Notes: generated by a model from the sequence alone, not told the origin. DNA of 64,000 nucleotides from Chloroflexota bacterium (GCA_005883615.1 VBEC01000022.1:433-64432), one strand, 5' to 3'; shown: positions 1 through 64,000, numbered from the stretch's first letter. Program-made: numbers and translations.

Positions 1-1
1 G

Positions 2-805
2 TATGCCCTTCCACCGAAGCAGCAGCAGCCCGGCTCGGGCACGGCGCCCGGGACCGATGTGCCTCAGGGTCACTGCATCAACGACACAACGACAGTTCTG
101 TTCAATGGGCAGACCGGCTGCTGGCGGCTGCTCTTTGCCGGTGAGCCGGCGCACACCGAGGTGGTCTCGAGGCCCGACTCAAACGACACCCGCATGCAGC
201 AGGTGACGTACGCGAACGGGAAGCTGTGGGGCGCCCTCGATACGGCTCTCAACCCGGATTCGGGGCCGCAGCGTGCCGGCATCGCCTGGTACATCGTCAA
301 GCCCACCGTCGCAACTGGCTCGCTCGCGGCCAAGGTCGCCCTCCAGGGCTATCTCGGTGCGACCGGGCGCGACTTCACCTACCCGGCAATCGGCGTCACG
401 CCGAGCGGTCGCGGCGTGATGGCGTTCACGGCGACAGGCGACAGCCTCAACCCGAGCGCCGCATACGCGCCGATCGACGCGCTCGCCGGCGTGGGAGCGT
501 GGAACAACGTGCCGGGCGGCGAAGGTGCCGCGCCAGACGATGGGTTCACGAGCTACAAGTCGCAGGTCGGCAACCCGCCGCGCACCCGCTGGGGTGACTA
601 CGGGGCGGCTGCCGTCGATGGCAACTCGGTCTGGATCGCCAGCGAGTACATCGCCAACGCGTGCAGCTACACAGACTGGGGCGGCCCGTTCTTCGGCGGC
701 ACCGGCGACAACCTGCTTGGAACTTGCGGTGGCGCCGACCACGGCCCGGGCACGCGATCCGCGCTCGGCAACTGGTCCACCTTCATCAGCAAGTTCACTC
801 CGTAA
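2..805 (+). CDS. Secreted-type hypothetical protein, C-terminal part (5' truncated by window edge)
   Basis: Frame open from base 2; Gly/Thr/Asn-rich; RWGDY..A.VD...WIASEY motif typical of extracellular beta-rich proteins. Confidence 0.75.
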   Translation, partial: YALPPKQQQPGSGTAPGTDVPQGHCINDTTTVLFNGQTGCWRLLFAGEPAHTEVVSRPDSNDTRMQQVTYANGKLWGALDTALNPDSGPQRAGIAWYIVKPTVATGSLAAKVALQGYLGATGRDFTYPAIGVTPSGRGVMAFTATGDSLNPSAAYAPIDALAGVGAWNNVPGGEGAAPDDGFTSYKSQVGNPPRTRWGDYGAAAVDGNSVWIASEYIANACSYTDWGGPFFGGTGDNLLGTCGGADHGPGTRSALGNWSTFISKFTP

Positions 806-887
806 CGCCCACTCGTTTCAGCAGCGCGATGCCCTCGGCGTCAGCCGGGGGCCTCGTCATTGTTGGCGGGCTGGGAATTTTGGCGTC

Positions 888-981
888 GTTCCAGTAGCCG
901 GCCGCCGCCGCCGTTCCAGCAGCCGGCCGCCGCCGTTCCAGCAGCCGGCCGCCGCCGTTCCAGCAGCCGGCCGACCGTTCC
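888..981. repeat. Tandem repeat, about 22 bp unit GTTCCAGCAGCCGGCCGCCGCC, 4 copies
   Basis: Units start at 888, 913, 935, 957; partial unit at 977. Confidence 0.9.
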
Positions 982-1042
982 CTGAAATACGAACATCGGA
1001 GGATCGTTGGACAGGTCGCCGGCTGGTCGCGACGCCGTTTCT

Positions 1043-1190
1043 GGTTAAGCCACCACGAAAATCGTGGAGGTTGGCCTCGGTCGTGACGAAAGTCGCACGC
1101 GATCGACGCCCTGTGGGTAAGGCGCACGCCCGATCCTTGTCGAACGATCACTGGGTGGTCGTTGTGCAGGGAAGCGTCCGTTGCGGATGT
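1043..1190 (+). ncRNA. Candidate structured RNA (five abutting hairpins), family unknown
   Basis: Hand-folded stems 1043-1076, 1077-1106 (GAAA loop), 1107-1124, 1134-1172, 1174-1190; many G-U pairs valid only on the + strand. Confidence 0.35.
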
Positions 1191-1246
1191 GCCCGGGAGC
1201 ACGCTCGGACCCGCACGACACGCCTGCCGGACGCTAGGATGCCACG

Positions 1247-2146
1247 GTGCCGATCGCCGTTATCGCGTTCGACTTCGACCCCCTGATTCACCTCGGCGAC
1301 CGGGTCCTGCGCATCGAGACGTTGGCCCTCGCGGCGGTCGCGCTACTGGTAATCGTGGCTGCGGCGATCCTGGCCGGCCGGACGCCTCCCGATCCGGCCA
1401 TTGACCCCGACGCGGAGCCCGGCGATCACCTGCGCCGCGACGACCTGATGTTCATCGTGCTCGGAATCGTGCCCGGCGCGGCGATCGGCGGCCGGCTGGG
1501 TTACGTGCTGCTGCACTGGGACTACTACTCGAGGCACACCTCGGCTATCGCCGACCCTTCGCAGGGGAGCCTCGAGCTCAGCATGGGCGTCGTGGTCGGG
1601 ATGCTGACGGGGGCGTATGTGGCGCGCCTGCTGGACGGGTCGACCGGCCGATGGCTGCATGTGGCGGCGGTTCCGATGCTTCTCGGGCTCGGCCTCGGCA
1701 AGTTGGCGATGGCACTGGGGGGCGATGGCCAGGGCACGGTGAGCAACCTGACGTGGGCCACGGCCTACCTTGGAGCAGGGCCCTGGGGCTCGCTGGCGCC
1801 AGCGATTCCGGCCCATCCCTCGCAGATCTACGAGGCGATTACGACCGGCGTCGTGCTGCTCCTGATGCTGATGTTGCTGAGTGTCGGGTCGTTCCGGCGT
1901 CGGGATGGGCGCGCGTTCTTCGTCGCCCTGGGGCTGTGGGCAGCCGGCCGATGCCTCGTTGCGCTGACCTGGCGCGATCCGGTCGTGCTCGGTCCGTTTG
2001 GAGCGGGCCAGCTCATGGCGCTGGTGATCGTCGGCCTCGCCTTGATCCTTTTCCTCGTCAGCGTTCGACTCTCGAGGGCGATTCCCAAGCCCGACGCGAT
2101 GGGCGAACCCAACTGGGCGGATCCTGCAATTCGGCCGCCCTTCTGA
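1247..2146 (+). CDS. Prolipoprotein diacylglyceryl transferase (Lgt) family protein, divergent
   Basis: Multiple TM segments, GGRLGYVL and HPSQIYE motifs; several conserved residues substituted. Confidence 0.8.
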   Translation: MPIAVIAFDFDPLIHLGDRVLRIETLALAAVALLVIVAAAILAGRTPPDPAIDPDAEPGDHLRRDDLMFIVLGIVPGAAIGGRLGYVLLHWDYYSRHTSAIADPSQGSLELSMGVVVGMLTGAYVARLLDGSTGRWLHVAAVPMLLGLGLGKLAMALGGDGQGTVSNLTWATAYLGAGPWGSLAPAIPAHPSQIYEAITTGVVLLLMLMLLSVGSFRRRDGRAFFVALGLWAAGRCLVALTWRDPVVLGPFGAGQLMALVIVGLALILFLVSVRLSRAIPKPDAMGEPNWADPAIRPPF

Positions 2147-2241
2147 CGCGGCCTTGGAGCCGCCGTCCTGAGCCGGCGGGTGCGTCGCCCATCTGAACGG
2201 GCGGGGGTATCTTGTATGGCCCAGGCCACGAGAGGTCAGCC

Positions 2242-3786
<1,545 letters not shown>

Positions 3787-3829
3787 AAGGGCCTAGCTCC
3801 GGCGGGCTCTGCGGCCGGCGCGCCGGCGC

Positions 3830-4166
3830 ACTGGCATCTGAAACGCGCCGCTGGCATCTGAACGCGCAGCGTTCCAACGAACCTGCGAGGTGCCCTCGTA
3901 GCCGCTCGTCGGTCTGATTCTGCTCGCCGGACGTTCAGATTCGATCGAATGGGGGTTGGGTCGGTCGATTCTTGAACGCGCGCCGTTCGAGATGACCCTC
4001 CGGAGCCCATGAAAACGCTCCTTTGAACGCTCGGCGTTCAGCCCCAAGGAGGCCCGCGGTCAGCCCTCCGACACCCCGCGGCTTCAGCTCTCCGACGCTC
4101 GGCGTGCAGCCCCCACAACGCCCGGCGTTCAGCCCCAAGGAGGCCGGCGTTCAGCCCCTCGAGGCC
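3830..4166. repeat. Degenerate REP-like palindromes plus six about 22-23 bp tandem units (CGGCGTTCAGCCCCAAGGAGGC-like)
   Basis: GAACG-N-CGTTC hairpins at 3858-3875, 3970-3992, 4023-4041; degenerate units 4032-4166. Confidence 0.65.
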
Positions 4167-4192
4167 AGCCGGGCGCCGGACTCAACGGGCGC

Positions 4193-4261
4193 GTAATCGA
4201 TTGCAAAACCGCCTTGACAGCCCGCAGTGAGGCTTCCATGATGCCGCGGTAATCGATTGCA
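4193..4261 (+). promoter_or_regulatory. Sigma70 promoter flanked by two identical LacI-type operators
   Basis: GTAATCGATTGCA at 4193 and 4249; TTGACA 4214-4219, 17 bp spacer, CATGAT 4237-4242. Confidence 0.85.
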
Positions 4262-4407
4262 TGGGACCGGCGGGCGGCTCCCGGGATCAGGCCGCGTAGC
4301 GCCCCGCCCCTCTCTGGAAGGCGCTCCTGCGCCACTCGCGAACGCGCCAGCGAACTGCCACGCGTCAGGCGCGAAACGTGCCACCGCACCACGGGGTACA
4401 GACGTCG

Positions 4408-6231
4408 ATGGGTGACGACCAGGCCGCGGCCGTGAGGCTGACGGGCACTCAGATCATCGTCGAGTACCTGATCCGCCAGGGCGTGCCGTACGCGGCCGGC
4501 ATCCCCGGCCACGGCTGCTGGAACCTCACCGACGCGCTGCTCGACCGGGCGGAGGAGGTCCGCACCATCCAGGTCATGCACGAGCAATCGGCCGTGCATC
4601 TGGCCGACGGCTACTACCGCGTCTCGGGCCGGCCGATGCTGGCCTTCACGAGCATCGGTCCCGGCCAGGCCAACACGGTTGTCGGCATGGGGACCGCCTA
4701 CGTCGACTCGACCGCGGTGCTCCTGATGACCGGCTCCGCGCACACGTACATGCGCGGCCACGGACTGCTCCAGGAAGTCGAGCGACGGCACGGCGCCGAC
4801 AACGCGCGGATCTTCGATCCCATCGTCAAGGAGTGGTTCCGGCCGTCGCGCGTCGACGACGTCCCATTCGTCATGCATCGCGCGTGGAACCAGATGATTT
4901 CCGGGCGGCCCGGGCCGGTCCTCCTGGACATGCCGATGGACGTTCAGGCCGAGGCGGCCGACGTCATCCTGCCGGATCCGGAAAAGCGGGAGGCGCGGGG
5001 CGCGCCAAGACCCTCGGCCTCGGAAGTGGAACGGGCGGCTCGTCTCCTCACATCGGCGAAGCGACCCGTCATCGTGGCCGGCGGCGGCGCCATCACCGCC
5101 GAGGCGAGCGAGGCGGTGACAAGGCTGGCCGAGCGCCTTGGCGCCCCGGTCGTCACGACCTGGATGGGCAAGGGCGCGATCGACGAGACCCACGAGCTGA
5201 ACGCCTGGAGCGTTGGCGACACGGCGTCGACCTCGGGCAATCAACTGGCCGCCAATGCCGACGTCCTGCTCTCGGTCGGGTGCCGATTCACCGACTGGTC
5301 GTCATCGTCCTGGCGGCGCGGCGTGAGCTTCGCGATCCCGCCGGCCAAGCTCGTCCAGATCGACATCGACCCGCGCGAGATCGGCAAGAACTACCCGGCG
5401 GAGGTGGCGCTCGTCGGCGATTCGCGCGCCGCGTTGGAGGACCTGCTCGAGGCGATTGGGCCCGGCGAAGGCACAGGGGCGTATCGGTCCACGCCGTACT
5501 TCGAGGAGATTCAGTCCGAGAAGTCGAAGTGGGAAGCGTTCAAGGCGATCAAGCAGCGAAGCGATCACGTTCCGATGACCCAGGCACGAGCCATCCACGA
5601 GATCCAGGCGGCCTGCGGGCCGGACGCCATCGTGACGACCGGCGCCGGGCTGCCGCAAGCGATCGTCAAGCAGAACTGGGTGACCCGCCAGCCGCGGACG
5701 CACATCACCAGCGGTGGCTTCTCGACGATGGGCTTCACGCTGCCGGCGGCCATCGGGGCCAAGCTCGCCAAGCCGGACCGGCAGGTGCTGGGAATCGCCG
5801 GCGACGGCGACTTCCTCCAGACGATGCAGGAGCTTGCGACCGCCACGATGCTCGGCACGCCGGTCGTCTTCGTCGTGCTCAACAACAGCGGCTGGCTCAG
5901 CATCAAGGGCGGCCAGAACAACTTCTTCGGTCGGACAGCGGCCACGGACTTCCTGCGCAAGGACGGCTCGGTCTATTCCCCCGACTACCGCGCGATCGGC
6001 GAGGCGTTCGGCCTCCATGCCGAGGCCGTGGATCGTCCGGAAGGCGTATGTCCGGCCGTCGCGCGAGCGCTCGCGGTCGACGGGCCGTCTCTCGTGGCGG
6101 TTGACGTGGCGAGGGAGTTTCCCGATGCGGGTCTCGACAAGACCGGTTGGTGGGATGCGCCTGTGCCCGAGTTCCATGAGGAGCAGTACGCAGCGCAGAT
6201 CGCCGGCCGGGCCGAGGAGCAGCAGCGATGA
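4408..6231 (+). CDS. ThDP-dependent enzyme, divergent IolD-like (trihydroxycyclohexanedione hydrolase)
   Basis: GIPGHG, HEQ, TSIGPG, LLQEVE; ThDP motif GDGD...NN; heads the iol operon. Confidence 0.75.
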   Translation: MGDDQAAAVRLTGTQIIVEYLIRQGVPYAAGIPGHGCWNLTDALLDRAEEVRTIQVMHEQSAVHLADGYYRVSGRPMLAFTSIGPGQANTVVGMGTAYVDSTAVLLMTGSAHTYMRGHGLLQEVERRHGADNARIFDPIVKEWFRPSRVDDVPFVMHRAWNQMISGRPGPVLLDMPMDVQAEAADVILPDPEKREARGAPRPSASEVERAARLLTSAKRPVIVAGGGAITAEASEAVTRLAERLGAPVVTTWMGKGAIDETHELNAWSVGDTASTSGNQLAANADVLLSVGCRFTDWSSSSWRRGVSFAIPPAKLVQIDIDPREIGKNYPAEVALVGDSRAALEDLLEAIGPGEGTGAYRSTPYFEEIQSEKSKWEAFKAIKQRSDHVPMTQARAIHEIQAACGPDAIVTTGAGLPQAIVKQNWVTRQPRTHITSGGFSTMGFTLPAAIGAKLAKPDRQVLGIAGDGDFLQTMQELATATMLGTPVVFVVLNNSGWLSIKGGQNNFFGRTAATDFLRKDGSVYSPDYRAIGEAFGLHAEAVDRPEGVCPAVARALAVDGPSLVAVDVAREFPDAGLDKTGWWDAPVPEFHEEQYAAQIAGRAEEQQR

Positions 6232-7181
6232 CCGGCCAGCCCAGGCAGGCGGGGCCCAGCCGAGCAGCGCTCGCGAACGCACAGCTCGGGATCAACCAGA
6301 TCCTGTGGGCCAACGACGACCTGCCCGAGCTCAACCCGCCGATCGACGCCGAGGCCATCCTCGACGAAATGGCTCGTCTGGGATTCAAGGGGAGCCAGCT
6401 GGGCACGACCTTCCCGCGCGGAGAGCGGCTCCGTGACGCCCTCGCCGCACGTGACATGCGGATCGCCGAGGTCTACACGACGATCGAGTGCACCGCGGAC
6501 GGCCCGGTCGACGGGGCCCTTGAAGCTGCTCGGGAAAGCCTCGAGGAGCTGTGTGCTGCCGACGGGGACGTGCTTGTGCCGGCGGTGGGGCAGTCCCATG
6601 AGCGCGCCCGGGTGGCCGGTCGGGCGAACGAACCGAGGGTGCCTCGCCTCACCGACGAAGGCATGGCCCGCCTGGCGGGGCTGCTCGACGCGCTCGGCGG
6701 CGAGACGCTGGCCGCCGGCCGAATCCTCGCGTTCCACCATCACGGCGGGACGTACGTCGAGACGCCTGACGAGCTCGAGCAGCTCATGGCGGCCACCGAA
6801 CCGGAGGTGGTCGGCATCTGCCTCGACACCGGGCACTACCTCATGGGCGGAGGCGAGCCGGTCACTGCCCTGCGCCGGTATGGCGAGCGTGTCAGGCACG
6901 TCCACCTGAAGGACATCGATCCAGGGGTCCTGGCGCGAATGCAAACGGGCGAGCTGGGGGGCTTTCTGGCCGGCATCCGCGAACGCGTCTTCACAGAAGT
7001 AGGCAGCGGAAGCCTCGATGTCAGCGGCGTCCTCGCCACGCTCGCCGGCCGGGACTACCGCGGCTGGTTGATCGTCGAGCAGGACACCAGCTGGCATCCG
7101 CCGTCCGAGAGCGCGGCGATGTCGTATGGGGTCGTCACCTTCGTCCTTCGCAACCTGGATCGGCGCCGGATGGCGGCCTGA
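6228..7181 (+). CDS. iolE: Myo-inosose-2 dehydratase
   Basis: WANDDLPEL, FHHHGGT.VE, LDTGH, HVHLKD, VEQD; ATGA overlap with the upstream gene. Confidence 0.88.
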   Translation: MTGQPRQAGPSRAALANAQLGINQILWANDDLPELNPPIDAEAILDEMARLGFKGSQLGTTFPRGERLRDALAARDMRIAEVYTTIECTADGPVDGALEAARESLEELCAADGDVLVPAVGQSHERARVAGRANEPRVPRLTDEGMARLAGLLDALGGETLAAGRILAFHHHGGTYVETPDELEQLMAATEPEVVGICLDTGHYLMGGGEPVTALRRYGERVRHVHLKDIDPGVLARMQTGELGGFLAGIRERVFTEVGSGSLDVSGVLATLAGRDYRGWLIVEQDTSWHPPSESAAMSYGVVTFVLRNLDRRRMAA

Positions 7182-7211
7182 CGTGCCGGCGACGGCAGAC
7201 GGGAGGCGACG

Positions 7212-8222
7212 GTGAGGGTCGCGATGTTCGGGGCCGGCCGAATCGGCCAGCTGCACGGGCGCCTGCTCGTCGCGCAGCCGGAGGTGTCCGAGCTCGTGAT
7301 CTCGGATCCCGATATGGAGCGTGCCCGCGTGGCTGCAAAAGCCACGGGCGCGTCCGTCGCGCCAAGTGTGGACGAGGCCTTCGATGGCGCGGAGGCGGTC
7401 GTCGTCGCCGCGTCAACCGACGCGCACGCTCGTCTCGTTCGGCAGGCGGTCGACCGCGGCATTCCCGTGTTCTGCGAGAAGCCACTGGCCTCCGACCTCG
7501 ACCAGACGATCGAGCTCGTCGATCACATCGAGGCTCGCAGCGTGCCGGTCCAGGTGGGGTTTCAACGGCGGTTCGATCCCGCCATCGCCGAGGCCCGGCG
7601 CCTCCTCGAGTCCGGTGAGCTGGGCACGCTCTACCTGGTTCGGCTGATCGCGCATGATCACGAGCCGCCACCCGACGACTACATCCCCACGTCCGGCGGG
7701 CTGTTCCGCGATTCGTCGATCCACGACTTCGACGCCCTGCGCTGGGTGACCGGTCGATCGGTCGAAGAGGTCTACGCCGCCGGTTCGGTCCGCGGCTTCC
7801 CGGTCTTCGCCAGGAGCGACGACGTCGACACCGCCGCGGTCATCCTTCGCCTCGACGACGGCACGCTCGGCGTCCTGAGCCAGACGCGTCACGATCCGCG
7901 GGGCTATGACGTACGCATGGAGTTCGTCGGCTCGCGCGACTCGGTCGCCATCGGGCTCACCCCGCAGACACCCCTTCGCACGATCGACAGCGGGCTCGTC
8001 GGGTCGGAACCCGGCTGGGATTCCTTCCTCACGCGCTTCGAGACGGCCTATCGAGCCGAGCTCCTGGCATTCCTGCGCGTCGCCCGCGGCGAGATCCCCA
8101 GCCCGTGCACCGCTCGAGACGCGCTCGAAGCGATGCGCATCAGCGTGGCAGCTACCCGCTCACGGGCCGAGCACCGGCCGGTGAGCCTTTCCGAAGTTGG
8201 TCAGCCGGCACACGCCGGCTGA
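7212..8222 (+). CDS. iolG: Inositol 2-dehydrogenase (Gfo/Idh/MocA)
   Basis: GAGRIG, CEKP, GFQRRFD, SGGLFRD..IHDFD, GYDVR.E. Confidence 0.85.
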   Translation: MRVAMFGAGRIGQLHGRLLVAQPEVSELVISDPDMERARVAAKATGASVAPSVDEAFDGAEAVVVAASTDAHARLVRQAVDRGIPVFCEKPLASDLDQTIELVDHIEARSVPVQVGFQRRFDPAIAEARRLLESGELGTLYLVRLIAHDHEPPPDDYIPTSGGLFRDSSIHDFDALRWVTGRSVEEVYAAGSVRGFPVFARSDDVDTAAVILRLDDGTLGVLSQTRHDPRGYDVRMEFVGSRDSVAIGLTPQTPLRTIDSGLVGSEPGWDSFLTRFETAYRAELLAFLRVARGEIPSPCTARDALEAMRISVAATRSRAEHRPVSLSEVGQPAHAG

Positions 8223-8357
8223 CGAAGAGCAGAGAGACCCAGCGAAGACCCGCTGCGGCGGGAGGAGGTGGCGAGAGAAGCGACGGTCAAATCGTGGGAT
8301 GGGCCTGCGCCGTGCAGGTGCCGATCCTGGCAAAGGTGGAGACGTTTAGGAGGAGAC

Positions 8358-9713
8358 ATGAGGCTCGGAAGATTGATGGCGCTGCTCTCGGCAGTGGCGC
8401 TCATCGGCTCGGCTTGCTCGAGCGCGGCCTCGCCGGCAGCGTCGACGCCCGCGAGCGCCGCAGCCAGCGCAGCCGCCAGCGCGGCAGCGAGCGCAGCAGC
8501 CAGCGGCGGCGGAAAGCTCACGATCGCCGCGGTCCAGGGCGGCGAGGACGCCGGCCTGAAGGCCCTGGCACCGATGTACAAGGCGGCGAAGGGCGTCGAT
8601 CTCCAGATCGTCGAGGCGCCCTACGACAATCTCTACTCGAAGCTCGTGAGCACCTTCCAGGCGAACGATTCGACGTACGACCTGGTCATGATGGACGACC
8701 CCTGGATGCCGAAGTTCGGCACCGACGGGTCGCTGTCGGATCTCGGCGCTCTCGGCATCAGCCGCGATCCGGACATCGCTGACGTCGTGTGGGACGTTGG
8801 GACCTGGCCGCCGCCACGTGGACCCGTTCCGCCGAGCGAGAAAGCCAAGCCCAAGCAGTTGCTTGGCGTCACGATCGTCGGCAACGTCGAGATGTTCATG
8901 TATCGCAAGGACCTCACGCCGAACGCACCCGCGAGCTATGACGAAGTTCTCGCGAACGCCAAGGCGCAGAAGGCGGCCGGGCTGACCGGCTACATCATTC
9001 GCGGCAAGGCCACCAACCCTGTCGTTGCCGACTTCCTGCCGATCCTCTGGTCGCAGGGCGGCGACGTCTTCGACGAGAACTGGAACACGACCATCGACAA
9101 CGACGCCTCCAAGGCGGCGATCAACTTCCTCGTCAACGACCTGAAGGCGACAGCCCAGAGCGACCCGGGTAGCACGGACGCGGCCGACCGCGACAAGATC
9201 ATGGCCAACGGCCAGGGCTACGAGTCGTCTGTCTGGCCGGGCGAGATCAACACGGCCGTCCTCGACCCAGCCGTCACGAAGGTCAAGGACAAGGTCGCGT
9301 TCATCCCGATCCCCAAGGGCAAGAGCGGCAAGGGCGTCGGCATGATGGGCAACTGGATGCTCGGCATCCCGAAGGCCTCCAAGAATCAGCAGGCGGCGGC
9401 CGATTTCATCAAGTGGATGTTGCAGGCCGATACGCAGAAGACGTACGCCCAGAACAATGGAATCCCGTCGCGAACGAGCGTCCTCACGGATGCCAGCCTC
9501 ACGGCGGCCAATCCCTACTTCCCGGTACTCGCTGAGGCCCTCAAGTCACCGCCCAACTGGCGGCCCCGGACGGATCAGTGGAACGCCGTGGAAACCATCC
9601 TCGGAACGGAGCTGAACAAGGCGCTGACCGGCGGTCAAACCGGCGATCAGGCGGCAACGAACGCAGCAACCCAGATCCGGGCGCTCATGAAGAGCAAGGG
9701 TTATACCCAGTGA
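8358..9713 (+). CDS. Sugar ABC transporter substrate-binding lipoprotein
   Basis: AGGAGG RBS, lipobox GSAC, Ser/Ala linker, CUT1 SBP features. Confidence 0.9.
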   Translation: MRLGRLMALLSAVALIGSACSSAASPAASTPASAAASAAASAAASAAASGGGKLTIAAVQGGEDAGLKALAPMYKAAKGVDLQIVEAPYDNLYSKLVSTFQANDSTYDLVMMDDPWMPKFGTDGSLSDLGALGISRDPDIADVVWDVGTWPPPRGPVPPSEKAKPKQLLGVTIVGNVEMFMYRKDLTPNAPASYDEVLANAKAQKAAGLTGYIIRGKATNPVVADFLPILWSQGGDVFDENWNTTIDNDASKAAINFLVNDLKATAQSDPGSTDAADRDKIMANGQGYESSVWPGEINTAVLDPAVTKVKDKVAFIPIPKGKSGKGVGMMGNWMLGIPKASKNQQAAADFIKWMLQADTQKTYAQNNGIPSRTSVLTDASLTAANPYFPVLAEALKSPPNWRPRTDQWNAVETILGTELNKALTGGQTGDQAATNAATQIRALMKSKGYTQ

Positions 9714-9737
9714 GCTGGTCCTGCTCGTGAGCGCAGC

Positions 9738-9770
9738 GTGGGGCGGCCGGCGGCTCGCCGGTCGCCCCAC
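9738..9770 (+). other. Intercistronic 15 bp stem-loop (mRNA stabiliser or attenuator)
   Basis: GTGGGGCGGCCGGCG-gct-CGCCGGTCGCCCCAC between SBP and permease genes. Confidence 0.6.
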
Positions 9771-9773
9771 TGA

Positions 9774-10709
9774 ATGCCCAGCATGAACTCGGCCCCTTCG
9801 CGCCCGATGACGCTGGGGGGACGCGTCGGGATGCGGACGGGCTGGTCGCGCCGGACGCGCCAGGAGCAGCTCGTCTACAAGCTCCTCCTGCCCGTGTTCG
9901 GCACCGTCTTCGTGCTGGCCACGATCCCCTTCGTGATGGCGGTCATCGAGGCGCTCACCGCGGGTCCGCGCGGTTTCGTCGGTCTCGCCAACTTCGAGAC
10001 GGCGCTCGGCAATCCACTCCTGTTCGAATCGATCAAGCAGACCGCGTTCTACGCTGCGATCGCCCTTCCAACGGAGATCCTGGGAGGTCTGGGCATCGCC
10101 CTGCTGGTCCACCGGGTGATCCGTTCACCGGGTCTCAGGGCGGCCATCTACGTCGCCGCAATGATCCCGATCGTCATTCCGCAGATCGCAGTGGGCGTCG
10201 TCTTTCGCCTCGTCTATCAACCCGATTACGGCATCCTCAACGTGCTGCTGGGCCGTACCGGCCACGACCAGCTGTTGTGGCTGTCGTCACCGCCCCTGGC
10301 CATGATCGCGACGGCCAGCGTCGACATCTGGCAGTGGACCCCGTTCGTGTACCTCGTCCTCTTCGCCGGGCTGCAGACGGTCCCCAGCGAATCGGTCGAG
10401 GCCGCCCAGGTCGACGGCGCAAGCACCTGGTCGCAGTTCCGGCACATCGAGCTGCCGTATCTGCGGCCGCTCCTGCTGTTGGTCCTGTTCTTCCGCCTCG
10501 CCGACGTCATACGCGTCTTCGACCACGTCTATGTACTGACGGGCGGCGGTCCGGGGACGACGACCCAATATCTGAGCCTGTACATCTACCGGATCGGGTT
10601 CCAATTCACCGACCTCAGCCAGGCCTCGGCGCTGGCCGTCCTGGTGATGGCCGCCATGACGATCTTCTACACGATCGTTTCGCGCTTCCTGCCGGCGGAC
10701 CGGGGCTGA
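9774..10709 (+). CDS. Sugar ABC transporter permease
   Basis: TM helices, WQWTPF, EAAQVDGA loop. Confidence 0.92.
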   Translation: MPSMNSAPSRPMTLGGRVGMRTGWSRRTRQEQLVYKLLLPVFGTVFVLATIPFVMAVIEALTAGPRGFVGLANFETALGNPLLFESIKQTAFYAAIALPTEILGGLGIALLVHRVIRSPGLRAAIYVAAMIPIVIPQIAVGVVFRLVYQPDYGILNVLLGRTGHDQLLWLSSPPLAMIATASVDIWQWTPFVYLVLFAGLQTVPSESVEAAQVDGASTWSQFRHIELPYLRPLLLLVLFFRLADVIRVFDHVYVLTGGGPGTTTQYLSLYIYRIGFQFTDLSQASALAVLVMAAMTIFYTIVSRFLPADRG

Positions 10710-11551
10710 TGAACCGGGGCCGGCGCTCGACGCGCATCGCGACCTACCTCCTGCTTCTTGGCATCGGCCTGATCTTCGCGTTTCCGCTCTATTACCTGAT
10801 CGTCACGTCGTTCAAGACCAAGTCCGAGCTGTTCGCAGCCGTACCGTCGCTCGTCCCGCAGGCGCTCAACCCAGCCGCCTACGAATCGGTCCTCTTTACG
10901 CGGGGATACACAGGCCTGCTCTTCAACAGCATCGTCGTAGGGCTGAGCGCGACGATCCTCGCCATCGCGGTCGCCTTCGCGATCTGTTATCCGATCACCC
11001 GACTGCCGGCGTCCAGGCGGCTGCGCGCTTTCGTCCTCAACTGGGCGTTGTCGCTGCGCTTCCTGCCGCCCATCGCGGTGGTGATCCCGTACTTCACGAT
11101 CATCCGGACGGTCGGGCTGTACAACCAGCTGCCAGCACTCATCGTGGTCTACACGATCTTCAACCTGCCCCTGGCGATCTGGATGCTGCGCGGCTTCCTG
11201 GACGAGATCCCCCTCGAGATCGAGCAGGCGGCCCTGGTTGACGGGGCGAGCCGATGGCAGGCCTTCCGCCACGTGCTGTTGCCGCTCTCCCGCACGGCGA
11301 TCCTGGCCGTGGTGATCATCGTCTTCGCGTTCGACTGGGCCGAATTCCTGTTCGCCTTCATCCTGACGGCGACGCCCCAGGCGCAGACCTTCCCGGTAGG
11401 TGTCCAGGGCCTGGTCACCCAGTTCGAGATCATCTGGAACGAGATGGCCGCCGGGGGCGTGATCGCAATCGTGATCCCGCTCACGCTCATGCTGATCGCG
11501 CGGCGGCACGTCATGACCGGCTTGACGTTCGGGGTCATCCGCGAGAAATGA
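10709..11551 (+). CDS. Sugar ABC transporter permease
   Basis: TGATG coupling, EQAALVDGA loop. Confidence 0.92.
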   Translation: MNRGRRSTRIATYLLLLGIGLIFAFPLYYLIVTSFKTKSELFAAVPSLVPQALNPAAYESVLFTRGYTGLLFNSIVVGLSATILAIAVAFAICYPITRLPASRRLRAFVLNWALSLRFLPPIAVVIPYFTIIRTVGLYNQLPALIVVYTIFNLPLAIWMLRGFLDEIPLEIEQAALVDGASRWQAFRHVLLPLSRTAILAVVIIVFAFDWAEFLFAFILTATPQAQTFPVGVQGLVTQFEIIWNEMAAGGVIAIVIPLTLMLIARRHVMTGLTFGVIREK

Positions 11552-12393
11552 GTGCGTCGGGCGGCGATCCGAACGGGGGTCCGCGGGTCTTCCTGAACGG
11601 GGCCACGATCATGACGACCCCGACCGCCGAGCACATCCGCGTTGCTCGAGAGGCCGGCTTCGACGGGGTGGAGGTCCGGGCCGAGCGCCTGCTAGACCGG
11701 CCCGAAGAGGTCGCGGCCGCCAGTCCGATTGTCCAGCCCCGCGAAGTCTGGAGCCTCAACGGGCTCCAGCTGCAGGTGGGTCCCGACGGCCGCCTCGATG
11801 GCGAACGGGCGGAGCGCGAGCTCTCGCCGCGCCTTGCCATTTCGGGGGTGCTCGGCGCCGAGTACCTGCTGGTCGTGCCACCGCGACAGGCAGGAGTCGA
11901 TCGTGGACGGGCGATCGAAGCCATGCGTGAGGGGCTCGCCCTGGTGCGTGATCGAGCGGCGGCGGTTGGAGTCGGCGTCGCTTTCGAATTCCTCGGATTC
12001 GCGGACTGCCCGATCGACAGCCCGGCGCTGGCCGCCGAGGTCGTCGGTCCGATGGACGGCGTTGACCTCGTCCTCGATTCGTGTCACTGGCACGCCAGCG
12101 GCTCCGCATCCCTGGCGGACTTCCCGGTCGATCGGCTGGCGATGGTCCATCTCAACGATGCGCCGGGTAAGCCCCCTCGCGAGATCGAGGACGCCGATCG
12201 CGTCCTGCCCGGGAATGGTGTCATCCGCCTCGCTGACCTGGTGGCGCAGCTCACGGCTCGGGGTTACGGGGGACCGTGGAGCCTCGAGACCTTCAATCCG
12301 ACCTACTGGGCCGCGGACCCCCGACGGATCGCGAGCGAGGGCCGCCGACGCGTGGGCGCGCTGCTTGGGGAGCCGTCGAAGGTGGCTGGTTGA
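11548..12393 (+). CDS. iolI: Sugar phosphate isomerase/epimerase, IolI-like (inosose isomerase)
   Basis: AFEFLGF, LDSCHW, HLND, DADRVLPG.G, SLETFN. Confidence 0.75.
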   Translation: MSASGGDPNGGPRVFLNGATIMTTPTAEHIRVAREAGFDGVEVRAERLLDRPEEVAAASPIVQPREVWSLNGLQLQVGPDGRLDGERAERELSPRLAISGVLGAEYLLVVPPRQAGVDRGRAIEAMREGLALVRDRAAAVGVGVAFEFLGFADCPIDSPALAAEVVGPMDGVDLVLDSCHWHASGSASLADFPVDRLAMVHLNDAPGKPPREIEDADRVLPGNGVIRLADLVAQLTARGYGGPWSLETFNPTYWAADPRRIASEGRRRVGALLGEPSKVAG

Positions 12394-13457
12394 TGCACAA
12401 CTTGGAGGTCGGGCGCTCGGCGACGATCAGCGACGTCGCTCGACGAGCCGGCGTGTCGACCGCGACGGTCAGTCGCGTGATCTCGGGCTCAACGACGGTC
12501 CGCGCGACGACGCGGGCGGGCGTCCTCGCAGCGGTCGAGGCTTTGGGCTATCGGCCCTCCGGCGTGGCCCGGTCGCTCAAGCTCCGAACGACGCATACGC
12601 TCGGCCTCGTGGTCACGGACATCGCCAACCCGTACTTCCCCCAGATCGTGCGTGCGGTCGAGGACGCCGCGCTGGAGCGCGGCCATACGGTCCTGTTGTG
12701 CGATAGCGCGGACGACCCGTCGCGAGAGGAGACCTACCTCGACCTGCTCATCGACCGCCGCGTGGACGGGATCGTGATCGCCTCGAGCGGGCTCCAGGCC
12801 CGCCATGGCGACTGGTTGGCCACCCGGACGGTGCCGGTCGTGCTGGTCAACTGCACGGCACGCGGCGCCGCCTTGCCGGCGATCCTGAGCGACAACCGGG
12901 CCGGCGGCCGCCTGGCAGCCGAACACGTGCTGGACCTCGGCCATCGCCGGATCGGGCATATTTCGGCACCACCGCGCAACGCCGCCGCTGGAGATCGCGT
13001 GGCCGGGATCCAGGATGCGGTGGATTCGGGGCGCTACCCCGGCGTCGAGCTGACGGTCGTCGAAGGCGACGGCCAGGCGGAGGGCGCGGAGGCCGCGACC
13101 CTCGCGCTTCTCGAGCGTGCGCCGGGAGTCACGGCCATCCTGTGCTACAACGACCTGACGGCCGTCGGGGCGTTGCGGACGCTGCGTGGCCTGGGCCGCC
13201 GAGTTCCCGAGGACGTCAGCGTCGTCGGCTACGACGACATTCCCCTGGCTGCGTGGATGGAGCCGCCCATCACGTCGGTCGCGCAGCAGACCTCTGCGAT
13301 GGGCCGCTGGGCGGTCGAGCGGCTGCTGGAGCGCATGGCCGGCGAAGATGAGCCGGGGTCGGACCGTCGGCAGCTGGGAGAGCGCTCCGAGAACGTGGTG
13401 TTGCTTCCCGTGGAGCTGTGCGTCCGCGGATCGACCGGGCCGCCGCCATGGGCTTGA
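12393..13457 (+). CDS. LacI family transcriptional regulator
   Basis: ATISDVARRAGVSTATVSRV HTH; VPEDVSVVGYDD. Confidence 0.95.
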   Translation: MHNLEVGRSATISDVARRAGVSTATVSRVISGSTTVRATTRAGVLAAVEALGYRPSGVARSLKLRTTHTLGLVVTDIANPYFPQIVRAVEDAALERGHTVLLCDSADDPSREETYLDLLIDRRVDGIVIASSGLQARHGDWLATRTVPVVLVNCTARGAALPAILSDNRAGGRLAAEHVLDLGHRRIGHISAPPRNAAAGDRVAGIQDAVDSGRYPGVELTVVEGDGQAEGAEAATLALLERAPGVTAILCYNDLTAVGALRTLRGLGRRVPEDVSVVGYDDIPLAAWMEPPITSVAQQTSAMGRWAVERLLERMAGEDEPGSDRRQLGERSENVVLLPVELCVRGSTGPPPWA

Positions 13458-14338
13458 CAGGCGTCGGGGCGAGCCCCGAAGCAGCGCTGGGCTCGCGGGA
13501 CCACTTGAGTTTGCTTCGCCGCGCGGCCTCAGGGAGCGCGACGCGCTCTGCGGGTGGCCAGCTCCAGCGAGTCACTCCGGCTGAGGCCGGCTGGCGCTAT
13601 CTCTCGTTCGAGGCCCACCGCCTTACGGCGGGGGACTCCCTGCACATCAACGCCAAAGGCCAGGAAAGCCTGATCATCGTCCTCGAGGGCACGGCAACGG
13701 TCCGAGCCGGAAACCGGACGTTCAGCGACCTCGGCACACGTGACAGCGTCTTCGACGGCCCGCCGCCCGCGATGGTCCTGGTTGAGCCGGGCGGCCGGAT
13801 CGAGGTCGACGCAGGCCGTGAGGCGCTGATTGCAGTAGGCTCGGCTCCCGCCGGCGACCTGCGGACGACGCGGGCGATCGAGCCGGGCGACATCCTGGCG
13901 GAGGCCAGGGGGACCGGCAACACGGAGCGGCGAATCCACCACCTCCTGCCGTCGTCGGCCGAAGCCGGTCGCCTGATCGCCTTCGAGGTGTTCACGCCGG
14001 GCGGCAACTGGTCGAGCTATCCGCCCCACAAGCACGACACCGAAGATCCTCCACGCGAAAGCTACCTGGAGGAGCTCTATTACTACCGCCTCGCCAAGCC
14101 GACCGGGTTCGCGTTCCAACGGATCTACACGCCGGATCGGTCGCTGGACGAGGCTCTCGTCGCGCGCGACGGCGACCTTGTGCTCGTGCCGCGCGGCTAT
14201 CACGTCGTGGCGACCGCGCCGGGCTACGACTGCTACTACCTGAACGTGATGGCTGGCCCGACGCGCGAATGGCGATTTACAGTGGATCCGGACCACGTCT
14301 GGTTGATGGACTGGGATCCCGCCCGGCCTCGGAGATAG
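13448..14338 (+). CDS. iolB: 5-deoxy-glucuronate isomerase
   Basis: EVFTPGGNWSSYPPHKHD, LEELYYY, VPRGYH, YYLNVMAGP. Confidence 0.93.
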   Translation: MGLTGVGASPEAALGSRDHLSLLRRAASGSATRSAGGQLQRVTPAEAGWRYLSFEAHRLTAGDSLHINAKGQESLIIVLEGTATVRAGNRTFSDLGTRDSVFDGPPPAMVLVEPGGRIEVDAGREALIAVGSAPAGDLRTTRAIEPGDILAEARGTGNTERRIHHLLPSSAEAGRLIAFEVFTPGGNWSSYPPHKHDTEDPPRESYLEELYYYRLAKPTGFAFQRIYTPDRSLDEALVARDGDLVLVPRGYHVVATAPGYDCYYLNVMAGPTREWRFTVDPDHVWLMDWDPARPRR

Positions 14339-14340
14339 CC

Positions 14341-15429
14341 ATGACCGAAACGACCACGCTCACGCCGCTCCAGCAGACAGTGCGCCTGGGCACGGCTCTT
14401 TGGAACGATTCGAGCGCGCCAGACGAGCTCGAATATGCCATCGCAAACGGGGCGGTGGGCGCGACGTCCAACCCGCCGATCACGCTCGAGGTCCTCAAGA
14501 AGGAGCCCGAGCGCTGGAAGGCGCGCGCTCGGGAGCTGTTCGCCTCGTTTCCGACGTGGTCGGAGACGCGGATTACGTGGCAGATCTACGAGGAGATCGC
14601 GCTGCGCGGCGCGGCCATGTTGCGCCCGATCTTCGAGCGAACCGGCGGCGCGGCGGGCCGCCTGTCGATCCAGACCGACCCGACGCTCTTCCGGGACTCC
14701 GAAGCCATGCTCGAACAGGGCCTCCATTTCGCCGGCCTGGCGCCCAACCTGCAGGTCAAGTTTCCGAGCACCCGCGCGGGCGTCGAGGCGATCGAGGAGG
14801 CGACCTATCGCGGGGTGAACATCAACGCAACGGTCAACTTCAGCGTGCCGCAGGCACTGGCTGTGGCCGAAGCGATCGAGCGAGCGTTGGAGCGGCGAGC
14901 CGCCGAGGGCATGGACAACAGCATCTTCCACCCCGTCTGCACGATCATGGTCGGGCGGCTCGACGACTGGATGAAGGCGATCGCCGAGCGAGACGACATC
15001 GTGCTCACGCCGGGGACCGCCGACTGGGCGGGCGTTGCCGCATTCAAGCGTGCCTACGGCCTGTATCGCGAGCGCGGCTACCGGACCCGGCTGCTGGCAG
15101 CCGCGTATCGGAACCAGCTGCATTGGTCGCAGCTGGTGGGTGGCGACGTGGTGCTGACGATGACCCACCAGTGGCAGGTCCGCTTCAACGGGTCACGCGT
15201 CGAGGTCCGATCGAGGATCGACGAGCCGGTCGATCCGGCCATCGTCGCCGAGCTCTCGGAGCTGATCCCCGACTTCCGGCTGGCCAACGAGCCGGACGGC
15301 ATGACGCCCGAACAGTTCGATTCGTACGGCGCCACCGTCCGCACACTGCGCCAGTTCATCGGCGCTTACCACGACCTTCAGGCAACGATCCGCGACTTCG
15401 TCCTGCCGAACCCCGACAAGAAGGGCTGA
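14341..15429 (+). CDS. Transaldolase family protein (atypical active site)
   Basis: LWND, GATSNP, Schiff-base VKFP, NINAT, VGRLDD. Confidence 0.88.
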   Translation: MTETTTLTPLQQTVRLGTALWNDSSAPDELEYAIANGAVGATSNPPITLEVLKKEPERWKARARELFASFPTWSETRITWQIYEEIALRGAAMLRPIFERTGGAAGRLSIQTDPTLFRDSEAMLEQGLHFAGLAPNLQVKFPSTRAGVEAIEEATYRGVNINATVNFSVPQALAVAEAIERALERRAAEGMDNSIFHPVCTIMVGRLDDWMKAIAERDDIVLTPGTADWAGVAAFKRAYGLYRERGYRTRLLAAAYRNQLHWSQLVGGDVVLTMTHQWQVRFNGSRVEVRSRIDEPVDPAIVAELSELIPDFRLANEPDGMTPEQFDSYGATVRTLRQFIGAYHDLQATIRDFVLPNPDKKG

Positions 15430-15615
15430 CCCGTCAGGACATGCGGCGGTGGTCGAGGGGCGGCCGGAATCGTCCCGCGTCCGGTTCGTCGGTGAGGTGG
15501 ATGCGCGCGTTGGCCGAGGGCTCCGCGCCACCTGCCGAATCGGGCCTCGTCTGGTGCGACGTTGCCTGCACACGCCTGCTCGAATGGCGGCAGCGAGGGC
15601 CGGGTTAACCCTACG

Positions 15616-16227
15616 CTACGGCAGGCCGGCGACGATCGCGGCGGCCTTGTCGCGATCCGGGCTGTCGATCTCATAGAGCGTGTCGCCGACGATCATCACG
15701 TAGATCGCCTGGCTCTCCGGCGGCAGGTCCAACGCCGAGAGCACCTCCCGTCCACCAACGGTCACTCGCTGCCAGCGGTTCGAGCTGTCCGGGGAAGCCT
15801 CCAGGGCCGCCTTGGTGACGGCCGGCCAGACGGCCTTCGGGTCATCCACGCGGAAGAGGCGGAGCGTAAGCCAGGCGCCACCCATCGGCCAGGCCTCTCC
15901 GGCGATGCGAATGCGGTCGACGTGGTCGAACCCGACGGCTTCGCTGATGATCGGGTACATCCCGAAATACAGCCCCTCGTCGTCGACGGCCGCCTCCCCG
16001 TCGAAGGACTCGACGGACTGGGCCGGCACTCCGGCCAGTGTGGGCGGCAGAGCGCGTTCCATGTCGGGGAAGTCGTGGCTGAACTTGTCCGGCCCCAGGC
16101 TCGGCTGCGGCGACGGCAGAACGGAGATCGACCGGCACGAGGCCAGTACCACCAGCAGCCCGAGCCACGCCGCGGCTATGAGAGCGGAGCGCGCCGAGAC
16201 GCCCCGTCTGCGCTCGGCCCCCGGCAC
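15616..16227 (-). CDS. Hypothetical lipoprotein
   Basis: Hydrophobic signal with lipobox LASC; follows hydA. Confidence 0.65.
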   Translation of the reverse strand: MPGAERRRGVSARSALIAAAWLGLLVVLASCRSISVLPSPQPSLGPDKFSHDFPDMERALPPTLAGVPAQSVESFDGEAAVDDEGLYFGMYPIISEAVGFDHVDRIRIAGEAWPMGGAWLTLRLFRVDDPKAVWPAVTKAALEASPDSSNRWQRVTVGGREVLSALDLPPESQAIYVMIVGDTLYEIDSPDRDKAAAIVAGLP

Positions 16228-16232
16228 CGAAT

Positions 16233-17630
16233 TCAGCTCTGCCGGAGCGCGGGGCTCAAGCCGCGCTTGAGGAACTGGCCGTGGCCCTTGCGACCCGTGA
16301 ACTCCCCGTCGCGGACGATCACCGAACCGCGCGACAGGACCACGTCCGAGCCGCCCTGCACCGCTCGGCCCTCGTAGCAGGAGTAGTCGACGTTCATGTG
16401 GTGCGTCTTTGCGCTGATCGTGTGCTTCCGGCCGGGGTCGTAGACGACGAGGTCGGCATCGGAGCCGACGGCGATGGCGCCCTTCCGCGGGTACAGCCCG
16501 AACATTCGGGCCGGCGCGGTCGAGAGGACCTCGACCCAGCGCTCGCGCGTCAACCGGCCGGCGACCACGCCGCCGTCGTGCAGCAGGTCAACGCGATCCT
16601 CCACGCCGGGCAGGCCGTTGGGCACCTTCCGGAAGTCGTCCTTGCCAAGGTCTTTCTGGCCGTGGAAGTCGAACGGGCAGTGGTCGGTCGACACGACCTG
16701 GAGATCGTCCTTGCGCAGGCCGCTCCACAGTTCCTCCTGGTGGTCTTTCGGCCGAAGGGGCGGCGAGCACACGAACTTGGCACCCTCGAAGCCGTGGCCC
16801 ATGTCATCGAGCGACAGGAACAGGTACTGGGGACAGGTTTCGGCGAAGGTCATCGCGCCGCGATCGCGGGCGGCCCTGACCTCGTTCAGCGCATCGCGTG
16901 CCGATAGGTGAACGATGTACACGGGCACGCCGGCGGCCTCGGCCAGGCGGATCACCCGGTTGGTCGCCTCGCCTTCGAAGATGGGGTAGCGCACGACACC
17001 GTGGTAGTACGGATCGGTCTTGCCCGAGTCCGCGAACTGGGCCGCGACGATGTCGATCGCCAACCCGTTTTCGGCGTGCATCATGATCAGCCCGCCGTTC
17101 TTCGCGGTCTGCTGCAGCGCGCGGAAGATCGCCCCGTCGTCGCTGAAGAAGACGCCGGGGTAGGCCGTGAACAGCTTGAAGTCGGGGACACCCTCCGCGA
17201 CGAGGGTATCCATCTCCGCCAGCGTCTCGTCATTGACGTCCGACATGATCATGTGGAAGCCGTAGTCGGCGACCGCGTTGCCTTCGGCCTTGGCATGCCA
17301 GGCGTCGAGGCCCTCGCGCAGGGACTTGCCGCGCGACTGCACGGCGAAGTCGACGATCGTCGTCGTCCCGCCGAAGGCCGCCGCTCGCGTACCGGTCTCG
17401 AAGGTGTCCTTCGCGAAGGTGCCGCCGAAGGGCAATTCCATATGGGTATGCACGTCGATCGCGCCGGGAATGAGGTATTTGCCGCGGGCGTCGATGGACT
17501 CGTCGGCGGTCACCCCCGTGGCGGCCAGGTCGCGGCCGATCAGCGCGATCTGCTCGCCGTCGACCAGCACGTCCGCGCCGGACGAGCCCTCGGCCGTGAC
17601 CACGATGCCGTTGGCGATCAGGGTGCGCAT
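16233..17630 (-). CDS. hydA: Dihydropyrimidinase / D-hydantoinase
   Basis: IDVHTH, GGTTT, FKLF, MHAENG, VHLS, STDHCPF, PNGLPGVE. Confidence 0.95.
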   Translation of the reverse strand: MRTLIANGIVVTAEGSSGADVLVDGEQIALIGRDLAATGVTADESIDARGKYLIPGAIDVHTHMELPFGGTFAKDTFETGTRAAAFGGTTTIVDFAVQSRGKSLREGLDAWHAKAEGNAVADYGFHMIMSDVNDETLAEMDTLVAEGVPDFKLFTAYPGVFFSDDGAIFRALQQTAKNGGLIMMHAENGLAIDIVAAQFADSGKTDPYYHGVVRYPIFEGEATNRVIRLAEAAGVPVYIVHLSARDALNEVRAARDRGAMTFAETCPQYLFLSLDDMGHGFEGAKFVCSPPLRPKDHQEELWSGLRKDDLQVVSTDHCPFDFHGQKDLGKDDFRKVPNGLPGVEDRVDLLHDGGVVAGRLTRERWVEVLSTAPARMFGLYPRKGAIAVGSDADLVVYDPGRKHTISAKTHHMNVDYSCYEGRAVQGGSDVVLSRGSVIVRDGEFTGRKGHGQFLKRGLSPALRQS

Positions 17631-17673
17631 CACGCTCCTCTCGAGTGGGGCTGGGGCGAGGCGAGCCTTCGGG

Positions 17674-18099
17674 TCAGGATTCGGTGACTGCCCCTGGCTC
17701 CGCCTCGTGATACCAGGGAGCGTAGGACAGGCCGACGAGCAATCCCTCCGGGCCGATGAGGCGCGCGACCGTCTGACCCCACGGCTCGGTTCGGGCGCCA
17801 TGGAGCAGCCGGTAGCCCTTGCCCTCGAGCTCGGCTGCGGCGGCCGCCACGTCATCGACCTCGAACTCGATCGAGGCCTGCGGTGGGGGTACCTCGTTGG
17901 GCCATCCCGGCTGGCCGAAGCACGCCTGAGCGGCGTCCTCGAGCCGCCACAAACCGAAGTGCTTGACACCCTCGAAATCGAACGTGGCCGGATAGTCATG
18001 GTCCGAGAGAGGGATGCCCAGGGCATCGACATAGAAGCTTCGTGCCGACGCCAGGTCCGGGACGATCGGAGCGACGCCCGCGACGAAGCGGACTTTCAC
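17674..18099 (-). CDS. VOC/glyoxalase family protein
   Basis: FY..ALG, EFEVDDV, EPWGQ. Confidence 0.85.
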   Translation of the reverse strand: MKVRFVAGVAPIVPDLASARSFYVDALGIPLSDHDYPATFDFEGVKHFGLWRLEDAAQACFGQPGWPNEVPPPQASIEFEVDDVAAAAAELEGKGYRLLHGARTEPWGQTVARLIGPEGLLVGLSYAPWYHEAEPGAVTES

Positions 18100-18154
18100 G
18101 CTGGCCCTGGCCGGGTGATGTCCGGGCCGGGGGGCGACGTGGCCCGGCGAAGCG

Positions 18155-18220
18155 CTACTTCGTCGAGGTCTTGGGCTTGTTCTGCTTCGGCTTCTTGGGG
18201 GTCTTGGCCTTCTTGTCCAT
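18155..18220 (-). CDS. 21-aa Lys-rich small protein MDKKAKTPKKPKQNKPKTSTK
   Basis: GAGGAG RBS 6 nt before ATG; every sense codon ends in G or C; lies within a minus-strand operon. Confidence 0.65.
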   Translation of the reverse strand: MDKKAKTPKKPKQNKPKTSTK

Positions 18221-18317
18221 CAGTTACTCCTCGCCGTTGATGGTGGCAGGGGACAGGGTAGCGCCGATCCAGAGCGCCGGCAGAGCCGCCACGCGCCGAC
18301 AGAGCCGCGGCCCAGCC

Positions 18318-19328
18318 TCAGGCTCGCCCGGCTTCTACTTCCCGCATGGCGGGCACGATCTCCCGGCCGTAGACCTCGAGTATCCGTTCCTCGTCGCCGT
18401 TCATGAGGTAGATGTTGAACTGGTCGACGCCGGCATCGGCGAGCTCGCGCAGCTTGGCGATGTGGTCGTCGACCGAGCCCAGGACGCAGAAGCGATCGGT
18501 CACCTCGTCGCCGACGAAGCGGGCATTGGTCGAGCCGACCTCGGCGTGGTGGTGGTAGTCGTAGCCCTCGCGGTCCCCGATGTACCCGGTGAGTGCCTCG
18601 GGCAGCTGGCCGCGCGGGTACTTGGTCACCAGGTCGACGACGTGGTTGCTGACAAGCGCCGGGAACCAGCGAGTCCGTTCGCGACAGTCCGAAATTTCGC
18701 CCACGTGGGCCGGCGCAGCGGCCTGGACCTTGATCGCGCCCGGATCGCGGCCGGCGGCCCTTGCCGCCTCTCGGACCTGGCCCACGAACCAGCGTACGAG
18801 GTCCGGGTCGGCCAGTTGCAGGATCACCCCGTCCGCCACACGGCCGGTCATCGTCAGGGCCATCGGGCCATAGCCGGCAACCCACACGGGCAGCTTCCAG
18901 CGACCGCTCCACGTCAGCTGCAGCTCCGTGCCCTCGTACTTCACCGGCCTGCCCTCGACCAGGTCGCGAATGAGGTGGATCGCCTCCTCGAGGGTGGCCA
19001 TCGTGGTCGGCCCCTTGCCGAGAACGCGACGGGCGGAATCGCCGCGCCCGATACCGAGATCCATGCGCCCGCCGCTGACCTGGTTGAGCGTGGCGAGCGC
19101 GCTGGCGGTCACCGAGGGCTCGCGGGTCGCGGGGTTGGTCACGCAGGTGCCCAGGCGCAGCCGCTCGCTGGCCGTCGCCATGAGCGTCAGCAGGACGTAT
19201 GCCTCCTGCCAGAGGACGTGGGAGTCGAACAGCCACGCATACTCGAAGCCGGCAGCCTCCGCCTGGCGAGTCAGCGCGAGCGTTCGTTCGATCGTGTGGT
19301 CGGGCTTGAGCGTGAATCCAAATTTCAT
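18318..19328 (-). CDS. Mer-like LLM class, probably F420-dependent, oxidoreductase (TIGR03842-like)
   Basis: WLFDSHVLW, GTCVTNP.TR, LGIGRGDS; lies between ureidopropionase and hydA. Confidence 0.85.
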   Translation of the reverse strand: MKFGFTLKPDHTIERTLALTRQAEAAGFEYAWLFDSHVLWQEAYVLLTLMATASERLRLGTCVTNPATREPSVTASALATLNQVSGGRMDLGIGRGDSARRVLGKGPTTMATLEEAIHLIRDLVEGRPVKYEGTELQLTWSGRWKLPVWVAGYGPMALTMTGRVADGVILQLADPDLVRWFVGQVREAARAAGRDPGAIKVQAAAPAHVGEISDCRERTRWFPALVSNHVVDLVTKYPRGQLPEALTGYIGDREGYDYHHHAEVGSTNARFVGDEVTDRFCVLGSVDDHIAKLRELADAGVDQFNIYLMNGDEERILEVYGREIVPAMREVEAGRA

Positions 19329-19410
19329 GGGGGCAACTTCAGCGTTGAGCTACTGCTTGCTTTCCAAGGTCCAGGACGGAGGCCCTCCGATGCCACTGGC
19401 GCCCGAAGAC

Positions 19411-20259
19411 TCAGGGTCGGACGAGGTCGTCGTAGGCGTCCGGGCGCCGGTCGCGGTAGAACTGCCATGTCTGGCGGACTTCCTGGATCTTGTCGAGGTC
19501 CATGTCCCGCACGAGGAGCTCCTCGTCGTGGGCGGAGCCGACCTCGCCGATGAATTGCCCGCGGGGATCGCAGAAGTAGCTCTGGCCGTAGAAGTCGTCG
19601 TCGCCCAGCGGTTCGATGCCAACGCGGTTGATCGTCCCAACGAAATAGCCGTTCGCGACGGCGTGGCTGACCTGCTCGATCCGCCACAGGTATTCCGACA
19701 GCCCGCGCGAAGTGGCGCTCGGGATGAACACCATCTCGGCGCCGTTGAGGCCGAGGGCGCGAGCTCCCTCGGGAAAGTGCCGGTCGTAGCAGATGTACAC
19801 GCCGACCTTGCCGACCGCGGTTTCGAAGACGGGATAGCCCAGGTTCCCCGGGCGGAAGTAGTACTTCTCCCAGAAGCCCTTGACGTCCGGGATATGAGTC
19901 TTGCGGTACTTGCCGAGGTAGGTCCCGTCGGCATCGATCACGGCCGCGGTGTTGTAGTAGATGCCCGAGGCCTTGTCGTCCTCCTCGTACATAGGCACCA
20001 CGAGGACCATGCCCGTCTGCTTCGCCAGATCCTGCATCCGCTTGGTGGTCGGGCCGTCCGGGATGTGCTCGGTGTACGCGTAGTACTGGGGATCCTGGAC
20101 CTGGCAGAAGTAGGGCCCGTAGAAGAGCTCCTGGAAGAGCATCACCTGGGCGCCCTGCCTGGCGGCATCCTCCGCGGCCTTTTCGTGCTTCTGGATCATC
20201 GACTCCTTGTCGCCTGTCCAGGTCGCCTGTAGCAGCGCGCCCTTCACGATCCGTGGCAT
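19411..20259 (-). CDS. Carbon-nitrogen hydrolase, beta-ureidopropionase-like
   Basis: Nitrilase triad FQE / YRK.HIP / ICYDRHFPE; FWEKYYF. Confidence 0.9.
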   Translation of the reverse strand: MPRIVKGALLQATWTGDKESMIQKHEKAAEDAARQGAQVMLFQELFYGPYFCQVQDPQYYAYTEHIPDGPTTKRMQDLAKQTGMVLVVPMYEEDDKASGIYYNTAAVIDADGTYLGKYRKTHIPDVKGFWEKYYFRPGNLGYPVFETAVGKVGVYICYDRHFPEGARALGLNGAEMVFIPSATSRGLSEYLWRIEQVSHAVANGYFVGTINRVGIEPLGDDDFYGQSYFCDPRGQFIGEVGSAHDEELLVRDMDLDKIQEVRQTWQFYRDRRPDAYDDLVRP

Positions 20260-20344
20260 CGACTCGCGTCCTCCTCAGTCGCGCGATCGGGGTTTTCGGA
20301 AGGGCCGAACGATACACCGCGGGAAGCTGCCGGTCCCGGACACG

Positions 20345-20378
20345 GCGAAGCCCCCGACCGATAGGTCAGGGGCTTCGC
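20345..20378 (-). terminator. Stem-loop downstream of PRC-barrel gene
   Basis: GCGAAGCCCC...GGGGCTTCGC inverted repeat. Confidence 0.55.
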
Positions 20379-20397
20379 GACGAACTGGGGTGCTGGT

Positions 20398-20769
20398 CTA
20401 GCGGCGTGTCGAGCCCGACGTCTCCGCAAAGGCGCCACGGCTGTAGTACTCGCCGAGGTTGCGGCGGTACGTCTCGTCGGCGCCGACGCTCTCGTCGAAC
20501 TCAGGCGCGTTCTTGATCAGGTCCTTGGTCACGTTCACGAAGACCGTCCGGTCCTGCGTGTCGACCGAAGAGATCGTGCCTGCGGGCAACATCACCTTGT
20601 GGCCGAAAATCCAGGGGCCAGTCTCGACGACGATGAAGCTGCCGTTCGTGTCACGGGTCGTATCGGAAACCTTGCCGATCTTCCCGTCGGTCGCCTCGAC
20701 GTCGAACCCGGTCAGGTCTACGCCCGACCACGCCTCGTTTCGATAGACCCAAATATCCATGACCTGCAT
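20398..20769 (-). CDS. PRC-barrel domain protein
   Basis: DLTGFDVEATDGKIGKV, TGPWIFG, IKNAPEFD. Confidence 0.85.
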   Translation of the reverse strand: MQVMDIWVYRNEAWSGVDLTGFDVEATDGKIGKVSDTTRDTNGSFIVVETGPWIFGHKVMLPAGTISSVDTQDRTVFVNVTKDLIKNAPEFDESVGADETYRRNLGEYYSRGAFAETSGSTRR

Positions 20770-21032
20770 GGTTGGAACTCCTTCCTCCCCGGCCGAGCCG
20801 AAAGACGAGCCTTCGGCCCGATGGAGTGTTCCGGGATGCCTGAATTATCCCTCTCGAGGGGTCGCGCGGGCGTCAACCCAACGGTCGCGGGAGGGTTTCA
20901 CGGGCCTTGCAGGGACCTTGCAGTATTGCCGGGGACCTTGCAGAACGAGCCGCCATACTCGCCGGGCGGCCAACCGGCTGAACCGGCTGCGTCCCCGACC
21001 GAAAGCCTCACGCCCAACCGCAAGGAGGTCCA

Positions 21033-21950
21033 GTGGCACGACCAGTCAAGGTCGGGATCCAGCTACCCGAGGTGGAATACGTAGTCCGCTGGCCTGAGCT
21101 GCGTGCCATGGCGACGCGCGCCGAGGAACTCGGCTTCGATTCCCTGTGGGTCGGCGACCACCTGCTCTACCGGGAGCCCGGCGAGCGGGCCCGAGGCCCG
21201 TGGGAGGCATGGTCCCAGCTGGCTGCCCTGGCGGCCGTCACATCGCGAATCCAGCTCGGGCCGCTGGTGGCCTCGACCAGCTTTCACAACCCGGCCATGC
21301 TCGCCAAGAAGGCCGCCACGATCGACGAGATCAGCGGCGGACGCCTGACCCTGGGGTTGGGCGCGGGCTGGAACGAGACCGAATACCGGGCGTTCGGTTT
21401 CCCATTCGATCGCCGCGTGAGCCGCTTCGAGGAGGCGTTCACGATCATCCGGACCCTGCTGCGCGAGGGGGCGATCGATTTTGCCGGCGAGTTCTACCAG
21501 GTCCGCGACTGCGAGTTGGTGCCGCGCGGCCCTCGTCCCGGAGGCCCGCCGCTGCTCATCGGCTCGAATGGCGAGCGGATGCTGCGTATCGCGCTGCCCC
21601 ACGTGGCTGCCTGGAACAGCTGGTTCGCCGACATCGACAACACGCCGGCGGGTGTGTCACCCCTGCGCGCGAGGGTGGATCGGATCTGCACCGAGGTTGG
21701 TCGGGAGCCGGACGCGGTTCAGCGCACCGTGGCGGTGATGGTCCAGACGCCGGGCGGCGCCGGGCGGATCCAGGGCGACTATGCCAAGGAGGCGGTCGCC
21801 CCCCTGACGGGCAGCGCCGAAGAGTTCGCCGAGACGTTCCGAGCCTTCGCGCGAGAGGGCATCGGCCACCTGCAGCTGGTGCTCGACCCGATCAACCTCG
21901 CCTCGATCGAACAGCTCGCACCTGTGCTGGCGCTCCTCGACCGGGCCTGA
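21033..21950 (+). CDS. LLM class flavin-dependent oxidoreductase
   Basis: AAGGAGG RBS; GFDSLWVGDH, ATIDEISGGR..LGLGAGW. Confidence 0.9.
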   Translation: MARPVKVGIQLPEVEYVVRWPELRAMATRAEELGFDSLWVGDHLLYREPGERARGPWEAWSQLAALAAVTSRIQLGPLVASTSFHNPAMLAKKAATIDEISGGRLTLGLGAGWNETEYRAFGFPFDRRVSRFEEAFTIIRTLLREGAIDFAGEFYQVRDCELVPRGPRPGGPPLLIGSNGERMLRIALPHVAAWNSWFADIDNTPAGVSPLRARVDRICTEVGREPDAVQRTVAVMVQTPGGAGRIQGDYAKEAVAPLTGSAEEFAETFRAFAREGIGHLQLVLDPINLASIEQLAPVLALLDRA

Positions 21951-21980
21951 AGCTTTCGACAGCATAGGCTCGGCGGGCGG

Positions 21981-23951
21981 TCAGGCGGGCACGAGTCCGA
22001 GGAGCTTCAGGAACGTCGCGTTGGACGGCTCTCGGCCGAGGAAGCGCCGGAGCATCTCGTCCGCGTCGAGAGAAGCACTGGGCTCCAGGATCTCGCGCCG
22101 GTACGAGCCGCCGACCGCCGGATCGGTGATGCCCTCACGCTCGAAGCGGCTCCACATGTCGTCGCCGTAGACCTTCGACCAGATGTACCCGTAGTAGCCG
22201 GCGTCGTAGCCGCTGGCGATATGTCCGAACGCCGCGAGATCGAAGGTCCCTTCATGGAACGGCAGTCGCGTCACGCCGAAGGTCTCACGGTGGATCTCGT
22301 CGATCCGATCGGGCCCGTCGCCCGTGTGGAGCTCCAGGTCAAGCACACTCAAGCGGCACAGCCGGAACAGTGTCTTGAGCCCAACGTTGAGGTCGCGTGC
22401 GGCGACCAGCCGATCCACCAGATCCTCGGGGATCGGCTCCCGTGTTCGGTAGTGGCGGGCGAATTGCCGGAGCACGGAAGGCTGCCAGGTCCAGTGCTGC
22501 ATGATCTGGGAGGGCGCCTCCTCGAAGTCCGGCTCGACCTGGAAGATCGAAAACCGGGCGAAATGGGCTTGGCTCACGATTTCATGCAGGATGTGCCCGA
22601 ACTCGTGGAAGAGCATCTCCACGTCGCTGTGCTGCACGAGCGACGGAGCGCCTGTGGTTGGCGGCGGAATGTTCGCCACGATCGCCGCTTCCGGCAGCTC
22701 CTCGCCTCGCTGGCTCCCGTCCGCGGCGCGGCGCGGCAGCGTGATCGGCCAGGCCATCGCATGCCCGAACTTGCCCTCGCGCGGGAAGAGATCGACGTAG
22801 AAGGTGCCCAGCAGCCGCCCGGTCGGTCGGTCGAGAACCTCGAAAAGTCGGACGTCGGGATGCCACGCGGTCGGCTCCGGAAGTTCCCGATATTCCAGGC
22901 CGAAGACCTCGCCCGACAGCCCGAACAGCCCGTCCAGGACGGCGTCCAGCGGGAAGTACTCGGCGACCGCGTCCTGGTCCACCGAGAACTCATTTCGGAG
23001 AAGCTGGCTGTCGTAGTAGCGCCAGTCCCATGAGCGAAACTGCGTGTCACCCGTGTCCGACGCCAGCAGGGCACTCATGGTCTCGATCTCGCGGTCGGTC
23101 TTGTCGGCCAGCGGCGGGATGAGCTCGTTCAGGAAGTCCCAGACACGGTCCGGGGTGCCGGCCATCTTTATCTCGACTGCGTAGTCCGCCCAGGACGCGT
23201 AGCCCAACACGTGCGCCAGCTGGCGCCGCAGCCCGAGCAGCTCGGCGATGACCGGCCGGTTGCTCGTCAGCGCGCGGTTGAAGAAGCGGCGTTCGAGCTC
23301 CTGCCGCAGGTCGCGCCGGCGGGCGTTCTCGAGGAACGGGTAGTAGTCGGGGTAGGCGAGCGTGACGCGATAGGTCCCGTCAGTCGCTCCGGGCGCGAGC
23401 CGCCCGACGTAGTCCTCGGGCAGGCCATCGAGCTCCTCGCGCGTCAGGTCGAGGCCGTCCTGCCACTCGTCGATGTTGCGCTGGAAGGCCACCTCGAGCT
23501 CGACGATCCGGCTGCGCAGGCGACCGGCCTCGGCGCGCTGCTCGGCGGGCAGGTCCTGACCGGCCCGCCGGAAATCGCGCAGAAGATGGTCGAGCAGACG
23601 GCGTTGTTGGCCGGTCAGCTCGCGGGCCGCATCCGTTTCGGCATATGCCCGAACCGCGCGCGCCAGGTCTTCGCGGCCGGGCAGCGCCGCCTGCCACGTT
23701 CGAATCCGTGTCTCGGCGGCCTGGCCGGCGTCTCGAACGGCGGCCTCCGGATGAACGCGGGCCATGAAGGCGCCTCGGCCCGAAGCCGCGTAGACCAGCG
23801 CGTCAGCATCGTCGATCGGTTGCACGGTCCCCTCGAACGAGGTCGGCGAGGCGGTCGCAGCGTTGGCCAGCAGCAGATCTGCGGCGGCGATGGCTTCGTC
23901 GGTCAGAGTTGCAACCCGCTCGGGCGTGATCGTTCGATAGTCGAAGCCCAA
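21981..23951 (-). CDS. M3 family metallopeptidase (thimet oligopeptidase-like)
   Basis: FHEFGH zinc motif, FPREGK, GYDAGYYGY.WS; TTG start after GGAGGAGG. Confidence 0.92.
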   Translation of the reverse strand: MGFDYRTITPERVATLTDEAIAAADLLLANAATASPTSFEGTVQPIDDADALVYAASGRGAFMARVHPEAAVRDAGQAAETRIRTWQAALPGREDLARAVRAYAETDAARELTGQQRRLLDHLLRDFRRAGQDLPAEQRAEAGRLRSRIVELEVAFQRNIDEWQDGLDLTREELDGLPEDYVGRLAPGATDGTYRVTLAYPDYYPFLENARRRDLRQELERRFFNRALTSNRPVIAELLGLRRQLAHVLGYASWADYAVEIKMAGTPDRVWDFLNELIPPLADKTDREIETMSALLASDTGDTQFRSWDWRYYDSQLLRNEFSVDQDAVAEYFPLDAVLDGLFGLSGEVFGLEYRELPEPTAWHPDVRLFEVLDRPTGRLLGTFYVDLFPREGKFGHAMAWPITLPRRAADGSQRGEELPEAAIVANIPPPTTGAPSLVQHSDVEMLFHEFGHILHEIVSQAHFARFSIFQVEPDFEEAPSQIMQHWTWQPSVLRQFARHYRTREPIPEDLVDRLVAARDLNVGLKTLFRLCRLSVLDLELHTGDGPDRIDEIHRETFGVTRLPFHEGTFDLAAFGHIASGYDAGYYGYIWSKVYGDDMWSRFEREGITDPAVGGSYRREILEPSASLDADEMLRRFLGREPSNATFLKLLGLVPA

Positions 23952-24194
23952 GGAACCTCCTCCGAATGATCCGGTCGATGTATTCCGCATGATCGGGTGT
24001 GGTGCGGCGCCCGTAAAGCGTTGCGTGGGCCGCCCGATTTGCTCAGCCGGCGCGGAATGACTCAAATATCAACCACGTTGCTGTCATCGGCGGGGCGCGG
24101 CACTTTCGGATACGGAAATGGGCAAAGCGAGTGAGGAATATCCCGCGACACGTTCCCGTCGGGACAAATCCGTGGGGACCGCGTCCTCGCACGG

Positions 24195-24306
24195 CCGAAA
24201 AACGCGTTTGGCATTACGGGCACTCGTATTTGCGGTAGTGCGCGGCCGGGAAGTCCGAAAACGCGTTTGGCATTACGGGCACTCGTATTTGCTAGCGTGC
24301 GCGGCC
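24195..24306. repeat. Direct duplication, about 60 bp period, 35 bp identical core
   Basis: AAAACGCGTTTGGCATTACGGGCACTCGTATTTGC twice; both copies followed by GTGCGCGGCC. Confidence 0.9.
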
Positions 24307-24420
24307 TCACGAGCGAGTCGACTGCCGAGATCGGAGCTCCGCGCGCCAGGCGCTAGGATGGCTGCTCCAAGCCAACCCGCCGTATGGTCCCAGGCAAGTG
24401 TCGCGCAGGGAGGTGTCCGG

Positions 24421-25845
24421 ATGACAGACAGCGAGCTCCTCCAGCGGACCCGCGAGTTGGCGACACGGTACCTGGAGAGCCTCCCGGAGCGGCCCGTTGG
24501 ACCGGCGGTGGACCTCGAGGGCCTGCGAGCGGCTCTTGGCGGGCAGCTCTCCGAGGAGGGCGAATCGCCCACCGCCGTCATCGAAACTCTGGCATCCGCG
24601 GTGGAACCCGGGCTCGTCGCGACGGCCGGCCCGCGCTATTTCGGCTTCGTCATCGGCGGCAGCCTGCCCGCAGCGCTTGCCGCCGACTGGCTGACCAGCG
24701 CCTGGGACCAGAACGCGGGGCTGTACGCGATCTCGCCGGCCGCTGCCGTCGTCGAAGAAGTGGCCGCCCAGTGGCTGATCGAACTCTTCGGCCTGCCCTC
24801 CTCGACGAGCGTGGGCTTCACAACGGGCGCCACGATGGCCAACTTCACCTGCCTGGCTGCCGCCCGCGATGCCGTGCTGCGACGAGAGGGTTGGGACGTC
24901 GAGCAGGACGGCCTTGTCGGTGCGCCGCCGATCCATGTGGTCGTTGGTGCCGAAGCCCACGTGACGATCTTCGTTTCGCTCCAGATGCTGGGCCTGGGTC
25001 GCGCCCGAGTACACAAGGTCGAGGCCGACGGCCAGGGCCGGATGCGCCCGGACGCCCTGCAAGAGGTGTTGAGCGCGCTGCCGGAAGGGCCGACCATCGT
25101 CTGCGCCCAGGCCGGCAACGTGAACACGGGCGGATTCGATCCGCTCGAGGAGATCGTCCGGATTGCGCACGAGCGGGGTGCATGGCTCCACGTGGACGGG
25201 GCGTTCGGCCTCTGGGCAACCGCATCGCCGCGGCTGCGCGAGCTCACTGCCGGGATCGACCTCGCAGATTCGTGGACGACCGACGCCCACAAGTGGCTGA
25301 ACGTCCCGTACGACTCGGGGCTCGCGTTCGTCCGCGATCCAGCACCCCATCACGACGCGATGACGCTCGGCGCGGCCTACTACGTCGAGACCGCGGGCGC
25401 CGAGCGCGATCCCTACAACTGGGTGCCGGAGTCTTCTCGCAGGGCACGCGGATTCGCGGTCTACGCGGCGTTGCGATCCCTCGGTCGCGCGGGGGCCGCC
25501 GACATGATCGACCGCTGCTGCGGCCTGGCTCGGCGGTTCGCGGACAGCCTCCGCGAGGAGCCAGGAGTCGAGATCCTCAACGACGTCGTCCTCAACCAGG
25601 TCCTCGTCCGCTTCACGCCATTGGGATCGGACCCGACGGAGGTTGCGGCCGGGGACGCCCAGACACGCGCAGTCGTCGCCGCGGTCCAGCGGGATGGAAC
25701 GTGCTGGCTTGGCGGAACGACCTGGCATGGGCGCGCGGCCATGCGGATCTCTGTCTCGGGCTGGAACACGACCGAAGCCGACGTCGACCGCTCGGCCGAG
25801 GCGATCGTACGCTGCGCGCACGAGGTGCAACGGGTTCCCGCCTGA
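24421..25845 (+). CDS. PLP-dependent group II amino-acid decarboxylase
   Basis: GGAGG RBS; PRYFGFV, HVDGAFG, TDAHKWLNVPY. Confidence 0.9.
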   Translation: MTDSELLQRTRELATRYLESLPERPVGPAVDLEGLRAALGGQLSEEGESPTAVIETLASAVEPGLVATAGPRYFGFVIGGSLPAALAADWLTSAWDQNAGLYAISPAAAVVEEVAAQWLIELFGLPSSTSVGFTTGATMANFTCLAAARDAVLRREGWDVEQDGLVGAPPIHVVVGAEAHVTIFVSLQMLGLGRARVHKVEADGQGRMRPDALQEVLSALPEGPTIVCAQAGNVNTGGFDPLEEIVRIAHERGAWLHVDGAFGLWATASPRLRELTAGIDLADSWTTDAHKWLNVPYDSGLAFVRDPAPHHDAMTLGAAYYVETAGAERDPYNWVPESSRRARGFAVYAALRSLGRAGAADMIDRCCGLARRFADSLREEPGVEILNDVVLNQVLVRFTPLGSDPTEVAAGDAQTRAVVAAVQRDGTCWLGGTTWHGRAAMRISVSGWNTTEADVDRSAEAIVRCAHEVQRVPA

Positions 25846-25920
25846 GCGCGCCACGCCTGAGCGCGTCACGCCTGAGCCGCGGCGTCACGCCTGAGCGCGT
25901 CACGCCTGAGCCGCGGCGCC
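25839..25920. repeat. Tandem repeat CGCCTGAG(C)..., 5 units of 15-19 bp, first unit contains the stop codon
   Basis: Units at 25839, 25854, 25869, 25888, 25903. Confidence 0.9.
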
Positions 25921-25977
25921 CCACCGTTGTGATCTAATCGCAGCATAGAAGCCGGCATGGTCAAGCGAGGTGGACCG

Positions 25978-27312
25978 ATGGGCATCAGCACCGCACCCGG
26001 CATGACCGCCGAGGAGATCGTCCGACTTTCGCGCGAGCACACCTTCTTCTCGTGGTCCGTCCAGGGGGCCGTGGACCCGATCGCGGTGGACCACGCCGAG
26101 GGGATCTATCTGTACACGCCGGACGGCACGCGGATCATCGACTTCAACAGCCAGCTGATGTCGGTCAACATCGGCCACGGCGACCGGCGAGTGATCGATG
26201 CCATCACGGCACAGGCGACGAAGCTGCAATTCGTCCAGCCGGCCTTCGTCACGGAACCCAGGGCGCGCCTCGGGCAGAAGCTCGCCGAGATCATGCCCGG
26301 CGACCTGGACAAGGTGTTCTTCACGCTGGGCGGCGCCGAGGCGATCGAAAACGCAATCAAGATCGCTCGACATGCGACCGGCCGCTACAAGCTCCTCGCC
26401 CGATATCGCGCGTACCACGGCGCGACCATGGGCGCGATGACCCTGACCGGCGATCCACGGCGTTGGGCGAACGAGCCCGGCCTGGTCGGGGTCGTCCGCT
26501 ATCCGGACACCCACCGCTGGGGCGAAAAGGAACCGCGCCCGGCCGCCGAGTCGCTGCAGGGCCTGGAGGACGTCATCCGCTACGAGGGGCCGCACACGAT
26601 CGCGGCGATATTCCTCGAGACCATCGTGGGCACAAACGGGATCCTCATTCCGCCCGACGGCTACATCCAGGGCGTCCGCCAGCTGTGCGACCGCTACGGC
26701 ATCCTGATGGTCGCCGACGAGGTGATGGCGGGTTTCGGCCGGACCGGGAAATGGTTCGCCATCGACAACTGGGACGTGACCCCTGACCTGATGACGATGG
26801 CCAAGGGCCTGACCAGCTCATATCTGCCGCTGGGTGCCGTGGCGATGCGCCGCCCCCTCGCCGAGAAATTCGAGTCGATGATGTACTACGGCGGACTGAC
26901 CTACAGCAGCCACCCGGTGAGCCTTGCCGCTGCGCTTGCCACGATCTCCGTGTACGAAGAGGACGGGCTGATCGAGAACGCCCGGCGGCTGGGACCGGTC
27001 ATGCGGAGCCACCACGAGGACTTGTACGCCCGCCATCCCAGCGTGGGCGCCTACCGCAACCTCGGCCTGTTCGGGATCATCGACCTGGTGCGCCGTCGCG
27101 AGCCCTTCACGCCGATGACGAGCTTCAACGGCACCTCCGACGAGATGAAGGCCATCGGCAAGTTCCTGCGCGACAACGGGCTGTACACCATGATCGCCAA
27201 CAACTCGATCCACACCAATCCGCCGCTGTGCATCACGGAAGCGCAGCTGGCCGAGGGTTTCGAGATCATCGACCGGGCGCTCGACATCGCCGACCAGGCC
27301 GTTCAGGCCTGA
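25978..27312 (+). CDS. Class III (omega) aminotransferase, probable beta-alanine transaminase
   Basis: GGAEA, YHG, ADEVMAGFGRTG, MAKGLT; pyrimidine cluster context. Confidence 0.88.
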   Translation: MGISTAPGMTAEEIVRLSREHTFFSWSVQGAVDPIAVDHAEGIYLYTPDGTRIIDFNSQLMSVNIGHGDRRVIDAITAQATKLQFVQPAFVTEPRARLGQKLAEIMPGDLDKVFFTLGGAEAIENAIKIARHATGRYKLLARYRAYHGATMGAMTLTGDPRRWANEPGLVGVVRYPDTHRWGEKEPRPAAESLQGLEDVIRYEGPHTIAAIFLETIVGTNGILIPPDGYIQGVRQLCDRYGILMVADEVMAGFGRTGKWFAIDNWDVTPDLMTMAKGLTSSYLPLGAVAMRRPLAEKFESMMYYGGLTYSSHPVSLAAALATISVYEEDGLIENARRLGPVMRSHHEDLYARHPSVGAYRNLGLFGIIDLVRRREPFTPMTSFNGTSDEMKAIGKFLRDNGLYTMIANNSIHTNPPLCITEAQLAEGFEIIDRALDIADQAVQA

Positions 27313-27319
27313 CGCTTCG

Positions 27320-28255
27320 GTGACGGCGCTACCGTCGATCGCCCAACCGCGCGGAGCCTCTCTCGGGCTGGCCAGGGAGACGCGTTCGGCACGTCGAGTC
27401 GTTGGGTTCGTGGTCGTCCTGCTGGCCGTGCTGGTTGTGTGGGAGCTGGCGAAGTGGCTGGGCGGCGACCCGTGGCGTATCCACGGCACCGTTTTGGGGC
27501 TGCGGATCGACTACGAGCATCTGCCGCCGACCCACTGGCGGATCGCCGACGATCTTTCGCTACCGCACGTCTGGGATGTCGCGAGGGCGTTCGTCGACCC
27601 CGCCCAGCGCAACGGGCCGCCACTGGGTCTCGTGCTCGCGGGGCAGGCGCTGTTCACCTTCCGCGAGGCGGTCATCGGCTTTGTCTTCGGGGGCTTGCTC
27701 GGGCTCGGGTTGGCCGTCTGGTTCGTCCACTCGCGCCTCGCAGAGCGCGCGCTCGTGCCCTACGTCGTCGCCTCTCAGACGGTGCCCATCCTTGCCATCT
27801 CCCCGATCATCGTGAGCGCTACGAAGGCCGGCTGGCTTTCCGTGGCCATCGTCACCGCCTACCTGACGTTCTTTCCGGTCACGATCGGAGCACTGCGCGG
27901 GCTCCGCGCCGCGGATCAGCGGGCGTTCGAGCTGTTCCGGTCTTATGCCGCGTCAAATCGCCAGATCCTGTGGCTGCTGCGCCTGCCGTCTTCGCTGCCG
28001 TACCTCTTCGCGGCCCTCCGAATCGCCGCGGCAGCTTCGGTCATCGGCGCGATCATTGGCGAGATCCCGGCAGGCATTCCCGACGGCCTCGCGAGCGCGA
28101 TCATCAACTACAACCAGTATTACGTGACGGCACCGGAGAGGCTGTGGGCAACGATCATCCTGTGCTCGGTTGTCGGCCTGGTGTTCGTCGGCCTGGTCAA
28201 GGTCGCCGAGGGCCGCCTGCTCCGTGGCCGTTATCGAACCCTCGACCTCGCGTGA
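27320..28255 (+). CDS. ABC transporter permease (SsuC/TauC type)
   Basis: SQTVP, FFP, LRLP.SLPYLF. Confidence 0.88.
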   Translation: MTALPSIAQPRGASLGLARETRSARRVVGFVVVLLAVLVVWELAKWLGGDPWRIHGTVLGLRIDYEHLPPTHWRIADDLSLPHVWDVARAFVDPAQRNGPPLGLVLAGQALFTFREAVIGFVFGGLLGLGLAVWFVHSRLAERALVPYVVASQTVPILAISPIIVSATKAGWLSVAIVTAYLTFFPVTIGALRGLRAADQRAFELFRSYAASNRQILWLLRLPSSLPYLFAALRIAAAASVIGAIIGEIPAGIPDGLASAIINYNQYYVTAPERLWATIILCSVVGLVFVGLVKVAEGRLLRGRYRTLDLA

Positions 28256-28265
28256 GCACGCGACC

Positions 28266-29147
28266 ATGACCGACGTGGGAGCGGCGCATCCGGGTGCCTC
28301 AACCCCCGCTCCCGACGTGGGGCGCGCGGTCGTTCACACGACCGGCGTGGAGAAGACGTTCGGCACGGGCCCGACCGCTGTCAAAGCGCTCGAGGGGATC
28401 GACCTGGAGATCGGCCAGGGCGAGTTCGTGTCCCTCATCGGTCCGTCGGGGTGTGGCAAGTCGACACTGCTGCGGCTGATCGGCGACTTGACGACCCCGT
28501 CCGCGGGGCAAATCCTCGTGAACGGCAAGCCCGCCAGCCGCGCACGGCTCGACCGGGATTACGGGATGGTGTTCCAGGCGCCGGTGCTCATGGACTGGCG
28601 AACGATCGCGCGGAACATCGAGCTGCCGCTCGAGATCATGGGCTTCCCCAGGGACGAGCGCGCACGTCGGTCGGGCGAGCTCCTGAAGCTGGTCGAGCTC
28701 GAAGGCTTCGGGGGGAAACATCCCTGGCAGCTGTCGGGCGGCATGCAGCAGCGGGTCGCGATTGCGCGCGCCCTCGCCTTCGACCCCAAGCTGCTGCTGA
28801 TGGACGAGCCCTTCGGGGCCCTCGACGAGATGACGCGCGAGCGGATGAACCTCGAGCTGATGAAGATCTGGGGGCAGACTGCTACGACCGTGGTGTTCGT
28901 GACCCACTCGATCCCCGAAGCGGTCTTCCTGTCGACCCGCGTGGTGGTCATGTCGCCCCGCCCGGGCCGGATTGCGCGCATCGTCGAAATCGACCTGCCC
29001 CACCAGCGTACGGTCGAGACGCGAGAGTTGGAGCGTTACTTCGAACTGGTGACCCAGGTCCGCGAGGCCCTCCGGCGGCACGAACCCGACACGACGACGA
29101 TGGACGAGCTGGAGGCGGCTCGCATCCGGGCCGAAGGGCTCGGCTGA
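28266..29147 (+). CDS. ABC transporter ATP-binding protein
   Basis: GPSGCGKS, LSGGMQQR, DEPFGALD. Confidence 0.95.
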   Translation: MTDVGAAHPGASTPAPDVGRAVVHTTGVEKTFGTGPTAVKALEGIDLEIGQGEFVSLIGPSGCGKSTLLRLIGDLTTPSAGQILVNGKPASRARLDRDYGMVFQAPVLMDWRTIARNIELPLEIMGFPRDERARRSGELLKLVELEGFGGKHPWQLSGGMQQRVAIARALAFDPKLLLMDEPFGALDEMTRERMNLELMKIWGQTATTVVFVTHSIPEAVFLSTRVVVMSPRPGRIARIVEIDLPHQRTVETRELERYFELVTQVREALRRHEPDTTTMDELEAARIRAEGLG

Positions 29148-29158
29148 CGACCGGTCGC

Positions 29159-29938
29159 ATGATCAACACGCGGCTCGCCAACTGGCTGCCGCCCGTCGTC
29201 CTGTTCGTGCTGGTCATCGTGATCTGGGATCTGGGACTGCTCGCTCTGGGCGTCCAATCCTTCCTCCTCCCGCGACCGACCGTCATCTGGGCAAAGCTGC
29301 TGGAGCTGTGGCCCACGACGCTCGCTCGGGGCGTTGCCTTCACCGCGAGCGAGGCGCTGGGCGGCTTGGCGGCGGGCATCGTCCTCGGCACCGCTGCCGG
29401 CCTGGCGACGGCGCGTTGGCGGACTGCCCAGGAGACCCTCGTGCCGATCGCCATCGGCGCCAGCACGGTCCCGATCATCGCGTTCGCACCGATCACCCTG
29501 AACTGGTTCGGCTATGAGAGCCCCTTGCCGCGGATGGTGATCGTGGCGGCCATGGTGTTCTTCCCCGTCATGGTCAATACCGTTCGAGGCCTGACCGAGG
29601 TCGAGCCCGCGGCGCTCGAGCTGATGGCGTCCTATGCCGGTTCGGAGCTGCAGACGCTGCGCAAGGTTCGAATCCCGAACGCGCTGCCGTACTGGTTTAC
29701 CGCGCTGCGCATCGCTGCGACCCTGAGCGTCATTGGGGCGGTGGTCGGCGAGTTCTTCGGTGGTCCGCTGTATTCACTCGGCATCTTCATCACGAACCAG
29801 ACCGGCATCTCCGACTACCCGAGTGCGTGGGCGGCGATCATCCTCGCCTGCGGCCTCGGCATCGGCTTCTACGTTGCCGCGGTGATCGCCGAGCGCGTGG
29901 CCGTGCCCTGGGGATCGGCGCGCGAAACGGCGCGATGA
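29159..29938 (+). CDS. ABC transporter permease (SsuC/TauC type)
   Basis: TM helices, VFFP..VNT.RGL, GAVVGEF. Confidence 0.9.
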   Translation: MINTRLANWLPPVVLFVLVIVIWDLGLLALGVQSFLLPRPTVIWAKLLELWPTTLARGVAFTASEALGGLAAGIVLGTAAGLATARWRTAQETLVPIAIGASTVPIIAFAPITLNWFGYESPLPRMVIVAAMVFFPVMVNTVRGLTEVEPAALELMASYAGSELQTLRKVRIPNALPYWFTALRIAATLSVIGAVVGEFFGGPLYSLGIFITNQTGISDYPSAWAAIILACGLGIGFYVAAVIAERVAVPWGSARETAR

Positions 29939-30070
29939 GGAAATCGGCGCCATGAGCGAAAACGGCGCGATGGGCGGGCCCCGATGACCTACCATCCGTG
30001 CGCTGAGGAGGCGCCCGTTGCCCGTTCGCAGGTCGACAGGGCGGCGCGGCGTGGAGGAGGAGTGGCAAGC

Positions 30071-31165
30071 ATGAACACGGCCCGAAAAGCGGCGGCGTTG
30101 ACGATCGCGCTCGCCCTGGCTGCAGCCGGCTGCAGTGCCCTGCCCGGCGGCGGCAATACCAAGGTCAAGTTCCAGCTCCAGTGGGTGGCCCAATCGCAGT
30201 TCGCGGGCTATTACGCGGCACTCGACCAGGGTTACTACAAGGACGAAGGCCTCGACGTTAGCTTCCTGCTGGGTGGGCCGCAGGTCGACAACATCAACGC
30301 GGTCGCGGCCGGGACTGCCGACATCGGGACAGGTTGGCTGCCCAAGATGCTCCAGTCGCGCGAAAACGGCACAGACTTGGTCTCGATCGCCCAGACGTTC
30401 CAGCGCTCCGGCACCCGGATGGCGTCGTTCAAGACCAAGAACATCACGACGATCAAGGACTTCGACGGAAAGAAGATCGGCAGCTGGCTGCTCGGGAACG
30501 AGCCCGAGCTATTCGCCGCTCTCGTGAAGGCCGGGTTCGACCCAACCAAGGAAACCGTCATCAAGCAGAACTTCGACATGTCCGGCCTGCTGAAAGGGGA
30601 CCTCGACGTCGCCCAGGCGATGATCTACAACGAGTACGCACAGGTCCTCGAAGCCAAGAACCCGGCCACCGGCCAGCTGTATCAGCCCGCGGACTTCAAC
30701 GTCCTGGACTTCAACGATCCGTCGGTTGGCACGGGGATGCTCCAGGACCAGATCTTCGCCCGTGATTCCTGGCTCAAGCGGGGCAACAACCAGGACGTCG
30801 CCACGAAGTTCCTGAAGGCGACATTCAAGGGTTGGGCCTACTGCCGCGACAACCCGCAAAAGTGTGTCGACATCGTCCTCAAGAACGGCTCTCAGTTGGG
30901 CGCCAGCCACCAGGCGTGGCAGATGAACGAGATCAACGCGCTGATCTGGCCGTCGCCGAACGGGATCGGCATGCTCGACCCAAAGCTCTGGGACCAGACC
31001 ATCCAGATCGCTACGACCTACAAGGTCCTCAAGGCTGCTCCGACCCAAGGCGCCTATCGGACTGATCTGGCGAAGGCCGCGCTCGACGCCCTCGGAACGT
31101 CGATCGACACGAAGGGCGCCAGCTTCCAGAAGCAGACCGTCACTCTCAAGGAGGGCGGCAGCTAA
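30071..31165 (+). CDS. NMT1/THI5-like ABC substrate-binding lipoprotein (pyrimidine uptake)
   Basis: Lipobox AAGC; LQWVAQSQFAGYYAA..GYY.DEGLDV. Confidence 0.9.
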   Translation: MNTARKAAALTIALALAAAGCSALPGGGNTKVKFQLQWVAQSQFAGYYAALDQGYYKDEGLDVSFLLGGPQVDNINAVAAGTADIGTGWLPKMLQSRENGTDLVSIAQTFQRSGTRMASFKTKNITTIKDFDGKKIGSWLLGNEPELFAALVKAGFDPTKETVIKQNFDMSGLLKGDLDVAQAMIYNEYAQVLEAKNPATGQLYQPADFNVLDFNDPSVGTGMLQDQIFARDSWLKRGNNQDVATKFLKATFKGWAYCRDNPQKCVDIVLKNGSQLGASHQAWQMNEINALIWPSPNGIGMLDPKLWDQTIQIATTYKVLKAAPTQGAYRTDLAKAALDALGTSIDTKGASFQKQTVTLKEGGS

Positions 31166-31191
31166 GTCGAAACCGCATCTGGACATGAGTC

Positions 31192-31219
31192 GAGGCCGGC
31201 CCCGACACGGGTCGGCCTC
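31192..31219 (+). terminator. Stem-loop after ABC operon
   Basis: GAGGCCGGCCC-N6-GGGTCGGCCTC. Confidence 0.55.
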
Positions 31220-31262
31220 TTCGATTCCGGACTCGGCCTTGCGCGCTCCCCAGACTTCCCCG

Positions 31263-31427
31263 GGCGATGCGCATCCGCGCATGAAGGCTCCCGCATATGC
31301 GGCAATGCGCATCCGCGCATGAAGGCTTCCACATATGCGGCGATGCGCATCCGCATGAAGGCTTCCACATATGCGGCGATGCGCATCCGCGCATGAACGG
31401 CGGTCCACGTATGCGGCGATGCGCATC
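31263..31427. repeat. Palindrome-rich tandem repeat, 36-40 bp unit, about 4.3 copies
   Basis: Units at 31263, 31301, 31339, 31375, 31415; contain ATGCGCAT and CATATG-type palindromes. Confidence 0.92.
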
Positions 31428-31498
31428 ACGCCTGGATGCCTGAACACCTGGACCAAAACGCTGGCCCGCAGTGCACGGTAATGCAGGCGCGCTGAGGG

Positions 31499-32164
31499 TC
31501 AGCCGGTCTTGCCGGTCCCGAACTGGCGGTCGCCGGCATCGCCCAGGCCCGGCATGATGTAGCCGCGCTCGTTAAGCTGGCGATCCAGGGCGGCGCAGTG
31601 GATCGGCACGTCCGGATGGGCCCGAGTCACGGCGTCGACCCCCTCGGGCGCGGCGATCAGGTTCACGAGCTTGATTCGAACGGCGCCCCAGCGCTTGAGT
31701 ACCTCGATCGCCGCGGTCGCCGAACCACCGGTCGCCAGCATCGGGTCGAGGATCAAGCAAACGTCGACCGTCGCCGAGTCGGGCAGCCTGTTGTAGTACT
31801 CCACGGGCCGCAGGGTGCGCTCGTCCCGGAACAGGCCGAGGTGCCAGACCTGGGCGGTCGGCATCAGCTCGAGCATTGCGTCGACCATGCCCAGCCCCGC
31901 CCGCAGGATCGGTACGAGCCCGATGCGGTCGGCCAGCTCGGCTGCCTGCGTCTCCTCGATCGGCGTGCGCACCGTCAAGGGCCGGATCCGAGCGTCCGCC
32001 AATGCCTCGTAGCCCAGGAGCCAGGACAGCTCGCGAACCACCTCGCGGAACTTCTTTGGCTCGGTATGGATGTCACGGAGCACGGCCAGCTTGTGGAGGA
32101 CCGCAGGGTGCTGGGAAATGTGCAGGGTCGGCCATGCTGAGGTGGCGGACGGCGGAACGGCCAT
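31499..32164 (-). CDS. upp: Uracil phosphoribosyltransferase
   Basis: [33 protein letters not shown]. Confidence 0.96.
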
Positions 32165-32440
32165 CGACTTCGACACGGACAATCTCCTGATCGGGTGGGC
32201 TCGAGCGATCGTCCGGAACGGCCCGCATGCTAGCACCGCGGTGCGCCGAATCACCGATTGACGCCGTCTCGCCGCCCGCGTAGCGTCCGGGTGCGCGGCC
32301 GGGGCGCGTCCGGGCGGTGGCCCAAGTGCCCTGTGCCGTCGCCTGGACCGCTTCGGCCCGTGTCGACGCGCTCCCTTGCGCGGTATCCTCGGACACGCGC
32401 GCGTGGCCGATTCCGCACGCGCCGAACAGGAGGTTTCGCC

Positions 32441-33601
32441 CTGTCCAGCGCCCCGCCCGTGAGGTCGCGGCCGAAGCGACCCAGCCGGCCTCGTCAGTCC
32501 GCGCGACCGGCTGCCCGTCCGTCGGTTCCGCCGGTCCTGGTCCGCCAGATCCGGAACGGCATCGTCGAGAGTGAGCATCGCGGCCACATCGTCGAGGTCG
32601 ACGCCGGCGGCTCGATCGTGCGCGTCGTGGGCGATCCCGAACGAGTCGTCTCGTTGCGTTCGGCTGCCAAGCCGTTCGGGCTGATCGCCCTGATCGAAGC
32701 GGGTGGCATCGAGGCGTTCGACCTGACCGCCGCCGAGCTGGCGCTGATGACGGGCTCTCACTCGGGCGAGGACATGCACGTGCGGACCCTCCAGGGTGTC
32801 TTTCGCCGGTCGGGGGTCAGCCAATCCCAGCTCGCCTGCGGATCGGCGGGGGCGCCGCTCGATGCCCTCACCGCTGCTCGCCTGGCGCGCGACGGCGAAA
32901 AACCGGGACCGCTCCGCCACATGTGCTCTGGCGCCCATGCTGCATCGCTCTTGCTGAGCCGGATGAGGGACTGGCCGGCCGAGAATTACTGGATGCCCGA
33001 GCACCCGTCGCAGGCGGCCTATCGCAGCGTCGTCGCTCGGGCGTTCGGGACGAAGCCGGACCGGCTCGTGAGGGCGATCGATGGCTGCGGCATCGAGACC
33101 TTCGCGTTTCCCCTGCGCGAGATCGCACGGGCCTTTGCCTTCCTGGCCGATCCTTCCGCGCTGGCCGGCTCCGATCCGCGCTCCGGGTTGGCTCCGTCGC
33201 TGCACATCGTTCGCGACGCGATGCTGGCGCACCCGGAGATGGTCGGCGGTTCGCGCGAGCGGCTGGACACATCGCTGATGAAGGCCCTCCCGGAGCGCCT
33301 CGTCAGCAAAGGCGGCAGCGAGGCCTTGCGAGGGGTAGCCATCCTGCCCGGCGGGCGCGCGAATGGCGGCTCCGCCGGCCCATCGGGCATGGCCATCAAG
33401 ATCGACGACGGCGACGGGCACAACCGCGCTGGCTGGGCGGCGGGCGTCGAGGCTCTGCAGCAGGCCGGGGTGCTGGAAGGGCAGGCCTTGCGTGCGCTGG
33501 GCCGCTATCACCAGCCGACGTCGCTCGATCCGCACGGCCGGCTTGCAGGCGAGACGATCGCCAAATTCGAGCTCGCGCCGGTCGGCGAACTGTTCGGATG
33601 A
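32441..33601 (+). CDS. Class 3 (Rhizobium etli AnsA-type) asparaginase-like protein, divergent; start uncertain
   Basis: [31 protein letters not shown]; NCSGKH replaced by MCSGAH. Confidence 0.8.
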
Positions 33602-33611
33602 GCCGTTCCGC

Positions 33612-35036
33612 GTGACCGCCCCGGTCGACCCATATCGGACGCTCGGGCTTCCCCGCGACGCGCCGCTGCTCGACGTCAAGCGTGCCTACCGCCGCCTGGC
33701 GAAGCTCCACCACCCGGATTCGGCCGGGCCGGCCGCGCTCCCGCGGTTCCTCGCGATCCACGCCGCATACGAGGCCATCACCGGACTTTCCGCGACCGGT
33801 CACGCACCGCAGCGACCGGCGACCGCTCGACCGACGCCTCCGGCCTGGGCCGCCGATGCGGAACGAGCTCGCGCGGCTCGGTCTCGCGCGCGGTCGGCGC
33901 GCTCGACCGGGCCCGATCGACGAGGCACAACCTCCGACGGATCCAGTTCCGACCGAACAGGCTCCGACCGATCAGGCTCCGACCGATCGAGGTCCGATCG
34001 GCCTGGCCCCGAGCGCCGCGCCGGGGGCTCGCGCGGCCGAGGCGATCGCGCAGGCGGCCGGGCCACGCTCGGCTCAACCTCCTACGACGGAGCCGATGAG
34101 GAGCCCTTCGAGCCGGATTGGGCCGGCGGATCGTGGTATGGCGCGGGCTCCGGAACGTACTGGCGCGTGAATCCCAAGGAGTATGCGGACCCGCGCAAGC
34201 ACGGCCCGGAGTACCAAGCTCGGGGGCGAGCACGAGCCCCTGAATGGGGCGCCGCCGCGGGCGCGGCACCGCGGTCAGGCAGGGCACCGGGTTCGGGCGG
34301 GGCCACGGCGGCCGATTCGTGGGCCGCGTCGGACGGCTCATCGGCGCCGGCGACCGATCGCGAGGCTGGGAGCCGCTCATGGACGGAGGCCTCGAAACCG
34401 GCCTGGAGCACACGCTCGACGTCGGCCGGTTCGTGGACGAATTGGCCGGGTGACAGGCCGGGCGAAGGCGCTGCCGAGTCCGGGCATCGCGGCCCGCGCA
34501 CAGGATCCGCGGCTGGGCAGGCCACCTTCGATGCGGTCGCGAGTGCCGCAGCGGTTCCCGCCTGGCTCGACAACCCCACTGCGCGCCGGGTTGCCACCCT
34601 TCTCCTCGCGTGGCCACCGATCGGTTTCCTGCTCGCGTCCATCGCCGGCGAAATGACCGGTTGCGGCCGCTATTCGGCCGCTTGCGCCGATGGCCTCAAC
34701 CTGTTGCCGTGGCTCGTCCAACCGCTCGTGGTCGGGGCGCTCCTCGTTTTCCCTGCGATCGCAGACCGGGCAGCCATCGGATCGGTCGGTGCACTCGTCG
34801 CGGGGATTCCCGTGGCCATCATTCTGAGTGTCACGGGCGGCGGTCGCGGGCCAGCCGCCACGACAGCAGCAGCGTTGGTCATCGCCCTGATCGTGGGCTA
34901 CGCGATCGGACTGGCGGGAGCCGTATCGGGCAGGTTCCGGCTGCCGGGAAGCTCGGCGACCGCCGCGCCGGCGCTGAAGGCGATGCCCGCAGCGGCCGAT
35001 CACGAGGCGGCACATCCGCGCGACGACAGCGGATGA
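33612..35036 (+). CDS. J-domain protein with disordered linker and C-terminal TM helices
   Basis: DPYRTLGL...[15 protein letters not shown]; 15 bp SDR.G repeats 33933-34002; about 4 hydrophobic segments at the C terminus. Confidence 0.8.
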
Positions 35037-35065
35037 GCGACAGCGGATGAGCGACAGCGGATGAG
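35024..35065. repeat. 14 bp CGACAGCGGATGAG x3 spanning a stop/start junction
   Basis: Exact copies at 35024, 35038, 35052. Confidence 0.92.
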
Positions 35066-35837
35066 CGGCGTCGGGCCCGCCGGCCGTACCGGCGGCAGGG
35101 AGACTCGACACGACCGGCGGCACGACCGCAATGACCTCTCGAGCGCTGCCCAGGAGTATCTGCTCGCGCTTCGCGTCATCGCCGTGGACGGGCGCCACGT
35201 CACCGCGGCCCAGGTCGGTCGCCATCTCGGGGTCACCCCGCAGGCTGCTTCGGAGATGTTCCGCCGCCTGGTAGCCGACGGTCTGGTATCGCAGGCCGAC
35301 GGCCGCGAGCTGATCCTCACGGACGCCGGTCGTGCAGCTGCCGACGCCATCTTCCGGCGCCACGCGCTTCTGGAATGGCTGCTCACGGCGGTGGTCGGCC
35401 TGGGCTGGGCCGAGTCCGACGAGGAGGCCGCGCGCCTGCAGGGCGCGATCTCGCCGCGGGTCGAAGCGCGCCTCGACGAGATGCTCGGGCACCCCGAAAC
35501 ATGCCCGCACGGCAACCCGATCGATGCGGCCACCGCCCGACGCCGCCCCGCTGGCGTCCTGCTCTCCGAAATGGAGGCAGGCAATCGGGCGACGATCTAC
35601 CGCATCACCGAGGAGGCCGAGGAAGATCCCGGCCTGCTGTCGTACCTCGAGGCCCGAGCTCTTACACCCGGCGCGCCGGTCACGATCCTGGCCCGCTCGA
35701 AATCGCTCGACTCGCTCACTCTCGACGGCCCTCGCGGCCGGGCCACGCTGGGCCTTCGGCCCGCGTCGCTGATCCACGTGCTGCCGGGGGAGGCGGACCC
35801 GAGCCTCTTCCACCGCGTTCCCGCAGCCCGACCCTGA
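35061..35837 (+). CDS. DtxR/MntR family metal-dependent regulator with FeoA domain
   Basis: QEYL, RRHALLE, HPETCPHGNPI. Confidence 0.9.
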   Translation: MSGVGPAGRTGGRETRHDRRHDRNDLSSAAQEYLLALRVIAVDGRHVTAAQVGRHLGVTPQAASEMFRRLVADGLVSQADGRELILTDAGRAAADAIFRRHALLEWLLTAVVGLGWAESDEEAARLQGAISPRVEARLDEMLGHPETCPHGNPIDAATARRRPAGVLLSEMEAGNRATIYRITEEAEEDPGLLSYLEARALTPGAPVTILARSKSLDSLTLDGPRGRATLGLRPASLIHVLPGEADPSLFHRVPAARP

Positions 35838-35891
35838 TCCTCCGGACCAGTCCCGCCGGAAAGTGACACCGCGGACCCTACAATCGGCTCC

Positions 35892-37391
35892 ATGTCCGAC
35901 GTTCGCGTCCGAATCGCGCCAAGTCCCACCGGTCCTCTTCACATCGGGACTGCCCGCACGGCCCTGTTCAACTACCTGTTCGCTCGCAACCAGGGCGGCG
36001 TCTTCATCCTTCGGCTGGAGGACACCGACGCCGTCCGCTCGTCGATCGCCTTCGAGAAGGACATCGTCGACGGCCTGCACTGGCTGGGCCTGACCTGGGA
36101 CGAGGGCCCCGACGTTGCCGGCGGGCCCGATCACGGGCCCTACGGTCCGTATCGGCAGATGAAGCGTCTGCCGCTGTACGAAGAGGCGGCGGCCCGCCTT
36201 CGCGCTGCCGACCAGGCGTATCCCTGCTACTGCACCCCCGAAGAGCTCGACGCGGTGCGCCGTCGCCAGGAGGCTGCTCATGAGCCGCCGCGCTACAACC
36301 GCCGTTGCGCCTTGCTGACGCCCGCCCAACGGGCCGCCTTCGAGGCAGAGGGCAGGCGCCCTGCCCTGCGCTTCCGCGTGGCGGAGGGCCTGATCTCGTT
36401 CGACGACATGATCCGCGGGCGGGTCGAAATCGACACGGCCAACATCGGTGGCGATTTCATCATCGTCCGCGCGGACGGGACCCCGCTGTACCACTTCACG
36501 GTCGTGGTTGACGACGCGGCGATGAAGATCAGCCACGTCATCCGGGGTGAGGATCACCTGTCCAACACGCCCAAGCACATCCTGCTCTTCCGTGCCCTCG
36601 GTGAGCCCGAGCCCCATTTCGGGCACCTGCCGCTCATCCTCAACCCGGATCGAACCAAGATGAGCAAGCGCAAGAGCCAGACGGCGATCGCCGACTACAT
36701 CGAGCAGGGCTTCGTCCGGGAAGCGCTCGTCAACTACCTGGCTCTGCTGGGATGGTCGACGGGCACCGAGGAGGAGGTCCTGTCGCTGCCCGAGCTCGTC
36801 GAGCGGTTCGACATTCGCCACGTGCAGAAGGCGGGGGCGGTGTTCGACCGGGAGCGGCTCGAATGGCTGAACGGGCAGTGGATCCGACGGCTGCCGCCGG
36901 AGGAGCTGATCGACCGCCTGCGAACGTTCCTGGAGGCCGAGCTCGAAGCCGGCGGGATCGACCGCATGCCCTCCGACGGCGAGCTGAAGGCCCTCCTGCC
37001 GGTCATCCAGGAGCGCCTCCCGACGCTGGGAGCCATCGGCGACCTCATCGGCTTTTTGTTCGTCGACCGCCTCGAGATCGATCCCTCGCTCTTTCCGACG
37101 AAGCGCTGGGACCTGGCGACGACGCGAGAGGCCCTGGTCGCGGCGCGAGAGGTGATCGCAGCGGTGGGCGAGGTGAGCTTCGAGGCCGACGAGCTGGAGC
37201 CCCCGCTGCGGCGACTAGCCGACGAGCGCGGCTGGAAAGCCGGCGACTTGTTCATGGCTATCCGCGTCGCGGTGACCGGTCGTACCGCGACCCCGCCGTT
37301 GTTCGACACCCTGGTCGCGCTCGGCTACGAGCGAACCCTCGAGCGGCTGGACCGGGCCCTCGAAGCCTCGAATCAGGAGGCTCCGAGATGA
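35892..37391 (+). CDS. gltX: Glutamate--tRNA ligase
   Basis: APSPTG.LHIG, RLEDTD, IRGEDH, KMSKR. Confidence 0.97.
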   Translation: MSDVRVRIAPSPTGPLHIGTARTALFNYLFARNQGGVFILRLEDTDAVRSSIAFEKDIVDGLHWLGLTWDEGPDVAGGPDHGPYGPYRQMKRLPLYEEAAARLRAADQAYPCYCTPEELDAVRRRQEAAHEPPRYNRRCALLTPAQRAAFEAEGRRPALRFRVAEGLISFDDMIRGRVEIDTANIGGDFIIVRADGTPLYHFTVVVDDAAMKISHVIRGEDHLSNTPKHILLFRALGEPEPHFGHLPLILNPDRTKMSKRKSQTAIADYIEQGFVREALVNYLALLGWSTGTEEEVLSLPELVERFDIRHVQKAGAVFDRERLEWLNGQWIRRLPPEELIDRLRTFLEAELEAGGIDRMPSDGELKALLPVIQERLPTLGAIGDLIGFLFVDRLEIDPSLFPTKRWDLATTREALVAAREVIAAVGEVSFEADELEPPLRRLADERGWKAGDLFMAIRVAVTGRTATPPLFDTLVALGYERTLERLDRALEASNQEAPR

Positions 37392-37795
37392 CCCGCGACG
37401 ACATCCAGGCCTGGCTCGACCGCTACCTGGACGCATGGCGAACATACGACCCGCAGAAGATCGCGGACCTGTTCAGTGAAGACGCCGAATACCGTTACCA
37501 CCCCTGGGATGAGCCCGAGCGCGGACGGGAAACGATCGTGCGGGGCTGGCTCGAGCCAGCCGGGAACGCCAGCGACCGGGATGCCCCCGGCTCCTACGAT
37601 GCTCACTACGAGCCGTACGCGGTCGAGGGCGACCGCGCCGTCGCGGTCGGGTGGAGTCGCTACACACGCCCTGACGGCTCGTTCCGCGCCCTGTACCACA
37701 ACGTCTTCCTGCTGCGTTTCGACCTGGAAGGCCGCTGCCGGTCGTTCACCGAATTCTTCGTCGAGCAGCCGAAGCGGAAGGACGAGCCGAGCTAA
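37388..37795 (+). CDS. SnoaL/NTF2-like protein
   Basis: WL..Y..AW...D...I..LFSEDA.Y; C..FTE; ATGA overlap with gltX. Confidence 0.85.
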   Translation: MTRDDIQAWLDRYLDAWRTYDPQKIADLFSEDAEYRYHPWDEPERGRETIVRGWLEPAGNASDRDAPGSYDAHYEPYAVEGDRAVAVGWSRYTRPDGSFRALYHNVFLLRFDLEGRCRSFTEFFVEQPKRKDEPS

Positions 37796-37846
37796 GGCAC
37801 GTTCTTCACTCTCGCGAGCGCCAGGCGCCAACGCCGAGAACGGCGC

Positions 37847-38866
37847 TCAGGCTCCCAGGATCGGCCGCAGGACGAGGAACGCCAGGGCCGCCATCGCGGC
37901 CGCGGCGGGGATCGTCAGCACCCAGGCAACCAGGATCCCGCGGGCCACGCCCCAGTGGATGGCCCCCAGGCCCTCGCTGGCCCCAACCCCGATGATCGCG
38001 CTCGAGATCACGTGCGTCGTGGACACGGGCATGCCGAAGTGCGAGGCCCCCAGGATGATGGTAGCGGCGGTCGTCTCGGCCGCGAAGCCGTGCACCGGGT
38101 CGAGCTTGACGACGCGCTGGCCCATCGTCCGGATGATCCGCCAGCCGCCGGCCGCGGTACCCAACGAGATCGCCGAGGCGGCGACCAGGATCACCAGCGT
38201 CGGGATCTCGAACTTTGGAATGACGCCGGCCGAGAACAGGGCGAGGGCCATGACGCCCATCGTCTTCTGGGCGTCATTCGAGCCGTGGCTGAACGCCATG
38301 AACGCGGCCGAGACGACCTGGAGCCGTCGGAAGCGCTCGTTGATACGGGCGGGATGGGCACGCCGGAAGAGGTTCAGCAGGACGACCATGAAGCCGAACC
38401 CGATCACCACCCCGAGCACGGGCGACGTGACCAGGGGAAAAAGCACTTTGCCGACGATGCCGTCGACCTTGAGCACGCCGGTCCCAGCAGCCACGATCGA
38501 TGCCCCGATCAGGCCGCCGATCAGCGAGTGGCTGCTCGAGCTCGGGATCCCCAGCCGCCACGTGAGCAGGTTCCACACGATGGCACCTATGATCGCCGCC
38601 GCAACGTAGGTCAGGTGGGGGTCGACCGCGTTGATGGTCTTCTCATCTATGAGGCCCTTGCCGATCGTCGTCGCCACCGCCGTCCCGGTGAGCGCACCTA
38701 CGAAGTTGGCCGTTGCTGACAGCGCGATCGCCTGCTCCGGCCGGAGGGCCCTCGTTGACACCGAAGTCGCGATCGCATTGGCCGTGTCGTGGAAGCCATT
38801 GATGTAGTCGAACAGGATGGCCAGCCCGAGGATGACGATCAGGATGAACGTGAAACCCTCAGGCAC
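37847..38866 (-). CDS. pit: Inorganic phosphate transporter (PiT family)
   Basis: NGFHDTANAIAT, GIPSSSSH, HGSNDAQK, PVSTTH. Confidence 0.95.
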   Translation of the reverse strand: MPEGFTFILIVILGLAILFDYINGFHDTANAIATSVSTRALRPEQAIALSATANFVGALTGTAVATTIGKGLIDEKTINAVDPHLTYVAAAIIGAIVWNLLTWRLGIPSSSSHSLIGGLIGASIVAAGTGVLKVDGIVGKVLFPLVTSPVLGVVIGFGFMVVLLNLFRRAHPARINERFRRLQVVSAAFMAFSHGSNDAQKTMGVMALALFSAGVIPKFEIPTLVILVAASAISLGTAAGGWRIIRTMGQRVVKLDPVHGFAAETTAATIILGASHFGMPVSTTHVISSAIIGVGASEGLGAIHWGVARGILVAWVLTIPAAAAMAALAFLVLRPILGA

Positions 38867-39004
38867 GGGTCACCACCCGCGGCCGCGGCGCGGCGCCGAT
38901 TCGTGGGGGGCTGGGCATCGCCCGAAGGCTAGCAGGTCGACGTGTGGCAGGAGCTGTTGCCACGCCCTGACGTTCCGCGCGAAGCCTCGCCCTACCATGT
39001 CTTC

Positions 39005-40048
39005 GTGCGCCCGCCGGACATCCCCACCGATGACCTGTACGCCCGTCTCGAACTGCCATTCAGCGCCGATCCAGAAGCTGTCGAGATCGCCTGGCGGGCG
39101 CTCCTCAAGCGTCACCACCCGGACGTTGCTGGGGCGGCCTCGCTGCAGCTCGCCAAGCAGATCAATGTCGCGCACGACTGGCTGAGCGATCCGATTCTTC
39201 GGGCCCGGTACGACCGAGCCCGGCCCGTGAAATCGGCGGGCACGGCGTCCTCACGCAGGACCGCGTGGGCTCCCTCGCCGCAGCGCGCCGCCCGGCGCCC
39301 CACGGTTCGGCGCGTCCGCGACGCCGATGACCTGCCGCCCGATCTGGGGCTCGACTCGCCCCCCGTAACGGCATTCCTGGAGCGGATCGGCAGGCTCACG
39401 AACGACGAGCTCGATCGGCTGGGCGGAGCCGACCCGCCACCGATCGCCTTCGTGGCCAACATTCGCCGGTTCCTCGCGGCTGAGCGGCTGGCAAACCTGG
39501 CCGCGCTCGAGGATGCCGTCGAGCAGCGGCTTCACGGCCGGGCCCGACGCGAGGCTCCCGTACGACAGGCAATCCTGAGCTACGGGCAGCTGCTCATGCT
39601 GGAGCGATTCCTCGCGGAGGAGCTGTCCGAGCCCTTCCGCGAGCGCGTTCATGAGCGCATGGCCCGCGGCTGGCAATCCGCTGTCGGCATGGACCGATAT
39701 GGACCGTACACGAGCGTCGTACGCCGTTTCCTCGAGCAGGCCGCCCGGATCTCGCCCGCGGAGGGCGCGCGGCTCGTCGAGGCCTCGCGGACGATGGACC
39801 TGGCTCACCGTCCCTGGCCGCCCGGGGTCGACCCGGATGAGGACGACGTCCAGCGAGTGTCCGCCGAGCTGGCGGCCCGCGATGCTGGCGCTGTCGCGAA
39901 GGCCGGCTTCTCGCGAGCAATCGCCGGCGACCTGGCGGAGGTCCTCGCCTTCTCGGCGCACGTTCTTGCTCTCGGCAGCGCCTTCAGCCCGACGGCGCGC
40001 CGCCGTCTGCTGAGGCCGTGGCTATCCGTGGTCGAGAATCCCGGTTAG
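39005..40048 (+). CDS. J-domain protein with unknown helical C-terminal region
   Basis: DLYARL...AWRALLKRHHPD...INVAHDWLSDP..RARYD. Confidence 0.8.
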   Translation: MRPPDIPTDDLYARLELPFSADPEAVEIAWRALLKRHHPDVAGAASLQLAKQINVAHDWLSDPILRARYDRARPVKSAGTASSRRTAWAPSPQRAARRPTVRRVRDADDLPPDLGLDSPPVTAFLERIGRLTNDELDRLGGADPPPIAFVANIRRFLAAERLANLAALEDAVEQRLHGRARREAPVRQAILSYGQLLMLERFLAEELSEPFRERVHERMARGWQSAVGMDRYGPYTSVVRRFLEQAARISPAEGARLVEASRTMDLAHRPWPPGVDPDEDDVQRVSAELAARDAGAVAKAGFSRAIAGDLAEVLAFSAHVLALGSAFSPTARRRLLRPWLSVVENPG

Positions 40049-40118
40049 CGCACCTCGCGGGGGCCTCCGACGCGGGCCTCCGACGCGGGTCCTAGGTGGC
40101 GGCGCGATTGGGCTGCGC

Positions 40119-41600
40119 CTATCGAATGCTCTTGCCAGATAGCTGCGTAGCGATCGCGGTGTGGTCGCAGATGCCGCTGTTCGACTTGGCCGGGGTACAG
40201 CCACTCGACGGCGCGTTGTTCGTGTCGTTGCGGTACTGATCGTCCGAATAGACGATGGAGGCCAGGCCCGTCAGCGGGTTGGCGGCCACGCCGAAGTCGT
40301 CGTACAGGTCGCGATTGCCCGTGCACGCGATGCCAGACAGGCAGACCCCGCCGAAGTGGACGATCGGTGTCGCGGCCTGCTGCGTGAACGAGCTGCGATT
40401 GCTGACCGCGGTGAGGTTCTGGGCGAAGTAGACGTACCACGATGCGCTGGACGGGTAGTTGTCGGGCGGGTTGGTCCCGTCGTAATAGCTCGTGCCGTAC
40501 CACACGATGTCGATCTTGCCCGCGCCGCCGGCCACGCTCCAGGGCATGATCGCCGTCGTCGAGGGGTTCTTGTTGACCTGCCGCGGAGTCGACCACGTCA
40601 TGCCGCGGTCGGAGGACCAGGAATAGAAGATGTTGTGGTTGTCGCTGAAGACCGAGTAGACGTTGCCGGCGGCATCGATGCTGACGTTCGTGAACTGGTG
40701 GCCGTATGCCACGTTCTGGTCGGGGTTCGCGTAGACCTGGCGGTCGTTGAACGTCCTGCCGCCGTCTGTCGAGACGGCCATGTAGACGACGTTGAGGCAG
40801 GTGAAGCCTCCGCAGGCCACCGTCCCTGCGGCATCCCTGGGCCCGCTGAAGGTCTGGTAAACGATGTGACTTGCGGGATCGATGGCCAGGTTGCCCGTGC
40901 TGTTGGCGTCGACGAGCCAGGCGTGGTTGGCGTCGAACGCGTCGGCCAGCTGGGTGAACGAGGTGCCCGCGTTGTAGCTGCAGTTGACCCACAGGTTGAA
41001 CGCCAGGTCGTGGTACGACACGCAGACCTTGCTCACGCCGTCGGCCGCGACCCATTCCCGGTCGTCACCCGGCACGGTCGCTCCGATCGGATTCAGCGTC
41101 CAGGAGGCGCCGTCGTCGGTGCTCGTGGAGACGTCGACATTCGCCAGCGTCAGGCTGGACACGTAGACGTTGTAATTGCCGCTCGCATTACGGATGGGCG
41201 CGATCGCCAGGTCCGTGTCGCCGCCGCCGGGCGCAAACCCGGTGTCCTGGGTCGCCGAGTTGTTGTTTGGCGAGGGCACGGTGGCGTAGTGGAGCCCGCC
41301 GTCGGTCGACTTCCAGGCCAGCGTTCCGCCGCCCAGTCCGTTTTCGGATGAGGCATAGAACGTACCGTCCGCCGCAGCGCGGATCGCCGGCTCGGCGGCG
41401 TAATTCGTGCAATCGGAAGCCTGGCCGGGGCAGCTGGTCCCCACCGGCGCCGGCGGTGTGCCCGCGAGACTGTAGACGCTGAAGCCGGTCCTGGGATTCG
41501 CCCCGGCCGCGTCGATAGCCGGCAGGAGTACGAGTGCGAGAACGGCCAGGATTGCTCCCAGGGACTGGGCAGCGCACGGACGAGCGACGATGATCCGCAT
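40119..41600 (-). CDS. Secreted BNR/Asp-box (sialidase-like) beta-propeller protein
   Basis: Signal peptide; repeated S.DGG.T(W/F) Asp-boxes; GAGGAG RBS. Confidence 0.82.
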   Translation of the reverse strand: MRIIVARPCAAQSLGAILAVLALVLLPAIDAAGANPRTGFSVYSLAGTPPAPVGTSCPGQASDCTNYAAEPAIRAAADGTFYASSENGLGGGTLAWKSTDGGLHYATVPSPNNNSATQDTGFAPGGGDTDLAIAPIRNASGNYNVYVSSLTLANVDVSTSTDDGASWTLNPIGATVPGDDREWVAADGVSKVCVSYHDLAFNLWVNCSYNAGTSFTQLADAFDANHAWLVDANSTGNLAIDPASHIVYQTFSGPRDAAGTVACGGFTCLNVVYMAVSTDGGRTFNDRQVYANPDQNVAYGHQFTNVSIDAAGNVYSVFSDNHNIFYSWSSDRGMTWSTPRQVNKNPSTTAIMPWSVAGGAGKIDIVWYGTSYYDGTNPPDNYPSSASWYVYFAQNLTAVSNRSSFTQQAATPIVHFGGVCLSGIACTGNRDLYDDFGVAANPLTGLASIVYSDDQYRNDTNNAPSSGCTPAKSNSGICDHTAIATQLSGKSIR

Positions 41601-41781
41601 GGGTCTCCTCCGAACGACCTCCCCACGGTGGTATGTCGGTGGCGAAGTTTCGGAGGCAACAGAGAGAGCCGCCGGGGCGGCTTTCAATGTGGTGACAAGT
41701 AGCTTGGCCTGGGAGGCTTCCTCCAGTCGCGGCGGCGACCTGCTGCCGACGCCGGTGGCGCCCGGGACTCGGGCGCGTCGG

Positions 41782-42393
41782 TCAGGCGTGCTTGACGACG
41801 ATGCGCTCGATCGTGTTGGCGACGTCCTCGCACTTGTCGACGGCGGACTCGAGGAGCGCGTACACCTCTTTCCACTTGATTACCTGGAGCGGGTCCGCAC
41901 CGTTCTCGAACAGACTCGCAATCGCGCCGCGGACGACCTGGTCGCCCTCGTTCTCGAGTCGATGGATCTCGATCCAGTACCTGTCCAGGCCCTGGAAACC
42001 GCGCAGGTGGGTCAAGGCCTCGTGGATCAACTGGCACTGGTTCACCACGATGCTGGCCTGCTGGATCGCCGTGGGAGTCGGCGCCTCGATCCGGTACAGC
42101 ACGAACGTGTCGGCGATCTCCTCGATCAGGTCGAGGACATCGTCGAGGCCGCTGATCAGCGCGTGGATGTCCTCGCGATCGAAGGGCGTAATGAAGGTGT
42201 GCTCGAGCCGATGGCCAATGTCGTGGCTGATCTCGTCGCCCCGATGTTCGGCATCTCGAAGCTCGCCGGCACGGCGCTCGATCGCGTCGTAGTTCTTGAG
42301 CATCGCTTCGAGCAGCCGCGCGGCGCCGAGGACGTTGGCGGCATCCTCGACGAACAGATCGAAGAATCGCTCTTCGCGGGGAATGAGTCGCAT
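41782..42393 (-). CDS. DUF47 family phosphate transport regulator
   Basis: EHRGD, TFITPFDREDI, LENEGD, DKCEDVAN. Confidence 0.92.
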   Translation of the reverse strand: MRLIPREERFFDLFVEDAANVLGAARLLEAMLKNYDAIERRAGELRDAEHRGDEISHDIGHRLEHTFITPFDREDIHALISGLDDVLDLIEEIADTFVLYRIEAPTPTAIQQASIVVNQCQLIHEALTHLRGFQGLDRYWIEIHRLENEGDQVVRGAIASLFENGADPLQVIKWKEVYALLESAVDKCEDVANTIERIVVKHA

Positions 42394-42536
42394 GACCGAC
42401 TTGCTCCTCTGGCTGGACGCGCCAAGAGTACAAGCAGCCGCATCGGCGGCGGGCGGCGTTTTGCGCCCCATCATTCCAGCGACGAGGTCCGCTGCGGCAG
42501 GACCCGGCGCGGCAGGATCCGCACGGAGGCCTACTC

Positions 42537-43205
42537 GTGGTCCATGACGGAACGCTTCGCCTCGCGCACCAGGGTGACTGGCGCGAGGCGGCCCCGAACT
42601 CGTTGCGCGCGTTCGCGGCAGCCGCACGTGTTCCGGGCTGCGACGGCGTGGAGCTCGACGTCCGTCGGTCGCGTGATGGCCAGCCCGTCGTGATTCACGA
42701 TGAATCGCTGGATCGGGTCCAGGGCCTCCATGCCCGGGTCGACGAGCTGACCGCTGACACGCTCGAGATGTACGGCGTGCCGCGGCTGGCTTCCGTCCTG
42801 GCTGCTCTGCCGCGTGGGGCGTTCCTGGACGTCGAGCTCAAGGAGGATCTCGGTCGGATCGCGGTCGAAGTCCTGGCCGCCGGACGGGGACGAGCCCTGG
42901 CCTCCACGGTCATCTCGTCATTCGATCCGTGGACATTGCGGCGCATCCGGGGGCTCGCGCCGCAATGGGTCTGCTGGCTCAACGCTCACGACCTGTCGTC
43001 GGACGTGCTAGACAGGGCCGTCGAACTGGGCTGCCGCGGGATCGCCGCCGAATGGCACGCGATCGATCGGCGGTCGCTGGCGCAGGCGAAGGAGGCGGGT
43101 CTCCAGGTTGCCGCGTGGACGGTGACCCGGCGCTCGACCTTCCAGCGGCTGGCTCGGCTGGGCGTCAGCGCCGTGTGCGTCGAGGGCAAGGCCCTGGAAG
43201 GCTGA
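42537..43205 (+). CDS. Glycerophosphodiester phosphodiesterase family protein, divergent
   Basis: LAHQG, GVELDV, VIHD, VELK, ISSF, AWTV; GGAGG RBS. Confidence 0.8.
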   Translation: MVHDGTLRLAHQGDWREAAPNSLRAFAAAARVPGCDGVELDVRRSRDGQPVVIHDESLDRVQGLHARVDELTADTLEMYGVPRLASVLAALPRGAFLDVELKEDLGRIAVEVLAAGRGRALASTVISSFDPWTLRRIRGLAPQWVCWLNAHDLSSDVLDRAVELGCRGIAAEWHAIDRRSLAQAKEAGLQVAAWTVTRRSTFQRLARLGVSAVCVEGKALEG

Positions 43206-43355
43206 CGTGCAACCCATCTCAGAGCTTGGCCGGGCGGCGGCGCCACCGCCCGGATTATCAGCTCAACACTCGCAGGGGCAATCCGGTCCGCAGTCCGGAC
43301 ATTCCGGACCGCACTCGGCGTCGATCGATCGCGACAGCATGCATTCCACCTCCTT

Positions 43356-44183
43356 TCATGCTTCTTGCCGTGAAGGCCCGGCCGGTCGCCGGGCGCGAAT
43401 GACGGCCGCGAACAGGCCATCCGCAACCTGGTGCGTCGGCCGCACGGTGATATCGGACAACCCCACATCGCGGAGACCCGCTTCGTATTCTCCAAAGCTC
43501 AGGGCACCCGCGATGCAGCCGGCGTAGGAGCCGCGCTCCGCTCGCTGCCCCGGGCCGAGGTCGTCTCGGGCGACCACATCGCTGACGCCGATGCGTCCGC
43601 CCGGCCGGAGGACCCTGGCGATCTCGGCGAACACGGCGGGCTTGTCGGCCGCCAGGTTGATGACGCAGTTGCTGATGACGACGTCGACCGAAGCGTCCGG
43701 CAAGGGCAGCGCCTCGATCGTCCCCTTCAGGAAGTCGACATTGGCTGCTTTTGCGTCGCGAGCATTGCGTCGCGACAGCTCGATCATCTCGTCGGTCATG
43801 TCGACGCCGATCGCGCGACCCGTCGTACCGACGCGTGCCGCGGAGAGCAGGACGTCGATGCCGCCGCCGGACCCAAGATCGAGCACCGTCTCGCCCGGGT
43901 TGAGCTCGGCCACGGCTGTCGGATTGCCGCACCCAAGGCTAGCCAGGACCGCCCCGTCCGGCAGCGAGCCGCGTTCGGCGAGGTCGTACAGATCCGGCCC
44001 GAAGGCCGTCGTCTCGCCACCAGCCCAACCGCAGCCTGAGGCCGGGCCACAGCAGGAGCCCTCGGCGGGCGATCCGCCGGCCTGGCCCAGGACGGATAGG
44101 GCCGCCCCTCGGTAATGCGCACGAACATCGGTGTGGATTTGCTCGTTCCGATCGAGATCGGCGGGCCGAGGAAGTGTGTCCAT
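43356..44183 (-). CDS. arsM: Arsenite methyltransferase
   Basis: [33 protein letters not shown]. Confidence 0.92.
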
Positions 44184-44219
44184 GGCTAGCCTCAGGACGT
44201 GGCCATCAAAGTCCCCTGG

Positions 44220-44270
44220 ATCCTGACCGATACATCGATGCTTGTCAATATTGATGGTCGCCGATATGCT
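44220..44270. promoter_or_regulatory. Overlapping divergent arsM/arsR promoters with probable ArsR operator
   Basis: +: TTGTCA 44242, 17 bp, TATGCT 44265; -: TTGACA 44248-44243, 17 bp, CAGGAT; imperfect inverted repeat ACATCGAT-N4-GTCAATAT. Confidence 0.7.
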
Positions 44271-44278
44271 GCGGCCTG

Positions 44279-44638
44279 ATGAAGCCAATCGAACCCGATA
44301 TCAAGCTGCTCCAGGCCCTGGCCGATCCGACCCGCCTGGCGATTGTCCGTGAGCTCGGCGGAGCTGCCGAGGTGTGCGCCTGCGACTTCACGGGCTGCTG
44401 CGACGTTCGCCAACCGACCGTCTCACATCATCTCAAGGTGCTCCGCGAAGCGGGCGTGATCACCAGCGAACGCCGTGGCACCTGGATCTACTACCGGCTC
44501 GACCCGTCCGCGGCAACGCGCCTCGGCGCGATCGCGCGGGAACTCATTCCTGGCGGATTGATCCCGGCAACCGCCCTGCGGAGACCCGGGGCGAACGCGC
44601 CGGCTTCCACGCCCGAGAGGGGCAGCGCGCCGAACTGA
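44279..44638 (+). CDS. arsR: ArsR/SmtB family regulator
   Basis: ALADPTRL, EVCACD, QPTVSHHLKVLR. Confidence 0.92.
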   Translation: MKPIEPDIKLLQALADPTRLAIVRELGGAAEVCACDFTGCCDVRQPTVSHHLKVLREAGVITSERRGTWIYYRLDPSAATRLGAIARELIPGGLIPATALRRPGANAPASTPERGSAPN

Positions 44639-44652
44639 CCCAGCGCGAAAGT

Positions 44653-44692
44653 CTCCGCACTGACTCCGCAGCGCCCACACATTCACTCCACA
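44653..44692 (+). promoter_or_regulatory. 11 bp-phased direct repeats (CTCCRCA-like), putative OmpR-family binding site
   Basis: CTCCGCA 44653, CTCCGCA 44664, CCACACA 44675, CTCCACA 44686. Confidence 0.55.
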
Positions 44693-44741
44693 CCTGCGGC
44701 CCACGATGGCTTCATCAGCGATCCAACGAAAGGAGATCGAA

Positions 44742-45158
44742 ATGGACGGACGGACCGCGTGGAGGGTCCTCATCGCAGTGGTGCTCGTTGCCGGAGCGGC
44801 AATCCTGGGCGTGACTGCCTATCAGGCTGGACTGGCTCAGGGCATCGCCCAGACGGGGACCGCCGTGGCACCGGGCGCAGTCGCCTACTACGGCTGGCAC
44901 CCGTTCGGCTTCGGCTTCGGGTTCTTCGGCTTCCTGGGCACGCTGCTTTTCTTCTTCCTCATCTTCGCCCTGATTCGGGCGCTCGTCTTCCGTGGCGGTG
45001 GCTACCGCTCGGGCGGGCCGGGTCGCGGCGGATGGGGTGGCGGTTGGCACGGCGGAGCGTGGGAATCGCGAGGTCGCGAGGCATTCGACGAATGGCATCG
45101 CCGAGCCCATGAGGAAGGCGTCGAACATCCGGGCTCAAACCCCACCGGCCAAGCCTGA
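44742..45158 (+). CDS. Small membrane protein associated with the two-component system
   Basis: AAAGGAG RBS; two TM segments; Gly-rich; FDEWHRRAH tail. Confidence 0.8.
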   Translation: MDGRTAWRVLIAVVLVAGAAILGVTAYQAGLAQGIAQTGTAVAPGAVAYYGWHPFGFGFGFFGFLGTLLFFFLIFALIRALVFRGGGYRSGGPGRGGWGGGWHGGAWESRGREAFDEWHRRAHEEGVEHPGSNPTGQA

Positions 45159-45264
45159 GGTCCGCAAGCCTGAGGTCCGAGGGAGGCGGAACTCGATCCG
45201 CCTCCCTCGCCGCGTTTCTGTTCGCACGGCCGAGCCTCGAGGGCCGGCCGTAGGATGACCGCCC

Positions 45265-45951
45265 ATGAAGACCGTGCTCGTCGTCGACGACGAACCCAAG
45301 ATCGTGCAACTCGCCCGCGACTACCTCGAGCATGCGGGCTTCGCTGTCGTCACGGCCGGCGATGGCCGCTCGGCGCTGGCGGCAATTCGCACCCGGCGGC
45401 CTGATCTCGTCGTCCTGGACCTTGCGCTGCCAGAGCTCGACGGCCTCGACGTCACCCGTGCCATCCGCAGCGATTCCAACCTGCCAATCGTGATGCTTAC
45501 AGCGCGCGACGACGAGCTCGACAAGCTTCTCGGCCTGGAACTCGGGGCCGACGACTACATCACCAAGCCGTTCAGCCCGCGCGAGCTGGTCGCGCGCGTC
45601 AGGGCGGTGCTTCGGCGGAGCGATCGGGCTCGAGAGCCGAGCGACGTGATCCGTGCATCGGGGGTAACACTGGACGTCGCACGCATGCGCGTCGAGGTCG
45701 ACGGTCGCCCGATCGAGCTGACGCCCACCGAGTTCCAGATCCTGGCCACGCTCGCCCGCGAGCCGGGCCGCATCTTCACCCGCTCGCAGCTGCTCGATGC
45801 GGTTCACGGCGTGGCGTTCGAGTCATACGAGCGAGCCATCGACACGCACGTCAAGAACATTCGCCGGAAGCTCGAGCCCGACCCCCGCGAGCCGCGCCAT
45901 GTGCTGACCGTCTACGGCGTCGGTTACCGGTTCTCCGACGAGGACGGGTGA
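45265..45951 (+). CDS. OmpR family response regulator
   Basis: VVDDE, VLDL.LP, GADDYITKPF, TV.GVGY. Confidence 0.96.
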   Translation: MKTVLVVDDEPKIVQLARDYLEHAGFAVVTAGDGRSALAAIRTRRPDLVVLDLALPELDGLDVTRAIRSDSNLPIVMLTARDDELDKLLGLELGADDYITKPFSPRELVARVRAVLRRSDRAREPSDVIRASGVTLDVARMRVEVDGRPIELTPTEFQILATLAREPGRIFTRSQLLDAVHGVAFESYERAIDTHVKNIRRKLEPDPREPRHVLTVYGVGYRFSDEDG

Positions 45952-47141
45952 GGGCCGCGAACCGCCGGCCGGATCGCAAGCCGCCCTGGTGGCCGGCGGA
46001 CGAGCCGTGGCCGCCGACGGGACCCCCGTACTGGGTTCGTGGCGGTCGGGGCCCGTGGGGTTACGGCAGGCAGCGATGGTGGGGCAGAGGACCGCACCGC
46101 TACATGTGGGCGTTCGGCTGCCTGCTCGCGGCCTTCATGGTGGTCGCACTATCGGCGGCGATCGTCTCCCTGTGGTTGTTCGCGTTCGGCAGCCTCATGC
46201 CTGGCGGGGGGACGGAACCGAGCGGCTTTGGCTTGGGGCGGGCGACAGGCCTGATCGTCCTGGTCGTCGGAGTGCTCGTTCTCGTGCGCATTGGCAGGCG
46301 CGTCCGGCGTTTCACCGAGCCGCTCGACGAGCTGGTCGATGCCGTCGGACGGGTCGAAGCGGGTGACTACACCGTGCGAGTTCAGGAGAGGGGCGGGCCG
46401 GGTGAGATGCGCGGCCTGGCGCACGGCTTCAACACCATGACCACGCGTCTGGAGGCCGACGAGCGCCAGCGCCGCAGCCTCCTGGCCGACGTCAGCCACG
46501 AGCTACGGACGCCGCTGACTGTCGTGCAGGGCAATCTCGAGGCGCTCGTCGACGGGGTTTATCCAGCCGACGAGGCACACCTGTCCGGGATCCTCGACGA
46601 GACACGGGTGCTGTCGCGGCTCGTCGACGACCTGCGCACGTTGGCCCTGGCCGAAAGCGGAACACTGGCGCTGCACCGCGAGCCCACCGACCTGGATGTG
46701 CTCGTCGCCGAGACTGTCAACTCCTTCCGAGCCGCCGCCGACGAAGGCGGCGTTGCGATCCGGGCGTCGGTCGGCGAGGACGTGCCCCTGCTGGAAGTCG
46801 ATCCCGTGCGGATTCGCGAGGTGATCGGCAACCTCATCGCGAATGCCCAGCGGTATACCCCCCGTGGCGGGACGATCGAGATCGCGGCTGCCCTTGCGCC
46901 CGATCCGTCGGCCGTCCGGATAGCCGTCACGGACAGCGGGCCCGGCATCCCCTCGGACGTCCTGCCGCATGTCTTCGAGCGCTTCGTCAAATCGCCCGAG
47001 TCCCGAGGCTCTGGCCTGGGCCTGGCAATCGCGCGCAACCTGGTGGTCTCGCATGGCGGCCAGATCGGAGTCGACAGCGCTCCCGGGCGCGGCACGAAGG
47101 TCTGGTTCACGCTGCCCGTCGGGGATCAGCCGGAACGCTGA
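45948..47141 (+). CDS. HAMP sensor histidine kinase (BaeS-like)
   Basis: Two TM segments, HAMP, SHELRTPL, NL..NA, D.GPG, GSGLGL. Confidence 0.95.
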   Translation: MRAANRRPDRKPPWWPADEPWPPTGPPYWVRGGRGPWGYGRQRWWGRGPHRYMWAFGCLLAAFMVVALSAAIVSLWLFAFGSLMPGGGTEPSGFGLGRATGLIVLVVGVLVLVRIGRRVRRFTEPLDELVDAVGRVEAGDYTVRVQERGGPGEMRGLAHGFNTMTTRLEADERQRRSLLADVSHELRTPLTVVQGNLEALVDGVYPADEAHLSGILDETRVLSRLVDDLRTLALAESGTLALHREPTDLDVLVAETVNSFRAAADEGGVAIRASVGEDVPLLEVDPVRIREVIGNLIANAQRYTPRGGTIEIAAALAPDPSAVRIAVTDSGPGIPSDVLPHVFERFVKSPESRGSGLGLAIARNLVVSHGGQIGVDSAPGRGTKVWFTLPVGDQPER

Positions 47142-47157
47142 AAACTGGCTTCCGCCG

Positions 47158-47595
47158 TCAGGCCTTGCTCTCCAGGTGTTCTCGCAGCTTCTCAAGGGCC
47201 GACGGCAGCTCTCGCTCGACGACCCCCCGAATCATGCTCTCGGCGAAGCGGAGCATGCCCTTGGGCTGGAGCGAGGCGGCAATTCGGACGGCGGTTTGCT
47301 CGCCGCGGGCCTCGAGGTCGATCGAGCCCTCGAGATCCACGGGCCCCGACAGGCTCCGAACTGCCAGCCTCGAGGGACGCTGAAGCTCGGTGACCTCGCC
47401 TTCTGCCTCCAATGGGCCGGCCGGGCCGGCCATTACGAGCCTGAAGCGCGACCCAACGGCCAGCGGACCGGGCGTGGTCTGTTCGGCGACCTGGACGCCG
47501 GGCTGCCACTCGGTGAGGTGCCGCAAGTCGATGAGGTAGTCGAAAACGGCCTCCGCTGGGCGCCCGACATCGAGTTCGCGATCGATTCGGATCAC
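47158..47595 (-). CDS. SRPBCC (polyketide cyclase/START) family protein
   Basis: RPAEAVFDYL.D.....W; C-terminal helix L..LR..LE. Confidence 0.82.
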   Translation of the reverse strand: MIRIDRELDVGRPAEAVFDYLIDLRHLTEWQPGVQVAEQTTPGPLAVGSRFRLVMAGPAGPLEAEGEVTELQRPSRLAVRSLSGPVDLEGSIDLEARGEQTAVRIAASLQPKGMLRFAESMIRGVVERELPSALEKLREHLESKA

Positions 47596-47948
47596 GGCCG
47601 CGGATCGCCCTCGGCCCGGTAGCGCCGCTCCCCGGTCTGGAGATCGGCGTACACCCGCATTCGAATACCGGAGGTCGGGTCGACGAAGACCTCATCGGTC
47701 CGCTGGAAGCGCGACTCCAGGGGTCCTTCCTCGCCGCCACCTGGACCGGTCGGAGCTCCCGCCCGCTCTGCGGCTTCGCTGCGGTAGCGGTTCCGCTCGA
47801 GCACGACGGCGATGATCCCGACTCCGCCGACAACCAGCGCCCAGATGCCGGCCGGCGCATCGGCGCCGCCCGTGGCGATCACGAGGAAACCGGCCGCGAA
47901 GATCAGGACGGCGACGATGCCGACGATGACCCGCAGGGTGGAGTGCAA
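47592..47948 (-). CDS. Hypothetical membrane protein; start uncertain
   Basis: Two TM segments then ER.RYR and F..TDEVF.DP.SG..MRV..D..TGERRY. Confidence 0.7.
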   Translation of the reverse strand: MHSTLRVIVGIVAVLIFAAGFLVIATGGADAPAGIWALVVGGVGIIAVVLERNRYRSEAAERAGAPTGPGGGEEGPLESRFQRTDEVFVDPTSGIRMRVYADLQTGERRYRAEGDPRP

Positions 47949-48006
47949 CCTCGTCAAGCCGATTGGGCGGGACGCGCGGAGTGATTCGCGGCGCCTCGGC
48001 CGCCCT

Positions 48007-48354
48007 CTACTCGGCCACCGGCTGTTCGGCTGACGCGTCGGCCTCCAGGACGACCGCCGTGCCGTAGGCCACGATCTCGGACATGGTGTTGCCGATCTCG
48101 GAGCTGTCGAAGCGCATCGACAGAACGGCATTGGCACCCATCAAGGTCGCGTTCTGGACCATCCGGTCGAGCGCCTGGCGGCGGGTGTCCTCGAGCAGCT
48201 GCGTGTATTCGTGGATCTCTCCACCGACGAGCGAGCGCAGCCCGGCCGCGAGGTTCCCCGCGAAGCCCCGGCTTCGCACGACCAGCCCGAAGACGTGGCC
48301 TTTTACCTCCGAAACCCGGTAACCCCCCGCGTACGGCGTCGTCGTGATGATCAT
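48007..48354 (-). CDS. YbjQ/UPF0145 family protein
   Basis: MIITTT, VGGEI..YT.LL...R..A..RM, GANAV, AYGTAV. Confidence 0.92.
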   Translation of the reverse strand: MIITTTPYAGGYRVSEVKGHVFGLVVRSRGFAGNLAAGLRSLVGGEIHEYTQLLEDTRRQALDRMVQNATLMGANAVLSMRFDSSEIGNTMSEIVAYGTAVVLEADASAEQPVAE

Positions 48355-48767
48355 CGAGACTCCTTCTGGTGTGGTCCGCTCGACGGGCCGCCGGCGGCGT
48401 GAGCGAGGTGACCAGAGCGTGGCTGCTCTCCGGCAGCGGCTCTGCGGGCAGAGCATTCGGGGCAGGGGCAGCGGTCGCGCAGGACGGCGAAGGTGTAATA
48501 ACCCGTGTGATGGCCGTCGCCCCAGGTCGGCGCGATGGCGTAGTTGCCCACCATCTGCACGTCGACCAGGCGAGTTTGCTCGGTTGTCAGGGTCGGCGCC
48601 GAGTCGAGCCAGCCCGGAAGTCCGGCCTCGCCCCGACAGAAAGCGCAGGGGCACAGCAAGCGCAAGGTCTCGAAGTCGTAGACGGTGTGGTGGCCGTCGG
48701 CCCAATCGAGCTGGAGCGTTCCGCCCGGGCGGTCCGCGTGGATGCGAGTGGGGGTCGCGCTGCTCAC
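48351..48767 (-). CDS. DUF971 (GBBH-like N-terminal) protein
   Basis: W.DGH, LR..CPCA.C, VGNYA, W.DGH.TG.Y. Confidence 0.9.
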   Translation of the reverse strand: MSSATPTRIHADRPGGTLQLDWADGHHTVYDFETLRLLCPCAFCRGEAGLPGWLDSAPTLTTEQTRLVDVQMVGNYAIAPTWGDGHHTGYYTFAVLRDRCPCPECSARRAAAGEQPRSGHLAHAAGGPSSGPHQKESR

Positions 48768-48865
48768 GGCCTCGATTGTACGGGCACGGCCGTCGCCGCG
48801 AGGATGGCGGCGTAGCGCATCCGTACCAGCGCCCGCGCAGCTCGCCGCGCGTATCCTGCCCCCGC

Positions 48866-49819
48866 ATGTCGCTGGTTCTCGACGGCCTCTCCAAGCGCTT
48901 CGGACGCGTGCTTGCTCTCGATGGGCTCTCGTTCGAGGCGCCGCGCGGCCAGATCTTTGGGTTCCTTGGCGCCAACGGCGCAGGCAAGACGACGGCGATG
49001 CGGATCATCCTCGGCGTCCTGCGTGCGGACAGCGGCACGATCAGCTGGAACGGCGTCGTCCACGACGGGCTCCCGCGGCGGACTTGGGGGTATCTGCCCG
49101 AAGAGCGCGGGCTATATCCGCGGATGACGATCCTCGATCAGCTCGTCTATTTCGCCGGGTTGTATGGGGTCCCGCGAGATCAGGCTGCCCGCGAGGGGCG
49201 TGCCTGGCTCGCCCGCTTTCGGGTACCCGACTTCGCCGACCGCCGGGCCGACGAGCTGTCGAAGGGCAACCAGCAGAAGGTGCAATTCCTGGCGGCGGTG
49301 CTGCACGACCCCGACGTGCTGCTCATGGACGAGCCGTTCACCGGTCTCGATCCGGTCAACGTCGCGCTCCTGCGGGAGGCGTTCCTGGAGCTGCGCGATC
49401 GAGGCAAGACGATCATCTTCTCGACCCACCAGATGGACGCTGTCGAGGCGATGTGCGAGTCGGTCGCCATCACGGATCGCGGCAGGGTCGTCGTGAGCGG
49501 GTCGATCCGGGACATCAAGCGGGCCGCCGGGCGACGCATGGTCAAACTTTCGGTCGAGGGGGATCACCGCCTGGAATGGCTTTCCGATATCCCGGGGGTG
49601 CGCATGATCCGGAGGGCGATCGACCGCTCGGAGATAGAGGTCGACCCAGGTATCGATCCGGACGTGATCCTGGCGGCGGCGATCGGGCACGGCGCGCGGG
49701 TGACGCATTTCGAGATCGCGGACCCGTCGCTCGAGCAGATCTTCATCGACCACGTCGGCCGGCCGCCCGATGAGGATCTGACGCTGGCCTCAGCCGACGC
49801 CGAGGACCCGGCCGCGTGA
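48866..49819 (+). CDS. ABC-2 ATP-binding protein (NatA-like)
   Basis: GANGAGKT, GYLPEERGLY, LSKGNQQK, DEPF.GLD. Confidence 0.93.
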   Translation: MSLVLDGLSKRFGRVLALDGLSFEAPRGQIFGFLGANGAGKTTAMRIILGVLRADSGTISWNGVVHDGLPRRTWGYLPEERGLYPRMTILDQLVYFAGLYGVPRDQAAREGRAWLARFRVPDFADRRADELSKGNQQKVQFLAAVLHDPDVLLMDEPFTGLDPVNVALLREAFLELRDRGKTIIFSTHQMDAVEAMCESVAITDRGRVVVSGSIRDIKRAAGRRMVKLSVEGDHRLEWLSDIPGVRMIRRAIDRSEIEVDPGIDPDVILAAAIGHGARVTHFEIADPSLEQIFIDHVGRPPDEDLTLASADAEDPAA

Positions 49820-51123
49820 GCCGCGCTGACCCGCTGCTGCCCAATGCCCTGATCGTCGCCCGGCGCGAATACGTCGACCGCGTGCGCAGCCGGATGTTCC
49901 ACGCCTCCACGATCGTCCTGGCCGCGCTGTCCGTCCTTGTCGCCTTCGCGCCGATTTTCACGAAGGCCGTCGATCGTGGCACCACCACGCATCTCGCGGT
50001 GTTCTCGTCCGACGCGGGCCTGGCGGACACCACGACGGCGAACCTCGGGACCTTCCTGAACTCTCAGCGAACCCCCGGCCAGGCTCCGCTCTACGCGCTG
50101 GGTCGCGTTCCCAGCGCGGAGGCCGCCCAGAGCGCGATCGACCTCGGCCTTGCCGATGGCGCCCTGCTCGTGGAGCGCAGCGCCGGTGGTCGAATCGATT
50201 TCAAGTTCTACACCGGCGAAAGCATCGCAGCCGATCGCCAGCAGCTGATCTCCGTCGGCACGTTCCTCGTCGCGGTGCTCGACTACACGACCGCCAACCG
50301 GGCGGGCCTGACGCAGCCATTCCTGTTCCCGTCGCTGGACATGGTCGCGGCCGCTGGGCCATCCGCCGGCGGCGCGCCGATCAGCGGCTCGGAATTCGCG
50401 GGCCGGCGCATCCTCGGCATCGTGTTCGTGGTGTTGATCTTCATCATCCTGGTCATCTACGGCATGTGGGTTGCGGCCGGCGTCGTGGCCGAGAAGACGA
50501 GCCGGGTGATGGAGCTGATCATCAGCGCCGCATCGCCCAGGCAGCTCGTGATCGGGAAGGTCCTGGGAATCGGTGGGGCCGGCGTCACGCAATACGTGTG
50601 CGTCCTGATCCCGGCGCTCCTCGCGCTTGGGGTCGAGGAGCAGGTGTCCACCCTGCTGTTCGGTCCGGGTGGCTCGATCGCGCCCTCGCTCGTTGCCCTG
50701 GCGCCCCCGCTCCTGCTGGCATACGGGGCGTTCTTCGTGCTCGGTTTCTGCCTGTACGCGCTGATCTACGCGGCTGCCGGGTCGCTGGTCAGTCGGGCCG
50801 AGGACCTCCAGGTCATGGCCCTACCTCTGAGCCTCATCGCGATCGCCGGCTACCTCTTCGCGGTGGTCGCCCTGTCGGGAGGCACGACCGGCTTCATCAG
50901 GATCGCGTCCTACGTCCCGTTCTGGAGTCCATTCGTGATGTTGACGCGATTGACCGTCGGGCGGGTCGAGCCGTGGGAGCTGGTGCTCTGCTTCGCCCTC
51001 CTGGTCGTCACCATCGCGATCACGGTCGTGATCGCCGCACGGGTCTACGCGGCGGGTGTCCTGCTGTACGGCCAACGACCGGGCCTGCAGGCCATCGTCG
51101 AAGCGGTTCGTCACCCGGCCTGA
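49816..51123 (+). CDS. ABC-2 permease (NatB-like)
   Basis: ARREY, VAEKTSRVME, GKVLG, PFWSP. Confidence 0.92.
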   Translation: MSRADPLLPNALIVARREYVDRVRSRMFHASTIVLAALSVLVAFAPIFTKAVDRGTTTHLAVFSSDAGLADTTTANLGTFLNSQRTPGQAPLYALGRVPSAEAAQSAIDLGLADGALLVERSAGGRIDFKFYTGESIAADRQQLISVGTFLVAVLDYTTANRAGLTQPFLFPSLDMVAAAGPSAGGAPISGSEFAGRRILGIVFVVLIFIILVIYGMWVAAGVVAEKTSRVMELIISAASPRQLVIGKVLGIGGAGVTQYVCVLIPALLALGVEEQVSTLLFGPGGSIAPSLVALAPPLLLAYGAFFVLGFCLYALIYAAAGSLVSRAEDLQVMALPLSLIAIAGYLFAVVALSGGTTGFIRIASYVPFWSPFVMLTRLTVGRVEPWELVLCFALLVVTIAITVVIAARVYAAGVLLYGQRPGLQAIVEAVRHPA

Positions 51124-51156
51124 GTCAGGCATTGTCCGATCGGCCCGATCCGGCCC

Positions 51157-51927
51157 TCAGGCGTCCTCGTCCAACGGCAGGCGGCGGATGAGTGCCAGGA
51201 CGGGACCCGAGCTGCCTGACGCGGGCGCCAGCCCGAGGATCTGCTGATCGGGAAAGGGCGTCAGCTGACCGGCCGACGTGGCCGGGATGAATCGCCAAAG
51301 CCGGCTGCGAATACCCGGGAGATAGGGTCCCGTGCGCTGCCTGGCCATGACTCCCGCGATGCCCTGGGCGACGACCGCATCGTGCAGCGCCCGACCCTCG
51401 GTGGCGATCGCTGGAACGGCGACCACCGATTCGCCCGGCGTGAGCGTCCGGCGGAGCGCCTCCCGTCGCCGGAAGAGTGGCTGCCCCAGGAGCGGCCGGC
51501 CGTCCAGGTAGAGGAGGTCGAAGACCAGGTAGGCGACGGAAGGGCCTGGGCTCCCGGCCAGTCGCGTGGCAAGGCCGGGAGCGTCGGCTCTTCCGGCCGC
51601 GTCGACAACGACGAGCTCACCGTCCACCACGGCTGATGTAGCCATGAGGCGCGAGCACAGGTCCGCCAGCTCTGGCAGACGAGACGCGAGGTCGGTGCCC
51701 TCGCTGTCCAGCAGGCGCAGCGCCCCACGATCGGCGGCATCGCAGAAGGCGAGCGCCCGGACGCCGGCCCACGAAGGCTCGAAGAGATGATCGGGCGAGT
51801 CGAAGGGCTCGAGCAAGGGCCGGGCGAGCATCGGCCTGAGGCTGGCGGGGAGCCTGGGCAGCTCGGCCTCCAGGCTCAGCGAGAGCTGGTCGCGGGCTGG
51901 CTGGGTTGGCGCCGTGGGCTCGCCCAT
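51157..51927 (-). CDS. ATP-dependent DNA ligase (LigD-type) adenylation domain homolog lacking catalytic residues
   Basis: PMLA, FEPSWAG.R, VDGELV, FDLLYLDG, PY.PG.RS..W; no OB domain. Confidence 0.8.
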   Translation of the reverse strand: MGEPTAPTQPARDQLSLSLEAELPRLPASLRPMLARPLLEPFDSPDHLFEPSWAGVRALAFCDAADRGALRLLDSEGTDLASRLPELADLCSRLMATSAVVDGELVVVDAAGRADAPGLATRLAGSPGPSVAYLVFDLLYLDGRPLLGQPLFRRREALRRTLTPGESVVAVPAIATEGRALHDAVVAQGIAGVMARQRTGPYLPGIRSRLWRFIPATSAGQLTPFPDQQILGLAPASGSSGPVLALIRRLPLDEDA

Positions 51928-52051
51928 GTGCGTCGGGATGGTAGCCTCTGGTGACTTCGCCGTCGCCCGGTCGTTCACGCCTGAGAAGCGTGCTTGTCGG
52001 CCGCAGCGCGTGCCCGAGCGTCTGTCTCGCGATCGAATGGTGGGAGTTGTC

Positions 52052-54235
52052 ATGCCACGGCCGGCCCGGCCCGAGGACCTCTACTCGCTTCGAATCCCGA
52101 CGGACCCGCAGCTATCGCCTGATGGCAATGTCGTGGTATTCACGCTTCAGACGGTGGCCCCAGCCAAAGACGCCTATCGCCACGCACTGTGGTCCGTACC
52201 GGCCGACGGCACGGCGCCCGCGCGGCAGCTCACGATCGGGGCAAGGCACGACGGCAGCGCCCGCTTCTCCCCCGATGGTCAGTGGCTTGCGTTTGTCTCC
52301 GACCGCCGCCTCGTCGCTGAGGAGCTGCCCGGCGCCCCGTCGGCCGAGGAGCGCGAGGACGGCAAGCAGGTGTACCTCCTGTCCCTTCACGGGATGGGCG
52401 GGGAGGCGCGCCGGCTCACGGACCTGCCGCGCGGCGTTGACGACCTGGCCTGGTCGCCCGACGGCCGCCGGCTCGTCGTGGCAACGAGCTCCCTTGGCGC
52501 CACGCGCGAGCAAGATGCGAGGCGTCGTGGCAAGCGCACGGACAAGGTGGCCCCCGGCGATCCGCCTCGCTCCGACTACCGCTATATCGACCGGCTCCAG
52601 TACGAGCTCAACGCGACCGGCTTCACGTACGACAGGACGCCACGGTTGTGGCTCGTCGACGTCGAAACGGGCGAGGCGCGCCGGCTGAGCAACGGCCGAG
52701 CCCCGGAGGAGCGCCCGGCGTGGTCGCCTGATGGGAAGCACATCGCTTTCGCAACCAACCGTCGGCCCGATCGCGACCTCGGCTTTCGGCAGGACGTCTG
52801 GGTGGTCGACGTCGGGAGTGGCCGCGAGACTCGGCTGACTGACGGCAGCGACAACTTTTTCGGCGCCCCGGCGTGGCTACCCGACGGAAAGTCGGTTGCG
52901 CTGCTCGGCCATCGCTATCCGGCGAATGCAGGCAGCCGCAGCGATGTGTGGCTCTTCGCCACGGACGGGTCCGACGCCCGCGGTGGCGGCCGAAACCTTT
53001 CGGGTCGGCACGATCTGATGCCGTGGTCGGCCATGAACAGCGACCTGACGGTGAGCGAGGATCCGCGTCTGGCCGTCTCTGATGACGGGAGATGGATCAC
53101 CTTCGCGGCGCCGTACGGCGGCGCCTACGAGCTGTGGCGGATCTCGACGCGCGACGGTGAGGTCGAGCGCCTCACCGAGGGTCGCCAGTACATCTCCGCG
53201 TTCTCGCAGGCCAACCGCCGCGGGGCGGATGCCCGGCTGGCGTACATCCGATCCACGCCGACCGAGCTGCCGGATATCCACCTCCTCGACGTGGAGGGCG
53301 CGCGGGCGTCCGCTGCGGGGGAGTCCGCGGCGGGCGGCATGGTCACGGCGCGGAGGGTGACCGAGCTCAACAGCGACGCCTTGGCCGGTATCCGCCTCGT
53401 CGAGCCCGTCGAGCGCTGGGTCACCGTCGATGGGCGCCAGGTGCAGAGCTGGTTCATCCCGCCGTCCCATGCCGCCGGTCGCCGTTCGGAGAGTCCGGCT
53501 CCGCTCGTGACCGAGATCCACGGCGGTCCGCACTCCCTGTACGGCTGGTCGCCCTTCTGGGAATTCCAGGTCCTTGCCGGCGAAGGCATCGGCGTTCACT
53601 ACGCCAACCCGCGCGGCTCCGAGGGTTACGGGCAGGACTTCAACGCAGCCAACTTCCGCGATTGGGGCAGCGGACCGATGCGCGACGTCCTCGCCGGAAT
53701 TGACGCGCTGGTCGCCGATGGCCTCGCCGACACCGAGCGGCTGGGCGTCACGGGCGGCTCCTATGGCGGCTACCTGACCTCCTGGATCATCGGGCAGACC
53801 GATCGTTTCAAGGCGGCGATCAGCTGCCGCTCGGTGAACGACCTGACCTCGCAGATGATGACCGGCGACATTGCCGGGCCCCATTTCGGGCGCCTCGAGT
53901 TGGGCGCCGCGCCATGGGAAGACCCCGACCTCTACCGGGCCCTCTCACCGATCACATATGCGGAGCGAATTCGGACCCCGCTCCTCATCCAGCACGGAGA
54001 GAAGGACCTGCGCACGCCGATCGGACAAGGTGAGGAACTGTTCACCGTCCTGCGCTCGCTGCGCCGACCGGTCCGCCTGATGCGGGTGCCCGACGAGAGC
54101 CACGAGCTGACGCGCTCGGGAACACCGTTTCGGAGGGTCGAGAACGCCGTCCAGGTTCGCGACTGGTTCCGCCACTTCCTCGTGGCCGGCCGACGCGGGC
54201 TGCCGCCGTTGCCGAAGGAGCGCGGCGGAAAGTAA
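52052..54235 (+). CDS. S9 family peptidase (acylaminoacyl peptidase-like)
   Basis: SPDG propeller repeats, IHGGP, GGSYGG, GEKD.R, ESH. Confidence 0.95.
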   Translation: MPRPARPEDLYSLRIPTDPQLSPDGNVVVFTLQTVAPAKDAYRHALWSVPADGTAPARQLTIGARHDGSARFSPDGQWLAFVSDRRLVAEELPGAPSAEEREDGKQVYLLSLHGMGGEARRLTDLPRGVDDLAWSPDGRRLVVATSSLGATREQDARRRGKRTDKVAPGDPPRSDYRYIDRLQYELNATGFTYDRTPRLWLVDVETGEARRLSNGRAPEERPAWSPDGKHIAFATNRRPDRDLGFRQDVWVVDVGSGRETRLTDGSDNFFGAPAWLPDGKSVALLGHRYPANAGSRSDVWLFATDGSDARGGGRNLSGRHDLMPWSAMNSDLTVSEDPRLAVSDDGRWITFAAPYGGAYELWRISTRDGEVERLTEGRQYISAFSQANRRGADARLAYIRSTPTELPDIHLLDVEGARASAAGESAAGGMVTARRVTELNSDALAGIRLVEPVERWVTVDGRQVQSWFIPPSHAAGRRSESPAPLVTEIHGGPHSLYGWSPFWEFQVLAGEGIGVHYANPRGSEGYGQDFNAANFRDWGSGPMRDVLAGIDALVADGLADTERLGVTGGSYGGYLTSWIIGQTDRFKAAISCRSVNDLTSQMMTGDIAGPHFGRLELGAAPWEDPDLYRALSPITYAERIRTPLLIQHGEKDLRTPIGQGEELFTVLRSLRRPVRLMRVPDESHELTRSGTPFRRVENAVQVRDWFRHFLVAGRRGLPPLPKERGGK

Positions 54236-54326
54236 CGTTGTGGCGGGGCCCCCCGGCGGGGCCTTGGATCTCCCGCCCCCTTCGATCCTGCGCCTTCCTG
54301 CGCCTTCGATCCTGCCCGCCGATCGG

Positions 54327-54522
54327 TTTCCTGCCAGATGTTCGCCCTGGGAGCCTTAAGTCGAGTCACCGCTACGGCTACGGCGCCGGTCCACACCGGC
54401 TGGAATTCTTCCCTTGCCGCGTTCGAGCCGGCACAAACTGGCTCCGTCGAGGCTGATTTCGGCGGGCAAGAGCCTCCAGTTCTGGCCATAAGGTCCACAG
54501 GGGCGCCATCTCGCAGGAAATT
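54327..54522 (+). ncRNA. 6S-like RNA candidate
   Basis: About 195 nt; termini 54327-54358 and 54489-54520 pair; ends AGATGTTCGC and GCGCCATCTCG resemble the E. coli 6S closing stem as recalled; internal G-U hairpins. Confidence 0.55.
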
Positions 54523-54621
54523 CAGGGCACCCGGGGGGACGGGCGGAGAGCGCTAGCAGGTGCGGCGCAACAGCCGCGACCAAGCAGCCATCCAACGGCC
54601 CGGGTGTATTCTCCCCGTCCC

Positions 54622-55617
54622 ATGGCGACCATCGCCCCGCGACGCGATTCTGCGGCCACCGAGCGCGCCCGCGAGCTCCTGCGAACCTGGGACAGCCGTC
54701 TGACGCTCGGGGGCAGCGCGCTCGGCAGCCTGCTCGGGCGCGTGACGCCCGTGGACCAGGTGGGCGTCGAGGAACGCATTGACTCGCTGAACAAGCGGTC
54801 CATCAAGCGCGAATCCAAGCTGTGGGCACTCGATCTGGCCATTCGGATGATGGATCTCACCACTCTCGAAGGAAAAGACACGCCGGGCAAGGTCCGGGCG
54901 ATGTGCGCGAAGGCCATTCATCCCCAGCCCGGCGACAGCACGATTCCGTCGGTCGCGGCGGTGTGCGTCTACCCGGCCCTCGTCACCGATGCCAGGGATG
55001 CGCTCAAGGGCTCAGGCGTCAAGGTTGCATCGGTCGCGACGGGCTTTCCTTCGGGCCAGACGTTCCGCGACCTGAAGGTGGCGGAAGCCAGGGAAGCGGT
55101 TGCTGCAGGCGCCGACGAGGTCGATATGGTGATCGACCGGGGCGCCTTCTTGCGCGGCGACTACCTGACGGTTTTCGAGGAGATCATCGAGGTCAAGGAT
55201 GCGAGTGATCCCGCCCACCTGAAGGTGATCCTCGAGACCGGCGAGCTCGAGACGTACGACAACGTTCGGCGCGCCGCCGTGTTGGCGATGGCTGCCGGCG
55301 CCGATTTCGTGAAGACTTCCACCGGCAAGGTGACCCCGGCCGCGACGCTTCCCGTGACGCTCGTGATGCTCGAGGCCATACGCGACTTCGAGCGGCAGAC
55401 GGGCCGCTCGGTAGGCATGAAGGCGGCCGGCGGAATCCGCACCGCCAAGGAAGCCATCCAATACCTGGTCGTCCTCTACGAGACGCTGGGGCCGCGCTGG
55501 ATGACGGCCGATCGCTTCCGCTTCGGTGCCTCTTCGCTGCTGAATGACGTGCTCATGCAGATCGAGAAGGAACGCACCGGCCGCTACCAGGGACCCGATC
55601 ACTTCACGCTCGACTGA
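54622..55617 (+). CDS. deoC: Deoxyribose-phosphate aldolase
   Basis: DLTTL, AAVCVYP, VATGFP, KVILETG, FVKTSTG, K.AGGIR, RFGASS. Confidence 0.95.
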   Translation: MATIAPRRDSAATERARELLRTWDSRLTLGGSALGSLLGRVTPVDQVGVEERIDSLNKRSIKRESKLWALDLAIRMMDLTTLEGKDTPGKVRAMCAKAIHPQPGDSTIPSVAAVCVYPALVTDARDALKGSGVKVASVATGFPSGQTFRDLKVAEAREAVAAGADEVDMVIDRGAFLRGDYLTVFEEIIEVKDASDPAHLKVILETGELETYDNVRRAAVLAMAAGADFVKTSTGKVTPAATLPVTLVMLEAIRDFERQTGRSVGMKAAGGIRTAKEAIQYLVVLYETLGPRWMTADRFRFGASSLLNDVLMQIEKERTGRYQGPDHFTLD

Positions 55618-55624
55618 GTCCCCG

Positions 55625-56650
55625 ATGCCCGATCTCGCGGCGACTGCCGAGCCATACCAGCCGGCGGTCGACCTCCCGCCCATCCCTGGGCTGCTGTTCC
55701 GCCACCTGCGAGCCCCGGCCGACTATCGGGCCATGAATTCCGTGGCGAACGCATCCAGAGCTCACGAGGGGATGGCGTATTTCACGACCGAGGCGGACCT
55801 GGCGAATACCTACGACCACCTATCCAACTGCGATCCCTCGCGGGACGTCGTCCTCGCGGAGATCGCAGACCGCCTCGTCGGCTACGGACGGACGTCGTGG
55901 TCTCGCGAACATGGCGGGGATCTCGTTTTCGAAGCGATCTGCTACGTCGATCCTGAGTGCCTCCGCCAAGGCATCGGTCGGGCTCTCCTCATGACGCTGG
56001 AACGTCGCGCAAGCGAGATCGGAAACACGATGCCGATCGAGGGCGCCCGCTTCCTTCAGGCTGAGTCCAGCGACAGTTCGGCCGGACGAGTCGCCCTGCT
56101 CCTGGCGTCCGGCTATTCGCCGATCCGTCACGGCTTCCTGATGGTGCGACCGACCCTTGAGGACCAGGACGACGCGCCCCTTCCCGCCGGGCTGCAGATT
56201 CGCGAGGTGCGACCGGAGCACATGCGCGTCATCTGGGAGGCCGACCAGGAGGCATTCCGTGATCACTGGGGGAGCGGCCAAGGGACGGAGGAGGACTATC
56301 TCGAGTTCCTGAACGATCCCACCCAGGGCGACACCAGCCTCTGGCGGATCGCCTGGGATGGCCAGGAAGTTGCGGGCCAGGTCCGCAGCTTCATCAACGA
56401 GGAAGAGAACCGGCGCTTCGGTCGCACGAGGGGATGGGTAGAGAACATCAGCGTCGGACGGCGCTGGCGGCATCGCGGTCTGGCGCGCGCATTGATGGCC
56501 GCGAGCTTCCCGCTGCTCAGGGCGCGTGGCATGACCGAGGGCGCGCTGAGCGTCGACGCCCAGAACCCGACCGGCGCGCTCGCCGTGTACGAGAGCGTGG
56601 GTTTCCTGCCTGTGTCGAGCGAGGCGGTCTACCGCAAGCCCTTGCCCTGA
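55625..56650 (+). CDS. Tandem GNAT acetyltransferase (MshD-like architecture)
   Basis: Two acetyl-CoA motifs (RQGIG, RHRGLA); L.VDA.NPTGA..VYE..GF. Confidence 0.85.
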   Translation: MPDLAATAEPYQPAVDLPPIPGLLFRHLRAPADYRAMNSVANASRAHEGMAYFTTEADLANTYDHLSNCDPSRDVVLAEIADRLVGYGRTSWSREHGGDLVFEAICYVDPECLRQGIGRALLMTLERRASEIGNTMPIEGARFLQAESSDSSAGRVALLLASGYSPIRHGFLMVRPTLEDQDDAPLPAGLQIREVRPEHMRVIWEADQEAFRDHWGSGQGTEEDYLEFLNDPTQGDTSLWRIAWDGQEVAGQVRSFINEEENRRFGRTRGWVENISVGRRWRHRGLARALMAASFPLLRARGMTEGALSVDAQNPTGALAVYESVGFLPVSSEAVYRKPLP

Positions 56651-56669
56651 TGCCGGGCTCGATGGACCG

Positions 56670-57947
56670 CTAGGCGCCGACCTCTCCGAACACGAGCGCC
56701 GCGTTGAGCCCGCCGAACCCGAACGAGGTCGACAGCACGTGCCGGTAGCGGCCGGGCCGACCACCTTCGTCACGGATCAGGCACGGCAGCAACGCCTCAA
56801 CGTCCGGGTCCGGGTTCGTGAGGTTCACCGACCGTGGCGCCCAGCCATCGCGGATGGTCAGCGCGCTGATGGCGGCTTCGATCGCCCCCGAGGCCCCCAA
56901 TGGGTGGCCGTATAAGGCTTTGGTTCCGCTCACCGGGACCTTACCGAGCCCCTCGCCGAGGGCCAGCGCCAGGGCCCGAGCCTCGGCGACATCGCCGATC
57001 GGCGTCGAGCTGGCATGCGCATTGACGTAGTCGATCTCTCCAGGTCGAACACCCGCGTCTCCCATCGCGATCGAGGCGGCCCGAGCGGCCTCGATCCCGT
57101 CCGGCCTTGGCTGGACCATGTGATAGGCGTCCGACGTCGCGCCGTAGCCCATCAGCCGAGCGTACGGCTGGGCACCCCGTGACCGGGCGATGTCCGAGGC
57201 CTCGAGCAGGAGCAGCGCGGCACCCTCGCCCATGACGAAGCCGTCTCGACCGGAGTCGAAGGGTCGGCAGGCCGCCTCCGGATTCGCGTTGCTGCCGGGC
57301 GACAGCGCGCGGATGATGTCGAAAGCGCCGAACGCAAGAGGGCTGAGGGGGCACTCCACGCCGCCGGCGATGGCCGCATCGATCTCGCCGGCACGGATCG
57401 CACCGAGGGCCTCGCCCAGCGCGACGGAGCCTGAGGCGCATGAGTTCGCGGTGGACAGGATCGGACCGCGAACACCGAGTGCGATGCCGATATTGGCGGG
57501 GGCCGCGCCGCCGAAGACCGCGAGTGCGAGGGTGGGGGAGACCGCGCGGATTCCGCGCTCGAGGTAGCGCTCGTGCTGGGTCTCGGCGAAGGCGATTCCG
57601 CCGAGCGCGCTTCCAAGGTAGATACCGGTCCGCGTTGGGTCTGCCCCTGCGCCGGCTCGCCCGGGCTGCCAACCCGCGTCGGCCAACGCCAGGCCGCCAG
57701 CGGCGAGGCCGAACTGGCTGAACCGATCCAGCTGCCGCGCTGTTCGGGCGTCCATGTGGTCGAGTGGCTCGAACGCGTCGACCTGCGCTGCCACCTGCGA
57801 CCGAAATGTGCCCGGGTCGAAGCGGTCGATCCGTTTGACCGGAGAGCGACCCTCTCGCATACCCGCCCAGAAAGCGTCGCGCCCGATCCCGCAAGCGGCG
57901 ACCAGCCCGATGCCGGTGATCCAGACGTCGCGGAGATCGTCGGTCAT
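56670..57947 (-). CDS. Beta-ketoacyl synthase II (FabF/KS-alpha-like)
   Basis: ITGIG, NSCASG (Cys), RDGFVMGEG, NAHASST (His), K...GHPLGA (His), SFGFGG.N. Confidence 0.92.
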   Translation of the reverse strand: MTDDLRDVWITGIGLVAACGIGRDAFWAGMREGRSPVKRIDRFDPGTFRSQVAAQVDAFEPLDHMDARTARQLDRFSQFGLAAGGLALADAGWQPGRAGAGADPTRTGIYLGSALGGIAFAETQHERYLERGIRAVSPTLALAVFGGAAPANIGIALGVRGPILSTANSCASGSVALGEALGAIRAGEIDAAIAGGVECPLSPLAFGAFDIIRALSPGSNANPEAACRPFDSGRDGFVMGEGAALLLLEASDIARSRGAQPYARLMGYGATSDAYHMVQPRPDGIEAARAASIAMGDAGVRPGEIDYVNAHASSTPIGDVAEARALALALGEGLGKVPVSGTKALYGHPLGASGAIEAAISALTIRDGWAPRSVNLTNPDPDVEALLPCLIRDEGGRPGRYRHVLSTSFGFGGLNAALVFGEVGA

Positions 57948-58528
57948 ATCCCTGGATTCGTCGGCGGTGGGCTGGCGGACTCGCCTCCAGGCTTCCCGGC
58001 GGACTCGGCGCCCCTGTCGATGACCGGTTCCATCGCCAGGGCTTCGGCGATTGACTTGAACGTCGCCAGCGTGCGACCGGCGATGGGGCGGACAAACAGC
58101 CGAATCACCAGACGAGCGTACGCCCCAGCCCTGCGTTCGAAAACGTGCTCGATCGAGACGCTGCAACCGCCCGCGGCCGGCTCGATCCGCCAGGTGACGC
58201 TCATGCCGTCCGTCGCGCCCCCGTGGTGGACGAATCGGAGCAGGCGTGCACCGGGGTCGTTCGACGTGCGCGCACGCCAGGCGACGGGAATGCCGACTCC
58301 CAGAGGACGGAAGAGGGGACGAAGGGCCACGAACTCCACCGTCTTGCTGCCGTCGGTGTGTCGTTCGAGGACGTGCGCCCGCAGGTAATGCGGCAGGACG
58401 TGAGGCCAACGCTCGACGTCGGATGCGAGGCGAAAGACGAGCTCCGGCGGAGCCGCAATCGCGACCGTCTGTGTCGACCGCGTCGACCGCGTCGACCGCG
58501 TCGACCTCGTCGACCGTGCCTCCTTCAC
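57944..58528 (-). CDS. SRPBCC cyclase/aromatase-like protein with N-terminal STR repeats
   Basis: IAAPPELVF.LA.DVERWP..LPHY; in-frame 9 bp GTCGACCGC-type repeat x5 at 58473-58517. Confidence 0.82.
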   Translation of the reverse strand: MKEARSTRSTRSTRSTRSTQTVAIAAPPELVFRLASDVERWPHVLPHYLRAHVLERHTDGSKTVEFVALRPLFRPLGVGIPVAWRARTSNDPGARLLRFVHHGGATDGMSVTWRIEPAAGGCSVSIEHVFERRAGAYARLVIRLFVRPIAGRTLATFKSIAEALAMEPVIDRGAESAGKPGGESASPPPTNPGI

Positions 58529-59745
58529 GGCACCAGCAGCGCAGCGAGGAATCGCGGATCGAGTGCCCCTCGGGCGGGCACGAGGTCGCTCATCACAAGG
58601 CTCATCGTCTGTCGCTCCGCGGGCCTCGATGCCAGGCGCCGTGCGGCGTACTCGAACAGCGCACGCCGGCCGAGGAACATCTGGACGAGCCAGCTCACCA
58701 CATCCTTGCCGGAAAAGCGGTTGGACATCGCTCGCTCGTAGGCGGGCAGGGCACCCGACCGGCCGGCCAGGTGCCCGCCGATGGCCGCGGCCGCCAGCCG
58801 AGCCGAGACGAGTGCGCGATGGATACCTTCCCCGGTGAAGGGATCGAGGAAGCCTGCCGCGTCGCCGACGAGCAACCAGCCGTCACCGGCCCGCCGGCTG
58901 ACCCGGTGCCCGAGAGGCCAGGCGCCTGCCACTGGTTCAACCCGGCTGCCCGTCCGCCACGGTTCGAACCCGCCATCGGGGAGAGGGGGCAAGGCTGCAA
59001 CGACGCTTTCGGTCACCGCGGCTGCTCCGTCCGACTCGAGCTGGCGGAGCCGGACCCGATCCTCGAGAACGATCCCGACGTTGACGAGACCACCCGGCAC
59101 CGGCGCAATGCCGCAATAACCGCCGGGAATCACGACCATCCGCGCGTCATGAGCCGAGTCGTCGTCCCCCTTCAGGTGGTACGTGAGCCCGATCCTCGGC
59201 GGCAGTCGAGCGCGCCTTGCCACGCCCGCCGCTCGCGCGACCACGGAGCGGATGCCGTCCGCGCCGACGACCACCCGGGCCTGGATCCTTCGTCCGCCTT
59301 CGATCCCGAGCGTAGTCGGTTCGCGAGTGCCTGCGGACCGCGGCAGGTCGAGCGAAACGACCGTCGTGCCACGCCGCACGTCGGCACCTGCTTCCTGCGC
59401 CAGGCGCAGGAGCGCGTCGTCGAGCCCGCTCCGATCGAACCCGATTGCTCCGGCGGCTTGCTCGGATTCGCTGCCATATGTCAACCGGAAGGTAGTTCCC
59501 CCCGGCGTCTCGACCCGCATCGCTGGAATCGACCGGCCGACTTGCCGGATGGTTCCGGCATCGAGCCCCAGGCGGGCGAGCTCGACCACGGAAGCCGGCG
59601 AACTGAACACGCCACACGCGCGCCAGCGCCAAACGGGTTGCCGCTCGATCACCACGACGTCGCGGCCGGCACGAGCGAGGGCCGTTGCGACGGCGGCACC
59701 GGCCAGGCCGCCGCCAACCACGGCGACTTCGACCCGCTCGGTCAT
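58525..59745 (-). CDS. FAD-dependent oxidoreductase (geranylgeranyl reductase/monooxygenase fold)
   Basis: VVGGGLAG, GADG..S, LVGDAAGF.DPFTGEGI. Confidence 0.9.
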   Translation of the reverse strand: MTERVEVAVVGGGLAGAAVATALARAGRDVVVIERQPVWRWRACGVFSSPASVVELARLGLDAGTIRQVGRSIPAMRVETPGGTTFRLTYGSESEQAAGAIGFDRSGLDDALLRLAQEAGADVRRGTTVVSLDLPRSAGTREPTTLGIEGGRRIQARVVVGADGIRSVVARAAGVARRARLPPRIGLTYHLKGDDDSAHDARMVVIPGGYCGIAPVPGGLVNVGIVLEDRVRLRQLESDGAAAVTESVVAALPPLPDGGFEPWRTGSRVEPVAGAWPLGHRVSRRAGDGWLLVGDAAGFLDPFTGEGIHRALVSARLAAAAIGGHLAGRSGALPAYERAMSNRFSGKDVVSWLVQMFLGRRALFEYAARRLASRPAERQTMSLVMSDLVPARGALDPRFLAALLVP

Positions 59746-60479
59746 GCCTGACTCCCGGACGGTTGAATCGGTCGGAGGGCGAGTGCCCATCGATGGCCGA
59801 ACGGGCCCCGATATCGGGCACTGACCGCGAGGCCGGCGCGAAGAGCGAGGCGCTCCAGCTCAGGCAGCATGTACGCGCGACGGACGGATAGCGGGGCGTC
59901 GTTGCGGGTGAACGGGTTACGCGTGAAGACGTGGACCAGCAGCCACGCTCCCAGGAGGGAGCGCCTGGATCGAACCAGGTCGTTCACGATGACGCCGACC
60001 CTGGCGACCCGGCGCAGCTCGCCGAGGAGAGCCTCCGCAGCCTCTGGCTCGAGATGGTGCAACAGCAGCGAGGCGTGCGCGACGTCGAACGAACCGTCCG
60101 CGAAGGGAAGGCGCAGGCCGTCCCCGACCGTCACTTCGAGGCCTGCCTGCCTGTCGAGGCGAGGGTCCAGCTTTCGGGCCGCGGCGATCACCTCGGTGCG
60201 GCTGTCGGTCGCCGTCACCCGGATCGGCCAACCCTGGCGCGCCCCGTGGTCCAGCATCGCCAGCGGGATGTCCGCTGCCCCTGTCCCCACGTCGAGGACC
60301 TCGAGGATGGCGAGCGGTCCCCGGGTCCGGGCACGCAGATGTTCCAGCGCGCGCAGGCTCAGGCTGGTGCCACCGGCCAGTCGATTGAAGCGGCGCAGAT
60401 CGCGCAGATTTCCGGCGAGCGAGGCCGCATCGTCGAGCGGGCCGTCGAGGCGTTCGGCGGCGTTGGCGAGGCGCTCCAT
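59742..60479 (-). CDS. Class I SAM methyltransferase (polyketide cluster-associated type)
   Basis: E.LD.P...L..NL.DL...N...GG, LDVGTG.AD, LHH, NDL.R, DAPLSVRRAY. Confidence 0.88.
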   Translation of the reverse strand: MERLANAAERLDGPLDDAASLAGNLRDLRRFNRLAGGTSLSLRALEHLRARTRGPLAILEVLDVGTGAADIPLAMLDHGARQGWPIRVTATDSRTEVIAAARKLDPRLDRQAGLEVTVGDGLRLPFADGSFDVAHASLLLHHLEPEAAEALLGELRRVARVGVIVNDLVRSRRSLLGAWLLVHVFTRNPFTRNDAPLSVRRAYMLPELERLALRAGLAVSARYRGPFGHRWALALRPIQPSGSQA

Positions 60480-60659
60480 GGCAGCCCGGTTCCTCGCACG
60501 GCGTGCTGGACGAGCAAAAGGCTACACGACGGTGGCTCTCTGGCCTCTGGAAGTACGGTGCTGCCGAGCCCCGGGAACGCGTCCGATGGCCGTGCCTGCG
60601 GAACCGCGACTGCCGGCCTGGCGTCGGTCGGGGAATCACATCTAGGATGGGCCGGCATC

Positions 60660-61637
60660 ATGACGAGAACCCCGACGATGAGCGCGAGGCGATCGGAACG
60701 ACGGTTCTGGCGTGCCATACCCATCGGCTTCGTGACGATTGGGCTGCTTCTGGCGGGGTGCGTCAGCTCCTCGGGCGCGTCAGGGTCGCCGTCCGCATCT
60801 CCGTCGGCAAATCCGAGTGGCAGCCCGTCCGGCCAGCAGTCAGTGGTGCAGCTGAAGCTTCGCCTGTTGGAGCAATTCGGCTCTCTGTGGTACTGCGATC
60901 CGGACTTCTACCCAGTCGCCCACGGTGACGAGCAGCAGCTGGCGGAGCAGCGACTGCCCGAGATCCAGGGTGACGCCACGACCTTCCAGGCCATCGTGGC
61001 CCACCTGCACCTCGCGAACGGGGCGTCGCTCACGGCCGCGCAGAAACTCGCGGTGTATCGGACGTGGAAGCAGCTCAATGCGATCCAGCTGCAGCAGGTC
61101 GGTGATGCCTATCGGTTCGACATCGTGGTCCGCCGCGATCCTGCTCAGGACAACGGCGAGCGGATCGGCGGGACGATCGCCCAGGACGGCACCGTCACCG
61201 TCGAACAGCGGGCGCCTGCCGGGCCACCGAACTGCCCGATCTGCCTTGCACGGGGCACGTTGATCGACACGCCGAGCGGGCCGGTTTCCGTGGAATCGCT
61301 CGAGGCGGGCATGGCCGTGTGGACGCTGGACGAGAGGGGAGCGCGTATCCAGGGCGTCATCGAGAAGGTTGGCTCGACCCGGGTTCCTCCCACCCACCAG
61401 GTGGTCCACCTCGTGCTGGACGACGGCCGCCAGGTCTGGGTGTCGCCCGGGCATCCGTTGCCCAATGGGCGAACCGTTGGTGAGTTGCGGCCTGGCGACG
61501 GGCTCGACGGGGCGGTCGTGGCGTCGGCGGACCTTGTGGCATACCCGGGCGGCGCAACGTTCGACCTATTGCCCTCCGGGTCGACCGGCGACTACTGGGC
61601 CAACGGCGTCCTCCTCGCGAGCACCCTCGGACGCTAG
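60660..61637 (+). CDS. Lipoprotein with C-terminal Hedgehog-like Hint domain
   Basis: Lipobox LLAGC; Hint from 61242: CLARGT.I.TP.G...VE.L..G..V, S.GHP, TFDL, ANGVLLAS. Confidence 0.85.
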   Translation: MTRTPTMSARRSERRFWRAIPIGFVTIGLLLAGCVSSSGASGSPSASPSANPSGSPSGQQSVVQLKLRLLEQFGSLWYCDPDFYPVAHGDEQQLAEQRLPEIQGDATTFQAIVAHLHLANGASLTAAQKLAVYRTWKQLNAIQLQQVGDAYRFDIVVRRDPAQDNGERIGGTIAQDGTVTVEQRAPAGPPNCPICLARGTLIDTPSGPVSVESLEAGMAVWTLDERGARIQGVIEKVGSTRVPPTHQVVHLVLDDGRQVWVSPGHPLPNGRTVGELRPGDGLDGAVVASADLVAYPGGATFDLLPSGSTGDYWANGVLLASTLGR

Positions 61638-61647
61638 GCTGTTCACC

Positions 61648-62832
61648 CTAGGCCACGAACCCGGCACCGTCGGCGGCGGTGACCGGGAAGACTCGCGGGG
61701 ACAGCCCGGTTCGCCCTGGATAGTCGCGCTCGACTCGTGCCGCCAGCCGATCGACTGCATCGGACCGAACGAGATTGATGGTGCAGCCCCCGAACCCCGC
61801 GCCGGTCATCCGTGCGGCCTCGACGCCGGGTGTCGAAGTGGCGATTTCCACCATGGCGTCGAGGGCGGGCGAGCTGACCTCGAACTGGTCCCTCAGGGAG
61901 GCGTGGCTCTCGGCGAAGGCGTCGGCGACCGCCGGGATATCGTCGGCCTCGAGGGCGGCGACTGCGGCCAGGACGCGACCGTTCTCGGACACGACGTGTC
62001 GGGCGCGGCGTGCCAGCAGCGGGTCGAGGCGCCCGGAGGACTCCGCGCCGGCGAGAACCTCGGGAGTCACGTCGCGCAGGCTGTGGATGCCCGGATCGTC
62101 CCGGGCGAGCGCGGCCACGGCCGCCTCGCATTGCCGACGGCGGACGTTGTACTCGGAGCCGGCGAGCTCGCGCGGTGATCCGGTATCGCACACGACCAGC
62201 CGAAACTCCTCGGGCAGCGGCACGCTTCTCCACTCGAGCGACCGGCAGTCGAGCAGGAGCGCCGATCCAGCGCGGCCACAGGCGACCGCGAACTGGTCCA
62301 TCAGCCCGGACTGAACCCCGACGAACAGGTTCTCCGCGCGCTGGCAGATCCTCGCGAGCTCCAATCCTTCGATGGACTGGGCACCGGGTTCGATGAGCGC
62401 ACGCGCGATCGCCAGCTCGATTGCGGCGGATGACGATAGACCGGCACCCGGCGGCAGGTTCGTCGAGATGGCGCCCCGGATTCCGCGGAGGTTTACGCCG
62501 GCCGCCGCCAGTGCCCAGGCGGTGCCGACCGCATAATCCAGCCATCCCCCCGCTCTGCTCGGTAGGGACTCGAGCTCGAACGATCCGGTCTCGCCGGTGT
62601 CCAACCTGTGCAGGACAACACGGCGGTCCCGGGACGGCACGAGCGCGATCCGGATCTCGCGATCGATCGCGGCCGGCAGGACGAACCCTTCGTTGACATC
62701 GGTGTACTCGCCGATGAGGTTGACGCGACCCGGCGAGCGGACGATCTCGATCGCAGCGGGACTCTCCGCCGCGACGGACTCGAGCTCGATGAGCCTCCGA
62801 CGAAGATCTTCCGACGCCGTCGACCCGCTCAC
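61648..62832 (-). CDS. galK: Galactokinase
   Basis: PGRVNLIGE, P.GAGLSSSAA, G.MDQ, RMTGAGFGG. Confidence 0.92.
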   Translation of the reverse strand: MSGSTASEDLRRRLIELESVAAESPAAIEIVRSPGRVNLIGEYTDVNEGFVLPAAIDREIRIALVPSRDRRVVLHRLDTGETGSFELESLPSRAGGWLDYAVGTAWALAAAGVNLRGIRGAISTNLPPGAGLSSSAAIELAIARALIEPGAQSIEGLELARICQRAENLFVGVQSGLMDQFAVACGRAGSALLLDCRSLEWRSVPLPEEFRLVVCDTGSPRELAGSEYNVRRRQCEAAVAALARDDPGIHSLRDVTPEVLAGAESSGRLDPLLARRARHVVSENGRVLAAVAALEADDIPAVADAFAESHASLRDQFEVSSPALDAMVEIATSTPGVEAARMTGAGFGGCTINLVRSDAVDRLAARVERDYPGRTGLSPRVFPVTAADGAGFVA

Positions 62833-62872
62833 TGGCGGTCGGAGCCCTGCGCGAATCGGCGACCCGCCCGGA

Positions 62873-63982
62873 TCAAGCCGGCCGGCTCGGGCCGTCGTTC
62901 GAGTAGTGAATCGCCGAGATCGTTCTCAGGCGCGCGGCGGCCTCTTCCGGGCTCATGTCGCGCTGTGTCTCGGCCAGGAGCTCGTAGCCCACCATGAACT
63001 TGCGGACACTCGCGGAACGAAGGAGGGGCGGGTAGAAGTGCGCGTGGAGCTGCCAGTGGTCGTGGTTTCCGTCGTCGAAGGGTGCCTGATGCCAGCCCAT
63101 CGAGTACGGGAAAGGCAGCTGGAACAGGTTGTCGTAGCGGGATAGCACCTCGATCAGGGCCACCCCCAGTGATTCGCGTTGACCTTCGTGGAGCTCGGGC
63201 AGGCGCTGAACGGGTCGTTTCGGGATCACCAGGGTCTCGTACGGCCAGAGCGCCCAGAAAGGCACGACAACCAGCCAATCGTCGTCCTCGTGAACGACCC
63301 TGGGCCCGTCGTGCTCCTGGCCGGCGTAGTCGAGAAGCAGCCGATGGCCGGTGGCCTCCCACCACCGCAGCTGGCCCGCGTCCTCCCGGGCAGCTTCGCG
63401 CGGGAGAGCCGTGCCCGCCCAGACCTGCCCGTGCGGGTGAGGGTTGGATGCGCCCATCGTCTCCCCGCGATTCTCGAACACCTGAACCCAGCGATAGTGC
63501 CGCCCCAGGTCCCGTGTCTCAGCGGCCCATACGTCGACGATGCGGCGGACGGCCGCTGGGGACATGCCGGCCATTGTCAGGTTGTGCTGTGGGGAGAAGC
63601 ACAGGACGCGGCACGTTCCCTGCTCGCCTTCGGCGCGCAGCAAACCGTCGTCCAGTCGGGCGGTCGAGGTATCCGGCTGGAGTGCGGCGAAATCGTTGGT
63701 GAAGACGAAGGTATCGGCGTAGGTCGGGTTGATGTTGCCGTTTGCCCGCGTGTTCCCGGGGCACAGGTAGCACTCCGGATCGTAGGCGGGGAGGTCGGCC
63801 GGCGGCCGTGGGTCGCGACGACCCAGCCACGGCCGGTTCGTTCGCTCGGGCGACACCAGGACCCACTCGTCGATAAGCGGGTTGTAGCGCCGGTGGGGCT
63901 GTGACAGCAGCTCGGAGGGCTCGGCAGCGGGGGCGATCGGAGCATCGATCCGAGGAGCGATCTGGGCAGTGGCGGGACCCAC
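62873..63982 (-). CDS. galT: Galactose-1-phosphate uridylyltransferase
   Basis: HRRYNPL..EWVLVS, CYLCPGN.R, FENRG..MG.SNPHPHGQ. Confidence 0.96.
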   Translation of the reverse strand: MGPATAQIAPRIDAPIAPAAEPSELLSQPHRRYNPLIDEWVLVSPERTNRPWLGRRDPRPPADLPAYDPECYLCPGNTRANGNINPTYADTFVFTNDFAALQPDTSTARLDDGLLRAEGEQGTCRVLCFSPQHNLTMAGMSPAAVRRIVDVWAAETRDLGRHYRWVQVFENRGETMGASNPHPHGQVWAGTALPREAAREDAGQLRWWEATGHRLLLDYAGQEHDGPRVVHEDDDWLVVVPFWALWPYETLVIPKRPVQRLPELHEGQRESLGVALIEVLSRYDNLFQLPFPYSMGWHQAPFDDGNHDHWQLHAHFYPPLLRSASVRKFMVGYELLAETQRDMSPEEAAARLRTISAIHYSNDGPSRPA

Positions 63983-64000
63983 GCGCCCACGACGTGGTTT

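Follow-up and report, generated by a model that had tools for sequence, protein, structure and literature searches.

A divergent transaldolase-family gene follows iolB in a Chloroflexota inositol-type operon and suggests a kinase-free route of inositol breakdown

Introduction

Phytate and lipids release myo-inositol, a major carbon source in soil and in the gut. In the canonical system of B. subtilis, it is degraded by IolG-E-D-B-C-J-A, where 2-deoxy-5-keto-D-gluconate (DKG) is phosphorylated by the kinase IolC, and DKG 6-phosphate is then cleaved by the class II aldolase IolJ. Sulfoquinovose catabolism offers another way of handling such a molecule: an isomerase makes a ketose with an anionic tail, which is the substrate of 6-deoxy-6-sulfofructose transaldolase (BmSF-TAL, PDB 8bc3). 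This enzyme removes a three-carbon unit without prior phosphorylation and leaves an anionic aldehyde. For inositol itself, a fusion of IolC and DUF2090 serves as an alternative DKG 6-phosphate aldolase, so that the final cleavage of the pathway already has one non-orthologous solution (Price et al. 2022, PMC9007349). This route still needs the kinase, together with a LacD-like class I aldolase domain.

Here, we analyze a stretch of 64,000 nt from a Chloroflexota bacterium (the window, with positions counted from its first letter). Like the canonical system, it has a row of IolG/E/D/B-type genes with MmsA/IolA, a repressor, and a transporter. In contrast to it, neither IolC nor IolJ was found in the operon or in the 94%-complete genome, and a gene of the transaldolase/FSA family (hereafter TAL) follows iolB. 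The initial annotation read this as a possible kinase-free pathway. Our analysis supports this interpretation: we infer the substrate, products, and acceptor of the reaction from the genes present, from the failure to find IolC, IolJ, or DUF2090, from the fold and residues of the enzyme, and from the co-occurrence patterns.

Results

Gene content of the operon

We established gene order and identities from ORF calls and Pfam/NCBIfam profile scans, which confirmed the + strand order previously given from the iolD-like gene to the TAL gene. The same row of + strand genes is headed, just upstream of the 4408..15429 span, by mmsA/iolA (2212..3786), encoding a CoA-acylating (methyl)malonate-semialdehyde dehydrogenase (PF00171, 468 bits; TIGR01722, 718 bits, exceeding its cut-off of 448.5). 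The following genes, all on the + strand, encode an IolD-like TPP enzyme (4378..6231, three TPP domains, with the ATG at 4408 as likely start), an IolE-like inosose dehydratase (6228..7181, AP_endonuc_2; TIGR04379, 212 bits, below the cut-off of 290), and an IolG-like inositol 2-dehydrogenase (7212..8222, GFO/IDH/MocA domains; TIGR04380, 300 bits, below the cut-off of 355). What had been labelled as ABC consists of a solute-binding protein (8268-9713, SBP_bac_1) and two permeases (9774-10709 and ~10727-11551, BPD_transp_1 in both), and ORF and profile scans found no ATPase gene of the importer in the operon. These are followed by an iolI-like gene for a xylose-isomerase-type TIM barrel (11540..12393, approximate start), whose PF01261 match (86 bits) covers residues 129-363 of a long ORF at 11254-12393, by a LacI-family regulator (12420..13457, approximate start; LacI HTH and Peripla_BP domains), and by iolB, encoding 5-deoxy-glucuronate isomerase (13418..14338; PF04962, 305 bits; TIGR04378, 309 bits, above the cut-off of 205).

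The next gene (14341..15429, + strand) encodes a divergent TAL/FSA-family protein of 362 aa (PF00923, 125 bits, cut-off 27), which we propose to be a putative 2-deoxy-5-keto-gluconate transaldolase or aldolase. Between the stop of iolB (TAG, 14336-14338) and the ATG of the TAL gene (14341) there are 2 bp rather than the 3 bp initially reported, and a Shine-Dalgarno-like GGAG lies 7 nt upstream of this ATG. An independent soil-metagenome contig spans lacI-iolB-TAL with one difference (12956-14659). The promoter scan gave a single promoter-like site (4214-4242), no excess over the 1.2 expected from shuffles, and the terminator scan found none 3' of the TAL gene. RNA-library contigs from a relative ~94% identical tile 14216-15429, two of them bridging the iolB/TAL junction, a weak signal that comes from two runs of one study and from a type of library where DNA may be present; upstream of 13900, some stretches of the operon are hardly covered in either run.

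The IolD-like protein, presumably the ring-opening hydrolase but divergent, scores 317 bits with TIGR04377, below the cut-off of 715, whereas models of acetolactate synthase give it higher scores. No other protein of the genome matches IolD better in profile searches, and it shares 75-76% identity with its positional counterpart in loci L021 and L034. There, the iolD, iolE, and iolG of the window, which have the right order and context, keep 50-76% identity. Since these three genes score below the equivalog cut-offs, the true substrate of the operon may be a relative of inositol.

Kinase and aldolase candidates in the genome

The reported lack of a PfkB kinase and of a class II aldolase in the window was borne out by profile scans. 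A search for iolC and iolJ in the whole genome, which the initial annotation had called for, agreed with it: in 3.06 Mb (112 contigs, 94% complete), profile searches found no IolC over the cut-off (the best match has 187 bits for a cut-off of 300), no DUF2090, and no class II aldolase (PF01116). With a genome only 94% complete and in 112 contigs, an iolC may have been missed. Class I FBA (PF00274) was also unmatched, a void result given that the control matched 0 of 14 genomes.

Some genes were considered as candidates for the missing functions and rejected. The best IolC match (C100, 187 bits) scores higher with the KDG kinase model and adjoins a KDPG aldolase, an MR_MLE sugar-acid dehydratase, and an ABC importer; with this aldolase and this dehydratase beside it, it reads as KdgK. 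We also discarded, as a hidden IolC/IolJ, a pair of a PfkB kinase and an FSA-like gene (C67), because the kinase is fructokinase-like (139 bits, against 122 for the IolC model) and the pair lies beside a methyltransferase of the TylF type, with no iol gene nearby. Finally, a DeoC/LacD-family aldolase (54604-55617) was not retained as an analogue of IolJ, as it is placed between peptidase and GNAT genes with no kinase beside it. Another contig carries a housekeeping short TAL (TIGR00875, 292 bits, cut-off 246), and the operon TAL is thus an extra paralogue.

Fold and active site of the operon TAL

The AF2 model of the operon TAL (pLDDT 93.8, pTM 0.91) confidently predicts a transaldolase fold, and Foldseek matches it to 7bbx, 3clm, and 3r5e (TM 0.80, E 7e-18). 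The long bacterial transaldolases (~350-360 aa; C. glutamicum 3r5e, N. gonorrhoeae 3clm) share the fold over the full length (TM 0.78-0.80), with the Schiff-base Lys, the Asp, the Asn/Thr motifs, and the anion-site Arg. The key residues of the operon TAL are K140, Q111, M203, R206, and R257. The Schiff-base lysine (TalB K132) is kept: K140, within the motif NLQVKFP, falls on the lysine of IK(I/V)PAT in 3r5e and 3clm. In the alignment with TalB (1onr), R206 and R257 correspond to the phosphate-site arginines R181 and R228, and S226 aligns with A255. Despite these shared features, the operon TAL is only 21-23% identical to 3r5e and 3clm, and its context is catabolic instead of pentose-phosphate. 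Two positions differ: Q111 replaces TalB E96 and NgTal E93 (RLSIQTDP vs RVSIEVDP and FVSLEVSP), and M203 replaces TalB F178. TalB E96 is the general acid-base glutamate, a role echoed by PDB entry titles. Residues K140, D23, N162/T164, R206, R257, Q111, and M203 are invariant in 22 of 22 members of the clade.

The Gln at the transaldolase Glu position is shared with FSA (PDB 1l6w), and PDB entry titles give TalB E96Q/F178Y as an engineered aldolase-like variant. Unlike FSA, the operon TAL has Met and not Tyr at the F178 position and is 362 aa long instead of ~220 aa. It thus lacks both the usual acid-base Glu and the FSA-type Tyr. Its match to 1l6w is weak (E 4.5e-6), with 34 bits for the FSA model TIGR00875 (cut-off 246). 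The SF-TAL 8bc3, also of ~220 aa and acting on a sulfonate tail on a 6-carbon chain, is matched weakly and over only ~70 residues (E 7e-6 to 8e-11), and we noted no genes of sulfoquinovose catabolism around the TAL genes of the clade.

One might ask if this is an ordinary F6P/S7P transaldolase that balances sugar phosphates during growth on inositol, with DKG handled by other enzymes. The fold with its catalytic Lys, the best matches, which are true transaldolases, and the vicinity of a split transketolase in some Chloroflexia loci would fit this idea. Yet, the genome already has its housekeeping TAL, and the operon TAL is below the cut-offs of the NCBIfam models of classical transaldolases (EC 2.2.1.2; TIGR00876, NF002881, and TIGR00874), e.g., 107 vs 367 bits for NF002881 and 75 vs 234 for TIGR00876. 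Gln is invariant at the position of the catalytic Glu, and the clade shows a tight association with iolB and mmsA while excluding IolC in the Chloroflexota sample (see below). The pathway would also be left without a step from DKG to malonate semialdehyde. We regard an ordinary transaldolase as highly improbable.

Distribution of the TAL clade and of IolC

To assess the claim that the TAL co-occurs with iolB/E and avoids IolC, we analyzed 401 Chloroflexota genomes. Among the 91 that are iolB-positive, 25 (14 genera) have the TAL without IolC, 26 (17 genera) have IolC without the TAL, none has both, and 40 have neither, counts in which related genomes are not independent observations. The frequency of iolB is 25/35 in genomes with the TAL and 66/366 in those without it, and most genomes having both carry iolB and the TAL side by side, in one order or the other. 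In the 40 genomes with neither system, a split transketolase was considered as a third solution and rejected, being clearly adjacent only in G337; in G057 and G261, it shares the contig within 10-12 kb. The clade thus never occurs with IolC in this sample. Across phyla there are exceptions: in 5 of 50 TAL genomes, the cluster also includes an IolC that passes the cut-off. Hence, the exclusion between TAL and IolC is strong but not absolute. IolC is fused to DUF2090 in three of these five genomes, and in a fourth a LacD/DUF2090-like gene adjoins IolC.

These data bear on the possibility that the TAL is a non-orthologous IolJ, cleaving DKG 6-phosphate to DHAP and malonate semialdehyde after the action of an unrecognised kinase encoded elsewhere. 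One locus with an unfused IolC in a TAL-mmsA cluster (L041, genome G015) has no aldolase in the cluster, the genome of our bacterium has five further PfkB kinases, and the two anion-site arginines are kept. Against this, no IolC over the cut-off was found in 45 of the 50 TAL genomes across phyla, nor in any of the 25 TAL-positive iolB-positive Chloroflexota, and there is no kinase cluster among the conserved neighbours of iol-type TAL loci. At least four of the five genomes with TAL and IolC already carry their own DKGP aldolase. Furthermore, enzymes of the TAL/FSA family act on donors with a free C1 hydroxyl and are not known to use donors of the DHAP type. A TAL acting on the phosphorylated substrate thus seems very unlikely.

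Gene neighbourhoods across phyla

The clade is present in at least 584 species genomes of many phyla. We sampled 79-80 loci from other phyla to study its neighbourhoods. The conserved neighbour clusters (80 loci) are mmsA (30), iolD (29), iolB (28), iolE (27), and iolG (25). Of 79 loci, 20 have iolB within 1.3 kb of the TAL and 11 have it at another place in the flank; mmsA adjoins the TAL without iolB in 15, and 33 have neither iolB nor an adjacent mmsA. Together with the 10 of 35 Chloroflexota TAL genomes lacking iolB, the latter indicate that the clade is not restricted to inositol. Betaproteobacteria carry RpiR-TAL-mmsA-TRAP clusters, which tie the TAL enzyme to an imported carboxylate and MmsA. 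We searched for separate subclades of iolB-linked and other TAL genes and rejected them, since the contexts are intermixed on the tree (a quick one, with SH-aLRT support only, leaving out one of the 80 loci that lacks a full ORF). Function can therefore not be read from the subclade.

This diversity raises the question of whether IolB, the TAL, and the operon act on a different deoxy-keto sugar acid, from a source other than myo-inositol, in which case the aldehyde may differ from malonate semialdehyde. The scores of the IolD-like, IolE-like, and IolG-like proteins given above are in line with this, as are the members of the clade found without iolB and with cupins, luciferase-like oxygenases, split transketolase, or TRAP transporters. 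On the other hand, IolB and MmsA of the window pass equivalog/subfamily cut-offs, MmsA is the most frequent neighbour, and sister clusters such as L031 have iolB-TAL surrounded by IolD (933 bits) and IolG (462 bits) of the canonical kind, the order in L031 being lacI-iolB-TAL-iolD-mmsA-iolE-iolG, with no kinase. We thus find a different sugar acid unlikely.

Discussion

The preferred reading is that the TAL probably acts on unphosphorylated DKG and frees malonate semialdehyde for MmsA, the dihydroxyacetone unit being passed to glyceraldehyde 3-phosphate (GAP) or freed. IolG, IolE, the IolD-like enzyme, IolB, and MmsA would encode an inositol-type pathway in which IolB would make the ketose acid DKG, and one distinct transaldolase-family enzyme would replace both the phosphorylation by IolC and the cleavage by IolJ or DUF2090. 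DKG has a free CH2OH-CO- end and the D-threo configuration found in fructose. The C5 keto group of the unphosphorylated molecule would react with K140 to give a Schiff base. Cleavage of the C3-C4 bond would then let malonate semialdehyde leave, its carboxylate being presumably held by R206 and R257, where the phosphate of F6P normally binds, and MmsA would turn it into acetyl-CoA. The proposed route would follow the same isomerase-then-TAL logic as SF-TAL. We found no published report of a transaldolase-type inositol route in the literature searched.

The fate of the dihydroxyacetone unit could follow two modes. In the transaldolase mode, the enzyme-bound unit would be transferred to glyceraldehyde 3-phosphate to give fructose 6-phosphate, while in the FSA-like mode it would be protonated and released as dihydroxyacetone. 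The former is slightly favoured, since 13 of 24 TAL-positive iolB-positive genomes, including assemblies of 1-10 contigs, have no Dak1. The genome of our bacterium does hold Dak1, and release of free dihydroxyacetone may thus also occur.

Extended to hundreds of genomes, the comparison points to a shortcut in inositol degradation that would be widespread and so far undescribed. A wider reading, which we see as evenly poised, is that inositol pathways have parallel variants (kinase/aldolase, transaldolase, and possibly transketolase), like those of sulfoquinovose, and that the clade groups 2-deoxy-5-keto-aldonate transaldolases. With MmsA, these could form a portable ATP-independent module turning ketose acids into malonate semialdehyde and a C3 unit that goes straight to sugar-phosphate metabolism. 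Chloroflexota, Acidobacteriota, Verrucomicrobiota, and others could use the module on inositols, and Betaproteobacteria on TRAP-imported carboxylates, with a catalysis that would do without both the transaldolase Glu and the FSA Tyr.

Genome surveys and pathway tools score inositol use by IolB, IolC, IolD, and IolE (PMC9430895) or by IolC with IolJ/DUF2090 (PMC9007349). If the kinase-free route is true, such tools would miss many inositol users: in iolB-positive Chloroflexota, about as many genomes carry the TAL clade as IolC (25 vs 26). The transaldolase family, which attracts interest in biocatalysis as a means of making C-C bonds, would also gain a new substrate class, the carboxylate-tailed ketoses, and a new active-site solution.

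An inositol operon ending in a transaldolase-family gene

The genes from mmsA to a divergent 362-aa gene of the transaldolase/FSA family (hereafter TAL) form a single tight row on the + strand of the window, whose G+C content is around 68% and whose DNA is also contained in soil metagenomes from 15 studies. The row comprises mmsA (2212-3786; TIGR01722, 718 bits for a cut-off of 448), an iolD-like gene encoding a TPP enzyme (4378/4408-6231; TIGR04377, 317 bits, cut-off 715), iolE (6228-7181; 212 bits, cut-off 290), iolG (7212-8222; 300 bits, cut-off 355), a solute-binding protein (8268-9713; SBP_bac_1), two permeases (9774-11551; BPD_transp_1 in both), an iolI-like TIM barrel (around 11540-12393; PF01261), lacI (around 12420-13457; LacI HTH and binding domains), iolB (13418-14338; TIGR04378, 309 bits, cut-off 205), and the TAL gene (14341-15429; PF00923, 125 bits). 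The latter is the last of the row, since the next gene, a dihydropyrimidinase (16233-18032, - strand), is convergent.

This ORF and profile evidence bears out the initial annotation of an operon with a TAL-family gene right after iolB, with small corrections. The iolB stop and the TAL ATG are separated by 2 bp, not 3, and a GGAG motif lies 7 nt 5' of this ATG. The row additionally includes mmsA, just upstream of the genes first assigned to it, and its iolD, iolE, and iolG are divergent. The ABC importer has its solute-binding protein and two permeases; an ABC ATPase gene is absent from the operon. Contigs from RNA libraries (two runs of one soil study), derived from a relative around 94% identical, tile positions 14216-15429, with two contigs spanning the iolB/TAL junction. 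They are a weak hint of iolB-TAL expression, as the libraries may contain DNA and the contigs give neither strand nor level.

Kinases and aldolases in the genome

It had been proposed that the TAL enzyme replaces both the IolC kinase and the IolJ aldolase, which normally process 2-deoxy-5-keto-D-gluconate (DKG), the IolB product. The genome from which the window comes (3.06 Mb, 112 contigs, 94% complete) agrees with this: a whole-genome profile search revealed no IolC over the TIGR04382 cut-off, nor any match to DUF2090 or to the class II aldolase profile PF01116, both of which matched control genomes. Because the genome is 94% complete, these absences are strong, if short of proof. Its best PfkB protein (187 bits) was rejected as an IolC, since a KDG kinase model scores higher; this gene neighbors a KDPG aldolase, a sugar-acid dehydratase, and an ABC importer. 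The aldolase candidates seen in the genome are just two DeoC/LacD-family genes, one of them at 54604-55617 of the window with no kinase beside it; the class I profile PF00274 matched neither this genome nor any control genome.

TAL and IolC across Chloroflexota

We analyzed 401 evenly sampled Chloroflexota genomes, among them the one studied here. We identified iolB in 91 genomes (over its cut-off in 79), the TAL clade in 35, and IolC over its cut-off in 25, or 26 with one genome where it scores 294.7 bits directly beside iolB. Among the 91 iolB-positive genomes, 25 (14 genera, 6 families) have TAL and no IolC, 26 (17 genera, 12 families) have IolC and no TAL, none has both, and 40 have neither. 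In other words, TAL is never found together with IolC in this set, and it tracks iolB, which is present in 25 of the 35 genomes with TAL vs 66 of the 366 without it; we give these counts without a P value because kin are not independent. Both trends were anticipated by the initial annotation, whose kinase-free interpretation thus passes its own computational tests. In most of the 25 genomes, iolB and TAL adjoin, in either order.

Counting against the kinase-free reading, iolB is absent from 10 of the 35 TAL genomes, and 5 of 50 TAL genomes across phyla have IolC over its cut-off in the same cluster. Three of these five have IolC-DUF2090 fusions (that of locus L079 reaches 954 bits with the bifunctional model). 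In the fourth, IolC adjoins a LacD/DUF2090-like gene, and the fifth (L041) combines IolC in the cluster with class II aldolases located elsewhere in its genome. This fifth case leaves some room for TAL being an IolJ-like aldolase that acts on DKG 6-phosphate, which we nevertheless regard as improbable given the 25 genomes where TAL and iolB occur without IolC.

The 40 genomes with neither gene include 11 of a single genus (g76), whose putative IolB proteins score just above the cut-off. One of the 40 (G337) lacks both IolC and the TAL clade and has an iol cluster (contig C1, locus L102 at 1646000-1665000; cluster at 5046-12834 of the locus, - strand) that reads split transketolase (N and C subunits), an iolG-like gene, iolB (341 bits), iolD, a second iolG-like gene, and an iolE-like gene. 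This may be a third, transketolase-type variant. Among the 40, a transketolase clearly adjoins iolB only there; a related one lies 10-12 kb away in G057 and G261.

Diversity of the clade and of its genetic contexts

The TAL clade is large: identity remains at 62% for the 120th best match in the protein collection, and among 600 candidate stretches from one-per-species genomes, a relative is encoded in at least 584. Members occur in phyla such as Chloroflexota, Acidobacteriota, Verrucomicrobiota, Spirochaetota, Actinomycetota, and Pseudomonadota. In the best 80 loci, the conserved neighbors are mmsA (30), iolD (29), iolB (28), iolE (27), and iolG (25). Among 79 loci, iolB is within 1.3 kb of TAL in 20 and elsewhere in the flank in 11, mmsA adjoins TAL without iolB in 15, and 33 have neither iolB nor an adjoining mmsA; as many loci are short contigs, the counts for the first three contexts are minimum values. 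The cleanest example of a kinase-free iol-TAL cluster is in Terriglobia (L031), where the order is lacI, iolB (343 bits), TAL, iolD (933), mmsA (570), iolE, and iolG (462), with no kinase in the cluster. These contexts are intermixed on a quick tree of the clade. A relative of the same family carries three TAL-clade copies (G399, contig C1): one adjoins iolB, another lies 3 kb away from a second iolB, and the third is elsewhere.

The clade is not specific to inositol, since its contexts in Chloroflexia and Betaproteobacteria differ from iol clusters. In Chloroflexia, the partners of TAL are mmsA, a small cupin, a luciferase-like oxygenase, a split transketolase, a GntR regulator, and UPF0261 and PEP-utilizer proteins. 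Four Chloroflexia loci (L036, L039, L067, and L044) share a recurrent non-iol cluster within 7 kb on either side of TAL, made up of TAL, mmsA and the oxygenase, cupin, split-transketolase, and GntR genes, with UPF0261 and PEP-utilizer-domain proteins upstream and Mo-hydroxylase subunits close by. Accumulibacter and related Betaproteobacteria have a row of RpiR, TAL, mmsA, and a TRAP transporter. At 8-16 kb of L088 (Accumulibacter) and L054 (Betaproteobacteria), we observed RpiR, TAL, and TRAP DctPQM, with an MmsA-like dehydrogenase in L088. This row suggests that a ketose acid is imported directly and feeds a TAL-MmsA module. Together, these contexts support a conserved TAL-MmsA module acting on carboxylated ketoses. 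They also raise the question of whether the enzyme of our operon has a different substrate; we consider this unlikely, if less so than the IolJ-like role.

Predicted fold and conserved residues

The TAL protein is below all curated transaldolase models, its top score being 107 bits for a cut-off of 367. Its predicted structure (pLDDT 93.8) has a TM score of 0.80 to the transaldolases of N. gonorrhoeae and C. glutamicum, at 21-23% identity, and we are confident that the model represents a full-length transaldolase fold. When 22 clade members (62-84% identical to the window protein) are aligned, the invariant residues are K140, which we take to be the Schiff-base lysine, D23, N162/T164, R206, and R257, the two arginines aligning with TalB R181 and R228. 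At the position of the acid-base Glu of transaldolases (TalB E96, NgTal E93), all members have Gln (Q111), and Met (M203) is likewise invariant where TalB has F178. PDB entry titles list an aldolase-like TalB variant, E96Q/F178Y. Hence, the clade shares the Gln of FSA, whereas the FSA Tyr is replaced by Met.

The fold would also suit an ordinary transaldolase. Yet the genome encodes another, short transaldolase on contig C20 (TIGR00875, 292 bits, cut-off 246), which makes the operon gene an additional paralogue, and with Q111 at the Glu position we find this alternative improbable, slightly more so than the IolJ-like one. A third TAL/FSA paralogue, on contig C67 (11326-12896; L015:7243-8978, - strand), is FSA-like and divergent (TIGR00875, 125 bits, cut-off 246); it overlaps a fructokinase-like PfkB gene and is followed by a TylF-type methyltransferase.

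Proposed reaction and significance

The substrate of IolB is an aldose acid, 5-deoxy-glucuronate, and its product, DKG, is a ketose acid. Derived from the configuration of D-gluconate, DKG reads from its keto end as CH2OH-CO-CHOH-CHOH-CH2-COO-, with a fructose-like D-threo arrangement, and so matches the donors that transaldolases use. If the bond between its two carbinol carbons is broken, the products would be malonate semialdehyde, which MmsA consumes, and a dihydroxyacetone unit still bound to the enzyme; R206 and R257 could bind the carboxylate of DKG and later the phosphate of the acceptor. The unit would be transferred to GAP, giving F6P at no ATP cost for this step, or alternatively protonated and released as free DHA. 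Dak1 is found in 11 of 24 TAL-positive, iolB-positive genomes vs 16 of 26 IolC genomes, which we infer to mildly favor transfer. Dak1 is present in the genome studied here, and DHA could also be a substrate of other kinases.

The dihydropyrimidinase directly after the operon scores 573 bits to TIGR02033. With it, the regions at 16233-20259 (-) and 25957-31165 (+) encode a CN-hydrolase (beta-ureidopropionase-like), luciferase-like oxygenases, a class III aminotransferase, and an NMT1/THI5-type ABC importer. Together they resemble a reductive pyrimidine route, whose end product is likewise malonate semialdehyde, and the region may act as a hub that supplies MmsA.

Our search of the main texts of freely accessible papers found none tying a transaldolase or a transketolase to DKG or inositol catabolism; a prior description may exist elsewhere. 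In the excerpted text of a 2022 genome survey, iol clusters are defined via IolB, IolC, IolD, and IolE, and transaldolase is unmentioned (PMC9430895). The corresponding text of the GapMind paper assigns the cleavage step to IolJ and DUF2090 only, and reports neither in 8 of 15 inositol-using IJSEM microbes (PMC9007349). We consider it likely that the TAL enzyme cleaves DKG without a kinase. This would be a new variant within a known pathway, and its carrier is a large unannotated enzyme clade.
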